In this document: one piece after another, positions 1 through 13,162 of the stretch
Layout: each line of letters starts with the position of its first letter
Numbering within the stretch: position 1 is the first letter of the stretch
Virus record (IMG/VR): IMGVR_UViG_3300000292_000107
Length of the DNA stretch: 13,162 nt
Source: a virus
Lineage: Duplodnaviria; Heunggongvirae; Uroviricota; Caudoviricetes
Reading direction: 5' to 3' (one strand)
The notes under the pieces: model-generated
The model's database searches: none
Told to the model about the DNA's origin: nothing
The model's input: the letters and a program-made list of their open reading frames with translations, nothing else
Program-made: the position numbers and the translations under genes

Positions 1-1
1 C

Positions 2-331
2 AGGGTTTATGACGATCAGCCGTTTGACCGGCAGATTGTTATTCCGGCGGTGGCATTCAGCGGCGCTAAACATGAGCGGGAGAATAACGATATTTATTCG
101 TCATGCCGCCTGATAGTACGGAAAAACGGTGCTGAAATTTATAACCGTACCGCGCTGGATAATACGCTGATTTACAGTGGTGTTATTGATATGCCAGCTG
201 GTCGCGGCCACATGACGCTGGAGTTTTCGGTGTCAGCATGGCTGGTGAATAACTGGTATCCCACAGCAAGTATCAGCGATTTGCTGGTTGTGGTGATGAA
301 GAAAGCCACCGCAGGCATCAGTATCAGCTGA
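2..331 (+). CDS. Host-specificity (J-like) tail-tip protein, C-terminal fragment; 5' end lies outside the window
   Basis: Frame is open from position 2 to the TGA at 329-331 (the track's M at 50 is internal). It sits immediately upstream of lom and stf, which is the lambda order J-lom-stf. Assignment rests on synteny and recalled similarity to the lambda J C-terminus. Confidence 0.6.
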
Positions 332-349
332 ATTTTATAACCCATATAC

Positions 350-376
350 GGGCGCCAGAAATGGCGCCTTTTTTAT
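350..376 (+). terminator. Rho-independent terminator downstream of the J-like gene
   Basis: Self-complementary GGCGCC arms at 351-356 and 363-368 with a 6-nt loop, followed by TTTTTT at 369-374. Confidence 0.65.
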
Positions 377-398
377 TGCAGAAAAGCGAGAGGTAATT

Positions 399-989
399 AT
401 GCGTAAAGTTTGTGCAGTCATTTTGTCCGCAGCCATCTGTCTGTCCGTATCCGGTGCGCCTGCATGGGCGTCTGAACATCAGTCCACACTGAGCGCGGGG
501 TATCTTCATGCCCGTACGAACGCTCCCGGCAGCGATAATCTGAACGGGATTAACGTGAAATACCGTTATGAGTTTACGGACGCGCTGGGGCTGATTACGT
601 CCTTCAGTTATGCCAATGCTGAGGATGAGCAAAAAACGCACTACAGCGATACCCGCTGGCATGAAGATTCCGTGCGTAACCGCTGGTTCAGCGTGATGGC
701 GGGGCCGTCTGTACGCGTGAATGAATGGTTCAGCGCGTATTCGATGGCGGGTGTGGCTTACAGCCGTGTGTCGACTTTCTCCGGGGATTATCTCCGCGTA
801 ACTGACAACAAGGGGAAAACGCACGATGTGNNNNNNNNNNGTCGCCACAGCAACACGTCTCTGGCGTGGGGGGCTGGCGTGCAGTTTAACCCGACCGAAT
901 CCGTGACCATTGACCTTGCTTATGAAGGTTCCGGTAGTGGCGACTGGCGAACGGATGCATTTATTGTTGGTATCGGATACCGTTTCTGA
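399..989 (+). CDS. lom: Lom/Ail/PagC-family outer-membrane beta-barrel protein (prophage lysogenic-conversion gene)
   Basis: 196-aa ORF with a signal-peptide-like N-terminus (MRKVCAVILSAAICLSVSGAPAWA), the family motif GINVKYRYE and the C-terminal YEGSGSGDWRTD...GIGYRF. SD GAGAGG lies upstream of the ATG. Ten Ns at 831-840 fall inside the ORF without breaking frame. Confidence 0.9.
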   Translation: MRKVCAVILSAAICLSVSGAPAWASEHQSTLSAGYLHARTNAPGSDNLNGINVKYRYEFTDALGLITSFSYANAEDEQKTHYSDTRWHEDSVRNRWFSVMAGPSVRVNEWFSAYSMAGVAYSRVSTFSGDYLRVTDNKGKTHDVXXXXRHSNTSLAWGAGVQFNPTESVTIDLAYEGSGSGDWRTDAFIVGIGYRF

Positions 990-1093
990 CAACAGACGCC
1001 GATTTATCTTCTGTAAATATTGTTATGATACGCAGGTTCATCCACTTTATGGGGTGAACTGCGTTTGAGGAAACGTAAAGTTACACTGTCCTG

Positions 1094-1128
1094 AAGCCCG
1101 TGGCGTCACTGCTGCGGGCTTTTTTTAT
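1094..1128 (+). terminator. Rho-independent terminator downstream of lom
   Basis: AAGCCCG (1094-1100) pairs with CGGGCTT (1115-1121) around a 14-nt loop, followed by a run of seven Ts then ATT. Confidence 0.6.
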
Positions 1129-1140
1129 TGGTGGAAAAGT

Positions 1141-3516
1141 ATGACAGTAAAAATTTCTGGCGTGCTTAAAGATGGCACAGGAAAACCAGTACAGAACTGC
1201 ACCATTGTGCTGAAGGCCAGACGAACCAGCAGCACGGTGGTGGTGAACACGGTGGCCTCTGAAAATCCGGATGAAGCCGGACGTTACAGCATGGATGTTG
1301 AGCATGGTCAGTACAGCGTCACCCTGCTGGTTGAAGGTTTTCCGCCTTCACATGCCGGGACCATTACCGTCTATGAAGGTTCCAGACCAGGTACGCTGAA
1401 TGATTTTCTCGGTGCCATGACGGAAGATGATGTCATGCCGGAGGCATTGCGTCGTTTTGAGGCAATGGTGGAAGAAGCGGCACGCAACGCCGAAGCCGCC
1501 TCTCAGAGCGCAGCGGCGGCAAAGAAATCCGAAACTGCAGCGGCATCATCGAAGAACGCAGCGAAAACCTCAGAAACGAATGCAGCTAATAGTGCACAGG
1601 CGGCAGCGACCTCAAAGACTGCATCGGCAAACTACGCGACAGCAGCCAAAAAATCAGAAACCAACGCGAAAAATAGCGAGACAGCCGCAAAGACGAGCGA
1701 AACCAACGCAAAGTCCAGCCAGACGGCAGCGAAGACCAGCGAAACGAATGCTAAAGCCAGTGAAACTGCAGCAAAAAACAGCCAGGTTTCAGCAGCCCAA
1801 AGCGAGAGTGCCGCTGCCGGTTCTGCGACTTCAGCTGCCGGATCAGCAACTGCTGCGGCTAACAGCCAGAAAGCTGCGAAGACGAGTGAAACTAACGCAA
1901 AGTCCAGCCAGACGGCAGCGAAGACCAGCGAAACGAATGCCAAAGCCAGCGAAACTGCGGCGAAAAACAGTCAGGATGCAGCAGCCCAAAGCGAGAGTGC
2001 CGCAGCTGGTTCTGCAAGTGCGGCGGCTTCTTCTGCCACTGCATCAGCCAACAGTCAAAAAGCTGCAAAAACCAGTGAAACCAACGCAAAGGCGAGCGAG
2101 ACTGCGGCGGCTAACTCGGCGAAAGCATCCGCTGCAAGCCAGACAGCAGCTAAAGCAAGTGAGGATGCAGCCAGAGAGTATGCAAGCCAGGCTGCGGAGC
2201 CGTATAAACAAGTATTGCAGCCGCTTCCTGATGTGTGGATACCATTTAACGATTCACTGGATATGATTACGGGGTTTTCGCCGTCATATAAAAAGATTGT
2301 TATTGGTGATGATGAAATAACGATGCCTGGCGATAAGGTTGTAAAGTTTAAACGCGCATCGAAAGCAACCTATATTAATAAATCTGGTGTGCTGACAGAG
2401 GCTGCCATTGACGAGCCACGATTTGAACGTGATGGCCTGCTTATTGAGGGGCAAAGAACAAACTACATGCTCAATTCGGAAAGCCCTGCCAGTTGGGGGC
2501 GATCGTCAAATATGGATGTGCCCGAAACAGGGACGGATAATTTTGGTTTTACCTATGGAAAGTTTGTCTGCAACGATTCTCTGATTGGGCAAACCTCAGC
2601 CATTAATATGGCATCAATTGCTGCAACAAAGTCAGTTGATGTCTCAGGCGATAATAAACACGTGACAACCTCATGTCGTTTTAAAACAGAACTGCAGGTA
2701 AGGTTGCGTATCCGGTTTGATAAATATGACGGTAGCGCAACAACTTTTCTTGGTGATGCGTATATTGATACACAAACGCTTGAAATTAATATGACAGGCG
2801 GTGCTGCCTCAAGGATTACAGCGAGAGTCAGAAAGGACGAAGCTACCGGATGGATTTTTGCAGAGGCAACAATTCAGGCAATTGATGGGGAGTTAAAAAT
2901 AGGTTCTCAGATACAGTATTCTCCTAAGCAGGGCGGGGCAACCGTATCTGGTGACTATATTTATCTGGCCACCCCACAAGTAGAAAATGGGCCTTGTGTA
3001 TCATCTTTTATTATATCAGGAACGACGGCGGCGACCCGCGCAAGCGATATAGTTACAGTTCCCATTAAGAATAATCTTTATAATCTTCCTTTTACGGTTC
3101 TTTGTGAGGTACATAAGAACTGGTATAAAACGCCAAATGCAGCGCCGCGTGTTTTTGATACCGGCGGTCATCAAACCGGAGCGGCTATTATTCTTGGGTT
3201 CGGATCTGCGGCAGATGGGCCAGACGGATTTCCTTATTGCGATATTGGAGGAGCTAACAGACGGGTAAACGAAAACGCATCGCTTGAAAAAATGGTTATG
3301 GGGATGCGTGTAAAATCAGATCAGTCTACGTGCTCAGTAAGTAACGGGCGCATATCCAGCGAAAAAAAGACTACGTGGTCCTATATTCAGAACTCTGCAA
3401 CCATCCGTATTGGAGGCCAGACTACAGCAGGGTCACGTCATTTATTTGGTCATATCAGGAATTTCAGAATATGGCACAAGGCATTGACTGATGCTCAGGT
3501 GGGGGAGTCAATCTAA
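1141..3516 (+). CDS. stf: Side tail fibre protein (Stf-like) with lambda-like N-terminal anchor, Ala/Ser/Thr/Lys-rich repeat shaft and a divergent C-terminal LamG/ConA-like domain
   Basis: 791-aa ORF. The first ~110 aa (MTVKISGVLKDGTGKPVQNCTI...GRYSMDVEHGQYSV...FPPSHAGTITVYE) resemble the lambda Stf N-terminus as I recall it. The middle is built of KTSETNAK-type repeats. The C-terminus ends LFGHIRNFRIWHKALTDAQV, which looks like a laminin-G/ConA-like jelly-roll terminus. Position after lom matches lambda. Confidence 0.85.
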   Translation: MTVKISGVLKDGTGKPVQNCTIVLKARRTSSTVVVNTVASENPDEAGRYSMDVEHGQYSVTLLVEGFPPSHAGTITVYEGSRPGTLNDFLGAMTEDDVMPEALRRFEAMVEEAARNAEAASQSAAAAKKSETAAASSKNAAKTSETNAANSAQAAATSKTASANYATAAKKSETNAKNSETAAKTSETNAKSSQTAAKTSETNAKASETAAKNSQVSAAQSESAAAGSATSAAGSATAAANSQKAAKTSETNAKSSQTAAKTSETNAKASETAAKNSQDAAAQSESAAAGSASAAASSATASANSQKAAKTSETNAKASETAAANSAKASAASQTAAKASEDAAREYASQAAEPYKQVLQPLPDVWIPFNDSLDMITGFSPSYKKIVIGDDEITMPGDKVVKFKRASKATYINKSGVLTEAAIDEPRFERDGLLIEGQRTNYMLNSESPASWGRSSNMDVPETGTDNFGFTYGKFVCNDSLIGQTSAINMASIAATKSVDVSGDNKHVTTSCRFKTELQVRLRIRFDKYDGSATTFLGDAYIDTQTLEINMTGGAASRITARVRKDEATGWIFAEATIQAIDGELKIGSQIQYSPKQGGATVSGDYIYLATPQVENGPCVSSFIISGTTAATRASDIVTVPIKNNLYNLPFTVLCEVHKNWYKTPNAAPRVFDTGGHQTGAAIILGFGSAADGPDGFPYCDIGGANRRVNENASLEKMVMGMRVKSDQSTCSVSNGRISSEKKTTWSYIQNSATIRIGGQTTAGSRHLFGHIRNFRIWHKALTDAQVGESI
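1640..2110 (+). repeat. Nested in-frame tandem repeats inside stf: two full 189-bp units plus partial flanking copies, built from 24-27-bp sub-repeats
   Basis: Unit 1 at about 1691-1879 and unit 2 at about 1880-2068 are near-identical (anchors AAGTCCAGCCAGACGGCAGCGAAGACCAGCGAAACGAATGC at 1711 and 1900; GCAGCCCAAAGCGAGAGTGCCGC at 1792 and 1981). The period of 189 nt is 63 codons. Confidence 0.85.
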
Positions 3517-3797
3517 TGAAAGATTTAACACTCAAATTTGCCGACAGGGCCGACTTTTCGGCCTTTATGGAGAGTGCTGGCTATTATGATGACGAGTCGA
3601 TGCAGGATGATATTCTTATTGACGTGATAGGTAACGTGTACAAAGAAACCGGAGAACTTACTGAAGATGGCGAGCCGGTATGTGTTAAGGAAGACGGATA
3701 TTTTGTAAACGTGCGCATCATTAATGATGTGAAAACACCGTCAATATTCGATGAATACGTGGTTGCTGTTGAGCATCAACTTCGTGGCTGGATGTGA
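3516..3797 (+). CDS. Hypothetical acidic 93-aa protein, translationally coupled to stf
   Basis: Its ATG overlaps the stf stop (TAATG at 3514-3518). The ORF stops 9 nt before the next gene. I recognise no domain. Confidence 0.55.
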   Translation: MKDLTLKFADRADFSAFMESAGYYDDESMQDDILIDVIGNVYKETGELTEDGEPVCVKEDGYFVNVRIINDVKTPSIFDEYVVAVEHQLRGWM

Positions 3798-3806
3798 GGA
3801 AGAATA

Positions 3807-4847
3807 ATGGCTACATCGACAGTAATTCCTGATGACATCAAAACGCTAAAATCCGATGTTAGCAAATTAAAAAACGATCAAGGAAGCTACGTAACAAAAT
3901 CATATGTAGACAGCAAAAATGAAACCGTTAATGACTGGTCTGCTGCATGGTATCAGCAGGTACTGCCAACTAGCGGAGCTATATTTGGGCGAAAACTTCG
4001 CTCAACTCACAGGACGGCAGGTGTTGAGGATGCGTATTGCGAACTATACCTCAAAAAATGGATAGACAGTCCAGGTAACGCAATGGCGCGCCTTAACCTG
4101 AACGATAACGGGACAAACATTTGCTGGGACTTTACCAACCTTTATGGCGGTACGATGATTTTTCCCGGTGACAGCGGATACCTCAAAATGGGTAACTGCC
4201 TTATGTCATACAGCAAGCGTGGAAGTAACGCGCTTATTAAATTTGATTACACCGACACATTACAGATCAAATATGCCAATCATGGGTCAACCATGACATT
4301 AAACACACAGGGAACCGCTTATGCTGGTGTTACTGCTCAATTGTGGGGCAACTCCAGCCGTCCTGTTGTTTATGAAGTCGGTGTTGATGGTGGCGCTTAT
4401 ATGTTCTATGCGCAGAAAAATACCGATAACACCTATATGTTAAGCGTTAATGGTGCATGTCATGCCACCGCATTTAACCAGCATTCCGACCGGGATCTGA
4501 AAGACAACATTCAGGTGATCGATAATGCAACCGACCGCATCCGTAAAATGAACGGCTATACATACACGCTTAAAGAAAACGGTATGCCCTATGCTGGTGT
4601 CATTGCACAGGAAGCTCTGGAAGCAATCCCAGAAGTTGTAGGTTCCGCAATGAAATATCAGGACGGTGCAAGCGGATCGGAAGGTGAAGAAGGTGAACGT
4701 TATTACACAGTAGATTATTCTGGTGTTACTGGCTTGCTTGTTCAGGTAGCCAGAGAGTCAGACGACAGAATAACAGCACTGGAAGAAGAAAACGCAGAAT
4801 TAAGACAAAGATTATCTGCAATTGAGGCGGCGCTTGCGTCTAAATAA
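3807..4847 (+). CDS. Tail fibre/tailspike-like protein with C-terminal peptidase-S74 intramolecular chaperone domain
   Basis: 346-aa ORF with SD GAGGAAG upstream. The C-terminal ~120 aa begin SDRDLKDNI (Ser at codon 227, nt 4485-4487, with Lys five residues later), then NGYTYTLKENGMPYAGVIAQEALEAIPEVV...YYTVDYSGVTGLL and a terminal coiled-coil (ITALEEENAELRQRLSAIEAAL). This matches the autoproteolytic chaperone domain of endosialidase and T5 pb1-type fibres. Confidence 0.75.
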   Translation: MATSTVIPDDIKTLKSDVSKLKNDQGSYVTKSYVDSKNETVNDWSAAWYQQVLPTSGAIFGRKLRSTHRTAGVEDAYCELYLKKWIDSPGNAMARLNLNDNGTNICWDFTNLYGGTMIFPGDSGYLKMGNCLMSYSKRGSNALIKFDYTDTLQIKYANHGSTMTLNTQGTAYAGVTAQLWGNSSRPVVYEVGVDGGAYMFYAQKNTDNTYMLSVNGACHATAFNQHSDRDLKDNIQVIDNATDRIRKMNGYTYTLKENGMPYAGVIAQEALEAIPEVVGSAMKYQDGASGSEGEEGERYYTVDYSGVTGLLVQVARESDDRITALEEENAELRQRLSAIEAALASK

Positions 4848-4853
4848 TATCAA

Positions 4854-4876
4854 GGGGCCGAGCGCCCCGTTTTATT
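4854..4876 (+). terminator. Candidate rho-independent terminator ending the fibre operon
   Basis: GGGGC (4854-4858) pairs with GCCCC (4864-4868) around a 5-nt loop, followed by TTTT at 4870-4873. Confidence 0.5.
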
Positions 4877-4889
4877 GGGTAGGATGAAA

Positions 4890-5177
4890 ATGGATATAAC
4901 ACCTTTCCTTCATGCGCTTTGTGCTGTGGCTGCGCAGCTACTGATTGGTCTTTTTACCGGGAACTGGGCTTACGGGGCGATAGCCGGTTGTACGTTCTTC
5001 ATTGCGCGTGAACACACCCAGGCAGAATATCGCTGGATTGAAATGTTTGGGCATGGCAAGAGGATTAACATGCCGTGGTGGGGCGGTTTTGATCCGCGCG
5101 TGTGGGATGTGGCAAGCCTGATGGATTTTGCTGTGCCGGTGGTGGCGTGTCTGCTGATCTGGATGTTGATCCGTTAA
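4890..5177 (+). CDS. Small hydrophobic membrane protein of unknown function (prophage moron)
   Basis: The track ORF starts at a TTG (4875). In-frame ATGs lie at 4884 and 4890; AGGA at 4881-4884 is well spaced for 4890. The protein has two or three predicted hydrophobic helices (FLHALCAVAAQLLIGLF, AIAGCTFFIA, FAVPVVACLLIWMLI). Confidence 0.55.
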   Translation: MDITPFLHALCAVAAQLLIGLFTGNWAYGAIAGCTFFIAREHTQAEYRWIEMFGHGKRINMPWWGGFDPRVWDVASLMDFAVPVVACLLIWMLIR

Positions 5178-5180
5178 ATA

Positions 5181-5227
5181 TAAAAAGTAAAAAGCCGCAG
5201 TAACTTGTCATGATAGGATACTGCGGC
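5181..5227 (-). terminator. Candidate terminator for the dinI-like gene
   Basis: 9-bp stem GCCGCAGTA (5194-5202) / TACTGCGGC (5219-5227) around a 16-nt loop; on the minus strand it is followed by a T-rich run (complement of 5181-5193). The large loop is atypical. Confidence 0.4.
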
Positions 5228-5294
5228 TGGCTGGTTAACTTTCGATAGTGCGAGTATTGAATGATTTCCAGCCGTTACTGATTTTACGTGCTAA

Positions 5295-5543
5295 TTAGTG
5301 AACAAACCACTCGTCAGCAGACTCCCAGGTATCTTTCAGAGTTTCCTGAACAAAAGTTTTAGCTGAATCTTTATCGGCGGTGCGCGTAACAGAAAGGCCA
5401 TCGTTGCTGGTGGCTTTTACGATCACCTCTACATCGTCATAACGTTTACTGATGCGTCGGGTTAATTCTTCCTTTAACGCATCCACAGCACCGTTTGGCA
5501 TTTTAGTCATTTTTTCTTTGGCTATGCAGATCTCAATACGCAT
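5295..5543 (-). CDS. dinI: DinI-family protein (SOS-inducible RecA modulator homologue, prophage-encoded)
   Basis: 82-aa [12 protein letters not shown]...[13 protein letters not shown]...LSV...[16 protein letters not shown] shares the conserved blocks of E. coli DinI as I recall it. SD GAGGGA lies 6 nt upstream and two LexA boxes immediately upstream of that. Confidence 0.85.
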
Positions 5544-5556
5544 AAAAGTCCCTCTA

Positions 5557-5576
5557 TACTGTGTTTGTATACAGTA
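5557..5576 (-). promoter_or_regulatory. LexA box 1 (SOS operator) proximal to the dinI-like start
   Basis: TACTGTGTTTGTATACAGTA fits the CTGT-N8-ACAG consensus with AT-rich spacer; it lies 14 nt upstream of the dinI ATG. Confidence 0.8.
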
Positions 5577-5584
5577 TTATTTTT

Positions 5585-5604
5585 AACTGTATGGATAAAC
5601 AGTG
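5585..5604 (-). promoter_or_regulatory. LexA box 2, directly abutting the integrase stop codon
   Basis: AACTGTATGGATAAACAGTG fits CTGT-N8-ACAG. It is 28 bp centre-to-centre from box 1 and ends 1 nt before the int stop (5605-5607). Confidence 0.7.
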
Positions 5605-6702
5605 TCAAGAGGTCTTATTTCTGCTCCTTTGGAGCTCTTCAAAACGATTATGTAAAGATTTCGGATACAGTTCGGTATATACCTGCCATAGCACGTTTAA
5701 TGAACGATGCCCTGTAACCTGAGCGACTTCCTCAATACTAAAACCAGCCTCAAATAAGCGACTTGCCCCTTCTCTACGCAAATCATGGTATCGCAGATCT
5801 TTAATACCTAATTTGCTTCTTACCCTCTGAAATCCTGCAGTAACAGAAGTGCTGTTATATGGAAAAATGAATTCCGATTTTTTGGGCTGTCGTTGGACGA
5901 TATCCCAGGCTTCCCCAAGCAAGGCTACTTTCATGTGGTTGCCTTCCTTTTTGCGTGGATCTTTCCTGTCTCTTACGAGTATAGATTTTTGTTCCTGGTC
6001 GAGATCTTCCCATCGTAACCGGCATACTTCTCCGATCCGCATACAGGACCACACAGAAAATTTGAGGATATCAACGAACGGAATTTTTGAGCATTTATGA
6101 GTAGATCGTTGTTGAAGGCCTTCAATGAGCATGTCCAGTTCATCAGATGCTGGTCTACGATTCCGACGGTTTGATTTACCAATCAAACCAAGTTTAAGTA
6201 GATATGGGCGAGCGCTTTTCGCCGGGTTTGATGTGTAATTAATTCCGTATACAGGTTTGGCCGCATCCAGAACACTGCCAAGATAACTAACATCGTGGCT
6301 GACTGTTGCTGGACCTGCACCAGCGTTGTTTCTTAGCCTGCAATGTTCAATTACGTCATTTTCTGTCAGTTCAGATAGTTTGATCGCGGAGATGTCACTA
6401 TCCATAAGCAGTTCCAGCACATATCTTTTAGTACGGCCTGCTTTACCTCCGGCATTTGGGTCATTTAAATATTTGTGTAGTAAGTCACGGACTGTAAGTC
6501 CGTCAACTGGATTTGATGATGGAATGCCATATAGATCTAATTCCATCACTTTCTGTGTTCCCCATGTTTTGGCATGAGCATGTTTAGGGAATGTTTTGCT
6601 TTCCCTGTAAGTGATAACACCTTTTTCTTTGATAATCACATTACAGCGATAGCGTGGTGTGCCATCGGATTTTAGTCGTTTCTCTATGTTATAGTACGCC
6701 AT
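5605..6702 (-). CDS. int: Tyrosine recombinase / phage integrase (dusA-associated integrase type)
   Basis: 365-aa ORF with tyrosine-recombinase catalytic signatures in the C-terminal half (R in CMRIGEVCRLRWEDL; YHDLRREGAS box; GHRSLNVLWQVY with the catalytic Tyr). SD GAGG upstream. It lies divergent to, and 88 bp from, the dusA start. Confidence 0.9.
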   Translation of the reverse strand: MAYYNIEKRLKSDGTPRYRCNVIIKEKGVITYRESKTFPKHAHAKTWGTQKVMELDLYGIPSSNPVDGLTVRDLLHKYLNDPNAGGKAGRTKRYVLELLMDSDISAIKLSELTENDVIEHCRLRNNAGAGPATVSHDVSYLGSVLDAAKPVYGINYTSNPAKSARPYLLKLGLIGKSNRRNRRPASDELDMLIEGLQQRSTHKCSKIPFVDILKFSVWSCMRIGEVCRLRWEDLDQEQKSILVRDRKDPRKKEGNHMKVALLGEAWDIVQRQPKKSEFIFPYNSTSVTAGFQRVRSKLGIKDLRYHDLRREGASRLFEAGFSIEEVAQVTGHRSLNVLWQVYTELYPKSLHNRFEELQRSRNKTS

Positions 6703-6721
6703 TACACGACCTCGTTATTTC

Positions 6722-6757
6722 GGGTTCCCATAAAACGTGGGAACCTGTGCGGGAACC
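6722..6757. promoter_or_regulatory. Inverted plus direct repeat in the int-dusA intergenic region; candidate integrase or regulator binding site
   Basis: GGTTCCCA (6723-6730) and its inverted copy TGGGAACC (6738-6745) flank a 7-nt spacer, and GGGAACC recurs at 6751-6757. It lies 20-55 bp upstream of the int ATG and has no flanking T-run, so it is not a terminator. Confidence 0.4.
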
Positions 6758-6790
6758 TAACGCGAGAAAAATAGCCTGAAATGTTCAAAA

Positions 6791-7828
6791 ATGCACGATA
6801 ATCATGAAACACAAAAAATTAATCAAACCAGCGTGATGCCTGAAAAAACTGGTGTTTACTGGAATTCTCGGTTTAGCATTGCTCCTATGCTTGACTGGAC
6901 GGACAGACATTGCCGTTATTTCTTGCGTCTGCTTTCCCGCAATACGTTGCTGTATACCGAAATGGTGACCACAGGGGCGATTATTCACGGTAAAGGTGAT
7001 TACCTGGCGTACAGTGAAGAAGAACATCCGGTAGCGTTGCAACTCGGGGGTAGCGATCCGGCGGCGCTGGCACAGTGTGCGAAGCTGGCAGAAGCGCGTG
7101 GATACGATGAGATCAACCTGAATGTCGGCTGCCCGTCTGACCGGGTGCAGAACGGCATGTTTGGTGCGTGTCTGATGGGTAATGCGCAGCTGGTTGCCGA
7201 CTGCGTGAAAGCGATGCGCGATGTGGTGTCGATTCCGGTGACGGTGAAAACGCGTATTGGCATCGATGATCAGGACAGCTATGAATTTCTCTGCGATTTC
7301 ATCAACACCGTTTCCGGCAAAGGTGAGTGTGAGATGTTCATCATCCACGCACGTAAAGCCTGGCTTTCTGGGTTAAGTCCGAAAGAAAACCGTGAGATCC
7401 CGCCTCTCGATTATCCGCGTGTGTATCAACTGAAGCGTGACTTTCCGCATCTGACGATGTCGATTAACGGTGGTATCAAGTCGCTGGAAGAAGCTAAAGC
7501 GCATTTGCAACATATGGATGGCGTGATGGTCGGGCGCGAGGCGTATCAGAATCCGGGGATTCTGGCGGCGGTAGACCGAGAGATTTTTGGTTCCTCGGAT
7601 ACCGATGCCGATCCGGTGGCGGTAGTGCGCGCCATGTATCCGTACATTGAGCGTGAACTCAGCCAGGGTACGTATCTCGGCCATATTACCCGGCATATGC
7701 TGGGCTTGTTCCAGGGTATTCCTGGCGCGCGGCAGTGGCGGCGTTATTTAAGTGAAAATGCCCATAAAGCGGGTGCAGACATTAATGTGCTGGAACACGC
7801 GCTCAAACTGGTAGCGGATAAGCGTTAA
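6791..7828 (+). CDS. dusA: tRNA-dihydrouridine synthase A
   Basis: 345-aa ORF with the Dus-family FMN-binding core ([32 protein letters not shown]) as recalled for enterobacterial DusA. No clear SD at 6791; an in-frame ATG at 6836 (MPEKT...) is an alternative start. Confidence 0.9.
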
Positions 7829-7864
7829 CTTTTCACCAAAAAGTAGTCAAATTCACCACGCCCT

Positions 7865-7886
7865 GCGCCCCGTCGCGGGGCGTTTT
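7865..7886 (+). terminator. Rho-independent terminator downstream of dusA
   Basis: CGCCCCG (7866-7872) pairs with CGGGGCG (7876-7882) around a 3-nt loop, followed by TTTT at 7883-7886. Confidence 0.55.
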
Positions 7887-7910
7887 GCTGTTAAATCAAT
7901 AGATTATTTT

Positions 7911-7926
7911 TGGCATGATTCTTGTA
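7911..7926 (+). promoter_or_regulatory. Candidate sigma54 (-24/-12) promoter of pspG
   Basis: TGGCATGATTCTTGTA resembles the TGGCAC-N5-TTGC consensus: the GG is correctly spaced from the -12 element, but -12 reads GT rather than GC. About 36 nt upstream of the pspG ATG. pspG is a known PspF/sigma54-dependent gene. Confidence 0.5.
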
Positions 7927-7961
7927 ATGCCAGCAAGAGATTTCATATTTGGGAGAGCATC

Positions 7962-8204
7962 ATGCTGGAACTACTTTTTGTAATTGGCTTTTTTGTCATG
8001 CTGATGGTCACCGGTGTTTCGTTGCTGGGTATTATCGCCGCGCTGATTGTGGCGACGGCCTTTATGTTCCTCGGCGGTATGCTGGCATTGATGATTAAGT
8101 TGCTGCCGTGGCTGCTGTTGGCGGTTGCGGTGGTGTGGGTGATCAGGGCGATAAAAGCACCAAAAGTGCCGAAATATCAGCGTTATGACCGCTGGCGTTA
8201 CTAA
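7962..8204 (+). CDS. pspG: Phage shock protein G (small inner-membrane protein)
   Basis: 80-aa hydrophobic ORF ending KAPKVPKYQRYDRWRY, with SD GGGAGAG upstream, lying between dusA and qor as in E. coli. Confidence 0.85.
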   Translation: MLELLFVIGFFVMLMVTGVSLLGIIAALIVATAFMFLGGMLALMIKLLPWLLLAVAVVWVIRAIKAPKVPKYQRYDRWRY

Positions 8205-8339
8205 GGGATTGTGCGGATGATCACAACCTAAGGTTTTATCCTTAGAACAAAATAGGAATTGATAATCAAATCTGTCACTATTGCGCGTCAAACAAATTCA
8301 TCGAGCTGTACCCTACATACAGCCGAACTATAAAAGAAA

Positions 8340-8370
8340 GGGCTTCCCAGGTGGAAGCCCAATTTCTTTT
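8340..8370. terminator. Bidirectional rho-independent terminator between convergent pspG and qor
   Basis: GGGCTTCC (8340-8347) pairs with GGAAGCCC (8353-8360) around a 5-nt loop, with an A-rich run upstream and a T-rich run (AATTTCTTTT) downstream, so a U-tract follows the hairpin on either strand. Confidence 0.6.
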
Positions 8371-9423
8371 ATGGAATCAATAGGCTGGAACCCTGCGTCG
8401 CCCGGCTTTCCAGAATCTCATGCGCACGCCGCGCATCCTTCAGCGGATATTTCTGCTGCTCGGCGACATCGACCTTAATCACACCGCTGGCAATCAAAGA
8501 GAACAGTTCATTACTGGCCTCGGTTAATTCCTCCCGCGTGGTGATATAGCCTTGCAGGGAAGGGCGTGTCACATACAACGAGCCTTTCTGATTGAGAATG
8601 CCTAAGTTCACACCGGTAACCGCACCTGATGAGTTGCCAAAACTCACCATTAAGCCGCGGCGTTGCAGGCAATCCAGCGACCGTTCCCAGGTGTCTCTGC
8701 CCACTGAATCGTACACCACGCGCACTTTCTTACCACCGGTGATCTCTTTCAATCGCTCGACCAGATTCTCTTCACGATAGTTAATAACCTGCCACGCGCC
8801 CGCTTTTAGCGCACTCTGCGCTTTTTGCGNNNNNNNNNNNNNNNNNNNNNNNNNNNNNNNNNNNNNNNNNNNNNNNNNNNNNNNNNNNNNNNNNNNNNNN
8901 NNNNNNNNNNNNNGCCGATAAGTTTCGCGCCCAGGGCTTTTGCCCACTGGCAGGCAATCAAGCCAACGCCGCCAGCCGCTGCGTGGAACAGGAACTGTTC
9001 ATCGGGTTTAATTTCATAGGTTTTGCGCAGCAGATAATAAACCGTTAAGCCTTTCAGGAAGGATGCCGCAGCTTGCTCAAAAGAAATTGCCGCAGGCAGA
9101 ATCGCCGCTTTATCTGCATTAATGTTATGCACAGAGCTGTAAGCGCCTAATGCCGATTGTGCATAGACTACGCGATCGCCTGCCTTAATATGCTTTACAC
9201 CACTGCCGACTTTACTCACGATGCCTGCCGCTTCGGTACCTAATCCGCTGGGTAGCGATGGCGGCGGGTAAAGGCCGCTGCGGATATACGTGTCGATAAA
9301 ATTGATGCCGATGGCTTTATTTTCGACCTGGATTTCATTCTCCGCCGGATCGGCAGGAGTGAACTCTACGGCTTGAAGTACTTCCGGGCCACCGTGCTTG
9401 TGAAATTCAATTCGTATTGCCAT
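8369..9423 (-). CDS. qorA: NADPH:quinone oxidoreductase (zeta-crystallin family), interrupted by an 84-N run at 8830-8913
   Basis: The two minus-strand track ORFs (8806..9423 and 8369..8947) are the N- and C-terminal parts of one Qor-like protein (GAGGVG nucleotide-binding motif; C-terminus ...ESRATQGSSLLIP). SD AAGGAG lies upstream of the ATG at 9423. The parts are in different frames across the N run. Confidence 0.8.
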
Positions 9424-9528
9424 TTAAACTCCTTTACTGAGCGACATATCTGTTTTAAGCCTAACAGTAGTCGCCAGGCCGCGCGGGGATTTTTTCCGGG
9501 CTGCGGTCACAACCCGGAATATCTCTGA

Positions 9529-11577
9529 TCAGTATTGAAACGGCGTCGCCGCAATCCAGTTTTGCCACTGGCGCTCAAAGTTGGTTAGCGTTAATACGCC
9601 CCGTTCACGGCACGGGCGAGTCCAGGTTTGGTAATCATTAGCTTCCCGACAAACACAAATCATATATTGCCTGGCATCCTGATTTTCTGGCCGAAAACGC
9701 CAGGCCAGGAGTGGCCCACCTGGTGTTTGCGGTGCAATACCGGCTTCGCCATCATAGATAGCCCTGGCACCACGACTCCCACCACCGTTTTCGACATAAC
9801 ATTGTAAAGAACGCAGTACAGCCAGCGCCAGTTGCGCACTTTGTCGCCACTGGAAAGATTGTGCCAGGCTGTTTTCATCGCATTGAATACCTTCCCGGCG
9901 AATATCTTCACAAAGTGTTGCCAGGGTTTGCGCGGCAGTGTTGATCCCCTGTGTATGACACAAAATTGCGGCATGGTGGCTCATGGTATTTTGTATCGTT
10001 TCTCGCACGTCGTCACGTAGCAGCCCCTGATTCAGGTGCTGTTGCGCCTCATTAATCGTACTGAGAATTTGTTGCCTCTCGAGAGGCCGGTCCTGGCTTT
10101 TCTGATGAGCAATATGTAATGCACAGCGGCGGGCGAAAACTTGCCCGGCATTGAGCGCTGCTCCACCTGGGCGCGTGACACCATGTGTTCCGGCATTTTC
10201 TCCGGCAGCATAACAACCAGTTAGCGATGTACGTGCCCAAATATCAACTTCAATTCCGCCATTAAGATGTTGATTATTTAGCGTAAACTTGAGCGGTGAG
10301 GCTGTGAGATCATGACCGTGCATCTGATACAAACGAATAGCCAGAGGATTCATCTGTGTTAATCTCGCCAGCGGTTGTGCCAGCAGGGCGTGATTTTGTT
10401 GCAGATAGTCGATGACATCATCATCCAGCTCCCGCAGGTTAAATAGTGTTCCGTCCGCTGCGGGTTCTGGTTCCCGTAGAAAATCGAGAAAAACATCGCG
10501 CCCTTTTTGAGTCTCTTCATAAACTGCGACATCCAGCAAGCTGGAGCCATATTCCAGCATTCGTTCCGCGTGAAACGGCCACTGGTAACCTTTGCGAAAT
10601 ATCGCGGAGGCCAGCATACGAGTCGTGGGGTAATAAGTTGCCAGAAAATTATACTGACGCCCGGAGTGGTCCTGCGAATAGATGCGCGGTATCGCCTGCA
10701 TGTAAGTACCGGAAAGATTCCACGGAAACTGGTTGCGCGGTGTACCGATACCAAACTGACTTTCCGTAAGATTAACCAGAGTTATCCCTGCTTCCAGCGC
10801 CATGCCCAACGCACTAAAACAGTTCACCGGATAAACACTGTCACGATAAAGTTCACCAGGCCCGCCCGTGGCTAAAACCAGATGCTGACAGCGAATCACT
10901 ACCATTCTCCAGGGATTATCCCGACAGGCTTTATCGATGGCGATCACCCCCTCGACTCGTCGATTTTCTCCTTCACCACTGGTCAGGATACGAATCGCCG
11001 TTGTGTGATCGCAAAGAGGAATATTAAGGCGCATTGCCTCCTGGGCCAGCACCTTCACCATCAGGCGCGATGTTCGAGGACCGCAGCTAGTGGCACGGCC
11101 AAATTCATCGTGATCGGTTTGGTAACGCAACGTTGCGCCAAAGAGATCTTCAGGCAGATCCAGACCCAGATATTTCAGTACTTCACAGGTGTTCACCGAT
11201 CCGACCGCCTCAACATATGCGGTGTCATGATCCATCGCACCACCTGCCGCCAGGGTGTTACTTAATGTCAGAAAATGGTCACCATTTGCACGGGTATTCG
11301 CGGTGTGAAGCGTTTGTTTATCAGAACCAGAACAGGCGGAAGTTCCCCAGAAGGCTTTGCTGGAGGCGACCATTACATCGACATTTTGCCGTTTCAGCTC
11401 GACGGCAGCTCGCCATCCTGCCGCGCCACTGCCCAGAACCAGCGTGTTGCAGCGGTACTCAGGTAAAATGGTACCGTTAAGGTCGATACTACCGCTGACT
11501 TGAGCCAGCGGTGCGTAATGGGGCATTTTCACGTCAGTCAGGGAATCGATAATAGATTCAGAGACATTATGCGTCAT
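9529..11577 (-). CDS. FAD-dependent oxidoreductase, succinate dehydrogenase/fumarate reductase/L-aspartate oxidase flavoprotein-like (FAD_binding_2 type)
   Basis: Rossmann dinucleotide motif LVLGSGAAGWRAA near the N-terminus, and later LVLATGGPGELY and GENAGTHGVTRPGGAALN blocks typical of this flavoprotein family. The track's start at 11694 overlaps the upstream MFS gene by 128 nt; the ATG at 11577 (MTHNV...) overlaps its stop by only 11 nt, and 11526 is another candidate. Confidence 0.7.
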   Translation of the reverse strand: MTHNVSESIIDSLTDVKMPHYAPLAQVSGSIDLNGTILPEYRCNTLVLGSGAAGWRAAVELKRQNVDVMVASSKAFWGTSACSGSDKQTLHTANTRANGDHFLTLSNTLAAGGAMDHDTAYVEAVGSVNTCEVLKYLGLDLPEDLFGATLRYQTDHDEFGRATSCGPRTSRLMVKVLAQEAMRLNIPLCDHTTAIRILTSGEGENRRVEGVIAIDKACRDNPWRMVVIRCQHLVLATGGPGELYRDSVYPVNCFSALGMALEAGITLVNLTESQFGIGTPRNQFPWNLSGTYMQAIPRIYSQDHSGRQYNFLATYYPTTRMLASAIFRKGYQWPFHAERMLEYGSSLLDVAVYEETQKGRDVFLDFLREPEPAADGTLFNLRELDDDVIDYLQQNHALLAQPLARLTQMNPLAIRLYQMHGHDLTASPLKFTLNNQHLNGGIEVDIWARTSLTGCYAAGENAGTHGVTRPGGAALNAGQVFARRCALHIAHQKSQDRPLERQQILSTINEAQQHLNQGLLRDDVRETIQNTMSHHAAILCHTQGINTAAQTLATLCEDIRREGIQCDENSLAQSFQWRQSAQLALAVLRSLQCYVENGGGSRGARAIYDGEAGIAPQTPGGPLLAWRFRPENQDARQYMICVCREANDYQTWTRPCRERGVLTLTNFERQWQNWIAATPFQY

Positions 11578-12967
11578 GGGAGGTGCCCGTAGTCTGGTTA
11601 TGTTGGGAAACGCTGATCGTTTCAGCGTCGGCAAGATCATCAAGATCACGATCGCGTGTTTCTGGAGCAAAGAAAGTCGCAATAATCGTACCAACGGTCA
11701 GCAGACTAAGGTAAATAGCGATTGGCATCCAGGCAGCAATACCACTGGGATCGTTAGTGTGGATCACCCAGGAAATGATTGCAGAACCAACCAGTGGCGC
11801 GATCCCTCCGGCAATAACGGCAGAAACTTCCCTTGCCAGTGCGACGCCAATATAACGATGGCGAGCACCAAAGAGTTCAGGCAGAAAAGCACCTTGTGCA
11901 CCAAACATACCCCAGGCTCCAATCCCTAAGGCCAGAGAAAGAGAGACAATAGTGACAGGAACATTACCGTGGCTGAAAGACCACCACACCGGAAAGGTAA
12001 TCAACAACTGAAAAATCGCCAGACTACGATAGACAAGAACCCTGCCGAAGCGATCGGTCAGCCAACCGGCAATAGGCACCATAATTGCACCGACTACTAC
12101 CGCAGACATCAGGCATAGCGTACCAACTGATTTGTCCAGCCCAACCACACCAACGATATAACTGATCGCTAAAGCCTGATAAATCGACGAGCCGCCGTTT
12201 TCTGCCAGACGTAAGCCAATCCCGACGAAGACATTACGGCGTGATGTTTTCAGCAAATTTCGTAAGGGTGATTCTGTAACTTGTTGACAAGCTTCGAGTT
12301 TTGCGAATGATGGCGATTCTTTAAGATGCAGTCGAATATAAATAGCCACCGCGATAATCACCACGCTGGAGAGGAAGGGCAAGCGCCACCACCAGGTTTC
12401 GGCAAGATTTGTCACATTATGCAGCAGGATGAAGTAAACGGCAGATGCCATAAACGTACCAATCTGGATTCCGAGGAACGGCAGCGCGGCGTAATAACCC
12501 CGTTTGCCGTCAGGAGCATATTCGGTCATCAGTACGGCGGCTCCCGCCTGTTCAGCCCCAGCACCAAGCCCTTGCAGCAGGCGTAATGCAATAAGCATAA
12601 TTGGCGCCCAGATTCCCGCTGTTTCGTAAGTGGGTAATACCCCGATCAACGTGCTGGCGATTCCCATTAACAACACCGTTGCTAACAGGACGAACTTACG
12701 GCCCAAACGATCACCTAATGAGCCGAAGATAATTCCGCCTACAGGTCTGACGGCAAATCCGAGAAAGTAGGTGCCAAAACTGGCGATCAGCGCCATTCCC
12801 GGTTCCTGATTAGGAAAAAAGAGTGGACCAAAAATAATGGCGGATGCCAGGCTGTAAAGTGCGAAATCGTAGTATTCCAGTGCGCTGCCGAGAGAGCAGG
12901 TCCACGCCGCGCGACGCAGATCTGCCGATGAAACATTCGCTTTCTCTGCTGGTTGTGAAGGTTGCAT
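11567..12967 (-). CDS. MFS transporter, metabolite:H+ symporter (MHS) family
   Basis: 466-aa ORF with many hydrophobic segments and the MHS/sugar-porter signature GSLGDRLGRKFVLL after the second helix. SD AAGGAG lies 8 nt upstream of the ATG. Confidence 0.85.
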   Translation of the reverse strand: MQPSQPAEKANVSSADLRRAAWTCSLGSALEYYDFALYSLASAIIFGPLFFPNQEPGMALIASFGTYFLGFAVRPVGGIIFGSLGDRLGRKFVLLATVLLMGIASTLIGVLPTYETAGIWAPIMLIALRLLQGLGAGAEQAGAAVLMTEYAPDGKRGYYAALPFLGIQIGTFMASAVYFILLHNVTNLAETWWWRLPFLSSVVIIAVAIYIRLHLKESPSFAKLEACQQVTESPLRNLLKTSRRNVFVGIGLRLAENGGSSIYQALAISYIVGVVGLDKSVGTLCLMSAVVVGAIMVPIAGWLTDRFGRVLVYRSLAIFQLLITFPVWWSFSHGNVPVTIVSLSLALGIGAWGMFGAQGAFLPELFGARHRYIGVALAREVSAVIAGGIAPLVGSAIISWVIHTNDPSGIAAWMPIAIYLSLLTVGTIIATFFAPETRDRDLDDLADAETISVSQHNQTTGTSHDA

Positions 12968-13057
12968 GATGTGTCTCCTTTCAGACGGATAAAAGAAATC
13001 CGCCTAAAATCAATGGGATTCTTGCGTTATTATTAAAATCCAAAATGAAATGCTAAG

Positions 13058-13162
13058 TTATCGAGCACTAAAGTGCGGTTGACGCTTCTCAGTAAATGCC
13101 TGACTGCCTTCATGAGCATCTTCAGTCGTGGCGGAAAAAGCGCCAGCCAGTGCTTCAAGCGT
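13058..13162 (-). CDS. Enoyl-CoA hydratase/isomerase (crotonase) family protein, C-terminal 34 codons only; rest lies outside the window
   Basis: Minus-strand translation ...TLEALAGAFSATTEDAHEGSQAFTEKRQPHFSAR-stop; the EG-x-x-AF-x-EKR-x-P-x-F tail is characteristic of crotonase-fold proteins. Confidence 0.55.
   Translation of the reverse strand, partial: TLEALAGAFSATTEDAHEGSQAFTEKRQPHFSAR

Follow-up and report, generated by a model that had tools for sequence, protein, structure and literature searches.

In the T5-like phage IrisVonRoten (Bas32, BASEL collection), which infects K-12 with O16 O-antigen, the fibre gp24 has been modelled on the proximal fibre gp22, giving a branched fibre from which a 'galectin-like' domain of gp22 protrudes, and this domain was proposed to be an extra receptor-binding domain (PMC11990801). 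The branched model is an AlphaFold-Multimer prediction, and the proximal fibre is called Gp22 in one place of that paper and Gp23 in another. A first fibre on the virion that carries a second one, both being able to bind O-antigen, is also found in DT57C (LtfA/LtfB) and in phiEco32 (gp14/gp15) (PMC4728585), and this resembles the logic proposed here. The head spike fibre of RcGTA has been shown experimentally to bind capsular polysaccharide (PMC7296036, PMC10218006). In lambda (Ur-lambda), the side tail fibre gene stf follows J and lom, and the tip of the fibre is encoded by orf-314.

The window analysed here, i.e. the whole stretch of 13,162 nucleotides, carries a fibre gene at the matching position after J and lom. 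The best explanation for this ORF, at 1141-3516, is the side tail fibre gene of a lambdoid prophage integrated at dusA, and we consider it likely that, in a branched side (lateral) tail fibre, its product forms the proximal subunit. The upstream border, the gene and the first half of its product are as follows.

1093..1122, + strand: terminator-like hairpin and T-run between lom and the fibre genes (consensus match only)
1141..3516, + strand: stf, side tail fibre gene of the Stf family, an intact ORF of 791 aa
1141..1533, + strand: N-terminal anchor domain, aa 1-131 (Pfam PF08400)
1474..2190, + strand: repeat shaft rich in Ala, Ser, Thr and Lys, about aa 112-350 (from Tandem Repeats Finder arrays, composition and motif positions)

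The hairpin has a 13-bp stem with 7 GC pairs and a TTTTATT tail. The phrog_1419 profile covers the fibre over its whole length, with positions 1-791 of the 793 of the profile aligned, and near-identical copies are named by PGAP 'prophage tail fiber N-terminal domain-containing protein' or 'phage head spike fiber domain-containing protein'. Residues 1-131 match PF08400, 'Prophage tail fibre N-terminal', with an E-value of 1.2e-67 and 226.5 bits for a cut-off of 26.6. The N-terminal half of lambda Stf, orf-401, aligns over its residues 1-291 with 58% identity to positions 1141-1971, so that anchor and proximal shaft are of lambda type over about 280 aa. The sequence-only reading of this DNA had recognised lambda Stf in the N-terminal ~110 aa; the likeness was right, but its extent was underestimated. 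The shaft is built from KTSETNAK-type repeats of 7, 14 and 63 residues. Tandem Repeats Finder reported at 1657-2171 a 189-nt (63-aa) unit in 2.3-2.6 copies with 79-83% matches, and sub-periods of 42 and 21 nt. The composition of residues 111-360 is 35% Ala, 18% Ser, 11% Thr and 10% Lys. Homologues of the fibre are about 644-757 aa long, and the differences in length probably lie in the repeat shaft. From the homology to lambda Stf, the N-terminal domain would anchor the fibre to the tail tip, with the shaft acting as a spacer.

Beyond the shaft, the likeness to lambda ends. No tblastn match to orf-314, the C-terminal half of lambda Stf, was obtained in the window even at E<=10, in agreement with the earlier view that the C-terminal region is unrelated to the lambda tip. 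A query with lambda Tfa gave nothing better than E=1 across the six frames of the whole window, and Pfam and NCBIfam searches detected no Tfa family member in the ORFs 3' of stf; the lack of a tfa-like gene downstream, also claimed before, is thus confirmed. In the place of orf-314 and Tfa, the window has a lectin-type module, then a gene for a 93-aa protein and a second fibre gene. Tfa would be missing because lectin-type domains have taken the place of the Tfa-dependent tip of lambda/T4 type, and the chaperone of the second fibre is part of that fibre itself. The papers on Gifsy-1 Stf and on lambda-P2 chimeric STF were considered for the tip and set aside, as they concern lambda-type or P2-type tips and have no bearing on it.

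The C-terminal half of the fibre comprises the following features.

2236..3513, + strand: C-terminal tip module of 426 aa, aa 366-791 (at least 2,445 homologous protein clusters; 230 phage records)
2440..3042, + strand: domain D1, aa 434-634, a ConA-like jelly roll of the GTA head spike fibre type
3349..3501, + strand: C-terminal strands, aa 737-787, of a putative second ConA/LamG-like domain, D2 (Laminin_G_3)

D1 is matched by NCBIfam NF048003 (phage/GTA head spike fibre domain) at aa 434-634 with 50.6 bits for a cut-off of 36, the match spanning positions 1-181 of the 182 of the profile. By phmmer, D1 is homologous to the RcGTA head spike fibre Rcc01080 (NF048003; PDB 6TB9 chain F3), with an E-value of 2.6e-7 over about 245 residues. 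The RcGTA structure resolves residues 2-10 only and the shared domain is there without an experimental fold; moreover, the RcGTA fibre is a single chain at the capsid vertex, held by a Leu-Gly repeat peptide, unlike the tail fibre of the window. The AF2 model of the tip is weak overall (mean pLDDT 59.4), with a confident core at about tip residues 85-245, and profile searches gave no deeper alignment, the best 120 matches being mostly near-identical E. coli prophage proteins. The confident core presents a beta-sandwich jelly-roll fold of the ConA-like lectin/LamG superfamily.

For D2, the fold assignment comes from a sub-threshold Pfam match in a region where the AF2 confidence is low: Laminin_G_3 (PF13385) matches the tip with an E-value of 2.5e-4 and 21.7 bits, below the gathering score of 27.6, and over profile positions 100-150 only. 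The same profile matches 5 of 6 members of the tip family, with a best E-value of 4.5e-9. The motif LFGHIRNFRIWHKALTDAQV, described earlier as that of a lectin-like jelly roll, is present at aa 768-787, within the region of this match. The tip thus carries one ConA/LamG-type beta-sandwich domain, and probably two. PF08400, the repeat arrays, NF048003 and the Laminin_G_3 signature together bear out the mosaic that the sequence-only reading had described, made up of an anchor of lambda type, a shaft of repeats and a tip of ConA/LamG type.

The closest folds of the tip core are CBM40, the neurotoxin Hc-N domain and pentraxins, which are non-catalytic binding modules, and carbohydrate-binding modules predominate in this fold class. 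Identity between the tip and such ConA-like modules (CBM40 of NanA, neurotoxin Hc-N, pentraxins, LamG) is 9-15%, and their ligand-binding residues are not transferable to it. By analogy with the capsule-binding head spike fibre of RcGTA, the reversible primary receptor of the 426-aa module would most likely be a surface glycan, either O-antigen or capsule. That the ConA-like domain could be a catalyst, a glycan depolymerase or lyase in a tailspike-like fibre, is barely plausible, since the best fold matches are non-catalytic, Pfam and NCBIfam gave no family-level match to a glycoside hydrolase or lyase, and an unsystematic motif check identified no catalytic motif.

Within the tip, conserved framework segments, such as WIPFNDSLDMITGF...GLLIEGQRTN common to five phage lineages, are interleaved with variable cores. 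The D1 core and the D2 core vary and are swapped between these segments independently of each other, as would be expected of receptor-binding cassettes. The high conservation of the framework across five lineages would also suit a module that binds no receptor and whose main role is structural, as a platform on which the second fibre docks, and in DT57C LtfA the attachment role is separable from the receptor role (PMC4728585). Nevertheless, a pure platform would have no need of hypervariable, independently exchanged cores; the module is kept in phage 21, where the second fibre is absent; the homologous domain of RcGTA binds capsule; and the fold class consists mostly of carbohydrate-binding modules. 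We therefore hold a receptor-free platform to be quite improbable.

The tip is followed directly by a small gene.

3516..3797, + strand: 93-aa protein, phrog_1361, a candidate for a chaperone or adaptor specific to this tip; start codon and stf stop overlap (TAATG)

In every enterobacterial locus with room for it, whether of a phage or a prophage, a homologue of this gene begins 0-4 nt past the tip stop, with the exception of rV5_ev146, where the spacing is +21 nt. The linkage covers T5-like, T1-like, rV5-like and Queuovirinae phages as well as phage 21, and it is also found in prophages of Leclercia, Silvania, Buttiauxella and Atlantibacter, with tip identities down to about 26%. In the alphaproteobacterial loci, no small partner protein was detected. 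The 93-aa protein gave no informative homologue or fold match, and it resembles none of the known helpers, such as Tfa, gp38 and gp57A, in sequence or in fold; the rV5 proteomics paper holds no information on the small protein. From its gene linkage, it is a candidate accessory protein dedicated to the lectin-type tip, which it may serve as a chaperone and/or an adaptor.

Several further observations on this protein were discarded. Apparent tandem arrays of the 93-aa domain in a library of 1.84 billion proteins (P0345, P0351, P0361 and others) correspond to PKD, cadherin or TPR repeats in Pfam, and the multi-stretch matches to the 93-aa profile are false friends at the level of a G-Y-x-V-x-V motif, not homologues. 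A co-variation of the 93-aa subtype with the first 37 residues of the tip fits most prophage groups, while L053, L065 and L093 break the pattern; the comparison rested on few independent lineages and was dropped. Finally, the second fibre is missing behind the phage-21-type small protein only, which might be taken for co-adaptation, but a single ancestral deletion together with linkage explains it equally well.

Downstream of the small gene lies the second fibre, and a second terminator-like hairpin follows.

3807..4847, + strand: second fibre, 346 aa, phrog_4563; motif of docking type at the N-terminus, self-cleaving chaperone (cleavage inferred) at the C-terminus
3807..3881, + strand: conserved N-terminal motif MATSTVIPDDIKTLKSDVSKLK of the second fibre; it heads at least 6 unrelated fibre bodies behind this tip type
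4485..4640, + strand: Peptidase_S74 intramolecular chaperone domain, aa 227-278 (PF13884)
4854..4868, + strand: terminator-like hairpin closing the unit of stf, 93-aa gene and second fibre gene (consensus match only)

PF13884 matches the second fibre with an E-value of 4.8e-14 and 52.8 bits for a cut-off of 22. The domain opens at HS|DRDLKDN, the residues H-S-D-R-D-L-K-D-N being read from the sequence at aa 225-233, and self-cleavage at this point is predicted from them. This S74 domain with its Ser-Asp start is shared with the fibres of the Peptidase_S74 type (K1F endosialidase, T5 pb1), while the body of the 346-aa fibre is unrelated to theirs. The best match to a solved structure is the S16 long tail fibre tip, at an E-value of 1.3e-3 only, and no tail-attachment domain of its own was recognised in the second fibre.

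In most loci, the lectin-type tip is followed by a fibre with the motif M-x-T-x-T-x-IP-x-DI-x-x-LK, whose bodies are of S74 types, a 234-aa type, T-shaped types of 557-583 aa or a Tfa-dependent type. Most likely, the second fibre would dock on the first one through this conserved N-terminal peptide, fold with its own Peptidase_S74 chaperone and add a second receptor-binding domain. The DT57C and phiEco32 pairs were rejected as homologues of such a docking system and are analogous to it: the N-terminus of phiEco32 gp15 (MARELMPKSG...) lacks the IPxDIxxLK motif, phiEco32 gp14 has no similarity to the tip of the window, and the C-terminus of DT57C LtfA is an S74 chaperone, not a lectin module.

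The sequence-only reading had taken the tip for the end of the fibre, with nothing relevant downstream. A single unbranched fibre, in which the LamG-like tip is the sole receptor-binding domain and folds without a helper and the downstream genes are unrelated cargo, is in accord with the confirmed lectin-like fold and absence of tfa, and with the phage-21-type loci, which keep the tip and the small protein and have no second fibre. However, stf and the second fibre gene lie between the same pair of terminator-like hairpins, in one unit of three genes; the 93-aa gene, which overlaps the stop codon of stf, goes with the tip in all enterobacterial loci checked; and the second fibre, lacking an attachment domain, shares its N-terminal motif with fibres found only behind this tip type. 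An unbranched fibre is thus unlikely, and the phage-21-type loci would rather mean that branching is optional.

The branched arrangement, which we infer for the window, has its closest counterpart in IrisVonRoten gp22-gp23-gp24, where the gene order is identical. The C-terminal 427 aa of gp22 have 63.6% identity to the window tip, the whole tip being aligned; gp23 (92 aa) has 38% identity to the 93-aa protein; and gp24 starts with MVTKTVIPTDITKLK, a motif shared with the second fibre of the window, and ends in an intramolecular chaperone. The two systems differ in the anchor, which is of T5 pb1 type in IrisVonRoten and of lambda Stf type in the window, and in the distal fibre, which is T-shaped in IrisVonRoten, with 574 aa and two receptor-binding domains, compared to 346 aa in the window. 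As this close homologue has already been modelled as a branched fibre, the locus has limited weight as a discovery and is ordinary apart from the widespread 93-aa partner. A tentative possibility is that phrog_1361 represents a new accessory class that folds or caps the lectin tip and builds a socket for the M-x-T-x-T-x-IP-x-DI-x-x-LK peptide, into which interchangeable second fibres plug. If true, a plug-and-play branching system would be common to sipho- and myoviruses of Enterobacterales.

The combination, which had seemed atypical, is common. The protein is a full-length member of phrog_1419 with a curated NCBIfam tip domain, and 1,862 of 5,426 complete E. coli genomes (34%) contain DNA that matches the tip, the small gene and the second fibre. 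The tip matches 230 phage records from at least five phage lineages, and it is present in lambdoid, T5-like, T1-like, rV5-like and Queuovirinae phages. The stf gene opens a cassette of three tail fibre genes that is widespread in E. coli phages and had been sequenced before. Public phage genomes and curated HMM libraries already contain the protein, together with its domains and the genes around it. When lambdoid particles are annotated or engineered, the functional cassette to expect would be stf together with the 93-aa gene and the gene of the second fibre, not stf and tfa; within it, the D1 core, the D2 core and the second fibre would be three independently exchangeable specificity determinants. 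The order of tip fibre, ~92-aa protein and motif-bearing second fibre is also found in AKFV33, JenP2, ESCO3, tonn and about 60 prophage loci. Additionally, the stretch of four genes from stf to the membrane-protein gene is present with about 96% identity in Tritos, 2G7b, HannyBb and PhiR63_1.

The side tail fibre gene (stf) and the two genes that follow it form a common cassette, which is already sequenced and partly described. The window is a lambdoid prophage's right end, placed at dusA by a tyrosine integrase that divergently adjoins this gene. Its genes run in the order J (cut), lom, stf, 93-aa gene, 346-aa fibre gene, ~95-aa membrane protein gene, dinI-like, integrase, dusA, pspG and qorA.

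Features of the prophage end
399-989, +: Ail/Lom family outer-membrane protein gene (lom), 42% identity to lambda Lom
1093-1122: terminator-like hairpin, upstream bracket of the stf, 93-aa and second-fibre genes
1141-3516, +: stf ORF, intact, 791 aa encoded
3516-3797, +: 93-aa gene
3807-4847, +: second-fibre gene, 346 aa
4854-4868: terminator-like hairpin, downstream bracket of the same three genes
4890-5177, +: membrane protein, ~95 aa, two predicted TM (phrog_1443), directly after the hairpin closing the fibre genes
5295-5543, -: DinI-like gene
5605-6702, -: tyrosine integrase, divergent from the neighbouring dusA
6791-7828, +: dusA, adjoining the integrase

The lom gene lies between terminator-like hairpins at 350-369 and 1093-1122, a classic moron arrangement. 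In nearly every lambdoid locus, whether or not a second fibre is present, the module ends with the phrog_1443 protein, which bears the annotation 'putative membrane protein' in phage 21 and could be the product of a moron or of a lysogenic-conversion gene. In a near-identical locus (L001), PGAP places a capsid-protein pseudogene fragment at ~5218-5298. No invertase was found in the window, unlike phage Tritos (L002), where a PinR-type invertase gene stands just downstream of the same fibre cassette (locus 10268-10858).

The 791-aa fibre is a full-length phrog_1419 member. Its anchor, aa 1-131, matches Pfam PF08400 'Prophage tail fibre N-terminal' (E=1.2e-67), and residues 1-291 of lambda orf-401, the N-terminal half of Stf, align with the fibre at 58% identity. 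The sequence-only reading had rightly seen a lambda-like N-terminus, but these two matches make it longer than the ~110 aa proposed. The repeat shaft of that reading was borne out by a 189-nt (63-aa) tandem unit present in 2.3-2.6 copies at 1657-2171, with sub-periods of 42 nt and 21 nt, recurring KTSETNAK units and a composition of Ala 35%, Ser 18%, Thr 11% and Lys 10%. In six frames, the whole window contained no counterpart of lambda orf-314, the C-terminal half of Stf, nor of lambda Tfa, as expected from the claims of a tip unrelated to that of lambda Stf and of a missing tfa; the absence of Tfa would be due to replacement of the Tfa-dependent tip. Every descriptive element of the earlier finding on stf was confirmed.

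Within the tip (C-terminal 426 aa, aa 366-791), aa 434-634 (D1) match the NCBIfam 'phage head spike fiber domain', NF048003 (50.6 bits, cut-off 36), and aa 403-649 match the RcGTA head spike fibre Rcc01080 (phmmer, E=2.6e-7). Rcc01080 binds experimentally to the Rhodobacter capsule, but the deposited RcGTA structure resolves nothing of it beyond residues 2-10 (PMC7296036, PMC10218006), so that the shared domain is without an experimental fold. When the tip was scanned on its own, its last 50 residues, including the motif singled out earlier as lectin-like, gave a sub-threshold match to Pfam Laminin_G_3 (E=2.5e-4, 21.7 bits, threshold 27.6); 5 of 6 diverse members of the tip family hit this profile (best E=4.5e-9). 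The matches therefore support a ConA/LamG-type fold for D1 and make one probable in another domain, D2, and the fold predicted from the sequence proved a good one. The D1 and D2 cores (tip residues 86-245 and 286-370), whose identity among relatives ranges from <30% to ~100%, have been swapped independently of one another between conserved framework segments. The rV5_ev146 tip (L006) lacks 19 residues (FSPSYKKIVIGDDEITMPG, columns 14-32 of the tip alignment A1) that are kept in all other lineages.

The same reading had called the combination atypical. It is indeed mosaic, but the label atypical does not hold, considering the fibre's phrog_1419 membership, the tip's occurrence in 230 phage records and the match of the tip, small gene and second-fibre DNA in 1,862 of 5,426 complete E. 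coli genomes (in 394 of which the match spans >=80% of this DNA). Homologues of the tip fall into at least 2,445 protein clusters of a 5.8-billion-sequence collection, most of them E. coli prophage proteins. The lineages bearing it are lambdoid phages (21, ev017, ev207, mEp460), Drexlerviridae, T5-like Markadamsvirinae, rV5-like Vequintavirinae and Queuovirinae, with distant matches in RcapMu and Synechococcus phages. Over 4 kb, from stf through the small membrane protein gene, the DNA of phages Tritos, 2G7b, HannyBb and PhiR63_1 is ~96% identical to the window. In some E. coli proteins (P0004, P0103, P0122), P2-type fibre N-termini (PF03406, PF12571) take the place of the lambda Stf anchor in front of the 426-aa tip, and the tip module thus crosses between siphovirus and myovirus fibres. 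The records 'Campylobacter phage C13/C15' and 'Listeria phage LM 4-14-1' hold coliphage-like tips (rV5-like or T5-like), and their host labels look doubtful.

The second fibre (phrog_4563) has a Peptidase_S74 intramolecular chaperone at aa 227-278 (52.8 bits, cut-off 22), preceded by an H-S-D-R-D-L-K motif. In most loci, the 93-aa homologue is followed by a fibre whose first ~15-25 residues read M-x-T-x-T-x-IP-x-DI-x-x-LK, and the bodies behind this motif are of at least 6 unrelated types across loci, including the following.

Bodies of motif-bearing fibres
346-aa and 348-aa S74 types
224-aa and 234-aa short types
557-583-aa T-shaped types
340-aa type, then a classical Tfa gene

The last type was seen in locus L053, where the tip and a small protein are combined with the 340-aa fibre and then a classical Tfa-type gene (MMHLKNIKAG...), at 291-1842 nt past the tip; the branch can thus be a Tfa-dependent fibre as well. 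The second fibre is absent only in loci with the phage-21-type small protein, where the membrane protein gene comes next. Two complete modules of tip, small protein, second fibre and membrane protein, convergent and ~9 kb apart, occur on one 25-kb contig (L080 and L081, IMGVR_UViG_2724679539_000001), and may reflect either a pair of neighbouring prophages or an artefact of assembly.

This trio recurs in the T5-like phage IrisVonRoten (Bas32), where the C-terminus of gp22 shares 63.6% identity with the window tip across its full 426 aa, gp23 (92 aa) shares 38% with the 93-aa protein, and gp24 starts with MVTKTVIPTDITKLK and ends with an intramolecular chaperone. The BASEL II paper presents an AlphaFold-Multimer model of this fibre, but leaves the small protein unmentioned in its discussion and is inconsistent in naming the proximal fibre (PMC11990801). 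DT57C LtfA/LtfB and phiEco32 gp14/gp15 had already been proposed to form branched lateral fibres (PMC4728585), with docking elements not homologous to those of the window cassette.

By homology with lambda Stf, the anchor would sit on the tail tip, with the shaft probably acting as a spacer. The fold class, the RcGTA homologue and the variability pattern suggest that one or two lectin-type domains per chain bind a surface glycan as reversible primary receptor. Synteny, motif conservation and the published homologue model are consistent with a second fibre that would dock via its N-terminal peptide, mature by S74 autoproteolysis and add a second specificity. Irreversible binding, the role of J in lambdoid phages, would stay with J.

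The start codon of the 93-aa gene (phrog_1361) shares one base, the final one, with the stf stop (TAATG). We compared 80 loci from IMG/VR, 18 from species-representative genomes and the annotated loci of named phages. A homologue was present 0-4 nt after the tip stop (+21 nt in rV5_ev146) in every enterobacterial locus with downstream room, even where tip identity was only ~26% (Leclercia, Silvania, Buttiauxella, Atlantibacter), and none was detected in the Aeromonas and alphaproteobacterial GTA-type loci examined. In the rV5_ev146 lineage, the small protein is longer (110 aa) and no motif-bearing second fibre lies directly downstream. The 93-aa protein matched no Pfam or NCBIfam family and, by profile search, no PDB relative; all 339 clusters found for it are labelled 'hypothetical'. 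Its family counts only 82 representative clusters at E<=1e-3 among 1.84 billion proteins, some of which were rejected as PKD or TPR false friends. That this protein is strictly coupled to the tip, whether a second fibre is present or not, suggests a helper specific to this tip, which may be a chaperone, cap or adaptor.

Follow-up and report, generated by a model that had tools for sequence, protein, structure and literature searches.

A conserved acidic protein encoded directly behind lectin-headed lateral tail fibres is a candidate assembly factor of the fibre head

Background

In a Caudoviricetes record (IMGVR_UViG_3300000292_000107; the window is the whole stretch of 13,162 nt that was analysed) a gene encoding a protein of 93 aa starts on the stop codon of stf, the gene for a lateral tail fibre, and is followed by the gene for a second fibre. 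Which of these neighbours is its actual partner, and what might so small a protein contribute to a fibre? The original prediction had taken it for a candidate novel fibre chaperone or adaptor. Nothing on the family was found in the literature under FIG00639828, phrog_1361 and VOG7707, and virion proteomics, mutants or binding data for it were likewise not found. The protein is uncharacterised in the BASEL, RBPseg, DT57C, LL5/LL12, rV5-proteome and Eligo papers, of which the rV5 proteome is uninformative because rV5 lacks the gene.

Results and Discussion

The gene and its product

The open reading frame extends from an ATG at 3516-3518 to a TGA at 3795-3797 (Table 1). The ATG shares 1 nt with the stf stop codon (TAA, 3514-3516; TAATG), and a Shine-Dalgarno sequence precedes it at a spacing of 8 nt. 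The product has a mass of 10.65 kDa, a pI of 4.11, 21 acidic and 8 basic residues, so that the acidic, stop-overlapping ORF was found as it had been described. The gene for the 346-aa fibre follows after 9 nt, starting at 3807, and is preceded by GAGGAAG.

Table 1. Features of the fibre module in the window
Feature	Position	Strand	Basis
stf, 791-aa side (lateral) tail fibre	1141..3516	+	PF08400, phrog_1419, RefSeq twin
Stf head, aa 361-791: neck motif PLPDVWIPF, D1 and D2	2221..3513	+	NF048003, 6tb9, Laminin_G_3
Last 28 aa of Stf (GSRHLFGHIRNFRIWHKALTDAQVGESI), terminal LamG strand and tail	3430..3513	+	motif, clustering
Shine-Dalgarno sequence GGGGGAG of the 93-aa ORF, within the stf end	3501..3507	+	direct sequence reading
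93-aa acidic protein, PHROG 1361/18574 member	3516..3797	+	sequence, profile match, AF2 models
C-terminal tail of the 93-aa protein (aa 82-93), end motif P-x-R-x-W	3759..3794	+	64-sequence conservation, pLDDT
N-terminal 15 aa of the distal fibre (MATSTVIPDDIKTLK), conserved	3807..3851	+	clustering
346-aa distal fibre, C-terminal S74 intramolecular chaperone (aa 227-278)	3807..4847	+	PF13884, phrog_4563

At all loci the ORF is read in the -1 frame with respect to stf, and a frameshift was once proposed for the rcc01079/rcc01080 pair of the gene transfer agent RcGTA (PMC5026251), which raises the question whether a -1 shift at the stf end could append the 93-aa sequence to Stf as a C-terminal extension. 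We give this hardly any credence: the frame of the ORF contains a stop 9 codons before the ATG with no slippery heptamer in between, a strong Shine-Dalgarno sequence and an ATG are present, and in two related loci, of a freshwater phage (L227) and of Chromobacterium (L229), 9 nt separate the upstream stop from the homologue. A frameshifted Stf fusion was rejected on the in-frame stop, the lack of a slippery site and the strong Shine-Dalgarno sequence.

A widespread family under purifying selection

The protein matches the phrog_1361 profile over its full length (residues 1-93 of 93; E=1.3e-45) and phrog_18574 as well (E=6.8e-10), and its distant relatives match both. It carries the complete family signature (M-x-D...L-K-F, D-x-I-G, G-[YW]-[HFY]-V-N-x-R and the terminal P-x-R-x-W), including all residues that are invariant in 64 diverse family sequences: D3, G39, G61, N65, R67, R90 and W92. 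P-x-R-x-W is the most conserved end motif of the family, its P88 being retained in at least 90% of these sequences. Both PHROGs are annotated "unknown function" and the RefSeq label is "hypothetical protein"; a match to an unrelated known family, which was looked for, was not found.

Homologues occur in 181 phage records, and the allele itself in 988 of 5426 complete E. coli genomes (18%). Relatives were recovered from lambdoid, T1-like, T5-like, Seuratvirus, Dhillonvirus and rV5-like phages, with phage 21 and several BASEL phages among the known carriers, and beyond these from a Chromobacterium prophage and a Martelella chromosome. Pairwise dN/dS within three allele groups was 0.34, 0.31 and 0.23, and not near 1: the ORF is a real gene under purifying selection. 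The family is widespread yet unstudied; it was already in the databases and is not new to them. Of the suggestion of a novel fibre-module gene, the conserved, translationally coupled fibre-module gene stands and the novelty, given PHROG 1361/18574, does not.

A gene at the end of a late operon may also hitch-hike there with a function unrelated to fibres, such as lysogenic conversion, exclusion or defence. We consider this very improbable: virulent phages carry the family too, inside structural operons, which speaks against a role in lysogeny or as a "moron". A PADLOC search with the protein recovered 0 defence families at E<0.01.

Predicted fold and rejected identities

Two independent AF2 models of the protein (pLDDT 79.8 and 79.2) have the same topology, beta1-alpha1-alpha2-beta2-beta3-beta4-beta5-alpha3. 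In both, the pLDDT of the last 20 residues drops to 60 and then to 42, and the C-terminal tail is predicted to be disordered in isolation; with its conserved end motif it is a putative partner-binding peptide.

No family in Pfam or NCBIfam was matched at E<0.1, and the protein is therefore neither a Tfa nor any named domain, in agreement with the original prediction. PDB searches with the single sequence and with a 64-sequence profile yielded noise (GAPDH, E=0.06; FlgC, E=0.13). When both models were compared to the PDB with Foldseek the best hits (NusG NGN, uS10 and PII; best E=0.058) reflected a generic alpha+beta resemblance, and BFVD returned only uncharacterised family members, so that neither resource offered an informative structural neighbour. 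In an HMM search of 1.8 billion proteins, multi-stretch matches to proteins of 600-2700 aa were dismissed as spurious, being additive weak ones because these are PKD or TPR repeat proteins.

Known fibre chaperones were considered as well, and no similarity in sequence or fold to them was detected. PF13884 (S74) does not match the protein, the match lying in the neighbouring 346-aa protein. T4 gp57A-type chaperones are wholly alpha-helical coiled coils; an identity of this type would fit a small, acidic protein, but was rejected on the predicted five-stranded sheet with three helices and the missing Pfam match.

The constant partner is the lectin-headed fibre gene

Stf consists of an N-terminal tail-attachment domain (PF08400 phage_tail_N, E=1.2e-67; also phrog_1419, tail protein), a repetitive Ala/Ser-rich coiled-coil shaft built of tandem repeats, and a C-terminal lectin-like head; its RefSeq twin is labelled "prophage tail fiber N-terminal domain-containing protein". 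The first head domain, D1, is homologous to the RcGTA head-spike fibre Rcc01080: residues 434-634 match NCBIfam NF048003 (GTA_spike_fiber, E=3e-13), and phmmer connects Stf to chain F3 of PDB 6tb9 (E=2.7e-7). The second, D2, is LamG/concanavalin-A-like. The last 53 aa of Stf match Laminin_G_3 below threshold (23.3 bits), and the Stf head aligns end-to-end with a Chromobacterium fibre (BLASTP, E=7e-38) in which the last 143 aa score above the Laminin_G_3 cut-off.

We recovered 218 loci with a homologue. In 213 of these the upstream ORF ends between -3 and +1 nt from the start of the homologue, with a start/stop overlap of 1 nt or 4 nt in 212, and all but one of the 213 upstream proteins end in a LamG-like strand, carrying the terminal motif [RK]N[FL]R[IVL]W[HQ][KR].L[TS] (212/213). 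In the head shared by these proteins an RcGTA-Rcc01080-like domain precedes a LamG-like one. The 93-aa gene is thus obligately linked and start/stop-coupled to a head-bearing gene, and this upstream gene, not the fibre pair, is its constant partner. The position between two fibre genes, on which the original prediction was built, holds for the window; as the defining context of the family it gives way to the upstream gene (212/213 loci).

The linkage follows the head when fibre ends are exchanged. The fibres of rV5 (gp41) and JeffSchatz are 91% identical over aa 1-1049 and diverge beyond: rV5 has an S74 fibre end and no homologue within 35 kb, and JeffSchatz has, in its place, a lectin head with the homologue behind it. 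The gene and the lectin head travel as one cassette. A search with a family HMM is positive for the window, phage 21, IrisVonRoten and JeffSchatz, and negative for the fibre regions of rV5, of lambda (Stf+Tfa) and of T5 (S74 fibre). The Chromobacterium locus L229 has a single copy behind two head-bearing proteins, as is expected of a shared helper, and at the Martelella chromosomal locus (L146) a stand-alone head protein is followed by a homologue.

The distal fibre and the conserved island

The 346-aa fibre matches PF13884 (Peptidase_S74, E=4.8e-14) and phrog_4563 (tail fiber). An adjacent distal fibre is absent in phage 21, ev243, JeffSchatz, L227, L229 and L146, and of the 184 loci whose flanks are long enough to judge, 29 lack any gene within 30 nt of the homologue. 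The distal fibre is thus an optional third gene, and the 93-aa gene is independent of it.

Clustering of the sequences revealed an island of constancy, consisting of the last strand of Stf, the 93-aa ORF and the N-terminal 10-15 aa of the downstream fibre, that is flanked on both sides by hypervariable cassettes. The versions of the 93-aa protein, at least 81% identical, all fall into one cluster; those of the head body make up 7 to 25. At 70% identity the last 28 aa of Stf likewise form a single cluster (head body: 7 or 25), and they are the only portion of the head that stays conserved beside the ORF. Downstream, the N-terminal 15 aa of the distal fibre exist in only 4 distinct versions, which group as one cluster at 70% identity, and the body behind them is swappable (346 or about 234 aa; 2 clusters, minimum identity 0.20).

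Such an island could mark a structural joint: the 93-aa protein would stay on the fibre as an adaptor, attached to the constant C-terminal end of the Stf head, with a socket into which the distal fibre inserts its conserved N-terminal peptide. The result would be a three-part fibre in which head and distal part are each exchangeable. The order proximal fibre, small protein, distal fibre recurs in lambdoid, T1-like, T5-like and Seuratvirus phages, also in a group that is only about 30% identical; the N-terminal motif of the third protein shifts with the ORF group (MATSTVIP.. versus MANRID..); and published models already hang the distal fibre of IrisVonRoten on the proximal one, leaving the 93-aa homologue unconsidered (PMC11990801). 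Many lineages, however, keep the gene without an adjacent distal fibre, and the C-terminal motif is then still complete in phage 21, L227 and L229 (partial in JeffSchatz and L146); the island could stem merely from tight linkage between two recombination hot spots; and no natural fusion of the 93-aa domain to either fibre occurs among 95 cluster representatives. We regard a joint as possible but on balance unlikely. Its more specific form, a permanent plug-and-socket on the proximal LamG end that holds an exchangeable distal fibre by its N-terminal peptide, is unlikely; if true, it would explain the independent shuffling of head and distal fibre around one invariant joint in lambdoid, T1-like, T5-like and Seuratvirus phages, and the protein may then also serve the stand-alone lectin heads of gene-transfer-agent-like alphaproteobacterial loci.

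Branched or jointed fibres are known from T4 (gp34-gp35-gp36-gp37), DT57C (LtfA/LtfB) and phiEco32 (gp14/gp15), and the gene order of the present module mirrors an arrangement of proximal part, joint and distal part. T4 gp35 is about four times larger than the 93-aa protein, and for DT57C and phiEco32 direct fibre-fibre binding was proposed, with no small third protein. As in these systems the distal protein combines a conserved N-terminal docking peptide with a variable body (PMC4728585), but the 93-aa family extends to loci without a gene for a distal fibre.

A possible helper of the lectin head

Since the gene is always found directly behind genes for lectin-headed fibres, the linkage points most to a helper of that head, and we tentatively favour a role in which the 93-aa protein acts in trans, as an assembly factor dedicated to the lectin-like head of lateral fibres. 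Coupled termination and reinitiation would yield the protein right after each Stf chain; it would bind a constant feature of the head, probably via its conserved, intrinsically disordered P-x-R-x-W tail, and would aid correct folding and assembly of the head and the fibre end. It would thereby take in trans the role that Tfa has for lambda Stf, and that an S74 domain plays in cis in the neighbouring 346-aa fibre as well as in T5 and rV5. In this picture the physical binding, the part played by the tail, the chaperone activity and the fate of the protein (leaving the fibre or staying on it) are inferred.

Against such a factor counts the missing similarity, in sequence and in fold, to known fibre chaperones. 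Classical trans chaperones (the Tfa C-domain, gp38), moreover, change together with the receptor-binding tip; the 93-aa protein, forming one cluster despite a variable head body, must act on a constant feature, and its constancy would be no less compatible with a structural joint. The conserved island also reaches into the first 10-15 residues of the downstream fibre.

Comparison with known systems places the 93-aa protein beside the Tfa-type proteins by gene position. Lambda Tfa, Mu/P2 Tfa and T4 gp38 are likewise encoded directly after their fibre gene, and lambda tfa starts at the stf stop, like the coupled start found here. In sister phages the 93-aa gene fills the equivalent slot and is specific to one type of fibre end; its product, however, is half the size (93 versus about 190 aa), has no sequence similarity to Tfa and does not co-vary with the variable tip. 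The S74 domains (K1F endosialidase, T5 pb1, rV5 gp41 and the 346-aa neighbour) also mark the C-terminal end of a fibre module, and where rV5 has the cassette "tip + S74", JeffSchatz has "lectin head + 93-aa homologue" instead. S74 nevertheless acts in cis and cleaves itself off; the 93-aa protein is encoded as a chain of its own, and its predicted fold is unrelated. In the RcGTA head spike (PDB 6tb9), which consists of the base Rcc01079 and the fibre Rcc01080, the fibre is homologous to the Stf head domain; Rcc01079, a jelly-roll base encoded upstream of the fibre (PMC7296036), is not a relative of the 93-aa protein.

The same linkage data would be expected of a stable or transient cap that, up to virion release, masks the sugar-binding site or tunes it. 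The small size and acidic character of the protein would suit a cap, and lectin-headed fibres with transient chaperone caps have a precedent in the A5-type fibres of Alteromonas phages (PMC10579305), where fibre and cognate small downstream protein likewise move as a module between unrelated phage families. A cap is nonetheless improbable: the 93-aa protein does not vary along with the variable, presumably receptor-binding part of the head, and no similarity was detected to the Alteromonas cap chaperones, which have a helical body resembling intramolecular chaperone domains.

Conclusions

Lateral fibres with a lectin-like head are common, and relatives of the 93-aa protein are encoded by model phages and BASEL phages that are used in host-range studies and in the engineering of delivery particles. 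Published structure models of such fibres (RBPseg; IrisVonRoten Gp22/Gp24) omit the family protein. If it is needed for folding of the head or for holding the distal fibre, fibre-swap designs and AlphaFold-Multimer models without it would be incomplete, and the constant island formed by the Stf end, the 93-aa protein and the distal N-terminus would be a natural splice point for engineering. An assembly factor of the lectin head, if that reading is true, would represent a third, unrelated solution to the assembly of fibre ends, beside the Tfa-type proteins and the S74 domains.

Genomic layout of the window

The window is the right arm of a lambdoid prophage, and since the integrase, on the minus strand, abuts dusA (5605-7828) the element is integrated at that gene. 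The identical gene order (J, lom, stf, ORF, fibre, dinI, int, dusA, pspG, qorA) was found in one RefSeq genome, where the ORF is labelled 'hypothetical protein' (WP_000654155.1). Two masked stretches (runs of N) split the ORF calls in lom and qorA. The stf shaft carries a 189-nt (63-aa) tandem repeat of 2.3-2.6 copies with 42-nt sub-repeats (Ala/Ser/Thr-rich 'AAKTSETNAK' units), and two long alternative-frame ORFs are by-products of this repeat. The predicted membrane protein that closes the late region belongs to PHROG 1443 (unknown function), and in phage 21 and ev243 its gene comes immediately after the small ORF.

Positions of features in the window and in four of the compared loci
Sequence	Feature	Position	Strand
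Window	end of J	50-331	
Window	lom	399-989	
Window	N run inside lom	831-840	
Window	stf, 791 aa	1141-3516	
Window	alternative-frame ORF	1427-2266	+
Window	alternative-frame ORF	1632-1943	-
Window	stf shaft repeat	1657-2171	
Window	small gene, 93 aa	3516-3797	+
Window	fibre protein, 346 aa, Peptidase_S74 domain	3807-4847	
Window	small membrane protein, 100 aa	4875-5177	
Window	dinI	5295-5543	-
Window	integrase	5605-6702	-
Window	dusA, pspG, qorA, chromosomal genes	after integrase, in this order	
Window	N run inside qorA	8830-8913	
L003	IrisVonRoten bas32_0023	5001-5279	
L145	Atlantibacter MAG locus	4501-4779	
L146	Martelella lutilitoris pair	3216-4854	
L229	Chromobacterium amazonense prophage locus	2691-6297	

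The small gene is real and already catalogued

The original prediction described an acidic 93-aa ORF that starts in the stop codon of stf and lies between two fibre genes, and this description is accurate: the stf stop (TAA, 3514-3516) overlaps the ATG (3516-3518) as TAATG, GGGGGAG precedes the ATG by 8 nt, the product has a pI of 4.11 (21 acidic and 8 basic residues), and the neighbours are stf and the S74 fibre gene. The nearest upstream stop in this frame is 9 codons before the ATG, so there is no long alternative reading; that the ORF is a frameshift fusion is hardly credible. Pfam and NCBIfam yielded no matching family, and the protein is therefore not Tfa, which bears out the predicted lack of resemblance to Tfa or a recognised domain. 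The gene is not novel, since its family is present in PHROG and, as 'hypothetical protein', in RefSeq: PHROG 1361 matches the full 93-aa protein (E=1.3e-45) and PHROG 18574 matches more weakly, both annotated 'unknown function'.

Homologues were recovered by tblastn from 181 phage records. These are lambdoids (phage 21 among them), Dhillonvirus, T1-like Drexlerviridae, T5-like Markadamsvirinae and Seuratvirus/JenP-type phages, as well as rV5-like myoviruses, in which the match spans the first 71 residues. The 93-aa allele occurs in 988 of the 5426 complete E. coli genomes (≤ 5 copies per genome), 95 clusters were matched when 1.8 billion cluster representatives were searched with a profile, and a distant-member profile matched 1087 proteins (90% clustering). 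The dN/dS (pairwise Nei-Gojobori) was 0.34, 0.31 and 0.23 in three allele groups, and not near 1, the value that the original prediction had named as speaking against it. The ORF is a real gene.

The upstream lectin head is the constant partner

Within 213 of the 218 loci with a homologue, the end of an upstream ORF lies -3 to +1 nt from the small-gene start, and all but one of the encoded proteins (212/213) terminate in the strand [RK]N[FL]R[IVL]W[HQ][KR].L[TS]. That the function is unrelated to the fibre is a distinctly improbable reading. The strand closes a two-domain head. Its D1 shares homology with Rcc01080, the head-spike fibre of RcGTA (NCBIfam NF048003, E=3e-13; PDB 6tb9, E=2.7e-7), and its D2 is LamG/concanavalin-A-like: the Laminin_G_3 match of the window's D2 is below threshold, and over its entire 431 aa the head can be aligned (E=7e-38) to a Chromobacterium fibre in which D2 exceeds the Pfam cut-off. 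The head has been named 'lectin-like D69' (PMC12143355) and 'galectin-like domain' (PMC11990801). The constant partner of the small gene is this upstream head, and the predicted role as fibre chaperone or adaptor is supported in part, with the partner now specified. That the protein caps the head is also an unlikely reading.

On the Martelella chromosome (L146) a stand-alone lectin-head protein of 430 aa is overlapped by the homologue between xseA and dnaA, with no phage genes within 4.5 kb, which recalls the isolated RcGTA head-spike locus. Two tandem genes of the Chromobacterium prophage (L229) encode head-bearing proteins, one a 679-aa fibre with Laminin_G_3, the other a shaftless head of 416 aa, and a single homologue follows the second gene. 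In the Atlantibacter MAG (L145) what comes after the homologue is not a fibre but a 358-aa protein (MDDIVTLRVNGREWGG...), which we think could be a baseplate or late-control protein of Mu/P2 type; if so, the pair of head and small protein also occurs in a myovirus-like prophage. The 92-aa homologue of IrisVonRoten (L003) is labelled 'tail fiber protein' in RefSeq; PMC11990801, in which the proximal fibre is Gp23 in one place and Gp22 in another, does not discuss this small protein.

The downstream fibre is optional

A third gene lies 9-13 nt downstream of the small gene in T1-like, T5-like and Seuratvirus phages as well as in the allele group of the window; the protein it encodes combines a conserved N-terminus (MATSTVIP.DI..LK and variants) with a variable body. 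Across the window and loci L008-L088 it is an exchangeable cassette, with nearly identical first 15 residues and a body of 346 or ~234 aa, down to 20% identical. The three-gene layout recurs in a group that is only ~30% identical (45-50-kb viral contigs and Leclercia, Silvania and Atlantibacter prophages), with a different N-terminus (MANR[IK]D..). The small gene lacks an adjacent distal fibre in phage 21 and ~50 relatives, ev243, JeffSchatz, a freshwater phage (L227), the Chromobacterium prophage and Martelella.

Two AlphaFold2 runs (33 and 64 sequences) gave the same small alpha+beta fold (mean pLDDT ~79.5; beta 2-8, alpha 11-20, alpha 27-32, four strands within 33-68, alpha 76-81). Foldseek found no informative structural neighbour in the PDB (best E 0.058), and BFVD yielded only uncharacterised family members. 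The last 12 residues are predicted to be disordered (pLDDT drops to ~42) and contain the most conserved motif of the family (P88, R90, W92; R90 and W92 invariant in 64 diverse sequences), which suggests a putative partner-binding peptide. This C-terminus was read in five of the lineages without a distal fibre: phage 21, L227 and L229 retain the motif in full, JeffSchatz and Martelella only in part.

A conserved island, and a slot shared with known chaperones

The rV5 gp41 and JeffSchatz fibres are 91% identical over residues 1-1049 and diverge beyond: rV5 gp41 continues into an S74-type end, with no small-protein homologue across 35 kb, whereas the JeffSchatz fibre continues into a lectin head, directly followed by a 110-aa homologue. 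The family HMM, run against six-frame translations, matched a gene in the window, phage 21, IrisVonRoten and JeffSchatz, and none in the fibre regions of lambda (Stf+Tfa), T5 (S74 fibre) and rV5. Together these results place the small gene, in three pairs of related phages, in the slot of a known chaperone, which in the sister phage is Tfa (in trans) or S74 (in cis).

Clustering at 70% identity within each of two allele groups gave one small-protein cluster in both (minimum identity 0.87 and 0.81), 7 and 25 clusters for the head body, and 2 and 8 for the body of the third protein; the last strand of Stf (1 and 4) and the N-terminal 10-15 residues of the third protein (1 and 5) were conserved. 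With one cluster against many, the small protein does not track the variable surface of the head, which is presumably receptor-binding; judged from these sequences, it would have to act on constant features. This island, the order of the genes and a third-protein N-terminus that changes together with the ORF group leave room for a structural joint of the fibre, a possibility to which we give less weight. Our tentative preference is for an accessory or assembly factor dedicated to the lectin head, because of the linkage, the cassette swap, the equivalence to the Tfa/S74 slot and the independence from the distal fibre taken together.

No experimental data on the family were found in the literature. 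In its working the small protein would be closest to lambda Tfa and T4 gp38, the trans-acting fibre assembly proteins; neither its sequence nor its fold places it in the Tfa/gp38 families or S74. The whole module recalls the fibres of T4, DT57C and phiEco32, which are jointed or branched, and also the Alteromonas phage modules of the 'fibre plus cognate chaperone' kind. By its probable role, the small protein would be an unrelated newcomer to a known sort of phage accessory protein.

Follow-up and report, generated by a model that had tools for sequence, protein, structure and literature searches.

The open reading frame ORF346 (positions 3807..4847, plus strand) codes for a short tail-fibre protein that ends in an S74 intramolecular chaperone domain. 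It is best read as the gene for an exchangeable subunit that binds the receptor at the distal end of a composite side tail fibre, a reading drawn from sequence comparison to which we give a probability of about 0.7. The window, i.e. the whole 13,162-nucleotide stretch of DNA that was analysed, is a segment of the Escherichia coli chromosome and holds the right end of a lambdoid prophage adjoining dusA. ORF346 is a common gene, already annotated and of a known kind, and what is newly added here is its cassette context, namely its place behind the side tail fibre gene stf and a small gene denoted orf93.

Along the plus strand, the window carries the end of J (50-331), lom (399-989), stf (1141..3516), orf93 (3516..3797), ORF346 and an ORF for a small membrane protein (4890-5177), followed on the minus strand by dinI (5295-5543) and a tyrosine integrase gene (5605-6702), and then by dusA (6791-7828, plus strand), pspG and qorA. 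The stop codon of stf overlaps the start of orf93, only 9 nt separate orf93 from ORF346, and a terminator-like GC hairpin with a T tract (GGGGCCGAGCGCCCC then GTTTTATT; 4854..4875, plus strand) lies 7 nt after the ORF346 stop. This head-to-tail arrangement, closed by the hairpin, makes it probable that stf, orf93 and ORF346 are expressed jointly as the last genes of the late region.

The stf product is a 791-aa proximal side tail fibre, which the initial annotation had called lambda-type. That description holds for the N-terminal anchor, which matches PF08400 over residues 1-131 (E=1.2e-67), but not for the remainder, as residues 130-791 are 53% identical to gp22 of the Tequintavirus IrisVonRoten (Bas32). 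The shaft is built of Ala/Ser/Thr-rich repeats, the NCBIfam ‘head spike fiber’ domain NF048003 covers residues 434-634, and the globular C-terminal part ends in a LamG/ConA-like signature (nt ~3349-3501), on which Laminin_G_3 gives a weak match (E=2.8e-4) below its cutoff. The orf93 product is an acidic protein of 10.7 kDa with a pI of 4.1 that belongs to phrog_1361 and is 38% identical to IrisVonRoten gp23. Neither Pfam nor NCBIfam has a match for it, so a chaperone gene of the Tfa type (Caudo_TAP family) is not recognised after stf. In 181 phage records a homologue of orf93 stands downstream of the gene for the proximal fibre; these records span lambdoid, T1-like, Dhillonvirus, Queuovirinae and T5-like phages together with, at partial coverage, rV5-like phages. 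The matches listed in the homologue search were all ‘hypothetical proteins’ at least 85% identical to the query and gave no functional lead, and an AlphaFold2 model built on a shallow alignment (pLDDT 47) was unusable. The ~92-aa protein is a widespread product of tail-fibre loci without an assigned function, and we propose that it acts as a chaperone or connector of the composite fibre.

ORF346 opens with an ATG at 3807, a few bases after a GAGGAAG Shine–Dalgarno sequence, and according to the ORF list and translation its frame is intact for 346 codons and a stop. The initial annotation had proposed a short fibre-like protein with a C-terminal S74 domain, and a Pfam search bears this out: PF13884 (Peptidase_S74, ‘chaperone of endosialidase’) matches residues 227-278 over profile positions 1-57 of 58, with E=4.8e-14 and a score of 52.8 bits, the gathering cutoff being 22 bits. 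An NCBIfam search returned no family for ORF346. The S-x4-K dyad that had been placed in the motif SDRDLK (4485..4502, plus strand) was confirmed as S227 and K232, the predicted scissile and nucleophilic serine and its activating lysine, and the Pfam match begins exactly at S227, just as in four other distal-fibre proteins position 1 of the profile falls on the serine of S-x4-K. In an alignment of 76 sequences S227, D228, L231 and K232 are invariant, along with a block of residues within 235-332, and among 120 database homologues SDRDLK, SDRELK or SDKDLK is found in all except four truncated or partial entries (116/120). The sequence signal for the domain and its dyad is far beyond chance.

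The S74 domain so defined (residues 227-346; 4485..4844, plus strand) forms the extreme C-terminus of the protein, and the lengths given in the initial annotation, 120 aa for this part and about 226 aa for the mature part, correspond to computed masses of 13.2 kDa and, for residues 1-226, 24.9 kDa. Besides the Pfam match and an AlphaFold2 model, the domain is supported by an alignment of the single sequence with the chaperone region of Salmonella phage S16 gp37 (6f45), at E=4e-4 to 1e-3. Direct and profile searches of PDB sequences reached only S16 gp37 and T4 gp34, and not the chaperone chains of T5 pb1 or K1F endosialidase, so that membership of the S74 family rests on the Pfam profile. In T5 pb1 cleavage falls between Thr1263 and Ser1264, the serine being activated by Lys1269, and an S1264A change abolishes processing (PMC4690869); the spacing of S227 and K232 equals that of Ser1264 and Lys1269, and ORF346 probably cleaves itself, as judged from its family membership. 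Arg1250 and Asp1239 of the neighbouring subunit serve as folding-sensor residues in pb1 (PMC4690869). No arginine stands at the T5 sensor-type position 13-14 residues upstream of S227 in ORF346, where the invariant R185 and E190 are candidates only.

Ahead of the chaperone domain, the predicted mature fibre can be divided into four parts. A conserved N-terminal motif of residues 1-16 (MATSTVIPDDIKTLKS; 3807..3854, plus strand), our proposed docking peptide, is kept even in homologues that are just 39-46% identical overall. It runs into a predicted α-helix (residues 9-30; 3831..3896, plus strand), in the region of which homologues carry 7-residue repeats of the DVSTLKS type in varying number; these repeats and the helix, the latter taken from an AlphaFold2 model of a single chain, suggest a trimeric coiled-coil stalk. 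The β-rich body and tip (residues 59-226; 3981..4484, plus strand) are modelled with β strands at 59-214, and the mature part matches the distal parts of long tail-fibre PHROGs, its most variable segment in the alignments being residues ~45-170. The last stretch before the cleavage site (residues ~170-226; 4314..4484, plus strand) is a conserved β module, the family profile of which matches structures of T4 gp34, the proximal long tail fibre (4uxe and 5nxf, E=2e-9 to 5e-9), and in which W180, G181, R185 and E190 are invariant among the 76 sequences. In the chaperone domain itself, the same single-chain model places a C-terminal helix at residues 304-345 (nt 4716-4841) with a pLDDT of 85-93.

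Evidence for a composite fibre comes from the company that ORF346 keeps in other phages. Positions 2218..4783 of the window (plus strand) include the last ~430 aa of Stf, the whole of orf93 and almost the complete ORF346. They align with the virulent Nonagvirus vB_EcoS_ESCO3 over 2567 nt at 94.35% identity, indicating that these three elements move as one module between a temperate and a virulent phage. In a wider sense the cassette consists of a long fibre ending in a LamG-like part, an acidic protein of ~92 aa and a short protein beginning M-x-T-x-T-x-I-P-x-D-I-x-x-L-K, usually with an S74 domain, and in this order it recurs in lambdoid, T1-like, Dhillonvirus, Queuovirinae and T5-like phages. 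A Queuovirinae-like contig of 59.5 kb, a contig of 45 kb and a T1-like contig of 50 kb each carry a distant homologue of ORF346 that is preceded by a 91-93-aa homologue of orf93, and upstream of this lies a fibre gene with its last ~100-120 residues closely resembling the C-terminus of Stf in the window; one C-terminal fibre fragment that was compared alone (L005) is 86% identical to this Stf over 97 aa. In PhiR49_1, IrisVonRoten, VogelGryff, tuinn, PeterMerian and KarlBarth the gene after the 92-aa ORF starts with M-[AV]-[TK]-x-T-x-I-P-x-D-I-[TK]-x-L-K, and across the five phage groups most of the loci inspected have the motif on the gene in this position.

Beyond the motif these downstream proteins differ widely, with lengths of 98 to 574 aa, and the four that were tested score above the cutoff for PF13884. 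Mature parts of about 105 aa (PeterMerian and PhiR49_1) to 463 aa (IrisVonRoten gp24) are predicted for them, so the 226 aa of ORF346 fall in the middle of the range, and the DNA of this part is present in 710 of 5426 complete E. coli genomes (about 13%; coverage of at least 80% in 430); the initial view of the mature part as unusually small was not upheld. The 234-aa protein of PhiR49_1 shares with ORF346 mainly residues 1-31, with a second, weak match in the S74 domain (E=0.008), and it is paired with an Stf whose C-terminal domain differs from that of the window except in the last ~45 residues, which leaves the docking surface undefined. In phage 21, Stf and the 92-aa gene are present, but the membrane-protein gene comes immediately after them and no distal gene intervenes, indicating that the distal subunit is optional. 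An Stf subdomain, ‘FDTGGHQ...DGFPYCDIG’, was considered as the docking site, as phage 21 has neither the subdomain nor the distal gene, and was rejected as a firm rule on account of PhiR49_1, which has a distal gene and a different subdomain.

As to where such a subunit would attach, the phage groups have the C-terminal parts of the proximal fibres and the 92-aa protein in common but anchor these fibres by different N-termini; that the anchors are not shared is apparent from the match to IrisVonRoten gp22, which begins only at Stf residue 130, the PF08400 anchor being used here. Since the N-terminal motif, the C-terminal part of Stf and the 92-aa protein are all shared across groups, the simplest partner of the motif is one of the latter two, and the simplest reading of these sequences is that ORF346 would dock on the end of Stf, possibly through or together with Orf93, in a composite or branched fibre. 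The competing view that has most to commend it, although we consider it improbable, is that ORF346 attaches itself to the tail tip or baseplate as an independent second fibre, giving the particle two separately anchored fibre sets. ORF346 is indeed a separate gene with its own ribosome-binding site, phages with two independent fibre sets do exist according to the BASEL papers (PMC8594841, PMC11990801), and phage 21 demonstrates that an Stf can exist without a gene of the ORF346 type. Such a fibre would nevertheless have to be held by about 16 conserved residues and a short coiled coil, as ORF346 has no recognisable tail-attachment domain, and the motif in question is common to T5-like, T1-like, Queuovirinae, Dhillonvirus and lambdoid phages despite their differing tail tips. 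The C-terminal part of Stf and orf93 are likewise shared between groups with differing tail tips, and it is with the Stf C-terminus, not with tail-tip genes, that ORF346 has been co-transferred. Of the dual-fibre or branched apparatus suggested in the initial annotation, a form mounted on Stf, whether branched or serial, is thus favoured over the independent second fibre on the strength of these shared elements; ORF346 is most likely an exchangeable part of the Stf fibre, forming its distal end or a branch.

A second alternative, still less probable in our view, is that ORF346 is no structural receptor-binding protein and works in trans as an assembly chaperone for Stf. It is suggested by GenBank labels such as ‘endosialidase chaperone’ and ‘putative lateral tail fiber chaperone’ in ESCO3, VogelGryff and PeterMerian, by relatives of 231-234 aa that have almost no mature part, and by the gene that follows stf, which lacks a Pfam or NCBIfam match and is not recognised as a Tfa-type chaperone. 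However, the S74 domain of T5 pb1 helps to fold its own chain and is then cut off (PMC4690869), and phage 21 has a related Stf without any ORF346-type gene. The 226 residues before the dyad are, moreover, homologous to fibre shafts and tips, and they are hypervariable and mosaic in the manner of receptor-binding regions. The mosaic structure is seen in the comparison with the ESCO3 copy, where residues 46-170 show a synonymous divergence of 0.05, as against 0.83 for residues 171-226.

ORF346 is under purifying selection, with a dN/dS of 0.23 against the ESCO3 copy. It is covered over its full length (1-346 of 346) by phrog_4563, ‘tail fiber protein’ (E=4.6e-219), its syntenic orthologue in RefSeq is WP_001306186, ‘tail fiber domain-containing protein’, and its best protein cluster, at 97% identity, has 2132 member sequences. 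The region is found at 97-98% identity in the temperate phages Tritos, 2G7b, HannyBb and PhiR63_1, which are described as plaque-forming phages and have ORF346 intact. Literature searches on Tritos, 2G7b, HannyBb, ESCO3, PhiR63 and the S74 fibres of lambdoid prophages turned up no description of the gene, and the KanT1 paper and a receptor-prediction preprint contain nothing that bears on it. It is very improbable that ORF346 has no function and is what is left, after decay in a defective prophage, of the C-terminal end of a longer fibre gene: its C-terminal 73% does resemble the ends of 450-600-aa S74 fibres (about 44-58% identity) and pseudogene fragments are annotated nearby in syntenic loci, but the frame is intact, the length of 346 aa is kept in clusters of more than 2000 sequences, the dN/dS value speaks for constraint, the protein has a conserved N-terminus of its own and the gene is present in isolated phages, one of them virulent.

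For ORF346 as a distal subunit carried by Stf, a sequence of events can be outlined, each step of which is drawn from homology and synteny. The S74 chaperone, comprising the coiled-coil helix of residues 304-345 and an α/β part, would bring three ORF346 chains into register and would template the folding of the interdigitated β-structure of residues ~59-226. Once the trimer had folded, Ser227, activated by Lys232, would cut the His226|Ser227 bond, freeing a 13-kDa chaperone fragment from each chain and leaving a mature fibre of 3 x 25 kDa. The N-terminal peptide (residues 1-16) and the short coiled coil would then attach this trimer to the far, LamG/galectin-like end of the Stf trimer, perhaps aided by the 92-aa product of orf93. 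The mature tip would bind a variable surface structure, be it glycan or protein, and most likely the O-antigen or an LPS glycan as has been proposed for related lateral fibres, providing reversible adsorption before J engages its outer-membrane receptor.

A bolder extension, which we regard as possible but rather less likely to be right than wrong, is that the 15-residue N-terminal peptide of ORF346-type proteins is a universal ‘plug’, for which the LamG-like end of the proximal fibre and the ~92-aa acidic protein (orf93/phrog_1361) form the ‘socket’, in a connector common to at least five groups of temperate and virulent coliphages (lambdoid, T1-like, Dhillonvirus, Queuovirinae and T5-like). 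Were this so, a distal gene of ~1 kb could be swapped between otherwise unrelated phages, changing their host range, and Orf93, far from being a bystander, would represent a novel type of fibre connector or chaperone. Lambda-type particles and several virulent coliphage families could then be retargeted through this one gene, without the construction of a chimeric Stf. The 2.6-kb module that is 94% identical between a temperate prophage and a virulent Nonagvirus represents an exchange of this sort already made in nature. Among gut lambdoid phages, J-protein clusters did not match host ranges (PMC6969025), a mismatch on which exchange of the distal tip may bear.

Of the known systems, the gp22-gp23-gp24 trio of IrisVonRoten comes with the same gene order and the same junctions as stf, orf93 and ORF346. 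The resemblance of gp22 and gp23 to the window proteins has been given above; for the third pair, residues 1-17 match between MATSTVIPDDIKTLK in ORF346 and MVTKTVIPTDITKLK in gp24, and both proteins end in PF13884. Outside the N-terminal motif and the S74 domain, gp24 is unrelated to ORF346, being a T-shaped protein of 574 aa with two receptor-binding domains, and the proximal fibres differ in their anchors, as that of IrisVonRoten is held by a T5-type N-terminus and LtfC and Stf of the window has the lambda-type PF08400. The phages themselves also differ, IrisVonRoten being a virulent phage of 112 kb and the phage that hosts ORF346 a temperate lambdoid one. In an AlphaFold-Multimer prediction by Humolli et al. 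2025, gp24 is attached to the proximal fibre gp22, the galectin-like C-terminal domain of which could be an additional receptor-binding domain (PMC11990801).

T5 pb1 and K1F endosialidase resemble ORF346 in their C-terminal domain of ~120-133 residues with a Ser-x4-Lys dyad and a trimeric coiled-coil helix (PMC4690869), and in the position of this chaperone domain directly after an interdigitated β region. The likeness does not extend to the overall design, as pb1 is a single-chain fibre of 1396 aa anchored to the tail, whereas the mature part of ORF346 has 226 aa and no anchor domain. In its arrangement, ORF346 can be likened to the branched lateral fibres of DT57C, which consist of the two proteins LtfA and LtfB as established genetically (PMC4728585, PMC10713586): in the work on DT57C and DT571/2 (Golomidova 2016, Ayala 2023), a shorter second fibre protein is carried by the first and not by the tail, in a branched fibre able to recognise different O-antigens.

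Among the small siphoviruses, lateral fibres may be formed of a single protein or of at least two (PMC8594841). JakobBernoulli Gp36 (Drexlerviridae) and RuthEpting Gp29 (Dhillonvirus) have an N-terminal coiled coil, a T5-like tip and a C-terminal chaperone domain, and have been linked to recognition of the O16 O-antigen (PMC11990801). Both come from virulent phages and are likened to ORF346 by description, and the T1-like and Dhillonvirus-like loci that we inspected have the same cassette as the window.

The Stf-Tfa system of lambda, finally, shares with the window its position after J and lom and the PF08400 N-terminus of Stf. It differs in what follows, as no Tfa-type gene is recognised after stf in the window, and the C-terminal two-thirds of Stf are of the IrisVonRoten gp22 type, unlike those of lambda, with a third gene, ORF346, supplying a further tip.

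A 2.57-kb stretch of the window (2218–4783) is shared at 94.35% identity with positions 4819–7381 of L002, a locus from vB_EcoS_ESCO3, and this match between a temperate lambdoid prophage and a virulent Nonagvirus points to a recent exchange of a fibre module. Within ORF346 (window 3807–4847, +), the short tail-fibre protein with a C-terminal S74 chaperone domain, synonymous divergence rises from 0.05 at residues 46–170 to 0.83 at residues 171–226, a jump which places a recombination breakpoint inside the gene itself.

Smaller relatives of ORF346 are encoded by PhiR49_1 (L007, 3905–4609) and PeterMerian (L013, 3792–4487). These minimal S74 proteins, of a 231–234-aa class, have the same N-terminal motif as ORF346, followed by a coiled coil, about 45 further residues and then PF13884, which starts at S116 or S106. 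The predicted mature part would be only ~105–115 aa, and the proteins may be candidate receptor binders or mere fibre caps. Another arrangement is seen in the Dhillonvirus KarlBarth, where a 98-aa ORF bearing the N-terminal motif (L014, 3770–4066) overlaps by 8 nt a 196-aa ORF (4059–4649) that carries PF25670 (Phage_tail_C_2) and is without an S74 domain; the pair may reflect a frameshift, a gene that has been split or a distal subunit made of two pieces.

The shaft of the proximal fibre protein Stf (window 1141–3516, +) contains, especially at ~1440–2180, a long repeat rich in Ala, Ser, Thr and Lys, built of SETNAK.../AAKTSE... units with internal duplications, which gives rise to long artefactual ORFs in alternative frames (1427–2266, +) and on the complementary strand (1632–1943, −). 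Masked-base runs, read as X in the translations, break lom (~830–841) and qorA (~8830–8920), and these interruptions were rejected as biological features, being due to masking in the supplied sequence.

Directly 3′ of a terminator-like hairpin lies an ORF for a 95-aa predicted membrane protein (window 4890–5177, +; phrog_1443), ~90% identical to its phage 21 and PhiR49_1 versions, the former annotated with two TMDs. The gene may be a moron, or one with a link to superinfection. The stretch from this ORF to dinI is matched by many lambdoid and Stx-converting phages, and syntenic RefSeq records carry short pseudogene remnants, labelled ‘capsid protein’ and ‘tail fiber assembly protein’, between the membrane-protein gene and dinI. 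A tyrosine integrase follows (5605–6702, −), and the prophage adjoins dusA (+, start at 6791; region noted as 5605–7828) through a junction that further E. coli genomes (L001, L008) share.

The stop codon of the proximal fibre gene and the start of orf93 (window 3516–3797, +; phrog_1361) overlap; the orf93 product is an acidic protein of ~92 aa (pI 4.1) that matched no Pfam or NCBIfam family. Homologues occupy the same gene position in 181 phage records, and the groups possessing them are lambdoid, T1-like, Dhillonvirus, Queuovirinae, T5-like and, as a partial match, rV5-like phages. The classical lambdoid phage 21 (L011, 1444–4085) keeps a 92-aa gene of this type although the distal fibre gene is absent, the membrane-protein gene following the Stf/92-aa pair after 12 nt, and the C-terminal domain of its Stf is unlike that of the window Stf, apart from the last ~35 residues.

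Follow-up and report, generated by a model that had tools for sequence, protein, structure and literature searches.

A short open reading frame directly behind a tail fibre gene, close to an integrase gene, raises the question of what kind of gene it is: an autonomous piece of prophage cargo or a part of the module that it follows, with a product that serves either the virion or the cell. We addressed this question in a window of 13,162 nucleotides of tailed-virus DNA (by the window we mean the whole stretch that was analysed), for which an initial annotation had proposed a small membrane protein encoded by a stand-alone unit. The features of the window that bear on the question are collected in Table 1.

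Table 1. Features around the membrane-protein gene (positions in the window; cells are empty where nothing was reported).
Feature	Position	Strand	Basis or remark
lom	399-989		first in listed gene order
stf-like side-tail-fibre gene	1141-3516	+	phage_tail_N N-terminal domain, Pfam PF08400, E=1.2e-67; left end of fibre module
hyp93, 93-aa acidic soluble protein	3516-3797	+	PHROG 1361, related to PHROG 18574
Tail fibre with C-terminal Peptidase_S74 intramolecular-chaperone domain	3807-4847	+	Pfam PF13884, E=4.8e-14
Short hairpin	4854-4868, with U-rich tail to 4876	+	terminator scan; 5 GC pairs followed by UUUUAUU
SD-like AGGA	4881-4884	+	5 nt ahead of ATG 4890; read from sequence
ORF 4890-5177, predicted membrane protein	4890-5177	+	RefSeq CDS WP_021549777.1; stop codon at 5175-5177
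Strong hairpin	5193-5228	-	z -4.3 and -4.0 on the two strands folded
'Capsid protein' pseudogene scrap	5218-5298		81 nt, partial, internal stop; RefSeq, identical E. coli record
dinI-like gene	5295-5543	-	
Tyrosine integrase (int)	5605-6702	-	
dusA (host)	6791-7828	+	

The gene order given by RefSeq and Pfam agrees with the location initially described, between a fibre gene and the dinI-like gene near int, and the product of the gene directly 5' of the frame is named 'tail fiber domain-containing protein' by RefSeq. The integrase gene abuts dusA, beyond which lie other host genes (pspG, qorA and others), and the region is therefore a lambdoid prophage integrated at dusA. The RefSeq record used for comparison is an E. 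coli chromosome with 100% identity to the window over 4700-5700, and in this identical prophage no endolysin is annotated from gpJ to int. A scrap of a 'capsid protein' pseudogene sits between the frame and the dinI-like gene, where it overlaps the strong hairpin. The small gene between the two fibre genes, hyp93, trails side or lateral tail fibre genes in temperate phages as well as in virulent Drexlerviridae, Dhillonvirus, T5-like and rV5-like phages, and its product is likely a fibre accessory or chaperone.

ORF 4890-5177 is a coding sequence for a 95-aa predicted three-helix membrane protein, and it is a real gene under purifying selection. The in-frame start candidates are TTG 4875, ATG 4884 and ATG 4890; when the window is aligned with phage 21, the P22-like phage Gally, the phage-plasmid PhiR41_1 and PhiR47_1, similarity sets in at ATG 4890 and fades over the last ~12 codons, the DNA 5' of this ATG being unrelated. 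The protein is therefore 95 residues long. The starts ATG 4884 and TTG 4875 were rejected, as the conserved block does not reach them. In phage 21, Gally and PhiR41_1, too, a purine-rich SD-like stretch comes just before the conserved ATG, and RefSeq places a CDS for a 'hypothetical protein' at exactly these coordinates. Across 53 distinct alleles (1334 allele pairs) the mean dN is 0.029 and the mean dS 0.155, with dN/dS ~0.18. The composition is foreign relative to the neighbouring genes (52.8% GC vs 42.9-49.0% for stf, hyp93, the S74 fibre gene, dinI and int). An overlapping RNA or DNA element in the conserved core was considered and dropped, synonymous diversity being uniformly low along the whole gene, and an Rfam scan of 4500-5800 gave no RNA family.

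The two hairpins that flank the gene had been taken for its own terminators, an assignment that does not survive closer inspection. The 5' hairpin begins 7 nt past the stop codon of the S74 fibre gene and folds at -11.9 kcal/mol (z -0.8 vs shuffles, i.e. no better than shuffled sequence); it is the weak terminator-like end of the fibre gene and no element of ORF 4890-5177. The 3' hairpin is followed by a U-tract in the minus-strand RNA only (on the plus strand it is preceded by an A-tract, and no U-tract follows), and it therefore terminates the convergent dinI-like/int transcript. The terminator scan found no plus-strand terminator 3' of the ORF, and a consensus scan found no sigma-70-like site in the 42-nt gap 5' of it, a non-canonical promoter being possible. 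The nearest promoter-like site (4497-4526) lies within the fibre gene, in a region where such matches are no more numerous than in shuffled sequence. No promoter was found for the gene in phage 21 either; only in Gally is it preceded by a terminator and then a 240-nt AT-rich spacer with one weak promoter candidate.

In other phages the homologue is often translationally coupled to a receptor-binding protein gene on the same strand. It lies ~10-12 nt past a 92-aa gene in phage 21 and PhiR41_1, and its start overlaps the stop of a tailspike or fibre-assembly gene in JEP4 and phiHAP-1. With no promoter in the gap and with such abutting or overlapping neighbours, the description of the gene as a stand-alone unit had to be given up: ORF 4890-5177 looks like the last cistron of a late fibre transcript rather than an autonomous unit. 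Because a ribosome-binding site is present but no promoter is detectable, the ORF is most likely made from the tail-fibre transcript, which would read through the weak 5' hairpin. Compared with what is expected of a moron, the scans of the window found neither a promoter nor a terminator belonging to the gene; the gene is absent from related modules (those of the phages tunzivis and IrisVonRoten), and its GC content is deviant. Among otherwise unrelated phages, similarity is limited to the ORF itself.

The ORF product matches PHROG 1443 over its full length (E=7e-58, 193.8 bits, residues 1-95 on profile positions 1-95 of 97), a family of unknown function and the sole database family that matches. 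The initial statement that the protein cannot be placed in a family is thus right as regards characterised families and wrong as regards this one. Neither Pfam (E<=1) nor NCBIfam gave a match, be it to a housekeeping family or to GtrA or acyltransferase families; none of the defence HMMs of PADLOC-DB matched at E<=1, a sequence profile search of the PDB yielded a chance match only (E=0.5), and fold searches returned generic helical bundles only. A profile search of 1.84 billion cluster representatives recovered at least 445 clusters at 50% identity, the best 150 of which hold stand-alone proteins of ~60-146 aa that are unnamed, unfused and free of Pfam domains, and a search seeded with distant members again returned only unnamed, Pfam-less proteins. 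The gene is carried by 2068 of 5426 complete E. coli genomes (38%; median copy number 2, maximum 8), always as a 'hypothetical protein', and by 73 phage records. In a one-genome-per-species collection the carriers include Escherichia, Leclercia, Silvania, Pantoea, Aeromonas, Comamonas, Acidovorax, Pigmentiphaga, Halomonas, sphingomonads, Devosia, Chelativorans and Desulfovibrio. A literature search by identifiers, motif strings and context found no description of the family, which is thus known as a sequence ('hypothetical' in every database) while nothing was found on it as a described entity in the literature searched.

The expectation of a ~95-aa protein with two or three hydrophobic helices is borne out by the reading frame, by the RefSeq CDS and by an AlphaFold2 model (pLDDT 94.8, from a 46-sequence alignment) with helices at residues 4-23, 26-53 and 74-94. 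The hydrophobic stretches cover residues ~5-23, 26-39 (weaker) and 74-94; the second half of helix 2 and residues 54-73 form a polar, aromatic-rich mini-domain, and the product ends 1 residue past helix 3. The loop between helices 2 and 3 is compact and nearly invariant (REHTQAEYRWI...GKRxNMPWWGGF). Among 46 aligned close relatives, 21 positions are invariant: R40, E41, Q44, A45, E46, Y47, R48, W49, G56, R58, P62, W64, G65, G66, F67 and W72 in the loop region, and D2, H8, Q16, G29 and P83 outside it. Even in members only 25-45% mutually identical, H8, R40, E41 and W71 remain invariant and Q44, E46, R57, D79 and P83 are kept at >=90% (numbering of that alignment's first sequence). The invariant His8 is predicted to lie on the same membrane face as the conserved loop. 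The identity between E. coli members and those of Aeromonas or Comamonas is ~60%. Three variants (P0144, P0190 and P0249) reach 140-146 aa through a ~45-aa acidic, aromatic-rich insertion within the conserved loop, between the EYRWIExFG and MPWWGGF segments. The topology prediction called for initially was carried out on 216 homologues: the K+R count averages 5.9 in the N-terminal tail and loop vs 0.7 in the helix 1-2 turn and C-terminal tail, from which the positive-inside rule predicts a cytoplasmic N-terminus and loop and an outward-facing C-terminus. On these models the product would be a three-helix membrane protein, placed by prediction in the inner membrane.

The genes that surround the homologues show what is constant about the position. 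Among 80 close relatives in IMG/VR, a stf-like fibre gene lies upstream in 78, usually with hyp93 and/or an S74 fibre gene in between; hyp93 occupies that interval in most of the 80. A dinI- or int-like gene was seen downstream in only 11, many records ending shortly past the ORF. The order is stf, 92-aa gene, ORF homologue in phage 21 and PhiR41_1; tailspike, homologue, int in the P22-like Gally and JEP4; and fibre or fibre-assembly gene, homologue, sheath gene in the P2-like phiHAP-1 and in locus L161. In Comamonas, Chelativorans and Desulfovibrio the homologue follows a tail protein or tailspike gene with gaps of 0 to -4 nt, the Comamonas order being tail protein, hyp93-like gene, homologue. 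A tail gene is recognisable within 2.5 kb upstream at no fewer than 16 of 63 species-level loci, a figure that is only a lower bound on the fibre linkage given the limited seed set; a conserved downstream partner gene was looked for at these various loci and none was found. What the phage types have in common is the link of the gene with the 3' end of the receptor-binding-protein module, not with int. The initial view of accessory cargo in a variable region next to int therefore keeps its first half, since small membrane cargo does lie next to int here, and loses its second, the constant link being with the receptor-binding module. Conservation in related prophages is strong, and on that ground the gene stands. 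Our best reading is that ORF 4890-5177 is the terminal gene of the side-tail-fibre (receptor-binding) module of a lambdoid prophage at dusA.

Several observations accompany this linkage. In two prophages of Comamonas nitrativorans and Pigmentiphaga that carry diversity-generating retroelements (L117 and L119, ~4785-6690), the homologue lies between an Mtd-like tail protein gene and bAvd, and therefore inside the target region of the retroelement. In phage 21 (L002 6386-9835), an opposite-strand sitABCD iron/manganese transporter operon is carried as cargo past the gene. The DNA of the ORF itself (window 4890-5140 compared with L002, L005 and L008) is ~80-100% identical despite unrelated flanks. 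The ORF and the conserved N-terminal domain of stf bracket the variable fibre cassette, and homologous recombination anchored in the ORF could allow modules to be exchanged; the position of the ORF at the right-hand edge of a hypervariable fibre cassette is also a landmark for delimiting receptor-binding modules.

The fibre module can do without the gene. In the virulent phages tunzivis (Drexlerviridae) and IrisVonRoten (T5-like), the module consists of fibre, hyp93 and fibre genes, with no membrane ORF annotated after it. In HC6-like virulent siphophages, a 51-codon frame-broken remnant directly follows an S74-type tailspike gene; it keeps the PWWGGF region and has lost the N-terminal part, including helices 1-2 and an intact REH motif. 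This remnant is unannotated in Escherichia phage HC6 (L169 3465-3620), and likewise in ST1UNAM, ZCEC08 and PBM-3. The gene thus moves together with fibre modules; the fibres do not need it, and it has decayed in one virulent lineage at least. Intact copies are found in virulent Aeromonas jumbo phages, distant from the fibre genes.

A large share of the family is chromosomal, from which we infer that the protein works in cells by itself. The Aeromonas locus (L160 6990-11645; also L094, L096, L098 and L100) is conserved, chromosomal and non-prophage: a pirin gene is followed by the homologue and then by a convergent RIO1/Kdo-kinase-like gene and two lipid A acyltransferase genes. The Leclercia copy has a Peptidase_M3 gene on one side and MetE-like and urea-transporter-like genes on the other, the Silvania copy adjoins a porin gene and a pyruvate:flavodoxin oxidoreductase gene, and alphaproteobacterial copies (including those of sphingomonads) adjoin ligA and other housekeeping genes. 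Other chromosomal neighbours across the species-level loci are ftsZ, thiC and a prlC-like peptidase gene.

What the protein does has to be judged from these patterns. Linkage to receptor-binding modules across unrelated architectures, dispensability for the fibre, orphan chromosomal copies and foreign GC all speak for a role in the host, and the target of the ORF product is probably the host cell rather than the virion. The explanation that we consider best, at a probability of roughly 0.38, is that this terminal gene of the fibre module encodes a host-acting inner-membrane protein of the superinfection-exclusion type, like HK97 gp15 and P22 SieA, which would interfere with an envelope-crossing step of incoming phages. 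It is favoured because this is the best-precedented activity for such a host-acting membrane protein. Exclusion or immunity, as suggested initially, may be regarded as a reasonable guess. Against it, no promoter was detected, whereas expression from the prophage is a hallmark of gp15 and SieA, and in several distant phages the gene lies 1-3 small genes upstream of an endolysin. The conservation of the family, at the identity and with the invariant positions given above, is also unlike that of known, fast-diverging exclusion proteins; the pattern is better explained by a site that binds a ligand or resembles that of an enzyme, or by a host target that is itself conserved, than by an arms-race protein. 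As the family rides behind very different receptor-binding proteins, it cannot be receptor-specific. It is this combination of a conserved loop and unrelated fibres that holds the exclusion reading to the figure given.

Some of these facts would sit more easily with other explanations. Conservation of this kind, the spread of the family over at least 445 clusters, the many species-level loci that are chromosomal (with ligA, ftsZ, thiC, pirin, prlC-like peptidase and porin genes as neighbours) and the intact jumbo-phage copies away from fibre genes would all suit a cellular small membrane protein of general physiology, taken up by phages as host-derived cargo and playing no direct part in phage-phage conflict; membrane homeostasis, cofactor or metal binding and immunity to a membrane-damaging toxin are options for such a role. 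We consider this unlikely, for it leaves unexplained both why the gene recurs, in no fewer than five phage architectures, on the same strand right behind receptor-binding genes and why it has decayed in the virulent HC6-like phages, and no conserved chromosomal partner gene indicates a pathway. A further explanation would make the protein a factor in tail-fibre assembly or a component of the virion. The homologues are always co-oriented with the fibre genes and often coupled to them in translation, but the product is a predicted integral membrane protein, homologous fibre modules of virulent phages work without the gene, a decayed remnant persists in HC6, orphan copies exist on chromosomes, and the ORF sequence stays constant while the fibres vary; these points disfavour this explanation, which strikes us as highly improbable.

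The remaining two explanations also start from the membrane. That the protein belongs to lysis, as a holin, an antiholin or a lysis-timing factor of or with the lysis cassette, is rather unlikely in our judgement, despite a size and three hydrophobic helices like those of class I holins and despite distant members at a tail/lysis junction: there the homologue is followed by a 91-aa gene and a muramidase (L163), by 77-aa and 123-aa genes and a GH19 enzyme (L165), by three small genes and a Phage_lysozyme (L166) or by an 85-aa gene and a Peptidase_M15_3 (L168), and in Comamonadaceae prophages (L106, L108, L112 and L115) a lysozyme-like gene lies 114-661 nt downstream and is followed by spanins. 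Each of the Comamonadaceae cassettes, however, has another holin-like gene by the endolysin, these genes being non-homologous to the ORF and mutually unrelated (the one of L115 matches the holin family PHROG 920). Moreover, where lysis genes follow tail genes, the last gene of a fibre module adjoins the lysis cassette by default. No endolysin lies near the gene in the window, in phage 21 or in the P22-like and P2-like phages; the product lacks a charged C-terminal tail, none of the Pfam holin families matches it (E<=1), and the orphan chromosomal copies among housekeeping genes fit poorly with lysis. Quite unlikely, too, is a lysogenic-conversion factor that would alter the surface seen by fibres and tailspikes, either as a tiny membrane enzyme or by inhibiting or regulating a conserved step of envelope biosynthesis (for instance, the handling of undecaprenyl-linked glycans). 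The slot between tailspike and int in the P22-like Gally and JEP4 would suit such a factor, gtrABC or oac being the usual occupants of this slot in P22-like phages, and the gene is often found behind S74-type fibres or tailspikes, which typically bind polysaccharides. The invariant cluster of His, Arg, Glu, Tyr and Trp at one membrane face, with the invariant Gln in helix 1, resembles a binding or active site, and the Aeromonas chromosomal copy lies beside the Kdo-kinase-like (RIO1) and lipid A acyltransferase genes. Yet these Aeromonas neighbours are convergent, and such a neighbourhood recurs nowhere else among the loci examined; no Pfam family resembles the product, GtrA, acyltransferases and PAP2 included; members occur in sphingomonads, which to our knowledge lack classical LPS; and the K+R bias puts the conserved loop, by prediction, in the cytoplasm, away from periplasmic glycan assembly.

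Exclusion at the inner membrane thus remains our preferred explanation, and it admits a more specific form, which we regard as doubtful: PHROG 1443 may be an unrecognised class of single-gene, receptor-binding-module-linked inner-membrane protectors, whose near-invariant loop would bind or modify a universally conserved membrane component (a lipid carrier or a translocation machine, for example) and so confer broad, receptor-independent exclusion of phages or tailocins. Such a class would be common to siphophages, myophages, podophages and bacterial chromosomes across Proteobacteria. The gene is usually present in two or more copies per carrying E. coli genome and is spread over phages with no fewer than four tail or genome architectures; should its product serve exclusion or immunity, it would be among the commonest prophage-borne barriers in E. 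coli. If true, this would bear on the prediction of phage host range and on the choice of therapeutic phages.

Among known systems, the closest likeness is with HK97 gp15, a small inner-membrane exclusion protein encoded within the tail operon, whose homologues are mostly chromosomal, non-prophage YebO proteins (PMC3594210). ORF 4890-5177 shares with it a small (here predicted) inner-membrane product, a place in a tail operon, many chromosomal non-prophage homologues and, as proposed here, an action directed at the host rather than the virion; it differs in that no promoter was found for it. With P22 SieA the likeness would lie in the mode of action, as we propose it. The types of SieA are <30% identical, whereas PHROG 1443 is highly conserved and occurs in siphophages, myophages and podophages alike, and the gene position also differs. 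T4 Imm, which inhibits DNA injection, and Cor of phi80 and N15, which inactivates the outer-membrane receptor FhuA (PMC11436027), are likewise small phage-encoded envelope proteins that stop superinfecting phages, as the ORF product may do; the Pfam, PHROG and PADLOC searches detected no homology to either. Cor is tied to one receptor, while our protein is predicted to reside in the inner membrane and is encoded behind many receptor-binding proteins. The gtrABC genes, a P22 prophage function, and oac share with the homologues of Gally and JEP4 the slot between tailspike and int, but the homologue is a single 95-aa gene on the tailspike strand with no Pfam match. Class I holins such as lambda S are similar in length (~100 aa), in their three hydrophobic helices and, in some distant phages, in a position just upstream of the endolysin. 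They differ from the ORF product, which lacks a charged C-terminal tail and a holin match and has a highly conserved soluble loop; the ORF is also far from lysis genes in the window, and the Comamonadaceae cassettes have a separate holin. Taken with these systems, the family is best classed as an unrelated addition to the phage-borne small membrane accessory proteins, which are themselves a known kind.

Follow-up and report, generated by a model that had tools for sequence, protein, structure and literature searches.

The locus considered here raises the question of whether two LexA-box palindromes, lying between an integrase gene (int) and a dinI-like gene of a phage, place the dinI-like gene under the SOS control of the bacterial host, and what such an arrangement would mean for the phage. 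The window, i.e., the whole 13,162-bp stretch of DNA that was analysed, corresponds to the right-hand end of a lambdoid, mEp460-like prophage that has integrated into E. coli dusA at the 5′ end of that gene. An initial sequence-only reading had described the element as a prophage, and this description is borne out. The identities that it assigned to int and the dinI-like gene also stand, with matches to the Pfam families PF00589 and PF06183, respectively (Table 1).

Table 1 Features of the dinI unit and the adjoining integrase gene, ordered by position in the window.
Feature	Position	Strand	Sequence	Basis and remarks
Intrinsic-terminator-like hairpin closing the dinI unit	5182–5228	−		Sequence and fold
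DinI-like protein gene (82 aa + stop)	5295–5543	−		Matches to PF06183, phrog_189 and PDB 1GHH/7YWA
Shine-Dalgarno (SD) sequence	5549–5555	−	AGAGGGA	Read from sequence; GAGG core 7 nt before ATG
LexA box 1 (proximal)	5557–5576		TACTGTATACAAACACAGTA (minus strand)	Exact CTGT-N8-ACAG; PWM 23.7 bits; heterology-index-like value 4.9
−10 element of dinI promoter	5579–5585	−	TAAAAAT	TAAAAA with 17-nt spacer or AAAAAT with 18-nt spacer
LexA box 2 (distal)	5585–5604		CACTGTTTATCCATACAGTT (minus strand)	Exact CTGT-N8-ACAG; PWM 21.7 bits; heterology-index-like value 6.3
−35 hexamer of dinI promoter	5603–5608	−	TTGACA	Promoter scan; overlaps int stop codon
Tyrosine integrase gene (int), dusA-targeting type	5605–6702	−		ORF list, translation, Pfam PF00589, PHROG integrase families

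Prophage setting

The int ORF matched PF00589 with an E value of 1.1e-20, and the annotation of the same gene in the genome NZ_CP178648.1 (100% identical) gives an integrase oriented divergently to dusA. It starts at 6702, while dusA starts at 6791 on the opposite strand, i.e., a tyrosine recombinase gene lies at the edge of the element, adjacent to and divergent from the 5′ end of dusA, as is characteristic of the dusA-specific integrase family (described in PMC4482086). The prophage repressor is a 217-aa LexA-family (S24) protein whose gene adjoins cro, a second ‘LexA family’ protein of the prophage comprises 108 aa, and the dinI-like gene is placed between the tail-fibre genes and int.

Two strong LexA boxes overlap the dinI promoter

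Both palindromes have the coordinates and sequences given in the sequence-only reading. The positions in Table 1 are those of 20-mers; the 16-bp palindromes themselves, which have the form of gammaproteobacterial LexA operators (minimally CTG-N10-CAG, AT-rich in the centre), span 5559–5574 (box 1, centre ATACAAAC) and 5587–5602 (box 2, centre TTATCCAT). No other exact CTGT-N8-ACAG match occurs in the window. By chance 0.14 matches are expected, and two or more occurred in 1 of 200 shuffles of the window. Site strength, for which scoring with a position weight matrix (PWM) had been proposed, was assessed using a symmetric PWM constructed from 18 sites that are documented for E. coli LexA (table in PMC3009722). 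The documented sites scored 13.2–28.2 bits on this matrix in sample and 6.6–27.6 bits in leave-one-out scoring, and both boxes fall inside the range of these sites and above the top score found across 200 shuffled windows (19.2 bits). The third-best site in the window reached 8.0 bits, and no further LexA site above 8 bits was detected by the PWM scan of the window, including the region upstream of int. Heterology-index-like values derived from the same matrix (4.9 and 6.3 for the boxes) compare with 5.7 for recA, 5.9 for sulA and 6.1 for chromosomal dinI.

The boxes are embedded in a sigma-70-type promoter, TTGACA-N18-AAAAAT, which was identified by a promoter scan (10 of 12 matches) and is annotated identically, overlapping the int stop, in the mEp460 GenBank record. 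The int stop codon (TGA, 5605–5607) lies inside the −35 hexamer and is directly abutted by box 2, which ends at 5604, as had been noted from the sequence. Although both boxes do lie within the 61-bp gap between the two genes (5544–5604), they do not fill it entirely, as had been stated, but cover 40 of the 61 bp, the rest being the −10 and SD region. The −10 element matches the consensus at only 4 of 6 positions, in two possible registers, and TAAAAAT is invariant in two alignments of the promoter unit, with a cross-genus consensus of TAAAnAT. Box 2 sits in the spacer between the −35 and −10 elements, while box 1 follows directly after the −10 and probably covers the transcription start, which is predicted ~6–8 nt past the −10. 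The boxes therefore overlap the promoter elements or the predicted start site of the gene they would regulate, as is typical of LexA operators. The SD region is purine-rich and conserved in alignments, and the dinI-like ATG is located at 5541–5543.

A predicted monocistronic gene for a DinI-family protein

The DinI-like ORF matched PF06183 along the whole profile (positions 1–63 of 63; 70.8 bits against a cutoff of 24.2, E 1.2e-19) and E. coli DinI (PDB 1GHH/7YWA) with an E value of 7.9e-13, and its length of 82 aa agrees with that of the DinI family (about 80 aa). The C-terminal motif WESADEWF corresponds to the family form WESADDWF, an acidic helix implicated in RecA interaction, and residues E74, A76, D77, W79 and F80 are shared by all of 12 homologues, E. 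coli DinI among them. By homology to E. coli DinI, it is plausible that the phage protein binds RecA filaments and modulates their co-protease activity. The match to phrog_189 (E 4.4e-31) is confined to the C-terminal (DinI) half of that family, positions 71–149 of 151. A Tum-type fusion protein (about 146 aa) was considered as an identity for the gene product and rejected on the basis of this partial match and the missing N-terminal half.

Approximately 70 nt past the dinI stop codon, the sequence forms a hairpin with the stem AGCCGCAGUA / UACUGCGGCU and a loop of 16 nt, followed by UUUUUACUUUUU, and the fold of 5170–5300 (minus strand) has a dG of −30.1 kcal/mol (z −3.56). This hairpin was missed by a simple terminator scan because its loop exceeds 8 nt. 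The only minus-strand ORF downstream (48 aa, 5065–5211) starts in the terminator loop, runs antisense to a conserved membrane-protein gene (PHROG-1443) and is not credible as a gene. With a terminator present and no credible ORF after dinI, the unit is predicted to be monocistronic. An Rfam scan of 4700–6900 at E ≤ 1 returned one spurious miRNA match only. In Klebsiella, dinI gives rise to the 3′UTR sRNA DinR (PMC10907235). The 3′UTR segment at 5221–5288 in the window is also found alone at prophage ends and in scars that lack dinI, and it is therefore not a dinI-specific RNA.

The DinI-like protein could alternatively be an induction trigger in its own right, either as an antirepressor like Tum of phage 186 or as part of a Gifsy-type operon, rather than a RecA modulator. 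In 186, PSP3, Fels-2 and the Gifsy phages, antirepressors under LexA control are associated with DinI sequences by linkage or fusion (PMC3121763), and the C-terminal half of 186 Tum is DinI-like. However, the 82-aa protein has no Tum-like N-terminal half, there is no credible ORF between dinI and its terminator, no Gifsy-like antirepressor gene was found downstream of dinI, and the CI repressor of the prophage is of the S24 type and should cleave itself. A role as trigger is thus quite improbable, and modulation of RecA is the preferred reading of the protein.

The promoter-dinI unit is modular and its LexA-contact positions are conserved

The unit extending from the −35 to dinI was found behind at least four unrelated upstream sequences, comprising a dusA-type int, an intrinsic terminator and two further unrelated sequences. 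Homology between these contexts starts at the −35 in each case, marking it as the left boundary of the conserved unit. Upstream contexts were drawn from a scan of viral contigs, in which all matches were 98–100% identical proteins, while divergence data were obtained from tblastn against phages and an alignment-based scan of genome contigs. The possession of its own promoter and terminator, together with its occurrence in several contexts and at varied positions within phages, is characteristic of a phage ‘moron’. As the unit also occurs without int upstream, the abutment of the int stop codon and the promoter has the appearance of a recombination junction, not of a coupling by design. The sequence-only reading had raised the possibility that LexA occupancy affects read-through from int, for which no support was found. 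The unit is present in 26% of complete E. coli genomes, Stx phages included, and promoter-plus-dinI units occupy up to 8 places per genome in E. coli.

The proximal LexA box precedes dinI homologues across the Enterobacterales. A site of at least 12 bits was located 13–19 nt before the ATG in 10 of 12 diverse phage dinI genes, and CTG-N10-CAG occurred no more than 80 nt upstream at 75 of 80 dinI-like loci in one-genome-per-species contigs. The second box is kept in the 82-aa DinI subfamily, which includes representatives from Escherichia, Shigella, Mixta, Erwinia and Pantoea. Across genera the double box is maintained at offsets of 24–29 bp, and the box centres and flanks diverge: the CTG/CAG arms reach 91–100% conservation, and the centres 36–88%, over the distinct 20-mers compared (25 proximal, 22 distal). 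Over ~47 distinct box variants from many genera, conservation is thus concentrated in the arms contacted by LexA. The variable spacing argues against phased cooperative binding, and any benefit of the second box is therefore conjectural.

These patterns bear on a further possibility, namely that the palindromes exert their main effect as RNA, in transcripts reading through from int, with LexA binding secondary. Box 2 would pair with box 1, and CCUCU from the last int codons with the dinI SD, forming a long hairpin that would attenuate read-through or block translation of dinI from int transcripts. Consistent with this, the segment 5530–5640 (minus strand) folds with a dG of −25.6 kcal/mol (z −3.5), CCUCU being paired to the SD AGAGG in this fold, and the promoter and terminator scan placed no terminator between int and dinI. 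However, two LexA palindromes pair automatically, so the hairpin is an expected by-product, and it has no U-tract typical of terminators. Moreover, conservation of the unit extends to contexts whose upstream sequence has neither int nor CCUCU, some variants in the int context have CCCCU with no compensating change in the SD, and conservation tracks the LexA-contact positions rather than helix covariation. A primarily RNA-level function is therefore very unlikely.

It is less probable again that a repressor of the phage, and not host LexA, is the ligand of the operators, which would make dinI part of an immunity circuit. The prophage does encode two ‘LexA family’ proteins, the 217-aa CI-like protein and the 108-aa protein, but the latter may be too short to hold both DNA-binding and S24 domains. 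In contrast, the boxes fit the host LexA matrix as well as those of recA and sulA, and chromosomal dinI genes have the same kind of box. The same sites also occur in VT1-Sakai, BP-4795 and mEp460 and in prophages of Erwinia, Mixta and Pantoea, and it is plausible that no single phage repressor could serve all of these phages. That both palindromes are functionless chance matches, for which the only argument is how often short palindromes generally occur in AT-rich intergenic DNA, can be dismissed, given two sites in a single 61-bp gap where 0.14 are expected per window, PWM scores exceeding those of all 200 shuffled windows and, above all, the cross-genus conservation of the sites, which effectively refutes it.

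Comparison with known LexA-controlled dinI genes

Host LexA therefore remains the preferred ligand, and a close described counterpart of the gene is H0001 of prophage VT1-Sakai (GenBank AP000400), where the dinI-like protein is 96% identical to that in the window and the promoter, proximal box and SD are laid out in the same way. In the VT1-Sakai record, a feature labelled ‘LexA protein, putative SOS box’ precedes the gene by 14 nt and a ‘putative promoter’ is also marked, and box 1 is homologous in position to this SOS box and to the LexA box of Gifsy-2 dinI. In contrast, the VT1-Sakai unit adjoins the yehV att site, whereas that in the window follows int, and the VT1-Sakai boxes score lower, at 16.3 and 14.3 bits. 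Neither the VT1-Sakai nor the mEp460 record marks the distal box that lies in the promoter spacer. Equivalent genes are also present in mEp460, cdtI, BP-4795 and many Stx1 and Stx2 phages.

The presence of more than one LexA site per promoter is established for lexA, recN and the colicin genes. For example, recN has three LexA boxes and lexA two (PMC8072944). Compared with these multi-operator SOS promoters, the boxes in the window are positioned exactly in the −35/−10 spacer and on the predicted start site, and the spacing, which varies over 24–29 bp among homologues, does not suggest cooperative sites that are phased or that overlap.

Experimental precedent comes from the Gifsy prophages. 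The dinI homologues of Gifsy-1, -2 and -3 have a LexA box just upstream, as in the window, and have been found by experiment to be under LexA/mitomycin-C control via the proximal box (PMC3121763; PMC8072944), with nalidixic acid inducing them 4.6- to 23-fold (PMC8072944). Non-polar deletion of the Gifsy-1 and Gifsy-3 homologues left induction unchanged (PMC3121763). The Gifsy dinI unit is preceded by a terminator, similar to one of the upstream contexts identified for the unit in the window. However, the Gifsy protein is ~42% identical to that in the window and belongs to a short (77-aa) subfamily, and its gene is preceded by one box instead of two, at 19 nt from the ATG. The Gifsy gene heads an operon in the nin region that also contains an antirepressor gene (gfoA/gftA) and irsA, in contrast to the monocistronic arrangement predicted here.

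PhiKO2 and Serratia phage OS31 similarly carry a DinI-like gene downstream of the tail-fibre genes and in opposite orientation, with a near-consensus LexA box 14 bp upstream (PMC7556043). These phages differ in host and in the single box reported, and in OS31 translation of a second, downstream gene is coupled to that of the DinI-like gene (PMC7556043), unlike in the window. The PhiKO2 gene is reported to be LexA-regulated (PMC7556043). Chromosomal dinI genes of E. coli, Salmonella and Klebsiella encode proteins of the same family, with the WESAD(D/E)WF helix and ~49% identity, but lie in a core-genome context. The E. coli copy has one documented box, ACCTGTATAAATAACCAGTA, while Salmonella dinI is listed with two (PMC8072944). 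In Klebsiella, the box overlaps the start site and is covered by LexA ChIP (PMC10907235). Papers on the EHEC transcriptome cover chromosomal dinI only or leave out repeated lambdoid genes, and no direct expression data for the prophage gene were found in them.

A probable self-contained, SOS-controlled accessory unit

Site scores, overlap with the promoter, conservation of the arms and the Gifsy experiments all point to SOS control of the dinI-like gene, in agreement with the original proposal. The locus is very probably a self-contained, SOS-controlled phage accessory unit, or moron, consisting of a sigma-70 promoter, two host LexA operators, dinI and a terminator. In an undamaged cell, a LexA dimer bound to either site would exclude RNA polymerase, and the presence of two good operators would be expected to keep repression tight and to set a high threshold for induction. 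Following DNA damage, RecA filaments would trigger LexA self-cleavage and the promoter would fire, producing a monocistronic mRNA for the 82-aa DinI homologue that would end at the hairpin terminator. By homology, the protein may then bind RecA filaments and modulate their stability and co-protease activity, and this activity may be of benefit to the phage. The same filaments would also drive self-cleavage of the prophage’s own S24-type CI repressor.

A more specific version of this model, in which the two-operator design is itself functionally specific, is considered unlikely. Here, the distal box, which abuts the −35, and the box-to-box hairpin sequestering the SD of transcripts that read through from int would limit DinI to the LexA-gated promoter and to high, sustained SOS, and DinI would tune RecA-stimulated cleavage of CI, setting the threshold of, or commitment to, induction.

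Significance for temperate phages and their hosts

The two-box dinI arrangement is real, but it is common, ordinary and already described in related phages. Annotation of LexA-controlled dinI homologues on temperate phages goes back to 2000 (VT1-Sakai), and such control has been demonstrated experimentally in Gifsy and, reportedly, in PhiKO2. The conserved second operator, which was not found annotated in the examined records, adds a small detail. Strains with several copies of the unit would add several copies of a RecA modulator, identified as such by homology, to their SOS regulon. Statistical associations have also been reported between prophage DinI-like genes and both quinolone-resistance emergence and drug susceptibility in ST95 (PMC10575684, PMC10783064). 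If true, a functionally specific two-operator design would provide a testable role for many phage-borne dinI genes.

Predicted LexA operators and promoter of the dinI-like gene

The 61-bp gap between int and the dinI-like gene carries two LexA boxes, as a sequence-only reading had claimed, and SOS control of this prophage dinI is supported as the main interpretation. On the minus strand, positions 5608-5541 read TTGACA-CTGTTTATCCATACAG-TTAAAAATAATA-CTGTATACAAACACAG-TATAGAGGGACTTTT-ATG, and exact CTGT-N8-ACAG matches at 5559-5574 and 5587-5602 are the sole ones in the 13,162-bp window (0.14 expected by chance; at least two in 1 of 200 shuffles). Scored, as that reading had proposed, with a LexA position weight matrix (strand-symmetric and built on 18 documented E. 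coli sites; table in PMC3009722), boxes 1 and 2 reached 23.7 and 21.7 bits, against 8.0 bits for the next best site in the window and 19.2 bits for the top site across 200 shuffled windows. The same matrix gave recA, sulA and chromosomal dinI 22.5, 22.3 and 22.1 bits, with heterology-index (HI)-like values of 5.7, 5.9 and 6.1, compared with 4.9 for box 1 and 6.3 for box 2.

Features of the dinI-like unit and its neighbours in the window
Feature	Position	Strand	Description
Upstream ORF (int)	5605-6702	minus	365 aa; TGA at 5605-5607
-35 hexamer	5603-5608	minus	TTGACA; consensus promoter scan
Box 2 (distal, spacer LexA box)	5585-5604		CACTGTTTATCCATACAGTT
Box 1 (proximal LexA box)	5557-5576		TACTGTATACAAACACAGTA
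Shine-Dalgarno (SD) sequence	5549-5555	minus	AGAGGGA; upstream of dinI-like ATG
dinI-like ORF	5295-5543	minus	82 aa; start at 5543
Terminator-like hairpin	5182-5228	minus	10-bp stem AGCCGCAGUA/UACUGCGGCU, 16-nt loop, U-run; closes dinI unit
Membrane-protein gene	4890-5177	plus	phrog_1443, function unknown

The predicted promoter (TTGACA, 18-nt spacer, AAAAAT) matches the consensus at 10 of 12 positions, TAAAAA after a 17-nt spacer being an equivalent reading of the -10 register, and the identical promoter is annotated in the GenBank record of mEp460, where it overlaps the int stop codon. Box 2 starts within the last two bases of the -35 and occupies the whole spacer, and box 1 starts 3 nt past the -10, so that it would span the predicted transcription start site. 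Downstream, the region 3' of the dinI-like stop has a fold z of -3.56; its hairpin, which stands immediately past the stop of the convergent membrane-protein gene, went undetected by a simple terminator scan because of its long loop. No credible ORF was found between the dinI-like gene and this hairpin, and the predicted unit is thus monocistronic.

The gene product matches the Pfam DinI family (PF06183; 70.8 bits versus a cutoff of 24.2) and E. coli DinI (PDB 1GHH, 7YWA; E 7.9e-13), and it keeps the C-terminal WESADEWF helix. Against phrog_189 ('RecA filament binding protein DinI'; E 4.4e-31), it aligns with no more than profile positions 71-149 out of 151. The Tum-like N-terminal antirepressor half is therefore absent, and a Tum-like antirepressor fusion was rejected.

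Precedents, conservation and modularity

LexA control of phage dinI genes is already known. For example, the VT1-Sakai record (AP000400) places a promoter and an element labelled 'LexA protein, putative SOS box' ahead of H0001, whose DinI is 96% identical to that of the window. In Gifsy prophages, a LexA-box region adjoining the dinI homologues is needed for mitomycin-C-dependent expression, and dinI regions are conserved in many enterobacterial prophages (Lemire et al. 2011, PMC3121763); in a 2021 Salmonella SOS survey, the Gifsy dinI genes had HI values between 3.9 and 5.3 and were induced 4.6- to 23-fold (PMC8072944). Similarly, in PhiKO2 and Serratia phage OS31 a LexA box stands 14 bp ahead of a DinI-like gene that runs opposite to the tail fibres (PMC7556043). 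The window locus is therefore a further copy of an already described type of unit, and the second, spacer-located operator, with its cross-genus conservation, is the sole detail for which no annotation was found in the records examined.

Of 80 near-identical copies of dinI from IMG/VR contigs, all those with enough upstream sequence carried both boxes; five of them departed from the exact pattern, by no more than a CTGG arm or a spacing change of 1 nt. The unit was found behind at least four unrelated upstream sequences, namely a dusA-type int 3' end (30 loci with the exact junction pattern, others with sequence variants), an intrinsic terminator (7 loci), VT1-Sakai/BP-4795-type sequence (6 loci) and a fourth type (loci L079 and L081), and in all four the homology starts at the -35 hexamer. 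The earlier claim that box 2 abuts the int stop codon holds, and the TGA lies inside TTGACA; given the shared boundary, this abutment looks like a recombination junction, and the int ORF merely extends to that TGA.

DinI homologues occurred in 133 phage records, including Stx1a, Stx2a, Stx2c, cdtI, BP-4795, Klebsiella, Yersinia and Aeromonas phages and Gifsy-2. Across 12 diverse phage dinI genes, 10 had a 12-28-bit site 13-19 nt before the ATG, and the distal box was confined to the 82-aa subfamily. A scan of one genome per species retained 80 loci, spread over dozens of species that were mostly Enterobacterales. CTG-N10-CAG was found no more than 80 nt ahead of the dinI-like start in 75 of these loci; in three Yersinia loci it lay ~310 nt upstream, probably reflecting a gene order like that of phage YeP1, where the corresponding box stands ahead of a gene preceding dinI. 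Double boxes, offset by 24-29 bp and with the distal box always abutted by TTGACA, were found in Escherichia, Shigella, Mixta, Erwinia and Pantoea members at ~56-59% protein identity, while Rosenbergiella had the spacer box only, and Kosakonia and Entomohabitans the proximal box only. The CTG/CAG arms were 91-100% conserved and the centres 36-88% (25 proximal and 22 distal 20-mers, all distinct), a constraint pattern that would be expected of LexA contacts. Of 5,426 complete E. coli genomes, 1,409 had the unit (at least 80% of the query), and one genome could hold as many as 8 places with any match to it.

Close dinI-like units with E. coli-type LexA boxes also occurred in assemblies labelled Chryseobacterium, Saccharibacteria MAG, Wohlfahrtiimonas MAG and Vagococcus (L102, L103, L104, L145), most likely through contamination or mis-binning of enterobacterial DNA. 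In BP-4795 (L085 248-1908) and VT1-Sakai (L092 1501-2106), a 'putative avirulence protein' gene and a YkgJ-like ORF, respectively, follow the LexA-controlled dinI promoter on the same strand, so these cargo genes might be SOS-co-induced.

Prophage context

The window matches E. coli VTB96815v (NZ_CP178648.1) at 100% identity and there forms the right end of a ~45-kb lambdoid prophage (L095) ordered J, lom, side tail fibre, tail-fibre assembly, small membrane protein, dinI-like gene and int, followed by chromosomal dusA, pspG and qorA; the nearest sequenced phages are mEp460 and relatives. The int product is a tyrosine recombinase whose gene is divergent to the dusA 5' end, as described for the dusA-specific integrase family (PMC4482086). 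An 88-bp interval (6703-6790) separates the starts of int (6702, minus) and dusA (6791, plus) and must therefore contain the att junction and both promoters. The opposite prophage end (L095 36257-39617) stands beside zur, yjbJ, dinF and lexA, ~3 kb from host lexA, which is probably coincidental because LexA acts in trans. The immunity repressor, adjoining cro, is a 217-aa LexA-family (S24) protein, and induction is therefore expected to depend on RecA-stimulated repressor self-cleavage.

Outside the window, the prophage holds more exact CTGT-N8-ACAG matches at L095 25318-25333 and 21842-21857, and host lexA's own box was recovered at 39647-39662 as a positive control. CTGTTCATAAATACAG is in the gap that separates rusA from a KilA-N-domain gene and stands ~100 nt ahead of that gene, which might thus be LexA-controlled and, at a guess from its domain name, antirepressor-type; CTGTTTATTTTTACAG falls just inside a DNA methyltransferase gene, at its 5' end as annotated. 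Periodic one-mismatch CTGC...ACAG matches come from tandem repeats at 1657-2171 (periods 189, 42 and 21 bp; 79-83% matches in the 189-bp arrays) in the side tail-fibre gene (1141-3516, plus), which are ordinary for a tail-fibre shaft. Runs of N (masked or unknown bases) occupy 831-840 and 8830-8913, the latter within the region annotated qorA in the matching genome.

Many E. coli genomes also hold the dinI 3'UTR segment 5221-5288 (~70 bp) alone, unaccompanied by dinI. One copy adjoins ybhB/bioA in E24377A, near the lambda attachment region, and another lies at a prophage end beside zinT. The segment is apparently a sequence common at lambdoid ends or junctions. PGAP calls ~5218-5298 (plus strand) a 'capsid protein' pseudogene, a doubtful label.

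Possible read-through from int

The terminator scan found no terminator between int and the dinI-like gene, so read-through into dinI is possible; an effect of LexA occupancy on it had been suggested, but nothing points to a LexA roadblock. With low probability, a hairpin in the read-through RNA could silence dinI translation from int transcripts: in the modelled RNA (5530-5640, minus; dG -25.6 kcal/mol, z = -3.5) boxes 2 and 1 are predicted to pair, and CCUCU in the last int codons to pair with AGAGG of the dinI SD. However, pairing between the boxes is automatic for two copies of one palindrome, and CCUCU is missing from some int-context variants.

Possible implications for induction of the prophage

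Under SOS control of dinI, LexA at either operator would occlude RNA polymerase, and with two operators of recA/sulA-like strength, repression should be tight and the induction threshold high; the spacing of the boxes varies, which speaks against phased cooperative LexA binding. DNA damage would lead to LexA self-cleavage and synthesis of the phage DinI, which by homology would bind RecA filaments. E. coli DinI is reported, among other activities, to stabilise filaments and to inhibit co-protease reactions (Lusetti 2004, Voloshin 2001 and Yasuda, cited in PMC3121763 and PMC10575684). Non-polar deletion of dinI did not significantly alter induction of Gifsy-1 or Gifsy-3 (PMC3121763). As RecA filaments in this lysogen would also drive cleavage of the S24-type CI, we infer that the phage DinI could modulate prophage induction.

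Follow-up and report, generated by a model that had tools for sequence, protein, structure and literature searches.

Where the prophage ends and the bacterial chromosome begins is the question raised by a pair of divergent genes in a 13,162-nucleotide (nt) stretch of DNA, hereafter the window, deposited as IMG/VR virus record IMGVR_UViG_3300000292_000107. The pair consists of an integrase gene, int (5605-6702, minus strand), and the tRNA-modification gene dusA (6791-7828, plus strand), with Pfam matches to Phage_integrase (E 1e-20) and Dus (E 8e-105), respectively. Their starts at 6702 and 6791 are separated by a gap of 88 base pairs (bp; 6703-6790), as read from the open reading frame (ORF) list and the sequence and as an earlier note on this DNA had claimed. 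That note also described the first ~130 nt of dusA as AT-rich and proposed that the first 20-50 codons originate from a phage inserted inside the gene. The AT-rich 5' end is real, yet its length is 104 nt, with a GC content of 37.5% in 6791-6894 compared to 53.7% in 6895-7828, and every 104-nt segment of the rest of the gene has a GC content of at least 45.2%. Compared with dusA of Escherichia coli K-12, the first 104 nt contain 19 mismatches (81.7% identity) and the remaining 934 nt contain 28 (97.0% identity), while homology to K-12 ends leftward at about 6783. The window represents E. coli chromosome, and positions 5500-8300 are 100% identical to strain VTB96815v, while identity amounts to 98.1% in the phage part as a whole (1114-8829) and to 99.95% in the host flank. 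This strain was used as a surrogate for reading the far prophage end, which lies outside the window. The junction of int and dusA is found in 734 of 5426 complete E. coli genomes, and int adjoins the dusA 5' end in five other species-representative loci as well. The genes on the int side of the junction are the following:

1141-4847, plus strand: tail-fibre genes, comprising a Stf-like gene (1141-3516), a small ORF (3516-3797) and a gene encoding a tail-fibre domain protein (3807-4847)
5295-5543, minus strand: dinI-like gene located 3' of int (Pfam DinI, E 1e-19)
5605-6702, minus strand: int, encoding a tyrosine recombinase of 365 amino acids of the dusA-associated integrase (DAI) family (Pfam PF00589, residues 189-346)

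The boundary was located by a four-way comparison of the window junction, the attP that phage mEp460 has in its virion genome, the VTB96815v far junction and attB of K-12, which divides the region as follows:

6703-6894, plus strand: phage arm, formed by the int-dusA spacer and a dusA' cassette and collinear with mEp460 attP up to the core
6878-6904, plus strand: imperfect att repeat of 27 bp, 21/27 positions being identical between the two junctions in the four-way alignment
6887-6894, plus strand: 8-bp core ATGCTTGA, the crossover region and prophage/host boundary, encoding DusA Met33-Leu34-Asp35
6895-7828, plus strand: host-derived rest of dusA

The core is the sole stretch identical in both junctions, as the sequence to its left follows the phage and the sequence to its right follows the host, and it falls inside the interval of roughly 6800-6950 where it had been predicted. 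The coding part of the cassette (6791-6894) corresponds to dusA codons 1-34 and two nt of codon 35. In mEp460 and K-12 the core reads ATGCTCGA, position 6892 being T in the window and C in both of these. In addition, a 19-nt attB segment of C. rodentium (PMC6328086) aligns to 6881-6899 with identity at 17/19 positions.

The origin of each arm can be followed in the individual sequences. In the packaged genome of mEp460, int is located mid-genome and followed by the spacer and dusA-like 5' end of the window, ...CCTATGCTCGA, which runs on as TAGGATGTACCG... into phage DNA and not into dusA. Since the cassette is present beside int in a virion genome, the suggestion that the first 20-50 DusA codons are phage-derived holds and can be narrowed to 32-35 codons. 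The attP sites of phages EKP1 and YeP1 carry a dusA' cassette as well. At the far junction of VTB96815v, which adjoins zur, a different dusA 5' end leads into ATGCTTGA and then into the TAGGATGTACCG... phage arm as in mEp460. A direct repeat of a dusA segment had been expected at the other prophage end, and it is seen there as the 27-bp imperfect repeat with its perfect 8-bp core. Read directly, the displaced dusA 5' end is a native-type allele unlike that of K-12, and a search of this junction for the K-12 dusA 5' sequence, allowing up to 3 mismatches, found none. In phage Lys8385Vzw (MT225100.1, 4088-4104), the core occurs twice in tandem, ATGCTCGAATGCTCGA, a probable artefact that arose when a prophage sequence retaining both junction copies was circularised.

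When the host arms of the far junction and the window junction were joined in silico, they gave a reconstructed empty site of 574 nt, which is present uninterrupted and with 100.0% identity in E. coli ATCC 11775, including the first 286 nt of the host arm from 6895 (100% identity). The same site is covered to at least 80% in one piece in 1043 genomes. Together, the match to an empty site and the four-way pattern lead to the conclusion that phage DNA makes up the 34 codons, the leader and the 88-bp spacer. At first look, the K-12 dusA 5' end, being of equal length and 82% identical, suggests two host alleles, so that the AT-rich 5' end could stem from allelic variation or gene conversion of dusA, with the prophage lying upstream of an intact host gene. 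However, the exact 5' sequence occurs beside int in virion genomes and continues into phage DNA, the native 5' end is displaced to the other prophage end in VTB96815v, and the reconstructed empty site exists at 100% identity, which refutes this explanation and leaves it a vanishingly small probability. Likewise, when the dusA 5' region was compared with unoccupied alleles and a duplicated core was sought at the far end, the pattern that would contradict a junction inside the gene, an identical 5' end and no duplicated core, was absent.

Within the 27-bp repeat, strand exchange may have taken place a few bases off ATGCTTGA, for instance with an overlap of 7 bp that is shifted by 1-2 nt. Comparing sequences narrows the exchange down no further than the stretch of identity, a core of 7 bases has been published for the Stx2d phage 1720a-02 (PMC6328086), and position 6892 is polymorphic. 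Yet positions 6886 and 6895 differ between the junctions, so the switch of partners lies within 6887-6894 for this event, and an offset exchange is regarded as possible but rather unlikely. Exchange within the 8-bp core is thus retained as the preferred reading below.

The integrase itself had been assigned by the earlier note to the class that inserts into dusA's 5' end, and its relatedness agrees with this, as 359/365 residues (98%) are identical to Int of mEp460. This phage is named among the phage hits by Farrugia et al. 2015 (PMC4482086), who defined the DAIs, found Escherichia to be an over-represented genus, and described a replacement 5' end, ~21-bp semi-conserved repeats and a PrtN homologue in 60/94 islands. 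No clustering with an integrase family of another target site was seen. The PF00589 match covers profile positions 8-169 of 172, and inspection of the sequence revealed R222, H306-x-x-R309, H332 and Y342, i.e., the RHRH tetrad and the nucleophilic Tyr of a tyrosine recombinase. Other DAI traits are also found: int lies beside the dusA 5' end, a replacement 5' end is supplied with the original at the far junction, the 27-bp repeat (its far end taken from VTB96815v) corresponds to the ~21-bp semi-conserved repeats, and a PrtN/RdfN homologue (PF11112, E 3e-23) is encoded ~1.5 kb from the far junction of VTB96815v, outside the window. For excision as a circle that restores dusA, the indications are indirect: a joined attP in packaged genomes, the exact empty site in other strains and the experiments published on phage 1720a-02. 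Using a 68%-identical relative as query, tblastn identified 210 phage records in phages of Pseudomonas, Vibrio, Ralstonia, Burkholderia and Acinetobacter. NCBIfam contains no specific model matching Int, giving only sub-threshold matches to Xer and integron models, and a PDB search gave only remote matches to XerA. Finally, Pfam detected no arm-binding domain in residues 1-180, where a weak Int_N match (E 0.026) was obtained.

Phage lambda has its attP past the 3' end of int, keeps int and xis adjacent at the prophage end opposite the tail genes, and integrates between genes and not inside one. The prophage in VTB96815v displays a different arrangement: from the far junction, the order is cargo (including a Panacea-domain gene), rdfN, exo, repressor region, Q, lysis, terminase, head, tail, tail fibres, dinI, int, the junction and dusA. 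From this order it follows that attP is positioned between the 5' end of int and rdfN. The tail-fibre genes at 1141-4847 are the late-operon end of the prophage; the region has Pfam matches to phage_tail_N (E 1e-67) and Peptidase_S74 (E 5e-14) and is also annotated as tail fibre in VTB96815v. Annotation thus bears out the earlier observation that int and the tail-fibre genes sit at the same prophage end, unlike lambda, an arrangement already published for 1720a-02. What is shared with lambda, judging from the attP comparison, is a tyrosine recombinase, a short core, a separate directionality factor, and an attP of ~235 bp with repeated sites on both arms. Here, however, attP is found on the 5' side of int, with the gene for the recombination directionality factor (RDF) beyond it, which places int beside the tail-fibre genes, and the module therefore differs from the canonical lambda type in attP position, in having the RDF across attP and in the neighbours of int. 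The slot between attP and rdfN carries variable cargo (VTB96815v 23056-24257, locus L004 4243-5146 and Lys8385Vzw 4358-5559), consisting of a SocA/Panacea-domain antitoxin-like gene and small ORFs in VTB96815v and Lys8385Vzw and of unrelated ORFs in mEp460. The dinI-like gene adjoins int in mEp460, Lys8385Vzw and EKP1, too.

The comparisons demonstrate the junction position, the origin of each arm, the family membership and the gene order, and the window almost certainly contains the int-proximal junction of an mEp460/1720a-02-type lambdoid prophage, site-specifically integrated at dusA codons 33-35. In this model, attP lies just upstream of int and includes a cassette resembling a copy of the dusA 5' end. 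The cassette comprises a probable promoter element and a 5' leader, together with a start codon and 34 codons whose last residues read ...APMLD, and in attP this int-side arm would be joined to TAGGATGTACC. The DAI tyrosine recombinase exchanges strands within the core ATGCT(C/T)GA common to attP and dusA, and integration strands the host dusA promoter and 5' end at the far prophage end. As the cassette becomes fused in frame to the remainder of dusA, the gene stays intact, and because attP lies between int and the gene of the PrtN-like directionality factor RdfN, the two are split by integration: one prophage end then carries int, adjoining the tail-fibre genes, and the opposite end carries rdfN.

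While the junction is genuine in origin, the element could by now be a fixed remnant that no longer excises, its site having ceased to function as an att site. The window includes one end only, decay is common among 80 Enterobacteriaceae dusA loci, as exemplified by an int pseudogene (L054) and a 20-codon int stub (L066), and several loci devoid of int keep a phage-type dusA 5' end. Yet int of the window is a full-length ORF with its catalytic residues, the VTB96815v prophage has complete head, tail, lysis, replication, repressor and rdfN genes, and mEp460, PhiR40_1 and 1720a-02, all of them near-identical phages, were obtained as particles or by induction, making a remnant improbable.

Ten phage records cover at least 80% of a query spanning dinI, int and dusA' (5300-6900), and the corresponding region of phage 1720a-02 (KF030445) is 97.3% identical to the window. 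In experiments on 1720a-02, Balasubramanian et al. (PMC6328086) showed that this phage inserts at 100 bp within dusA, that its 7-base core is part of the 21-bp motif, that it carries an in-frame phage dusA' and that deletion of its int abolishes attP formation, and they remarked that its int position is noncanonical. Like the window, mEp460 and 1720a-02 are lambdoid and use dusA, their int-dusA' DNA being 97-98% identical, and they share the order dinI-int-attP-cargo-prtN/rdfN, the dusA' cassette and the core. Only strain-level differences separate them from the window, such as core ATGCTCGA compared to ATGCTTGA, and 1720a-02 is an Stx2d phage, whereas the window is without stx; dusA is named among the known insertion sites of Stx phages. 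A similar agreement is seen with the dusA islands and prophages described elsewhere (PMC4482086, PMC8409611). These encode a tyrosine recombinase in divergent orientation to dusA, insert into the 5' part of the gene, provide that end anew along with a promoter, carry semi-conserved direct repeats of ~21 bp and have a PrtN-like RDF across attP, with no difference in kind. For such elements, Rivard et al. 2021 (PMC8409611) proved RdfN, a homologue of PrtN, to be the directionality factor; they also showed that an integrated dusA element brings with it a promoter and a new N-terminus. As the literature on DAIs, 1720a-02 and RdfN covers it, the interpretation of the dusA junction is correct but already known and well described for near-identical phages.

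In icd, phage 21 and e14 replace the 3' end of the gene. SXT, which inserts in prfC, replaces the gene 5' end (PMC8409611). As in the window, these elements carry a surrogate gene end and the target stays functional, although their integrases and targets are unrelated to those of the window and, in icd, it is the 3' end that is replaced. Insertion of a phage into a housekeeping gene with repair of that gene is established biology. For annotation, the prophage boundary belongs at 6887-6894 within dusA and not in the int-dusA gap, and the first 34 DusA codons and the putative promoter are phage DNA in such lysogens, which make up ~14% of complete E. coli genomes. Any added value may lie in the repeated 7-mers of attP and in the 5' end of K-12 dusA, both considered below together with the putative promoter.

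The cassette seems to bring its own promoter, the candidate being the following element:

6687-6695, plus strand: TGTTATAGT, candidate extended -10 element of the dusA promoter that the phage would supply; int codons 3-6 overlap with it on the opposite strand

A TGCTATAGTAGCGCCCC-like element is found upstream of dusA in 79/80 Enterobacteriaceae loci, and the native elements are located some 105-109 nt ahead of the Asp35 codon. The element is highly conserved and, for the majority of the 80 species (loci L006-L085), is found ~40 nt upstream of native dusA. The phage cassette retains TG[T/C]TATA[G/A]T at 6687-6695, and by its conservation and position the putative TGTTATAGT element may drive dusA as an extended -10 promoter. 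In the phage, the near-copy of the TGCTATAGTAGCGCCCC-like element (6687-6702) overlaps, on the other strand, with the codons for MAYYNI at the int start. However, a scan of 6550-6950 for two-hexamer sigma-70 promoters and terminators gave no sites. Rfam, at the gathering threshold, gave no family in 5200-8400.

Upstream of the cassette start codon, the int-side arm also contains a repeated 7-mer:

6722-6757, strand not assigned: three copies of GGGAACC, putative P-arm Int sites, one inverted (6723-6729) and two direct (6739-6745 and 6751-6757)

GGGAACC is present in five copies in the window, three of them within 35 bp, compared to 1.18 expected in the whole 13 kb. Scanning IMG/VR with Int of the window yielded hardly anything but E. 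coli prophages with Int at least 98% identical, which are uninformative for covariation, and diverse attP sites were obtained from a second scan with a 70% relative and from a search of a phage collection. The attP sites or int-side junctions compared belong to relatives with an Int identity of 55-97%, and their layout is constant. It begins with the int start, ~25 nt, an inverted 7-mer, 8 AT-rich nt, a 7-mer, 5 nt and another 7-mer; a GAGAAAGCAAAAATA-like stretch follows the third 7-mer and precedes AAAATGCAC, which holds the start codon of the cassette; and it ends with ~100 nt of cassette, the core, ~43 nt, a 7-mer, TATT and a 7-mer. The 7-mer itself differs between phages, being GGGAACC in the window and mEp460, whereas EKP1 and its relatives have GGTGTAC, Yersinia phage YeP1 has GGGGTGC and locus L240 has GGTGTCC, the last known from three int-side copies only. 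In mEp460, EKP1 and YeP1, for which the full attP is available, the 7-mer is alike at all five positions, except for one variant in mEp460 (GGGAGCC). The copies were located at 4132-4156 in L004 and, on the minus strand, at about 645-662 and 845-880 in EKP1 (L246), with the same layout in L247. Because sites on both arms change together with the phage, as arm-type Int sites would, the five co-varying 7-mers are likely arm-type sites of Int, although RdfN or a repressor is an alternative candidate for the binding protein. If they are Int arm sites, these phages would offer a ready system for swapping specificity. In a limited search of the dusA-element literature, no description of the co-varying 7-mers or of the promoter-like element over the int start was found.

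The resemblance between the cassette and K-12 dusA deserves separate attention. Comparing the dusA N-termini of 80 species-representative Enterobacteriaceae loci revealed a short native DusA N-terminus (M..ES...PA(H/Y)RFSIAPMLD) in at least 66/80, and the short native 5' end beside zur is found in the closest Escherichia relatives and in ATCC 11775-type E. coli. All five int-adjacent loci among the 80 encode a long N-terminal extension starting MH or MQ, as is also present in the window. K-12 dusA has such a long extension, MHGN, beginning MHGNSEMQKINQTSA..., its 5' end is 82-83% identical to the phage cassette but shares only 62% identity with the short native allele, and its distance of 194 nt from the -10-like element is of the phage type (NC_000913.3 locus L001, 6578-6773, the counterpart of 6687-6894 in the window). 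Furthermore, the loci form a decay series from an intact int through an int pseudogene (L054) and a 20-codon stub (L066) to none. Taken together, extension, identity, spacing and decay series make the K-12 dusA upstream region and first 35 codons look like the fossil of an ancient dusA phage. The K-12-type dusA 5' region is found in 4274/5426 genomes (~79% of E. coli).

No displaced native dusA 5' fragment was found beside zur in K-12, and tblastn detected no int remnant at the K-12 dusA locus; therefore, the fossil reading rests on the cassette itself. The K-12 sequence TATGGTATAGTAC was considered as a remnant of the int start and rejected, as the element is also located upstream of native dusA in phage-free species. 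It could be speculated that the dusA' cassette is a combined attP-arm and promoter module, comprising the -10 copy and the five 7-mers, that may outlive its phage, with the K-12 N-terminus as its fossil, a view we moderately favour; three of the five putative Int-site 7-mers would lie within the dusA leader. Rivard et al. 2021 (PMC8409611) treated the K-12 DusA N-terminus as native, and a limited search found no paper stating a fossil origin of the K-12 dusA 5' end. If the fossil reading is true, experiments on K-12 dusA expression or on the DusA N-terminus study a domesticated phage cassette.

A few observations concern individual records. The record of 'Elizabethkingia phage EKP1' (OM284015.1) encodes an Int 99.7% identical to that of an IMG/VR contig (L167) belonging to the enterobacterial Int group, and its cassette is an enterobacterial-type dusA' (…RFSIAPMLD); because of both, its stated Bacteroidota host looks doubtful. 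The window itself contains two runs of N, one of 10 (831-840) within a lom-like ORF and one of 84 (8830-8913), representing assembly or masking gaps. An apparent frameshift in qorA was rejected as an artefact, as the second run replaces 13 bp and thereby creates the apparent ORFs 8369-8947 and 8806-9423. Finally, the tail-fibre gene contains 189-nt and 42-nt tandem repeats (1657-2171) encoding an Ala/Ser/Thr-rich repeat of the (K)TSETNAK type, which account for the strong AT skew (0.5-0.7) at 1500-2100 and for a long alternative-frame ORF at 1427-2266.

Follow-up and report, generated by a model that had tools for sequence, protein, structure and literature searches.

A five-gene accessory island in the qorA-dnaB interval of Escherichia coli, with an exchangeable transporter gene and an FAD flavoprotein of an unnamed subfamily

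Organisation and distribution of the island

What a set of additional genes next to qorA does is the question raised by the distal part of IMG/VR virus record IMGVR_UViG_3300000292_000107 (13,162 nucleotides, hereafter the window), where a crotonase-like gene, an MHS-family transporter gene and a gene for a large flavoprotein had been predicted from the sequence to form an operon for uptake and oxidation of an organic acid. ORF calls placed the flavoprotein gene, the MFS transporter gene and the 3' end of a hydratase gene closely packed and co-oriented on the minus strand, as described in that prediction. E. coli PA45B and many further genomes matched the window with 100% identity, and there the three genes are annotated as FAD-dependent oxidoreductase, MFS transporter and enoyl-CoA hydratase. 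In these genomes the complete unit comprised a gene for a LacI-type regulator, divergent from genes in the order CoA-transferase, hydratase, transporter and flavoprotein. The unit proposed from the window therefore had the right orientation and packing but too few members, five genes being present rather than three because those for a YdiF-type CoA-transferase and the divergent LacI-family regulator fall past the window end. The flavoprotein, transporter and hydratase genes make up the promoter-distal portion of an accessory island of five genes, which lies between qorA and dnaB.

From CoA-transferase to flavoprotein, the genes are separated by an 8-nt overlap, a 90-nt gap and an 11-nt overlap, and the gene order is kept in Citrobacter and in two metagenomic relatives. 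This spacing suggests that the four genes are co-transcribed and translationally coupled; promoter and terminator scans of the island returned nothing above chance. None of the five proteins reached the cut-off of a curated equivalog model (NCBIfam), and the island contained no thiolase, lyase or other downstream enzymes and no gene for an electron-transfer partner.

The island was carried by 827 of 5426 complete E. coli genomes (~15%). In K-12 MG1655, which is without it, 82 bp separate the neighbouring genes qorA and dnaB, so that both the gene order given for K-12 and the view of the cluster as strain-specific cargo were borne out. Mobility genes, junction repeats or a GC anomaly were not found at the island. 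Its left junction lies in the 105-nt spacer (9424..9528, minus strand) between the flavoprotein stop and the start of the flanking core gene qorA (8440..9423, minus strand, part masked by N at 8830-8913), and divergence from K-12 begins immediately upstream of the qorA ATG, the ribosome-binding site included. No terminator-like site was scored in this spacer; a hairpin at 9496-9517 has A's rather than T's after it on the transcript strand.

The transporter gene and its alternative allele

The transporter gene (11567..12967, minus strand) encodes 466 amino acids with Pfam matches to Sugar_tr and MFS_1. The protein is nearest to the metabolite:H+ symporter (MHS) group and is called 'MHS family MFS transporter' by database sources; the best subfamily model, TIGR00883, scored 350.7 bits (cut-off 443.45) and the best named model, ShiA, 267.8 bits (cut-off 538). 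An AGGAGA sequence is located 7 nt upstream of its ATG, in the AT-rich 90-nt spacer from the hydratase stop (12968..13057, minus strand). At the other end the stop codon of the transporter gene (11567-11569) and the start codon of the flavoprotein gene (ATG, 11575-11577) give the 11-nt overlap at 11567..11577 (minus strand; read directly as ...tcc cAT Gac gca TAA tgt...), exactly as originally noted, and no clear Shine-Dalgarno sequence was seen upstream of the flavoprotein ATG. Homologs of the transporter with 63-64% identity in Pseudomonas and Azotobacter are found in operons with LysR, SDR, shikimate-dehydrogenase-like and MHS genes, the transporter gene coming after the SDR and the shikimate-dehydrogenase-family gene; the latter retains the NVSMPYK and NTD motifs.

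The island has two forms, 279 of the 827 genomes encoding the MFS transporter and ~548 an Nramp-like protein. The replaceable cassette of ~1.5 kb (11530..13069, minus strand) covers the last 3 hydratase codons, the spacer, the transporter gene and the first ~16 flavoprotein codons; in an alignment of the two forms, identity ends after ...CAACCGCACTTT and restarts at AAAATGCCCCATTACGC. In the Nramp form a 10-nt gap takes the place of the 11-nt overlap. The window sequence by itself could not have revealed that this gene is exchangeable for an unrelated one.

The Nramp-like protein scored 81 bits with the MntH model (cut-off 430). The metal motifs DPGN (TM1) and MPHN (TM6, (A/M)xxMPHN) were absent from it, the sequence reading ...GYSIGTGSITT... 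and ...TTVAPAMF... at what we take to be the corresponding positions, based on MntH/DraNramp and placed by eye. An identity as an Nramp divalent-metal transporter was rejected since these metal-binding motifs are missing. Homologs of this carrier (51-64%) sit in uxuA/uxuB/uxaC-type and polysaccharide-utilisation loci.

The flavoprotein

The last gene of the island operon (9529..11577, minus strand; WP_000149529) lies in an ORF spanning 9529-11694. The annotated ATG at 11577 gives a protein of 682 amino acids, a start supported by homologs of 687-690 amino acids that align over 99-100% of the flavoprotein. Its length, put at 660-680 amino acids and remarked on as long in the original prediction, is indeed large against FrdA (602) and NadB (540) but normal within its own subfamily. 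The protein matched Pfam FAD_binding_2 (70.7 bits), and its AF2 model (pLDDT 79) shows a predicted four-domain FrdA/SdhA fold with an N-terminal GxGxxG FAD site. Foldseek aligned the model with FrdA/SdhA structures (5vpn_A, 1kf6_A, 6vax_A) at E values of 1e-26 to 1e-27 and TM scores of 0.64-0.77, with merely 16-18% identity to FrdA/SdhA/NadB-fold proteins. Differences from those proteins include extra insertions near residues 296-345 and a C-terminal part rich in beta structure. NCBIfam scores were 116.9 bits for TfrA (cut-off 718), 89.9 for TIGR00551 (452.75), 87.6 for TIGR01812 (567.3) and 30 for the flavocytochrome c model TIGR01813, by which the flavoprotein appears closer to the NadB/TfrA/SdhA branch than to the flavocytochrome c branch. 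Judged by sequence, it is a member of a conserved, unnamed subfamily of ~690 amino acids in the FrdA/SdhA/NadB superfamily.

The dinucleotide motif GSGAAG (residues 49-54) is invariant. Inspection of the catalytic residues of fumarate reductase and aspartate oxidase, as had been proposed, gave a divided result: with hhalign, FrdA His355 and Arg390 correspond to the invariant H437 and R469, but FrdA His232/NadB His244 is replaced by the invariant G276 and NadB Glu121 by Q153. FrdA Arg287 pairs with S346 where the alignment is poor, an invariant R339 lying seven residues upstream, so that half of the FrdA dicarboxylate site (His232, Arg287, His355, Arg390) is retained. G276 falls in new invariant motifs, FPWNLSGTYxQ and KGYQWPFHA. 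The position aligned with the histidine of covalent 8-alpha-histidyl FAD reads GTSACSGSD, without His, and no frdB/sdhB-like Fe-S or membrane-anchor gene is adjacent, the neighbours being the transporter gene and qorA. An identity as fumarate reductase or succinate dehydrogenase flavoprotein was rejected on the loss of His232, the missing covalent-FAD His, the missing Fe-S partner and scores under cut-off, and one as L-aspartate oxidase on Q153, G276 and the TIGR00551 score. No signal peptide was detected in the flavoprotein, a cytoplasmic protein.

Hydratase, CoA-transferase and regulator

The window includes no more than the last 105 nt of the hydratase gene (13058..13162, minus strand; 34 codons plus stop), so the prediction of a crotonase-like gene, which agrees with the annotation as enoyl-CoA hydratase, concerned a fragment; its translation (TLEALAGAF...FSAR*) matches the C-terminus of WP_001059070. 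The full protein of 259 amino acids scored 182.7 bits with ECH_1 (cut-off 27). Both catalytic glutamates can be read in the sequence, E115 (GGGLE115) and E135 (ALPE135TG), which we take, from the known motif rather than an alignment, to be the equivalents of rat ECH Glu144 and Glu164. The best PDB match was 3-hydroxypropionyl-CoA dehydratase (5zai, 4.7e-55), and a short-chain crotonase was also among the best.

The CoA-transferase, named acyl CoA:acetate/3-ketoacid CoA transferase in databases, matched YdiF (2ahu) over its full length (residues 5-516, E = 1e-99). The catalytic E333 of YdiF aligns with the Glu of LLEQGAIGG, and GCGGF corresponds to the GxGGF oxyanion motif; these common features assign it to class I, fused YdiF/Pct type. 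It is a different paralog from K-12 YdiF, whose gene is located in the ydiFO-ydiQRST-fadK region beside ydiB/aroD. The FadX equivalog model gave 332 bits (cut-off 750) and the AtoDA/ScoAB-type subunit models 52.9 and 51.4 bits (cut-offs 128.5 and 243.6).

The regulator is of the LacI/GalR type according to its Pfam domains (LacI HTH, 65.2 bits; Peripla_BP_3, 113 bits). A candidate LacI operator, TTGGAACGATCTAA, is present in the divergent spacer, and a relative has the perfect palindrome TTGGAACGTTCCAA.

Related clusters and comparison with known systems

Genes of the flavoprotein family commonly adjoin sugar or cyclitol-type enzyme genes. Among 77 loci, the neighbourhoods included LacI (33), SDR (27), AP_endonuc_2 (23), GMC (23), CoA-transferase (21), Gfo/Idh/MocA (18+18) and KdgK-like kinase (12). 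A nearby CoA-transferase was missing at 56 of the 77, and the flavoprotein substrate may therefore be a free acid, with an indirect link to the CoA steps. Many family members occur in aerobic soil and marine alphaproteobacteria beside catabolic kinases and dehydrogenases. Alphaproteobacterial clusters share with the E. coli island a CoA-transferase (64-69% identity) and a hydratase (45-49%), and carry in addition a Gfo/Idh/MocA dehydrogenase, an aldehyde dehydrogenase of the generic non-acylating type (BADH-like, 473 bits, vs 265 bits for the CoA-acylating malonate/methylmalonate-semialdehyde type) and a CUT1 sugar-type ABC importer. These extra genes suggest that E. coli may import an acid which those bacteria derive from a neutral polyol or sugar. 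The lig1/lig2 cluster of P. putida, whose inducers are quinate and protocatechuate, shows the combination of families also seen in many of the flavoprotein neighbourhoods (10.1101/2025.08.13.670189).

A second E. coli island, paralogous to this one and located between ytfB and rplI (CFT073 c5298-c5303; TetR, SDR, AP_endonuc_2, hydratase, CoA-transferase, flavoprotein and TRAP transporter) was present in 3153 of 5426 genomes, is absent from K-12 and is likewise uncharacterised. It has the same CoA-transferase/hydratase/flavoprotein trio, with a flavoprotein 52% identical to the one described here and a CoA-transferase and hydratase just 37-39% identical; an SDR and a sugar-isomerase-fold protein are added, TetR stands for LacI, and TRAP for the MFS or Nramp-like carrier.

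The cai operon (CaiT, CaiA, CaiB, CaiC, CaiD) converts carnitine to gamma-butyrobetaine and similarly unites a carrier, a CoA-transferase, a crotonase-type (de)hydratase and an alpha,beta-bond flavoprotein in one optional operon, but no sequence homology to the island proteins was found beyond crotonase. CaiB belongs to class III of the CoA-transferases, whereas the island enzyme is class I; CaiA has an acyl-CoA-dehydrogenase fold and is fed by FixABCX, whereas the island flavoprotein has the FrdA/NadB fold and, unlike FrdA and SdhA, stands alone; CaiT is a BCCT antiporter and regulation is by CaiF/CRP/FNR. In the ali/bad route of R. palustris (AliA, AliB, BadK, BadH, BadI), cyclohexanecarboxylate is activated with CoA, dehydrogenated by a flavin enzyme to the 1-ene and hydrated by a crotonase. 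By analogy, this is the chemistry that would be expected of a shikimate-like island substrate, and the ytfB-rplI paralog adds an SDR. However, AliA is a ligase and AliB an acyl-CoA dehydrogenase, and no equivalent of the ring-opening BadI was identified in the island. The extracytoplasmic flavin reductases of gut bacteria are secreted, respiratory and of the flavocytochrome-c-type branch, from which the island flavoprotein differs in its missing signal peptide and its scores (TfrA 117 bits, TIGR01813 30). Those enzymes (for urocanate, cinnamate, itaconate and shikimate) are described as flavin reductases that act on an enoate beside a carboxylate, shikimate being a proven substrate class; the reductases with which gut bacteria reduce the shikimate enoate are placed in one group with those for urocanate and cinnamate (10.1101/2022.12.26.521950).

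Proposed function and alternatives

We give an even chance to the island being inducible and dedicated to a carboxylic acid with hydroxyl groups; the likeliest candidates are polyhydroxy acids, either hydroaromatic (shikimate/quinate-like) or of the sugar-acid type. The acid would be brought into the cell by an H+ symporter, or, in the alternative allele, by the Nramp-like carrier, and the YdiF/Pct-type CoA-transferase would form its CoA thioester. The two-glutamate crotonase could then add or remove water across the alpha,beta position, and the flavoprotein would catalyse a C-C/C=C (or C2-H) redox reaction involving two electrons, beside a carboxylate gripped by the His437/Arg469 pair, with the LacI-family protein repressing the divergent operon. 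Substrate class, order of steps and their direction (catabolic oxidation or a carnitine-like electron sink), LacI repression and co-transcription are all what we infer. The domains fit the uptake and CoA-linked acid processing of the original prediction; the oxidation predicted there is one of two possible directions, as the flavoprotein could equally work as a reductase. In favour of the proposed acid types are ShiA as best curated model for the MFS transporter and the relatives of both carriers in shikimate-dehydrogenase-like or hexuronate/mannonate operons. Against a single acid class, the transporter clues diverge between hydroaromatic and hexuronate/hexonate; against bulky ring or sugar acids, the hydratase most resembles short-chain enzymes, a better fit to small C3-C5 acids. 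CoA esters of shikimate and quinate lack a beta-hydroxyl for classical crotonase dehydration; to suit them, the enzyme would have to hydrate the shikimoyl-CoA double bond or catalyse a vinylogous elimination.

A module for short-chain C3-C5 acids (3-hydroxypropionate/acrylate/propionate, crotonate/3-hydroxybutyrate or methacrylate/3-hydroxyisobutyrate) is in our view unlikely. Here a Pct-like CoA-transferase would form the ester, the hydratase would interconvert enoyl-CoA and 3-hydroxyacyl-CoA, and the flavoprotein saturated and enoic acid, like acrylate reductases. The closest solved relatives of the hydratase and the YdiF/propionate-CoA-transferase type are consistent with this, as are the alcohol-type and aldehyde dehydrogenases added in alphaproteobacterial clusters, whose roles match enzymes of the Halomonas acrylate route (acuN/acuK/dddA/dddC). 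However, that aldehyde dehydrogenase is non-acylating, the regulator is LacI-type, related clusters contain CUT1 importers, KdgK-like kinases and IolG- or LgdA-like dehydrogenases, and relatives of both transporters adjoin shikimate-dehydrogenase-like or hexuronate genes rather than genes for short acids.

The carnitine-like electron sink, in which the acid would be CoA-activated and dehydrated and its enoyl group reduced by the flavoprotein, the reduced acyl-CoA handing its CoA on to a further molecule of substrate before the acid, now reduced, is excreted, also seems improbable. Transporter, CoA-transferase, crotonase and flavoprotein mirror the roles of CaiT, CaiB, CaiD and CaiA by analogy, a closed CoA cycle would explain the small gene set without thiolase or lyase, and gut-bacterial enzymes classed in one study as flavin reductases of this type work as enoate reductases, shikimate included (10.1101/2022.12.26.521950). 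Set against this, no electron donor system (e.g. FixABCX, ETF) is nearby, most respiratory flavin reductases have the signal peptide that the flavoprotein lacks, and many of its family members accompany catabolic genes in aerobic alphaproteobacteria. This alternative concerns direction and is compatible with either a polyhydroxy or a short-chain substrate.

In the literature the island genes are listed solely as uncharacterised, CFT073 c5020-c5025 being entered as '3-ketoacid metabolism' in a 2010 synteny survey (PMC2831201). Utilisation of an acetoacetate-type 3-ketoacid, to which this label and the CoA-transferase name point, is very doubtful: the label is annotation transfer only, a thiolase is absent, the CoA-transferase is of the fused YdiF type and not AtoDA/ScoAB, and acetoacetate needs no hydratase, FrdA-like flavoprotein or LacI regulator. 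That the flavoprotein is a further isozyme of fumarate reductase or L-aspartate oxidase whose neighbours hitch-hike is scarcely credible, despite TfrA, NadB and SdhA/FrdA as top NCBIfam matches and the strong fold match, given scores far under cut-offs (117 vs 718, 90 vs 453 and 88 vs 567), the changes at His232/His244 (Gly), Glu121 (Gln), Arg287 (Ser) and the covalent-FAD His, the absent Fe-S and membrane-anchor genes, and the frdABCD, sdhCDAB and nadB genes that E. coli already possesses.

Organisation of the qorA–dnaB island

As originally predicted, three co-oriented genes occupy window 9529–13162 on the minus strand: a flavoprotein ORF (9529–11694; the annotated ATG at 11577 gives 682 aa), an MFS transporter ORF (11567–12967, 466 aa) and the 3' end of an enoyl-CoA hydratase gene (13058–13162, the last 34 residues and stop), which continues beyond the window. 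The end of the transporter gene, stop codon included, does overlap the flavoprotein start, over 11 nt (...tcc cAT Gac gca TAA...). Inspection of the sequence upstream of 11577 revealed no obvious Shine-Dalgarno sequence before the flavoprotein ATG, and AGGAGA is found 7 nt 5' of the transporter ATG. The chromosomes of E. coli PA45B and many other strains are 100% identical to the window. In PA45B the qorA–dnaB unit consists of five genes, encoding the flavoprotein (682 aa), the MFS transporter (466 aa), the enoyl-CoA hydratase (259 aa), a fused CoA-transferase of the acyl-CoA:acetate/3-ketoacid type (523 aa) and, divergent from the latter, a LacI-family regulator (344 aa). The divergent spacer between regulator and CoA-transferase genes is 255 bp long (34% GC), and the genes of the operon are spaced by an 8-nt overlap, a 90-nt gap and an 11-nt overlap. 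The three genes proved tightly packed and co-oriented, but they are part of a larger unit of five genes, with the CoA-transferase and LacI regulator outside the window, which occurs with two carrier alleles. Promoter and terminator scans gave nothing above shuffled expectation. The region is a real, intact accessory gene unit and, judging from its layout, probably a co-transcribed operon.

In K-12 MG1655, qorA lies directly beside dnaB, as originally stated, with a spacer of 82 bp. Island strains diverge from K-12 up to the qorA ATG, and just ~35 bp before dnaB are recognisably homologous. The island (window 9424–9528 against K-12 record 6233–6314) supplants nearly all of the K-12 spacer and with it the qorA ribosome-binding site and any promoter from which K-12 transcribes qorA. 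Since no terminator site scored in the 105 nt between the flavoprotein gene and qorA, qorA may be transcribed by read-through from the island operon in these strains.

Distribution and age of the island

The island was present in 827 of 5426 complete E. coli genomes and missing from K-12 MG1655, bearing out the expectation that it is accessory cargo. A recent mobile insertion was ruled out, as there was no integrase or IS gene at the island, no direct or inverted repeat of at least 8 bp at its junctions, and a GC content (0.512) like that of the flanks (0.52). Citrobacter murliniae has the same five genes at the same qorA–dnaB site (77–92% protein identity), and E. marmotae proteins fall within the same 90% clusters as the island proteins. 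For these reasons, we regard the island as an old accessory segment that is swapped or lost via homologous recombination. A search of PLSDB plasmid proteins gave no model-organism context.

Carriers include ST131, APEC O18 and ATCC 25922 and, according to the literature, CFT073 and UTI89 (PMC2831201), so that the island is a marker of major extraintestinal pathogenic lineages. Its position beside the KguSR alpha-ketoglutarate fitness island makes it a candidate for a trait of niche nutrition. The function of this neighbouring tyrB–aphA island (c5030–c5041, KguSR alpha-ketoglutarate utilisation) has been characterised (PMC3694859). In PA45B, downstream of dnaB-alr, a non-K-12 pnuC and an AAA-family ATPase gene lie between alr and tyrB (21935–23487); beyond tyrB (24944 onwards), another 2-oxoglutarate dehydrogenase cluster corresponds to the published KguSR island. 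The qorA–aphA stretch is a hotspot for accessory metabolic genes.

The qorA–dnaB genes are known from comparative lists only: CFT073 c5020–c5025 were tabulated as 'SAC 16, 3-ketoacid metabolism', with UTI89 scored present and F11 and 536 absent (PMC2831201), and five unnamed ORFs between qorA and dnaB were included in 'GR 32' of ExPEC, absent from AIEC (PMC12928451). The absences in F11 and 536 may reflect the other carrier allele. Literature searches by protein accession, CFT073 tags c5020–c5025, PDB 7VPF and SMc04130 returned no functional work, subscription journals lying outside their coverage.

Two carrier alleles

The whole query was matched by just 279 genomes; the remaining island genomes cover 59% of it and, in 19 of 19 sampled rows, have an annotated 'Nramp family divalent metal transporter' instead of the MFS gene. 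The Nramp-like gene is found in about two thirds of island-bearing genomes; in ST131 strain 4993 it occupies 7153–8382, the position of window 11567–12967. Alignment of the two island forms showed ~98% identity outside a cassette that takes in the three final codons of the hydratase gene and extends to about flavoprotein codon 17 (window ~11530–13069). Because the cassette reaches this codon, the first 16 flavoprotein residues differ between alleles; the 11-nt overlap is confined to the MFS form. The swap represents a natural experiment, with two unrelated carriers for one pathway.

The MFS protein was nearest to the MHS subfamily, with ShiA as the best named model, both scores being below cut-off. 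Its homologs at 63–64% identity in Pseudomonas and Azotobacter are encoded by the third gene of operons of the type LysR / SDR, shikimate-dehydrogenase-family, MHS, in which the shikimate-dehydrogenase-family protein keeps the NVSMPYK and NTD motifs. This arrangement is conserved at two Pseudomonas loci (6344–9443) and in Azotobacter vinelandii (6558–9419), where the SDR gene is truncated.

The Nramp-like protein has neither the DPGN nor the MPHN-type metal motif and scored 81 bits against an MntH cut-off of 430. Its homologs (51–64% identity) adjoin uxuA, uxaC, a GntR regulator and a gene of the mannitol-dehydrogenase family, to which uxuB also belongs; others adjoin UxuA, a ManD-like enolase and an AGE-family epimerase, and further homologs are encoded within polysaccharide-utilisation loci that also carry SusCD, sulfatases and Gfo dehydrogenases. 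The missing metal motifs, together with homologs in hexuronate and polysaccharide loci, suggest a clade of Nramp-fold carriers that may transport sugars or sugar acids instead of metals, and the cassette swap likewise suggests that Nramp proteins without the metal site are non-metal transporters. On these sequence relationships, the relatives of both carriers point to polyhydroxy carboxylic acids, putatively carbocyclic for the MFS protein and hexuronate or hexonate for the Nramp-like protein.

Island enzymes and the flavoprotein active site

The CoA-transferase matched YdiF (PDB 2ahu) over its full length at 1e-99 and keeps the catalytic Glu and GCGGF. The hydratase, a canonical crotonase, retains both glutamates and, among solved structures, was most similar to 3-hydroxypropionyl-CoA dehydratase and a short-chain crotonase. 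Curated NCBIfam equivalog cut-offs were reached by none of the five island proteins.

FAD_binding_2 was the only Pfam domain of the flavoprotein. Its AlphaFold model (pLDDT 79) matches the fumarate reductase and succinate dehydrogenase flavoproteins FrdA/SdhA (E ~1e-27, only 16–18% identity) and, less well, NadB (L-aspartate oxidase) and AprA. Site residues were mapped by profile alignment to FrdA/NadB and a 30-sequence family alignment. The FrdA and NadB catalytic residues are only partly conserved: FrdA His355 and Arg390 correspond to the invariant H437 and R469, but FrdA His232 (NadB His244) is replaced by an invariant Gly and NadB Glu121 by Gln. FrdA Arg287 falls opposite a Ser in an uncertain stretch, with the invariant R339 nearby. 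The covalent-FAD His is missing, and no Fe-S or anchor gene was found near the flavoprotein gene. New invariant family motifs are TDHDExGRATSCGPRTSR, which lies in a low-confidence part of the AlphaFold model, FPWNLSGTYxQ, KGYQWPFHA and GGGSRGAR. The protein is a member of a separate subfamily of ~690 aa, with >7700 matches at E<=1e-10 in a word-indexed search and 376 representatives at E<=1e-30 in a 50%-identity library. This family is conserved with no assigned reaction, and one biochemical assignment would annotate thousands of genes.

Genomic contexts of flavoprotein relatives

ORFs were called and clustered in 86 loci and representatives annotated, giving five recurring contexts, A–E. Context A (LacI / CoA-transferase, hydratase, carrier, flavoprotein) occurs in E. 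coli, in Citrobacter and in two enterobacteria from metagenomes, of which one has the Nramp-like carrier. Context B (TetR / SDR, Gfo/Idh/MocA, AP_endonuc_2 of the sugar-isomerase fold, anion-type MFS, flavoprotein) was found in Yokenella, Klebsiella sp., Phytobacter, Pseudescherichia and others, and context C (TetR / SDR, AP_endonuc_2, hydratase, CoA-transferase, flavoprotein, TRAP or MFS) in E. albertii, E. ruysiae, E. whittamii and many E. coli. Context D, from Rhodobacteraceae and Rhizobium, combines a sugar ABC importer, two GMC flavoproteins, a Dabb protein, LacI, an LgdA/IolG-like Gfo dehydrogenase, the flavoprotein and a KdgK-like kinase. Context E, from alphaproteobacteria, has LacI, a Gfo dehydrogenase, CoA-transferase, hydratase, a non-acylating aldehyde dehydrogenase and a CUT1 ABC importer, with the flavoprotein gene divergent.

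The E. coli CoA-transferase and hydratase are 64–69% and 45–49% identical, respectively, to those of context E and both only 37–39% to those of context C. Context A therefore looks like context E minus two dehydrogenases and plus an acid carrier, and the carrier in place of the dehydrogenases suggests that E. coli takes up from outside the acid that is formed from a neutral polyol or sugar in organisms with context E. A CoA-transferase gene is near the flavoprotein gene in only 21 of 77 loci, yet no context shows variation in the putative site residues, which argues for a shared substrate moiety, possibly a free acid and not a thioester. A shikimate-dehydrogenase-family gene was found in none of the 86 loci, so the transporter is the one source of the shikimate link.

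A P. putida cluster, lig1/lig2, is reportedly induced by quinate, protocatechuate and 4-hydroxybenzoate and encodes a shikimate-dehydrogenase homolog, two FAD oxidoreductases, a NIPSNAP protein, an MFS carrier, a sugar-isomerase-fold 'dehydroshikimate dehydratase' and LigC (bioRxiv 10.1101/2025.08.13.670189). Its mix of families is the same as that of contexts B and D. LigC we take to be a Gfo/Idh/MocA-family enzyme.

A paralogous nine-gene island between ytfB and rplI was present in 3153 of 5426 complete E. coli genomes (58%). In E. coli STEC309 (5141–14924) it includes TetR / a 3-ketoacyl-ACP-reductase-like SDR, a sugar-phosphate-isomerase-fold protein, enoyl-CoA hydratase, CoA-transferase, flavoprotein and the TRAP transporter QMP, the flavoprotein being 52% identical to that of the qorA–dnaB island. 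This island, probably CFT073 c5298–c5303, was scored absent in K-12 by a 2010 synteny table (PMC2831201).

Proposed pathway and alternatives

We read the qorA–dnaB island as a probable CoA-dependent organic-acid module with an FrdA-fold flavoprotein in place of an acyl-CoA dehydrogenase. The LacI-type protein would repress the divergent promoters via a CG-centred palindrome, TTGGAACGATCTAA, a candidate operator in the divergent spacer that is a perfect palindrome in a relative. A symporter would take up the inducing acid, the class I CoA-transferase would make its thioester and the crotonase would add or remove water at the alpha,beta position. The stand-alone flavoprotein would act on an intermediate with a carboxylate, bound by H437/R469, and catalyse there a two-electron C-C/C=C (or C2-H) step, its second carboxylate site being apparently replaced by aromatic and polar residues. 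The gene layout, the conserved catalytic residues, the distribution and the genomic contexts are direct observations; the order and direction of these steps and the electron partner are, like the substrate class, putative. For this general scheme of inducible uptake, CoA activation, a crotonase step and flavoprotein redox on a hydroxylated acid, we consider the chances about even. Its weak points are that the hydratase looks like short-chain enzymes, that shikimate and quinate thioesters have no classical beta-hydroxyl and that the two carriers hint at different acids; no downstream enzymes for the product are encoded in the island.

A substrate specifically of the shikimate/quinate type is proposed only tentatively. 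The enoate of shikimate is reduced by gut-bacterial flavin reductases (bioRxiv 10.1101/2022.12.26.521950). In its widest form, which we consider improbable, the island and its ytfB–rplI paralog would constitute a previously unrecognised CoA-dependent hydroaromatic-acid route, with import of a shikimate/quinate-type acid, thioester formation, dehydration and hydration by the crotonase and redox by the flavoprotein. Microbial conversion of shikimate and quinate to reduced cyclohexane-carboxylates has long been known from the older rat-metabolism literature. If true, such a route would give this conversion a genetic basis and provide Enterobacteriaceae with an electron sink or carbon source in gut and urinary tract; as a corollary, the clade of 'Nramp' proteins without metal site would transport organic acids or sugars.

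The similarities of hydratase and CoA-transferase would also fit a module for short-chain C3–C5 hydroxy or enoic acids, which is nevertheless unlikely, as relatives carry sugar-type regulators, importers and kinases. The aldehyde dehydrogenase of related clusters, considered as a malonate-semialdehyde-type enzyme in support of 3-hydroxypropionate, is generic and non-acylating and was rejected in that role; it counts against a C3–C5 substrate. Similarly doubtful is a carnitine-like electron-sink cycle, which would fit either substrate class and agrees with the lack of a thiolase or lyase in the island, although no electron-donor system is encoded. The label '3-ketoacid metabolism' is annotation transfer only and, as a reading of function, was rejected as very improbable. 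A fumarate-reductase or aspartate-oxidase isozyme was rejected as scarcely credible in view of the changed active-site residues, sub-cut-off scores and missing Fe-S or anchor partner. The Klebsiella acyl-CoA deoxyribonate pathway was likewise discarded, its gene set (ligase, hydroxyacyl-CoA dehydrogenase, thiolase, glycerate kinase) being different.

Other features of the window

Window 1–6702 is the right end of a lambdoid prophage that abuts the dusA 5' end. It includes genes for a Lom/Ail-family outer-membrane protein (399–989), tail fibres (1141–3516 and 3807–4847) and, on the minus strand, a DinI-like protein (5295–5543) and a tyrosine integrase (5605–6702). Only 16 genomes matched at least 80% of this part. 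The length of dusA, 345 aa here compared with 331 aa in prophage-free PA45B, is consistent with integration of the prophage into its 5' end. A strongly A-rich segment (1657–2171, AT skew 0.59) lies inside a tail-fibre gene and consists of a 21/42/189-nt tandem repeat, the encoded repeats being of the type AKTSETNAK(S/A)S(Q/E)TAA; it looks like an ordinary repetitive tail-fibre region. Runs of N, representing masked sequence, are located at 831–840 and 8830–8913, the second inside qorA, which it splits into two apparent ORFs.
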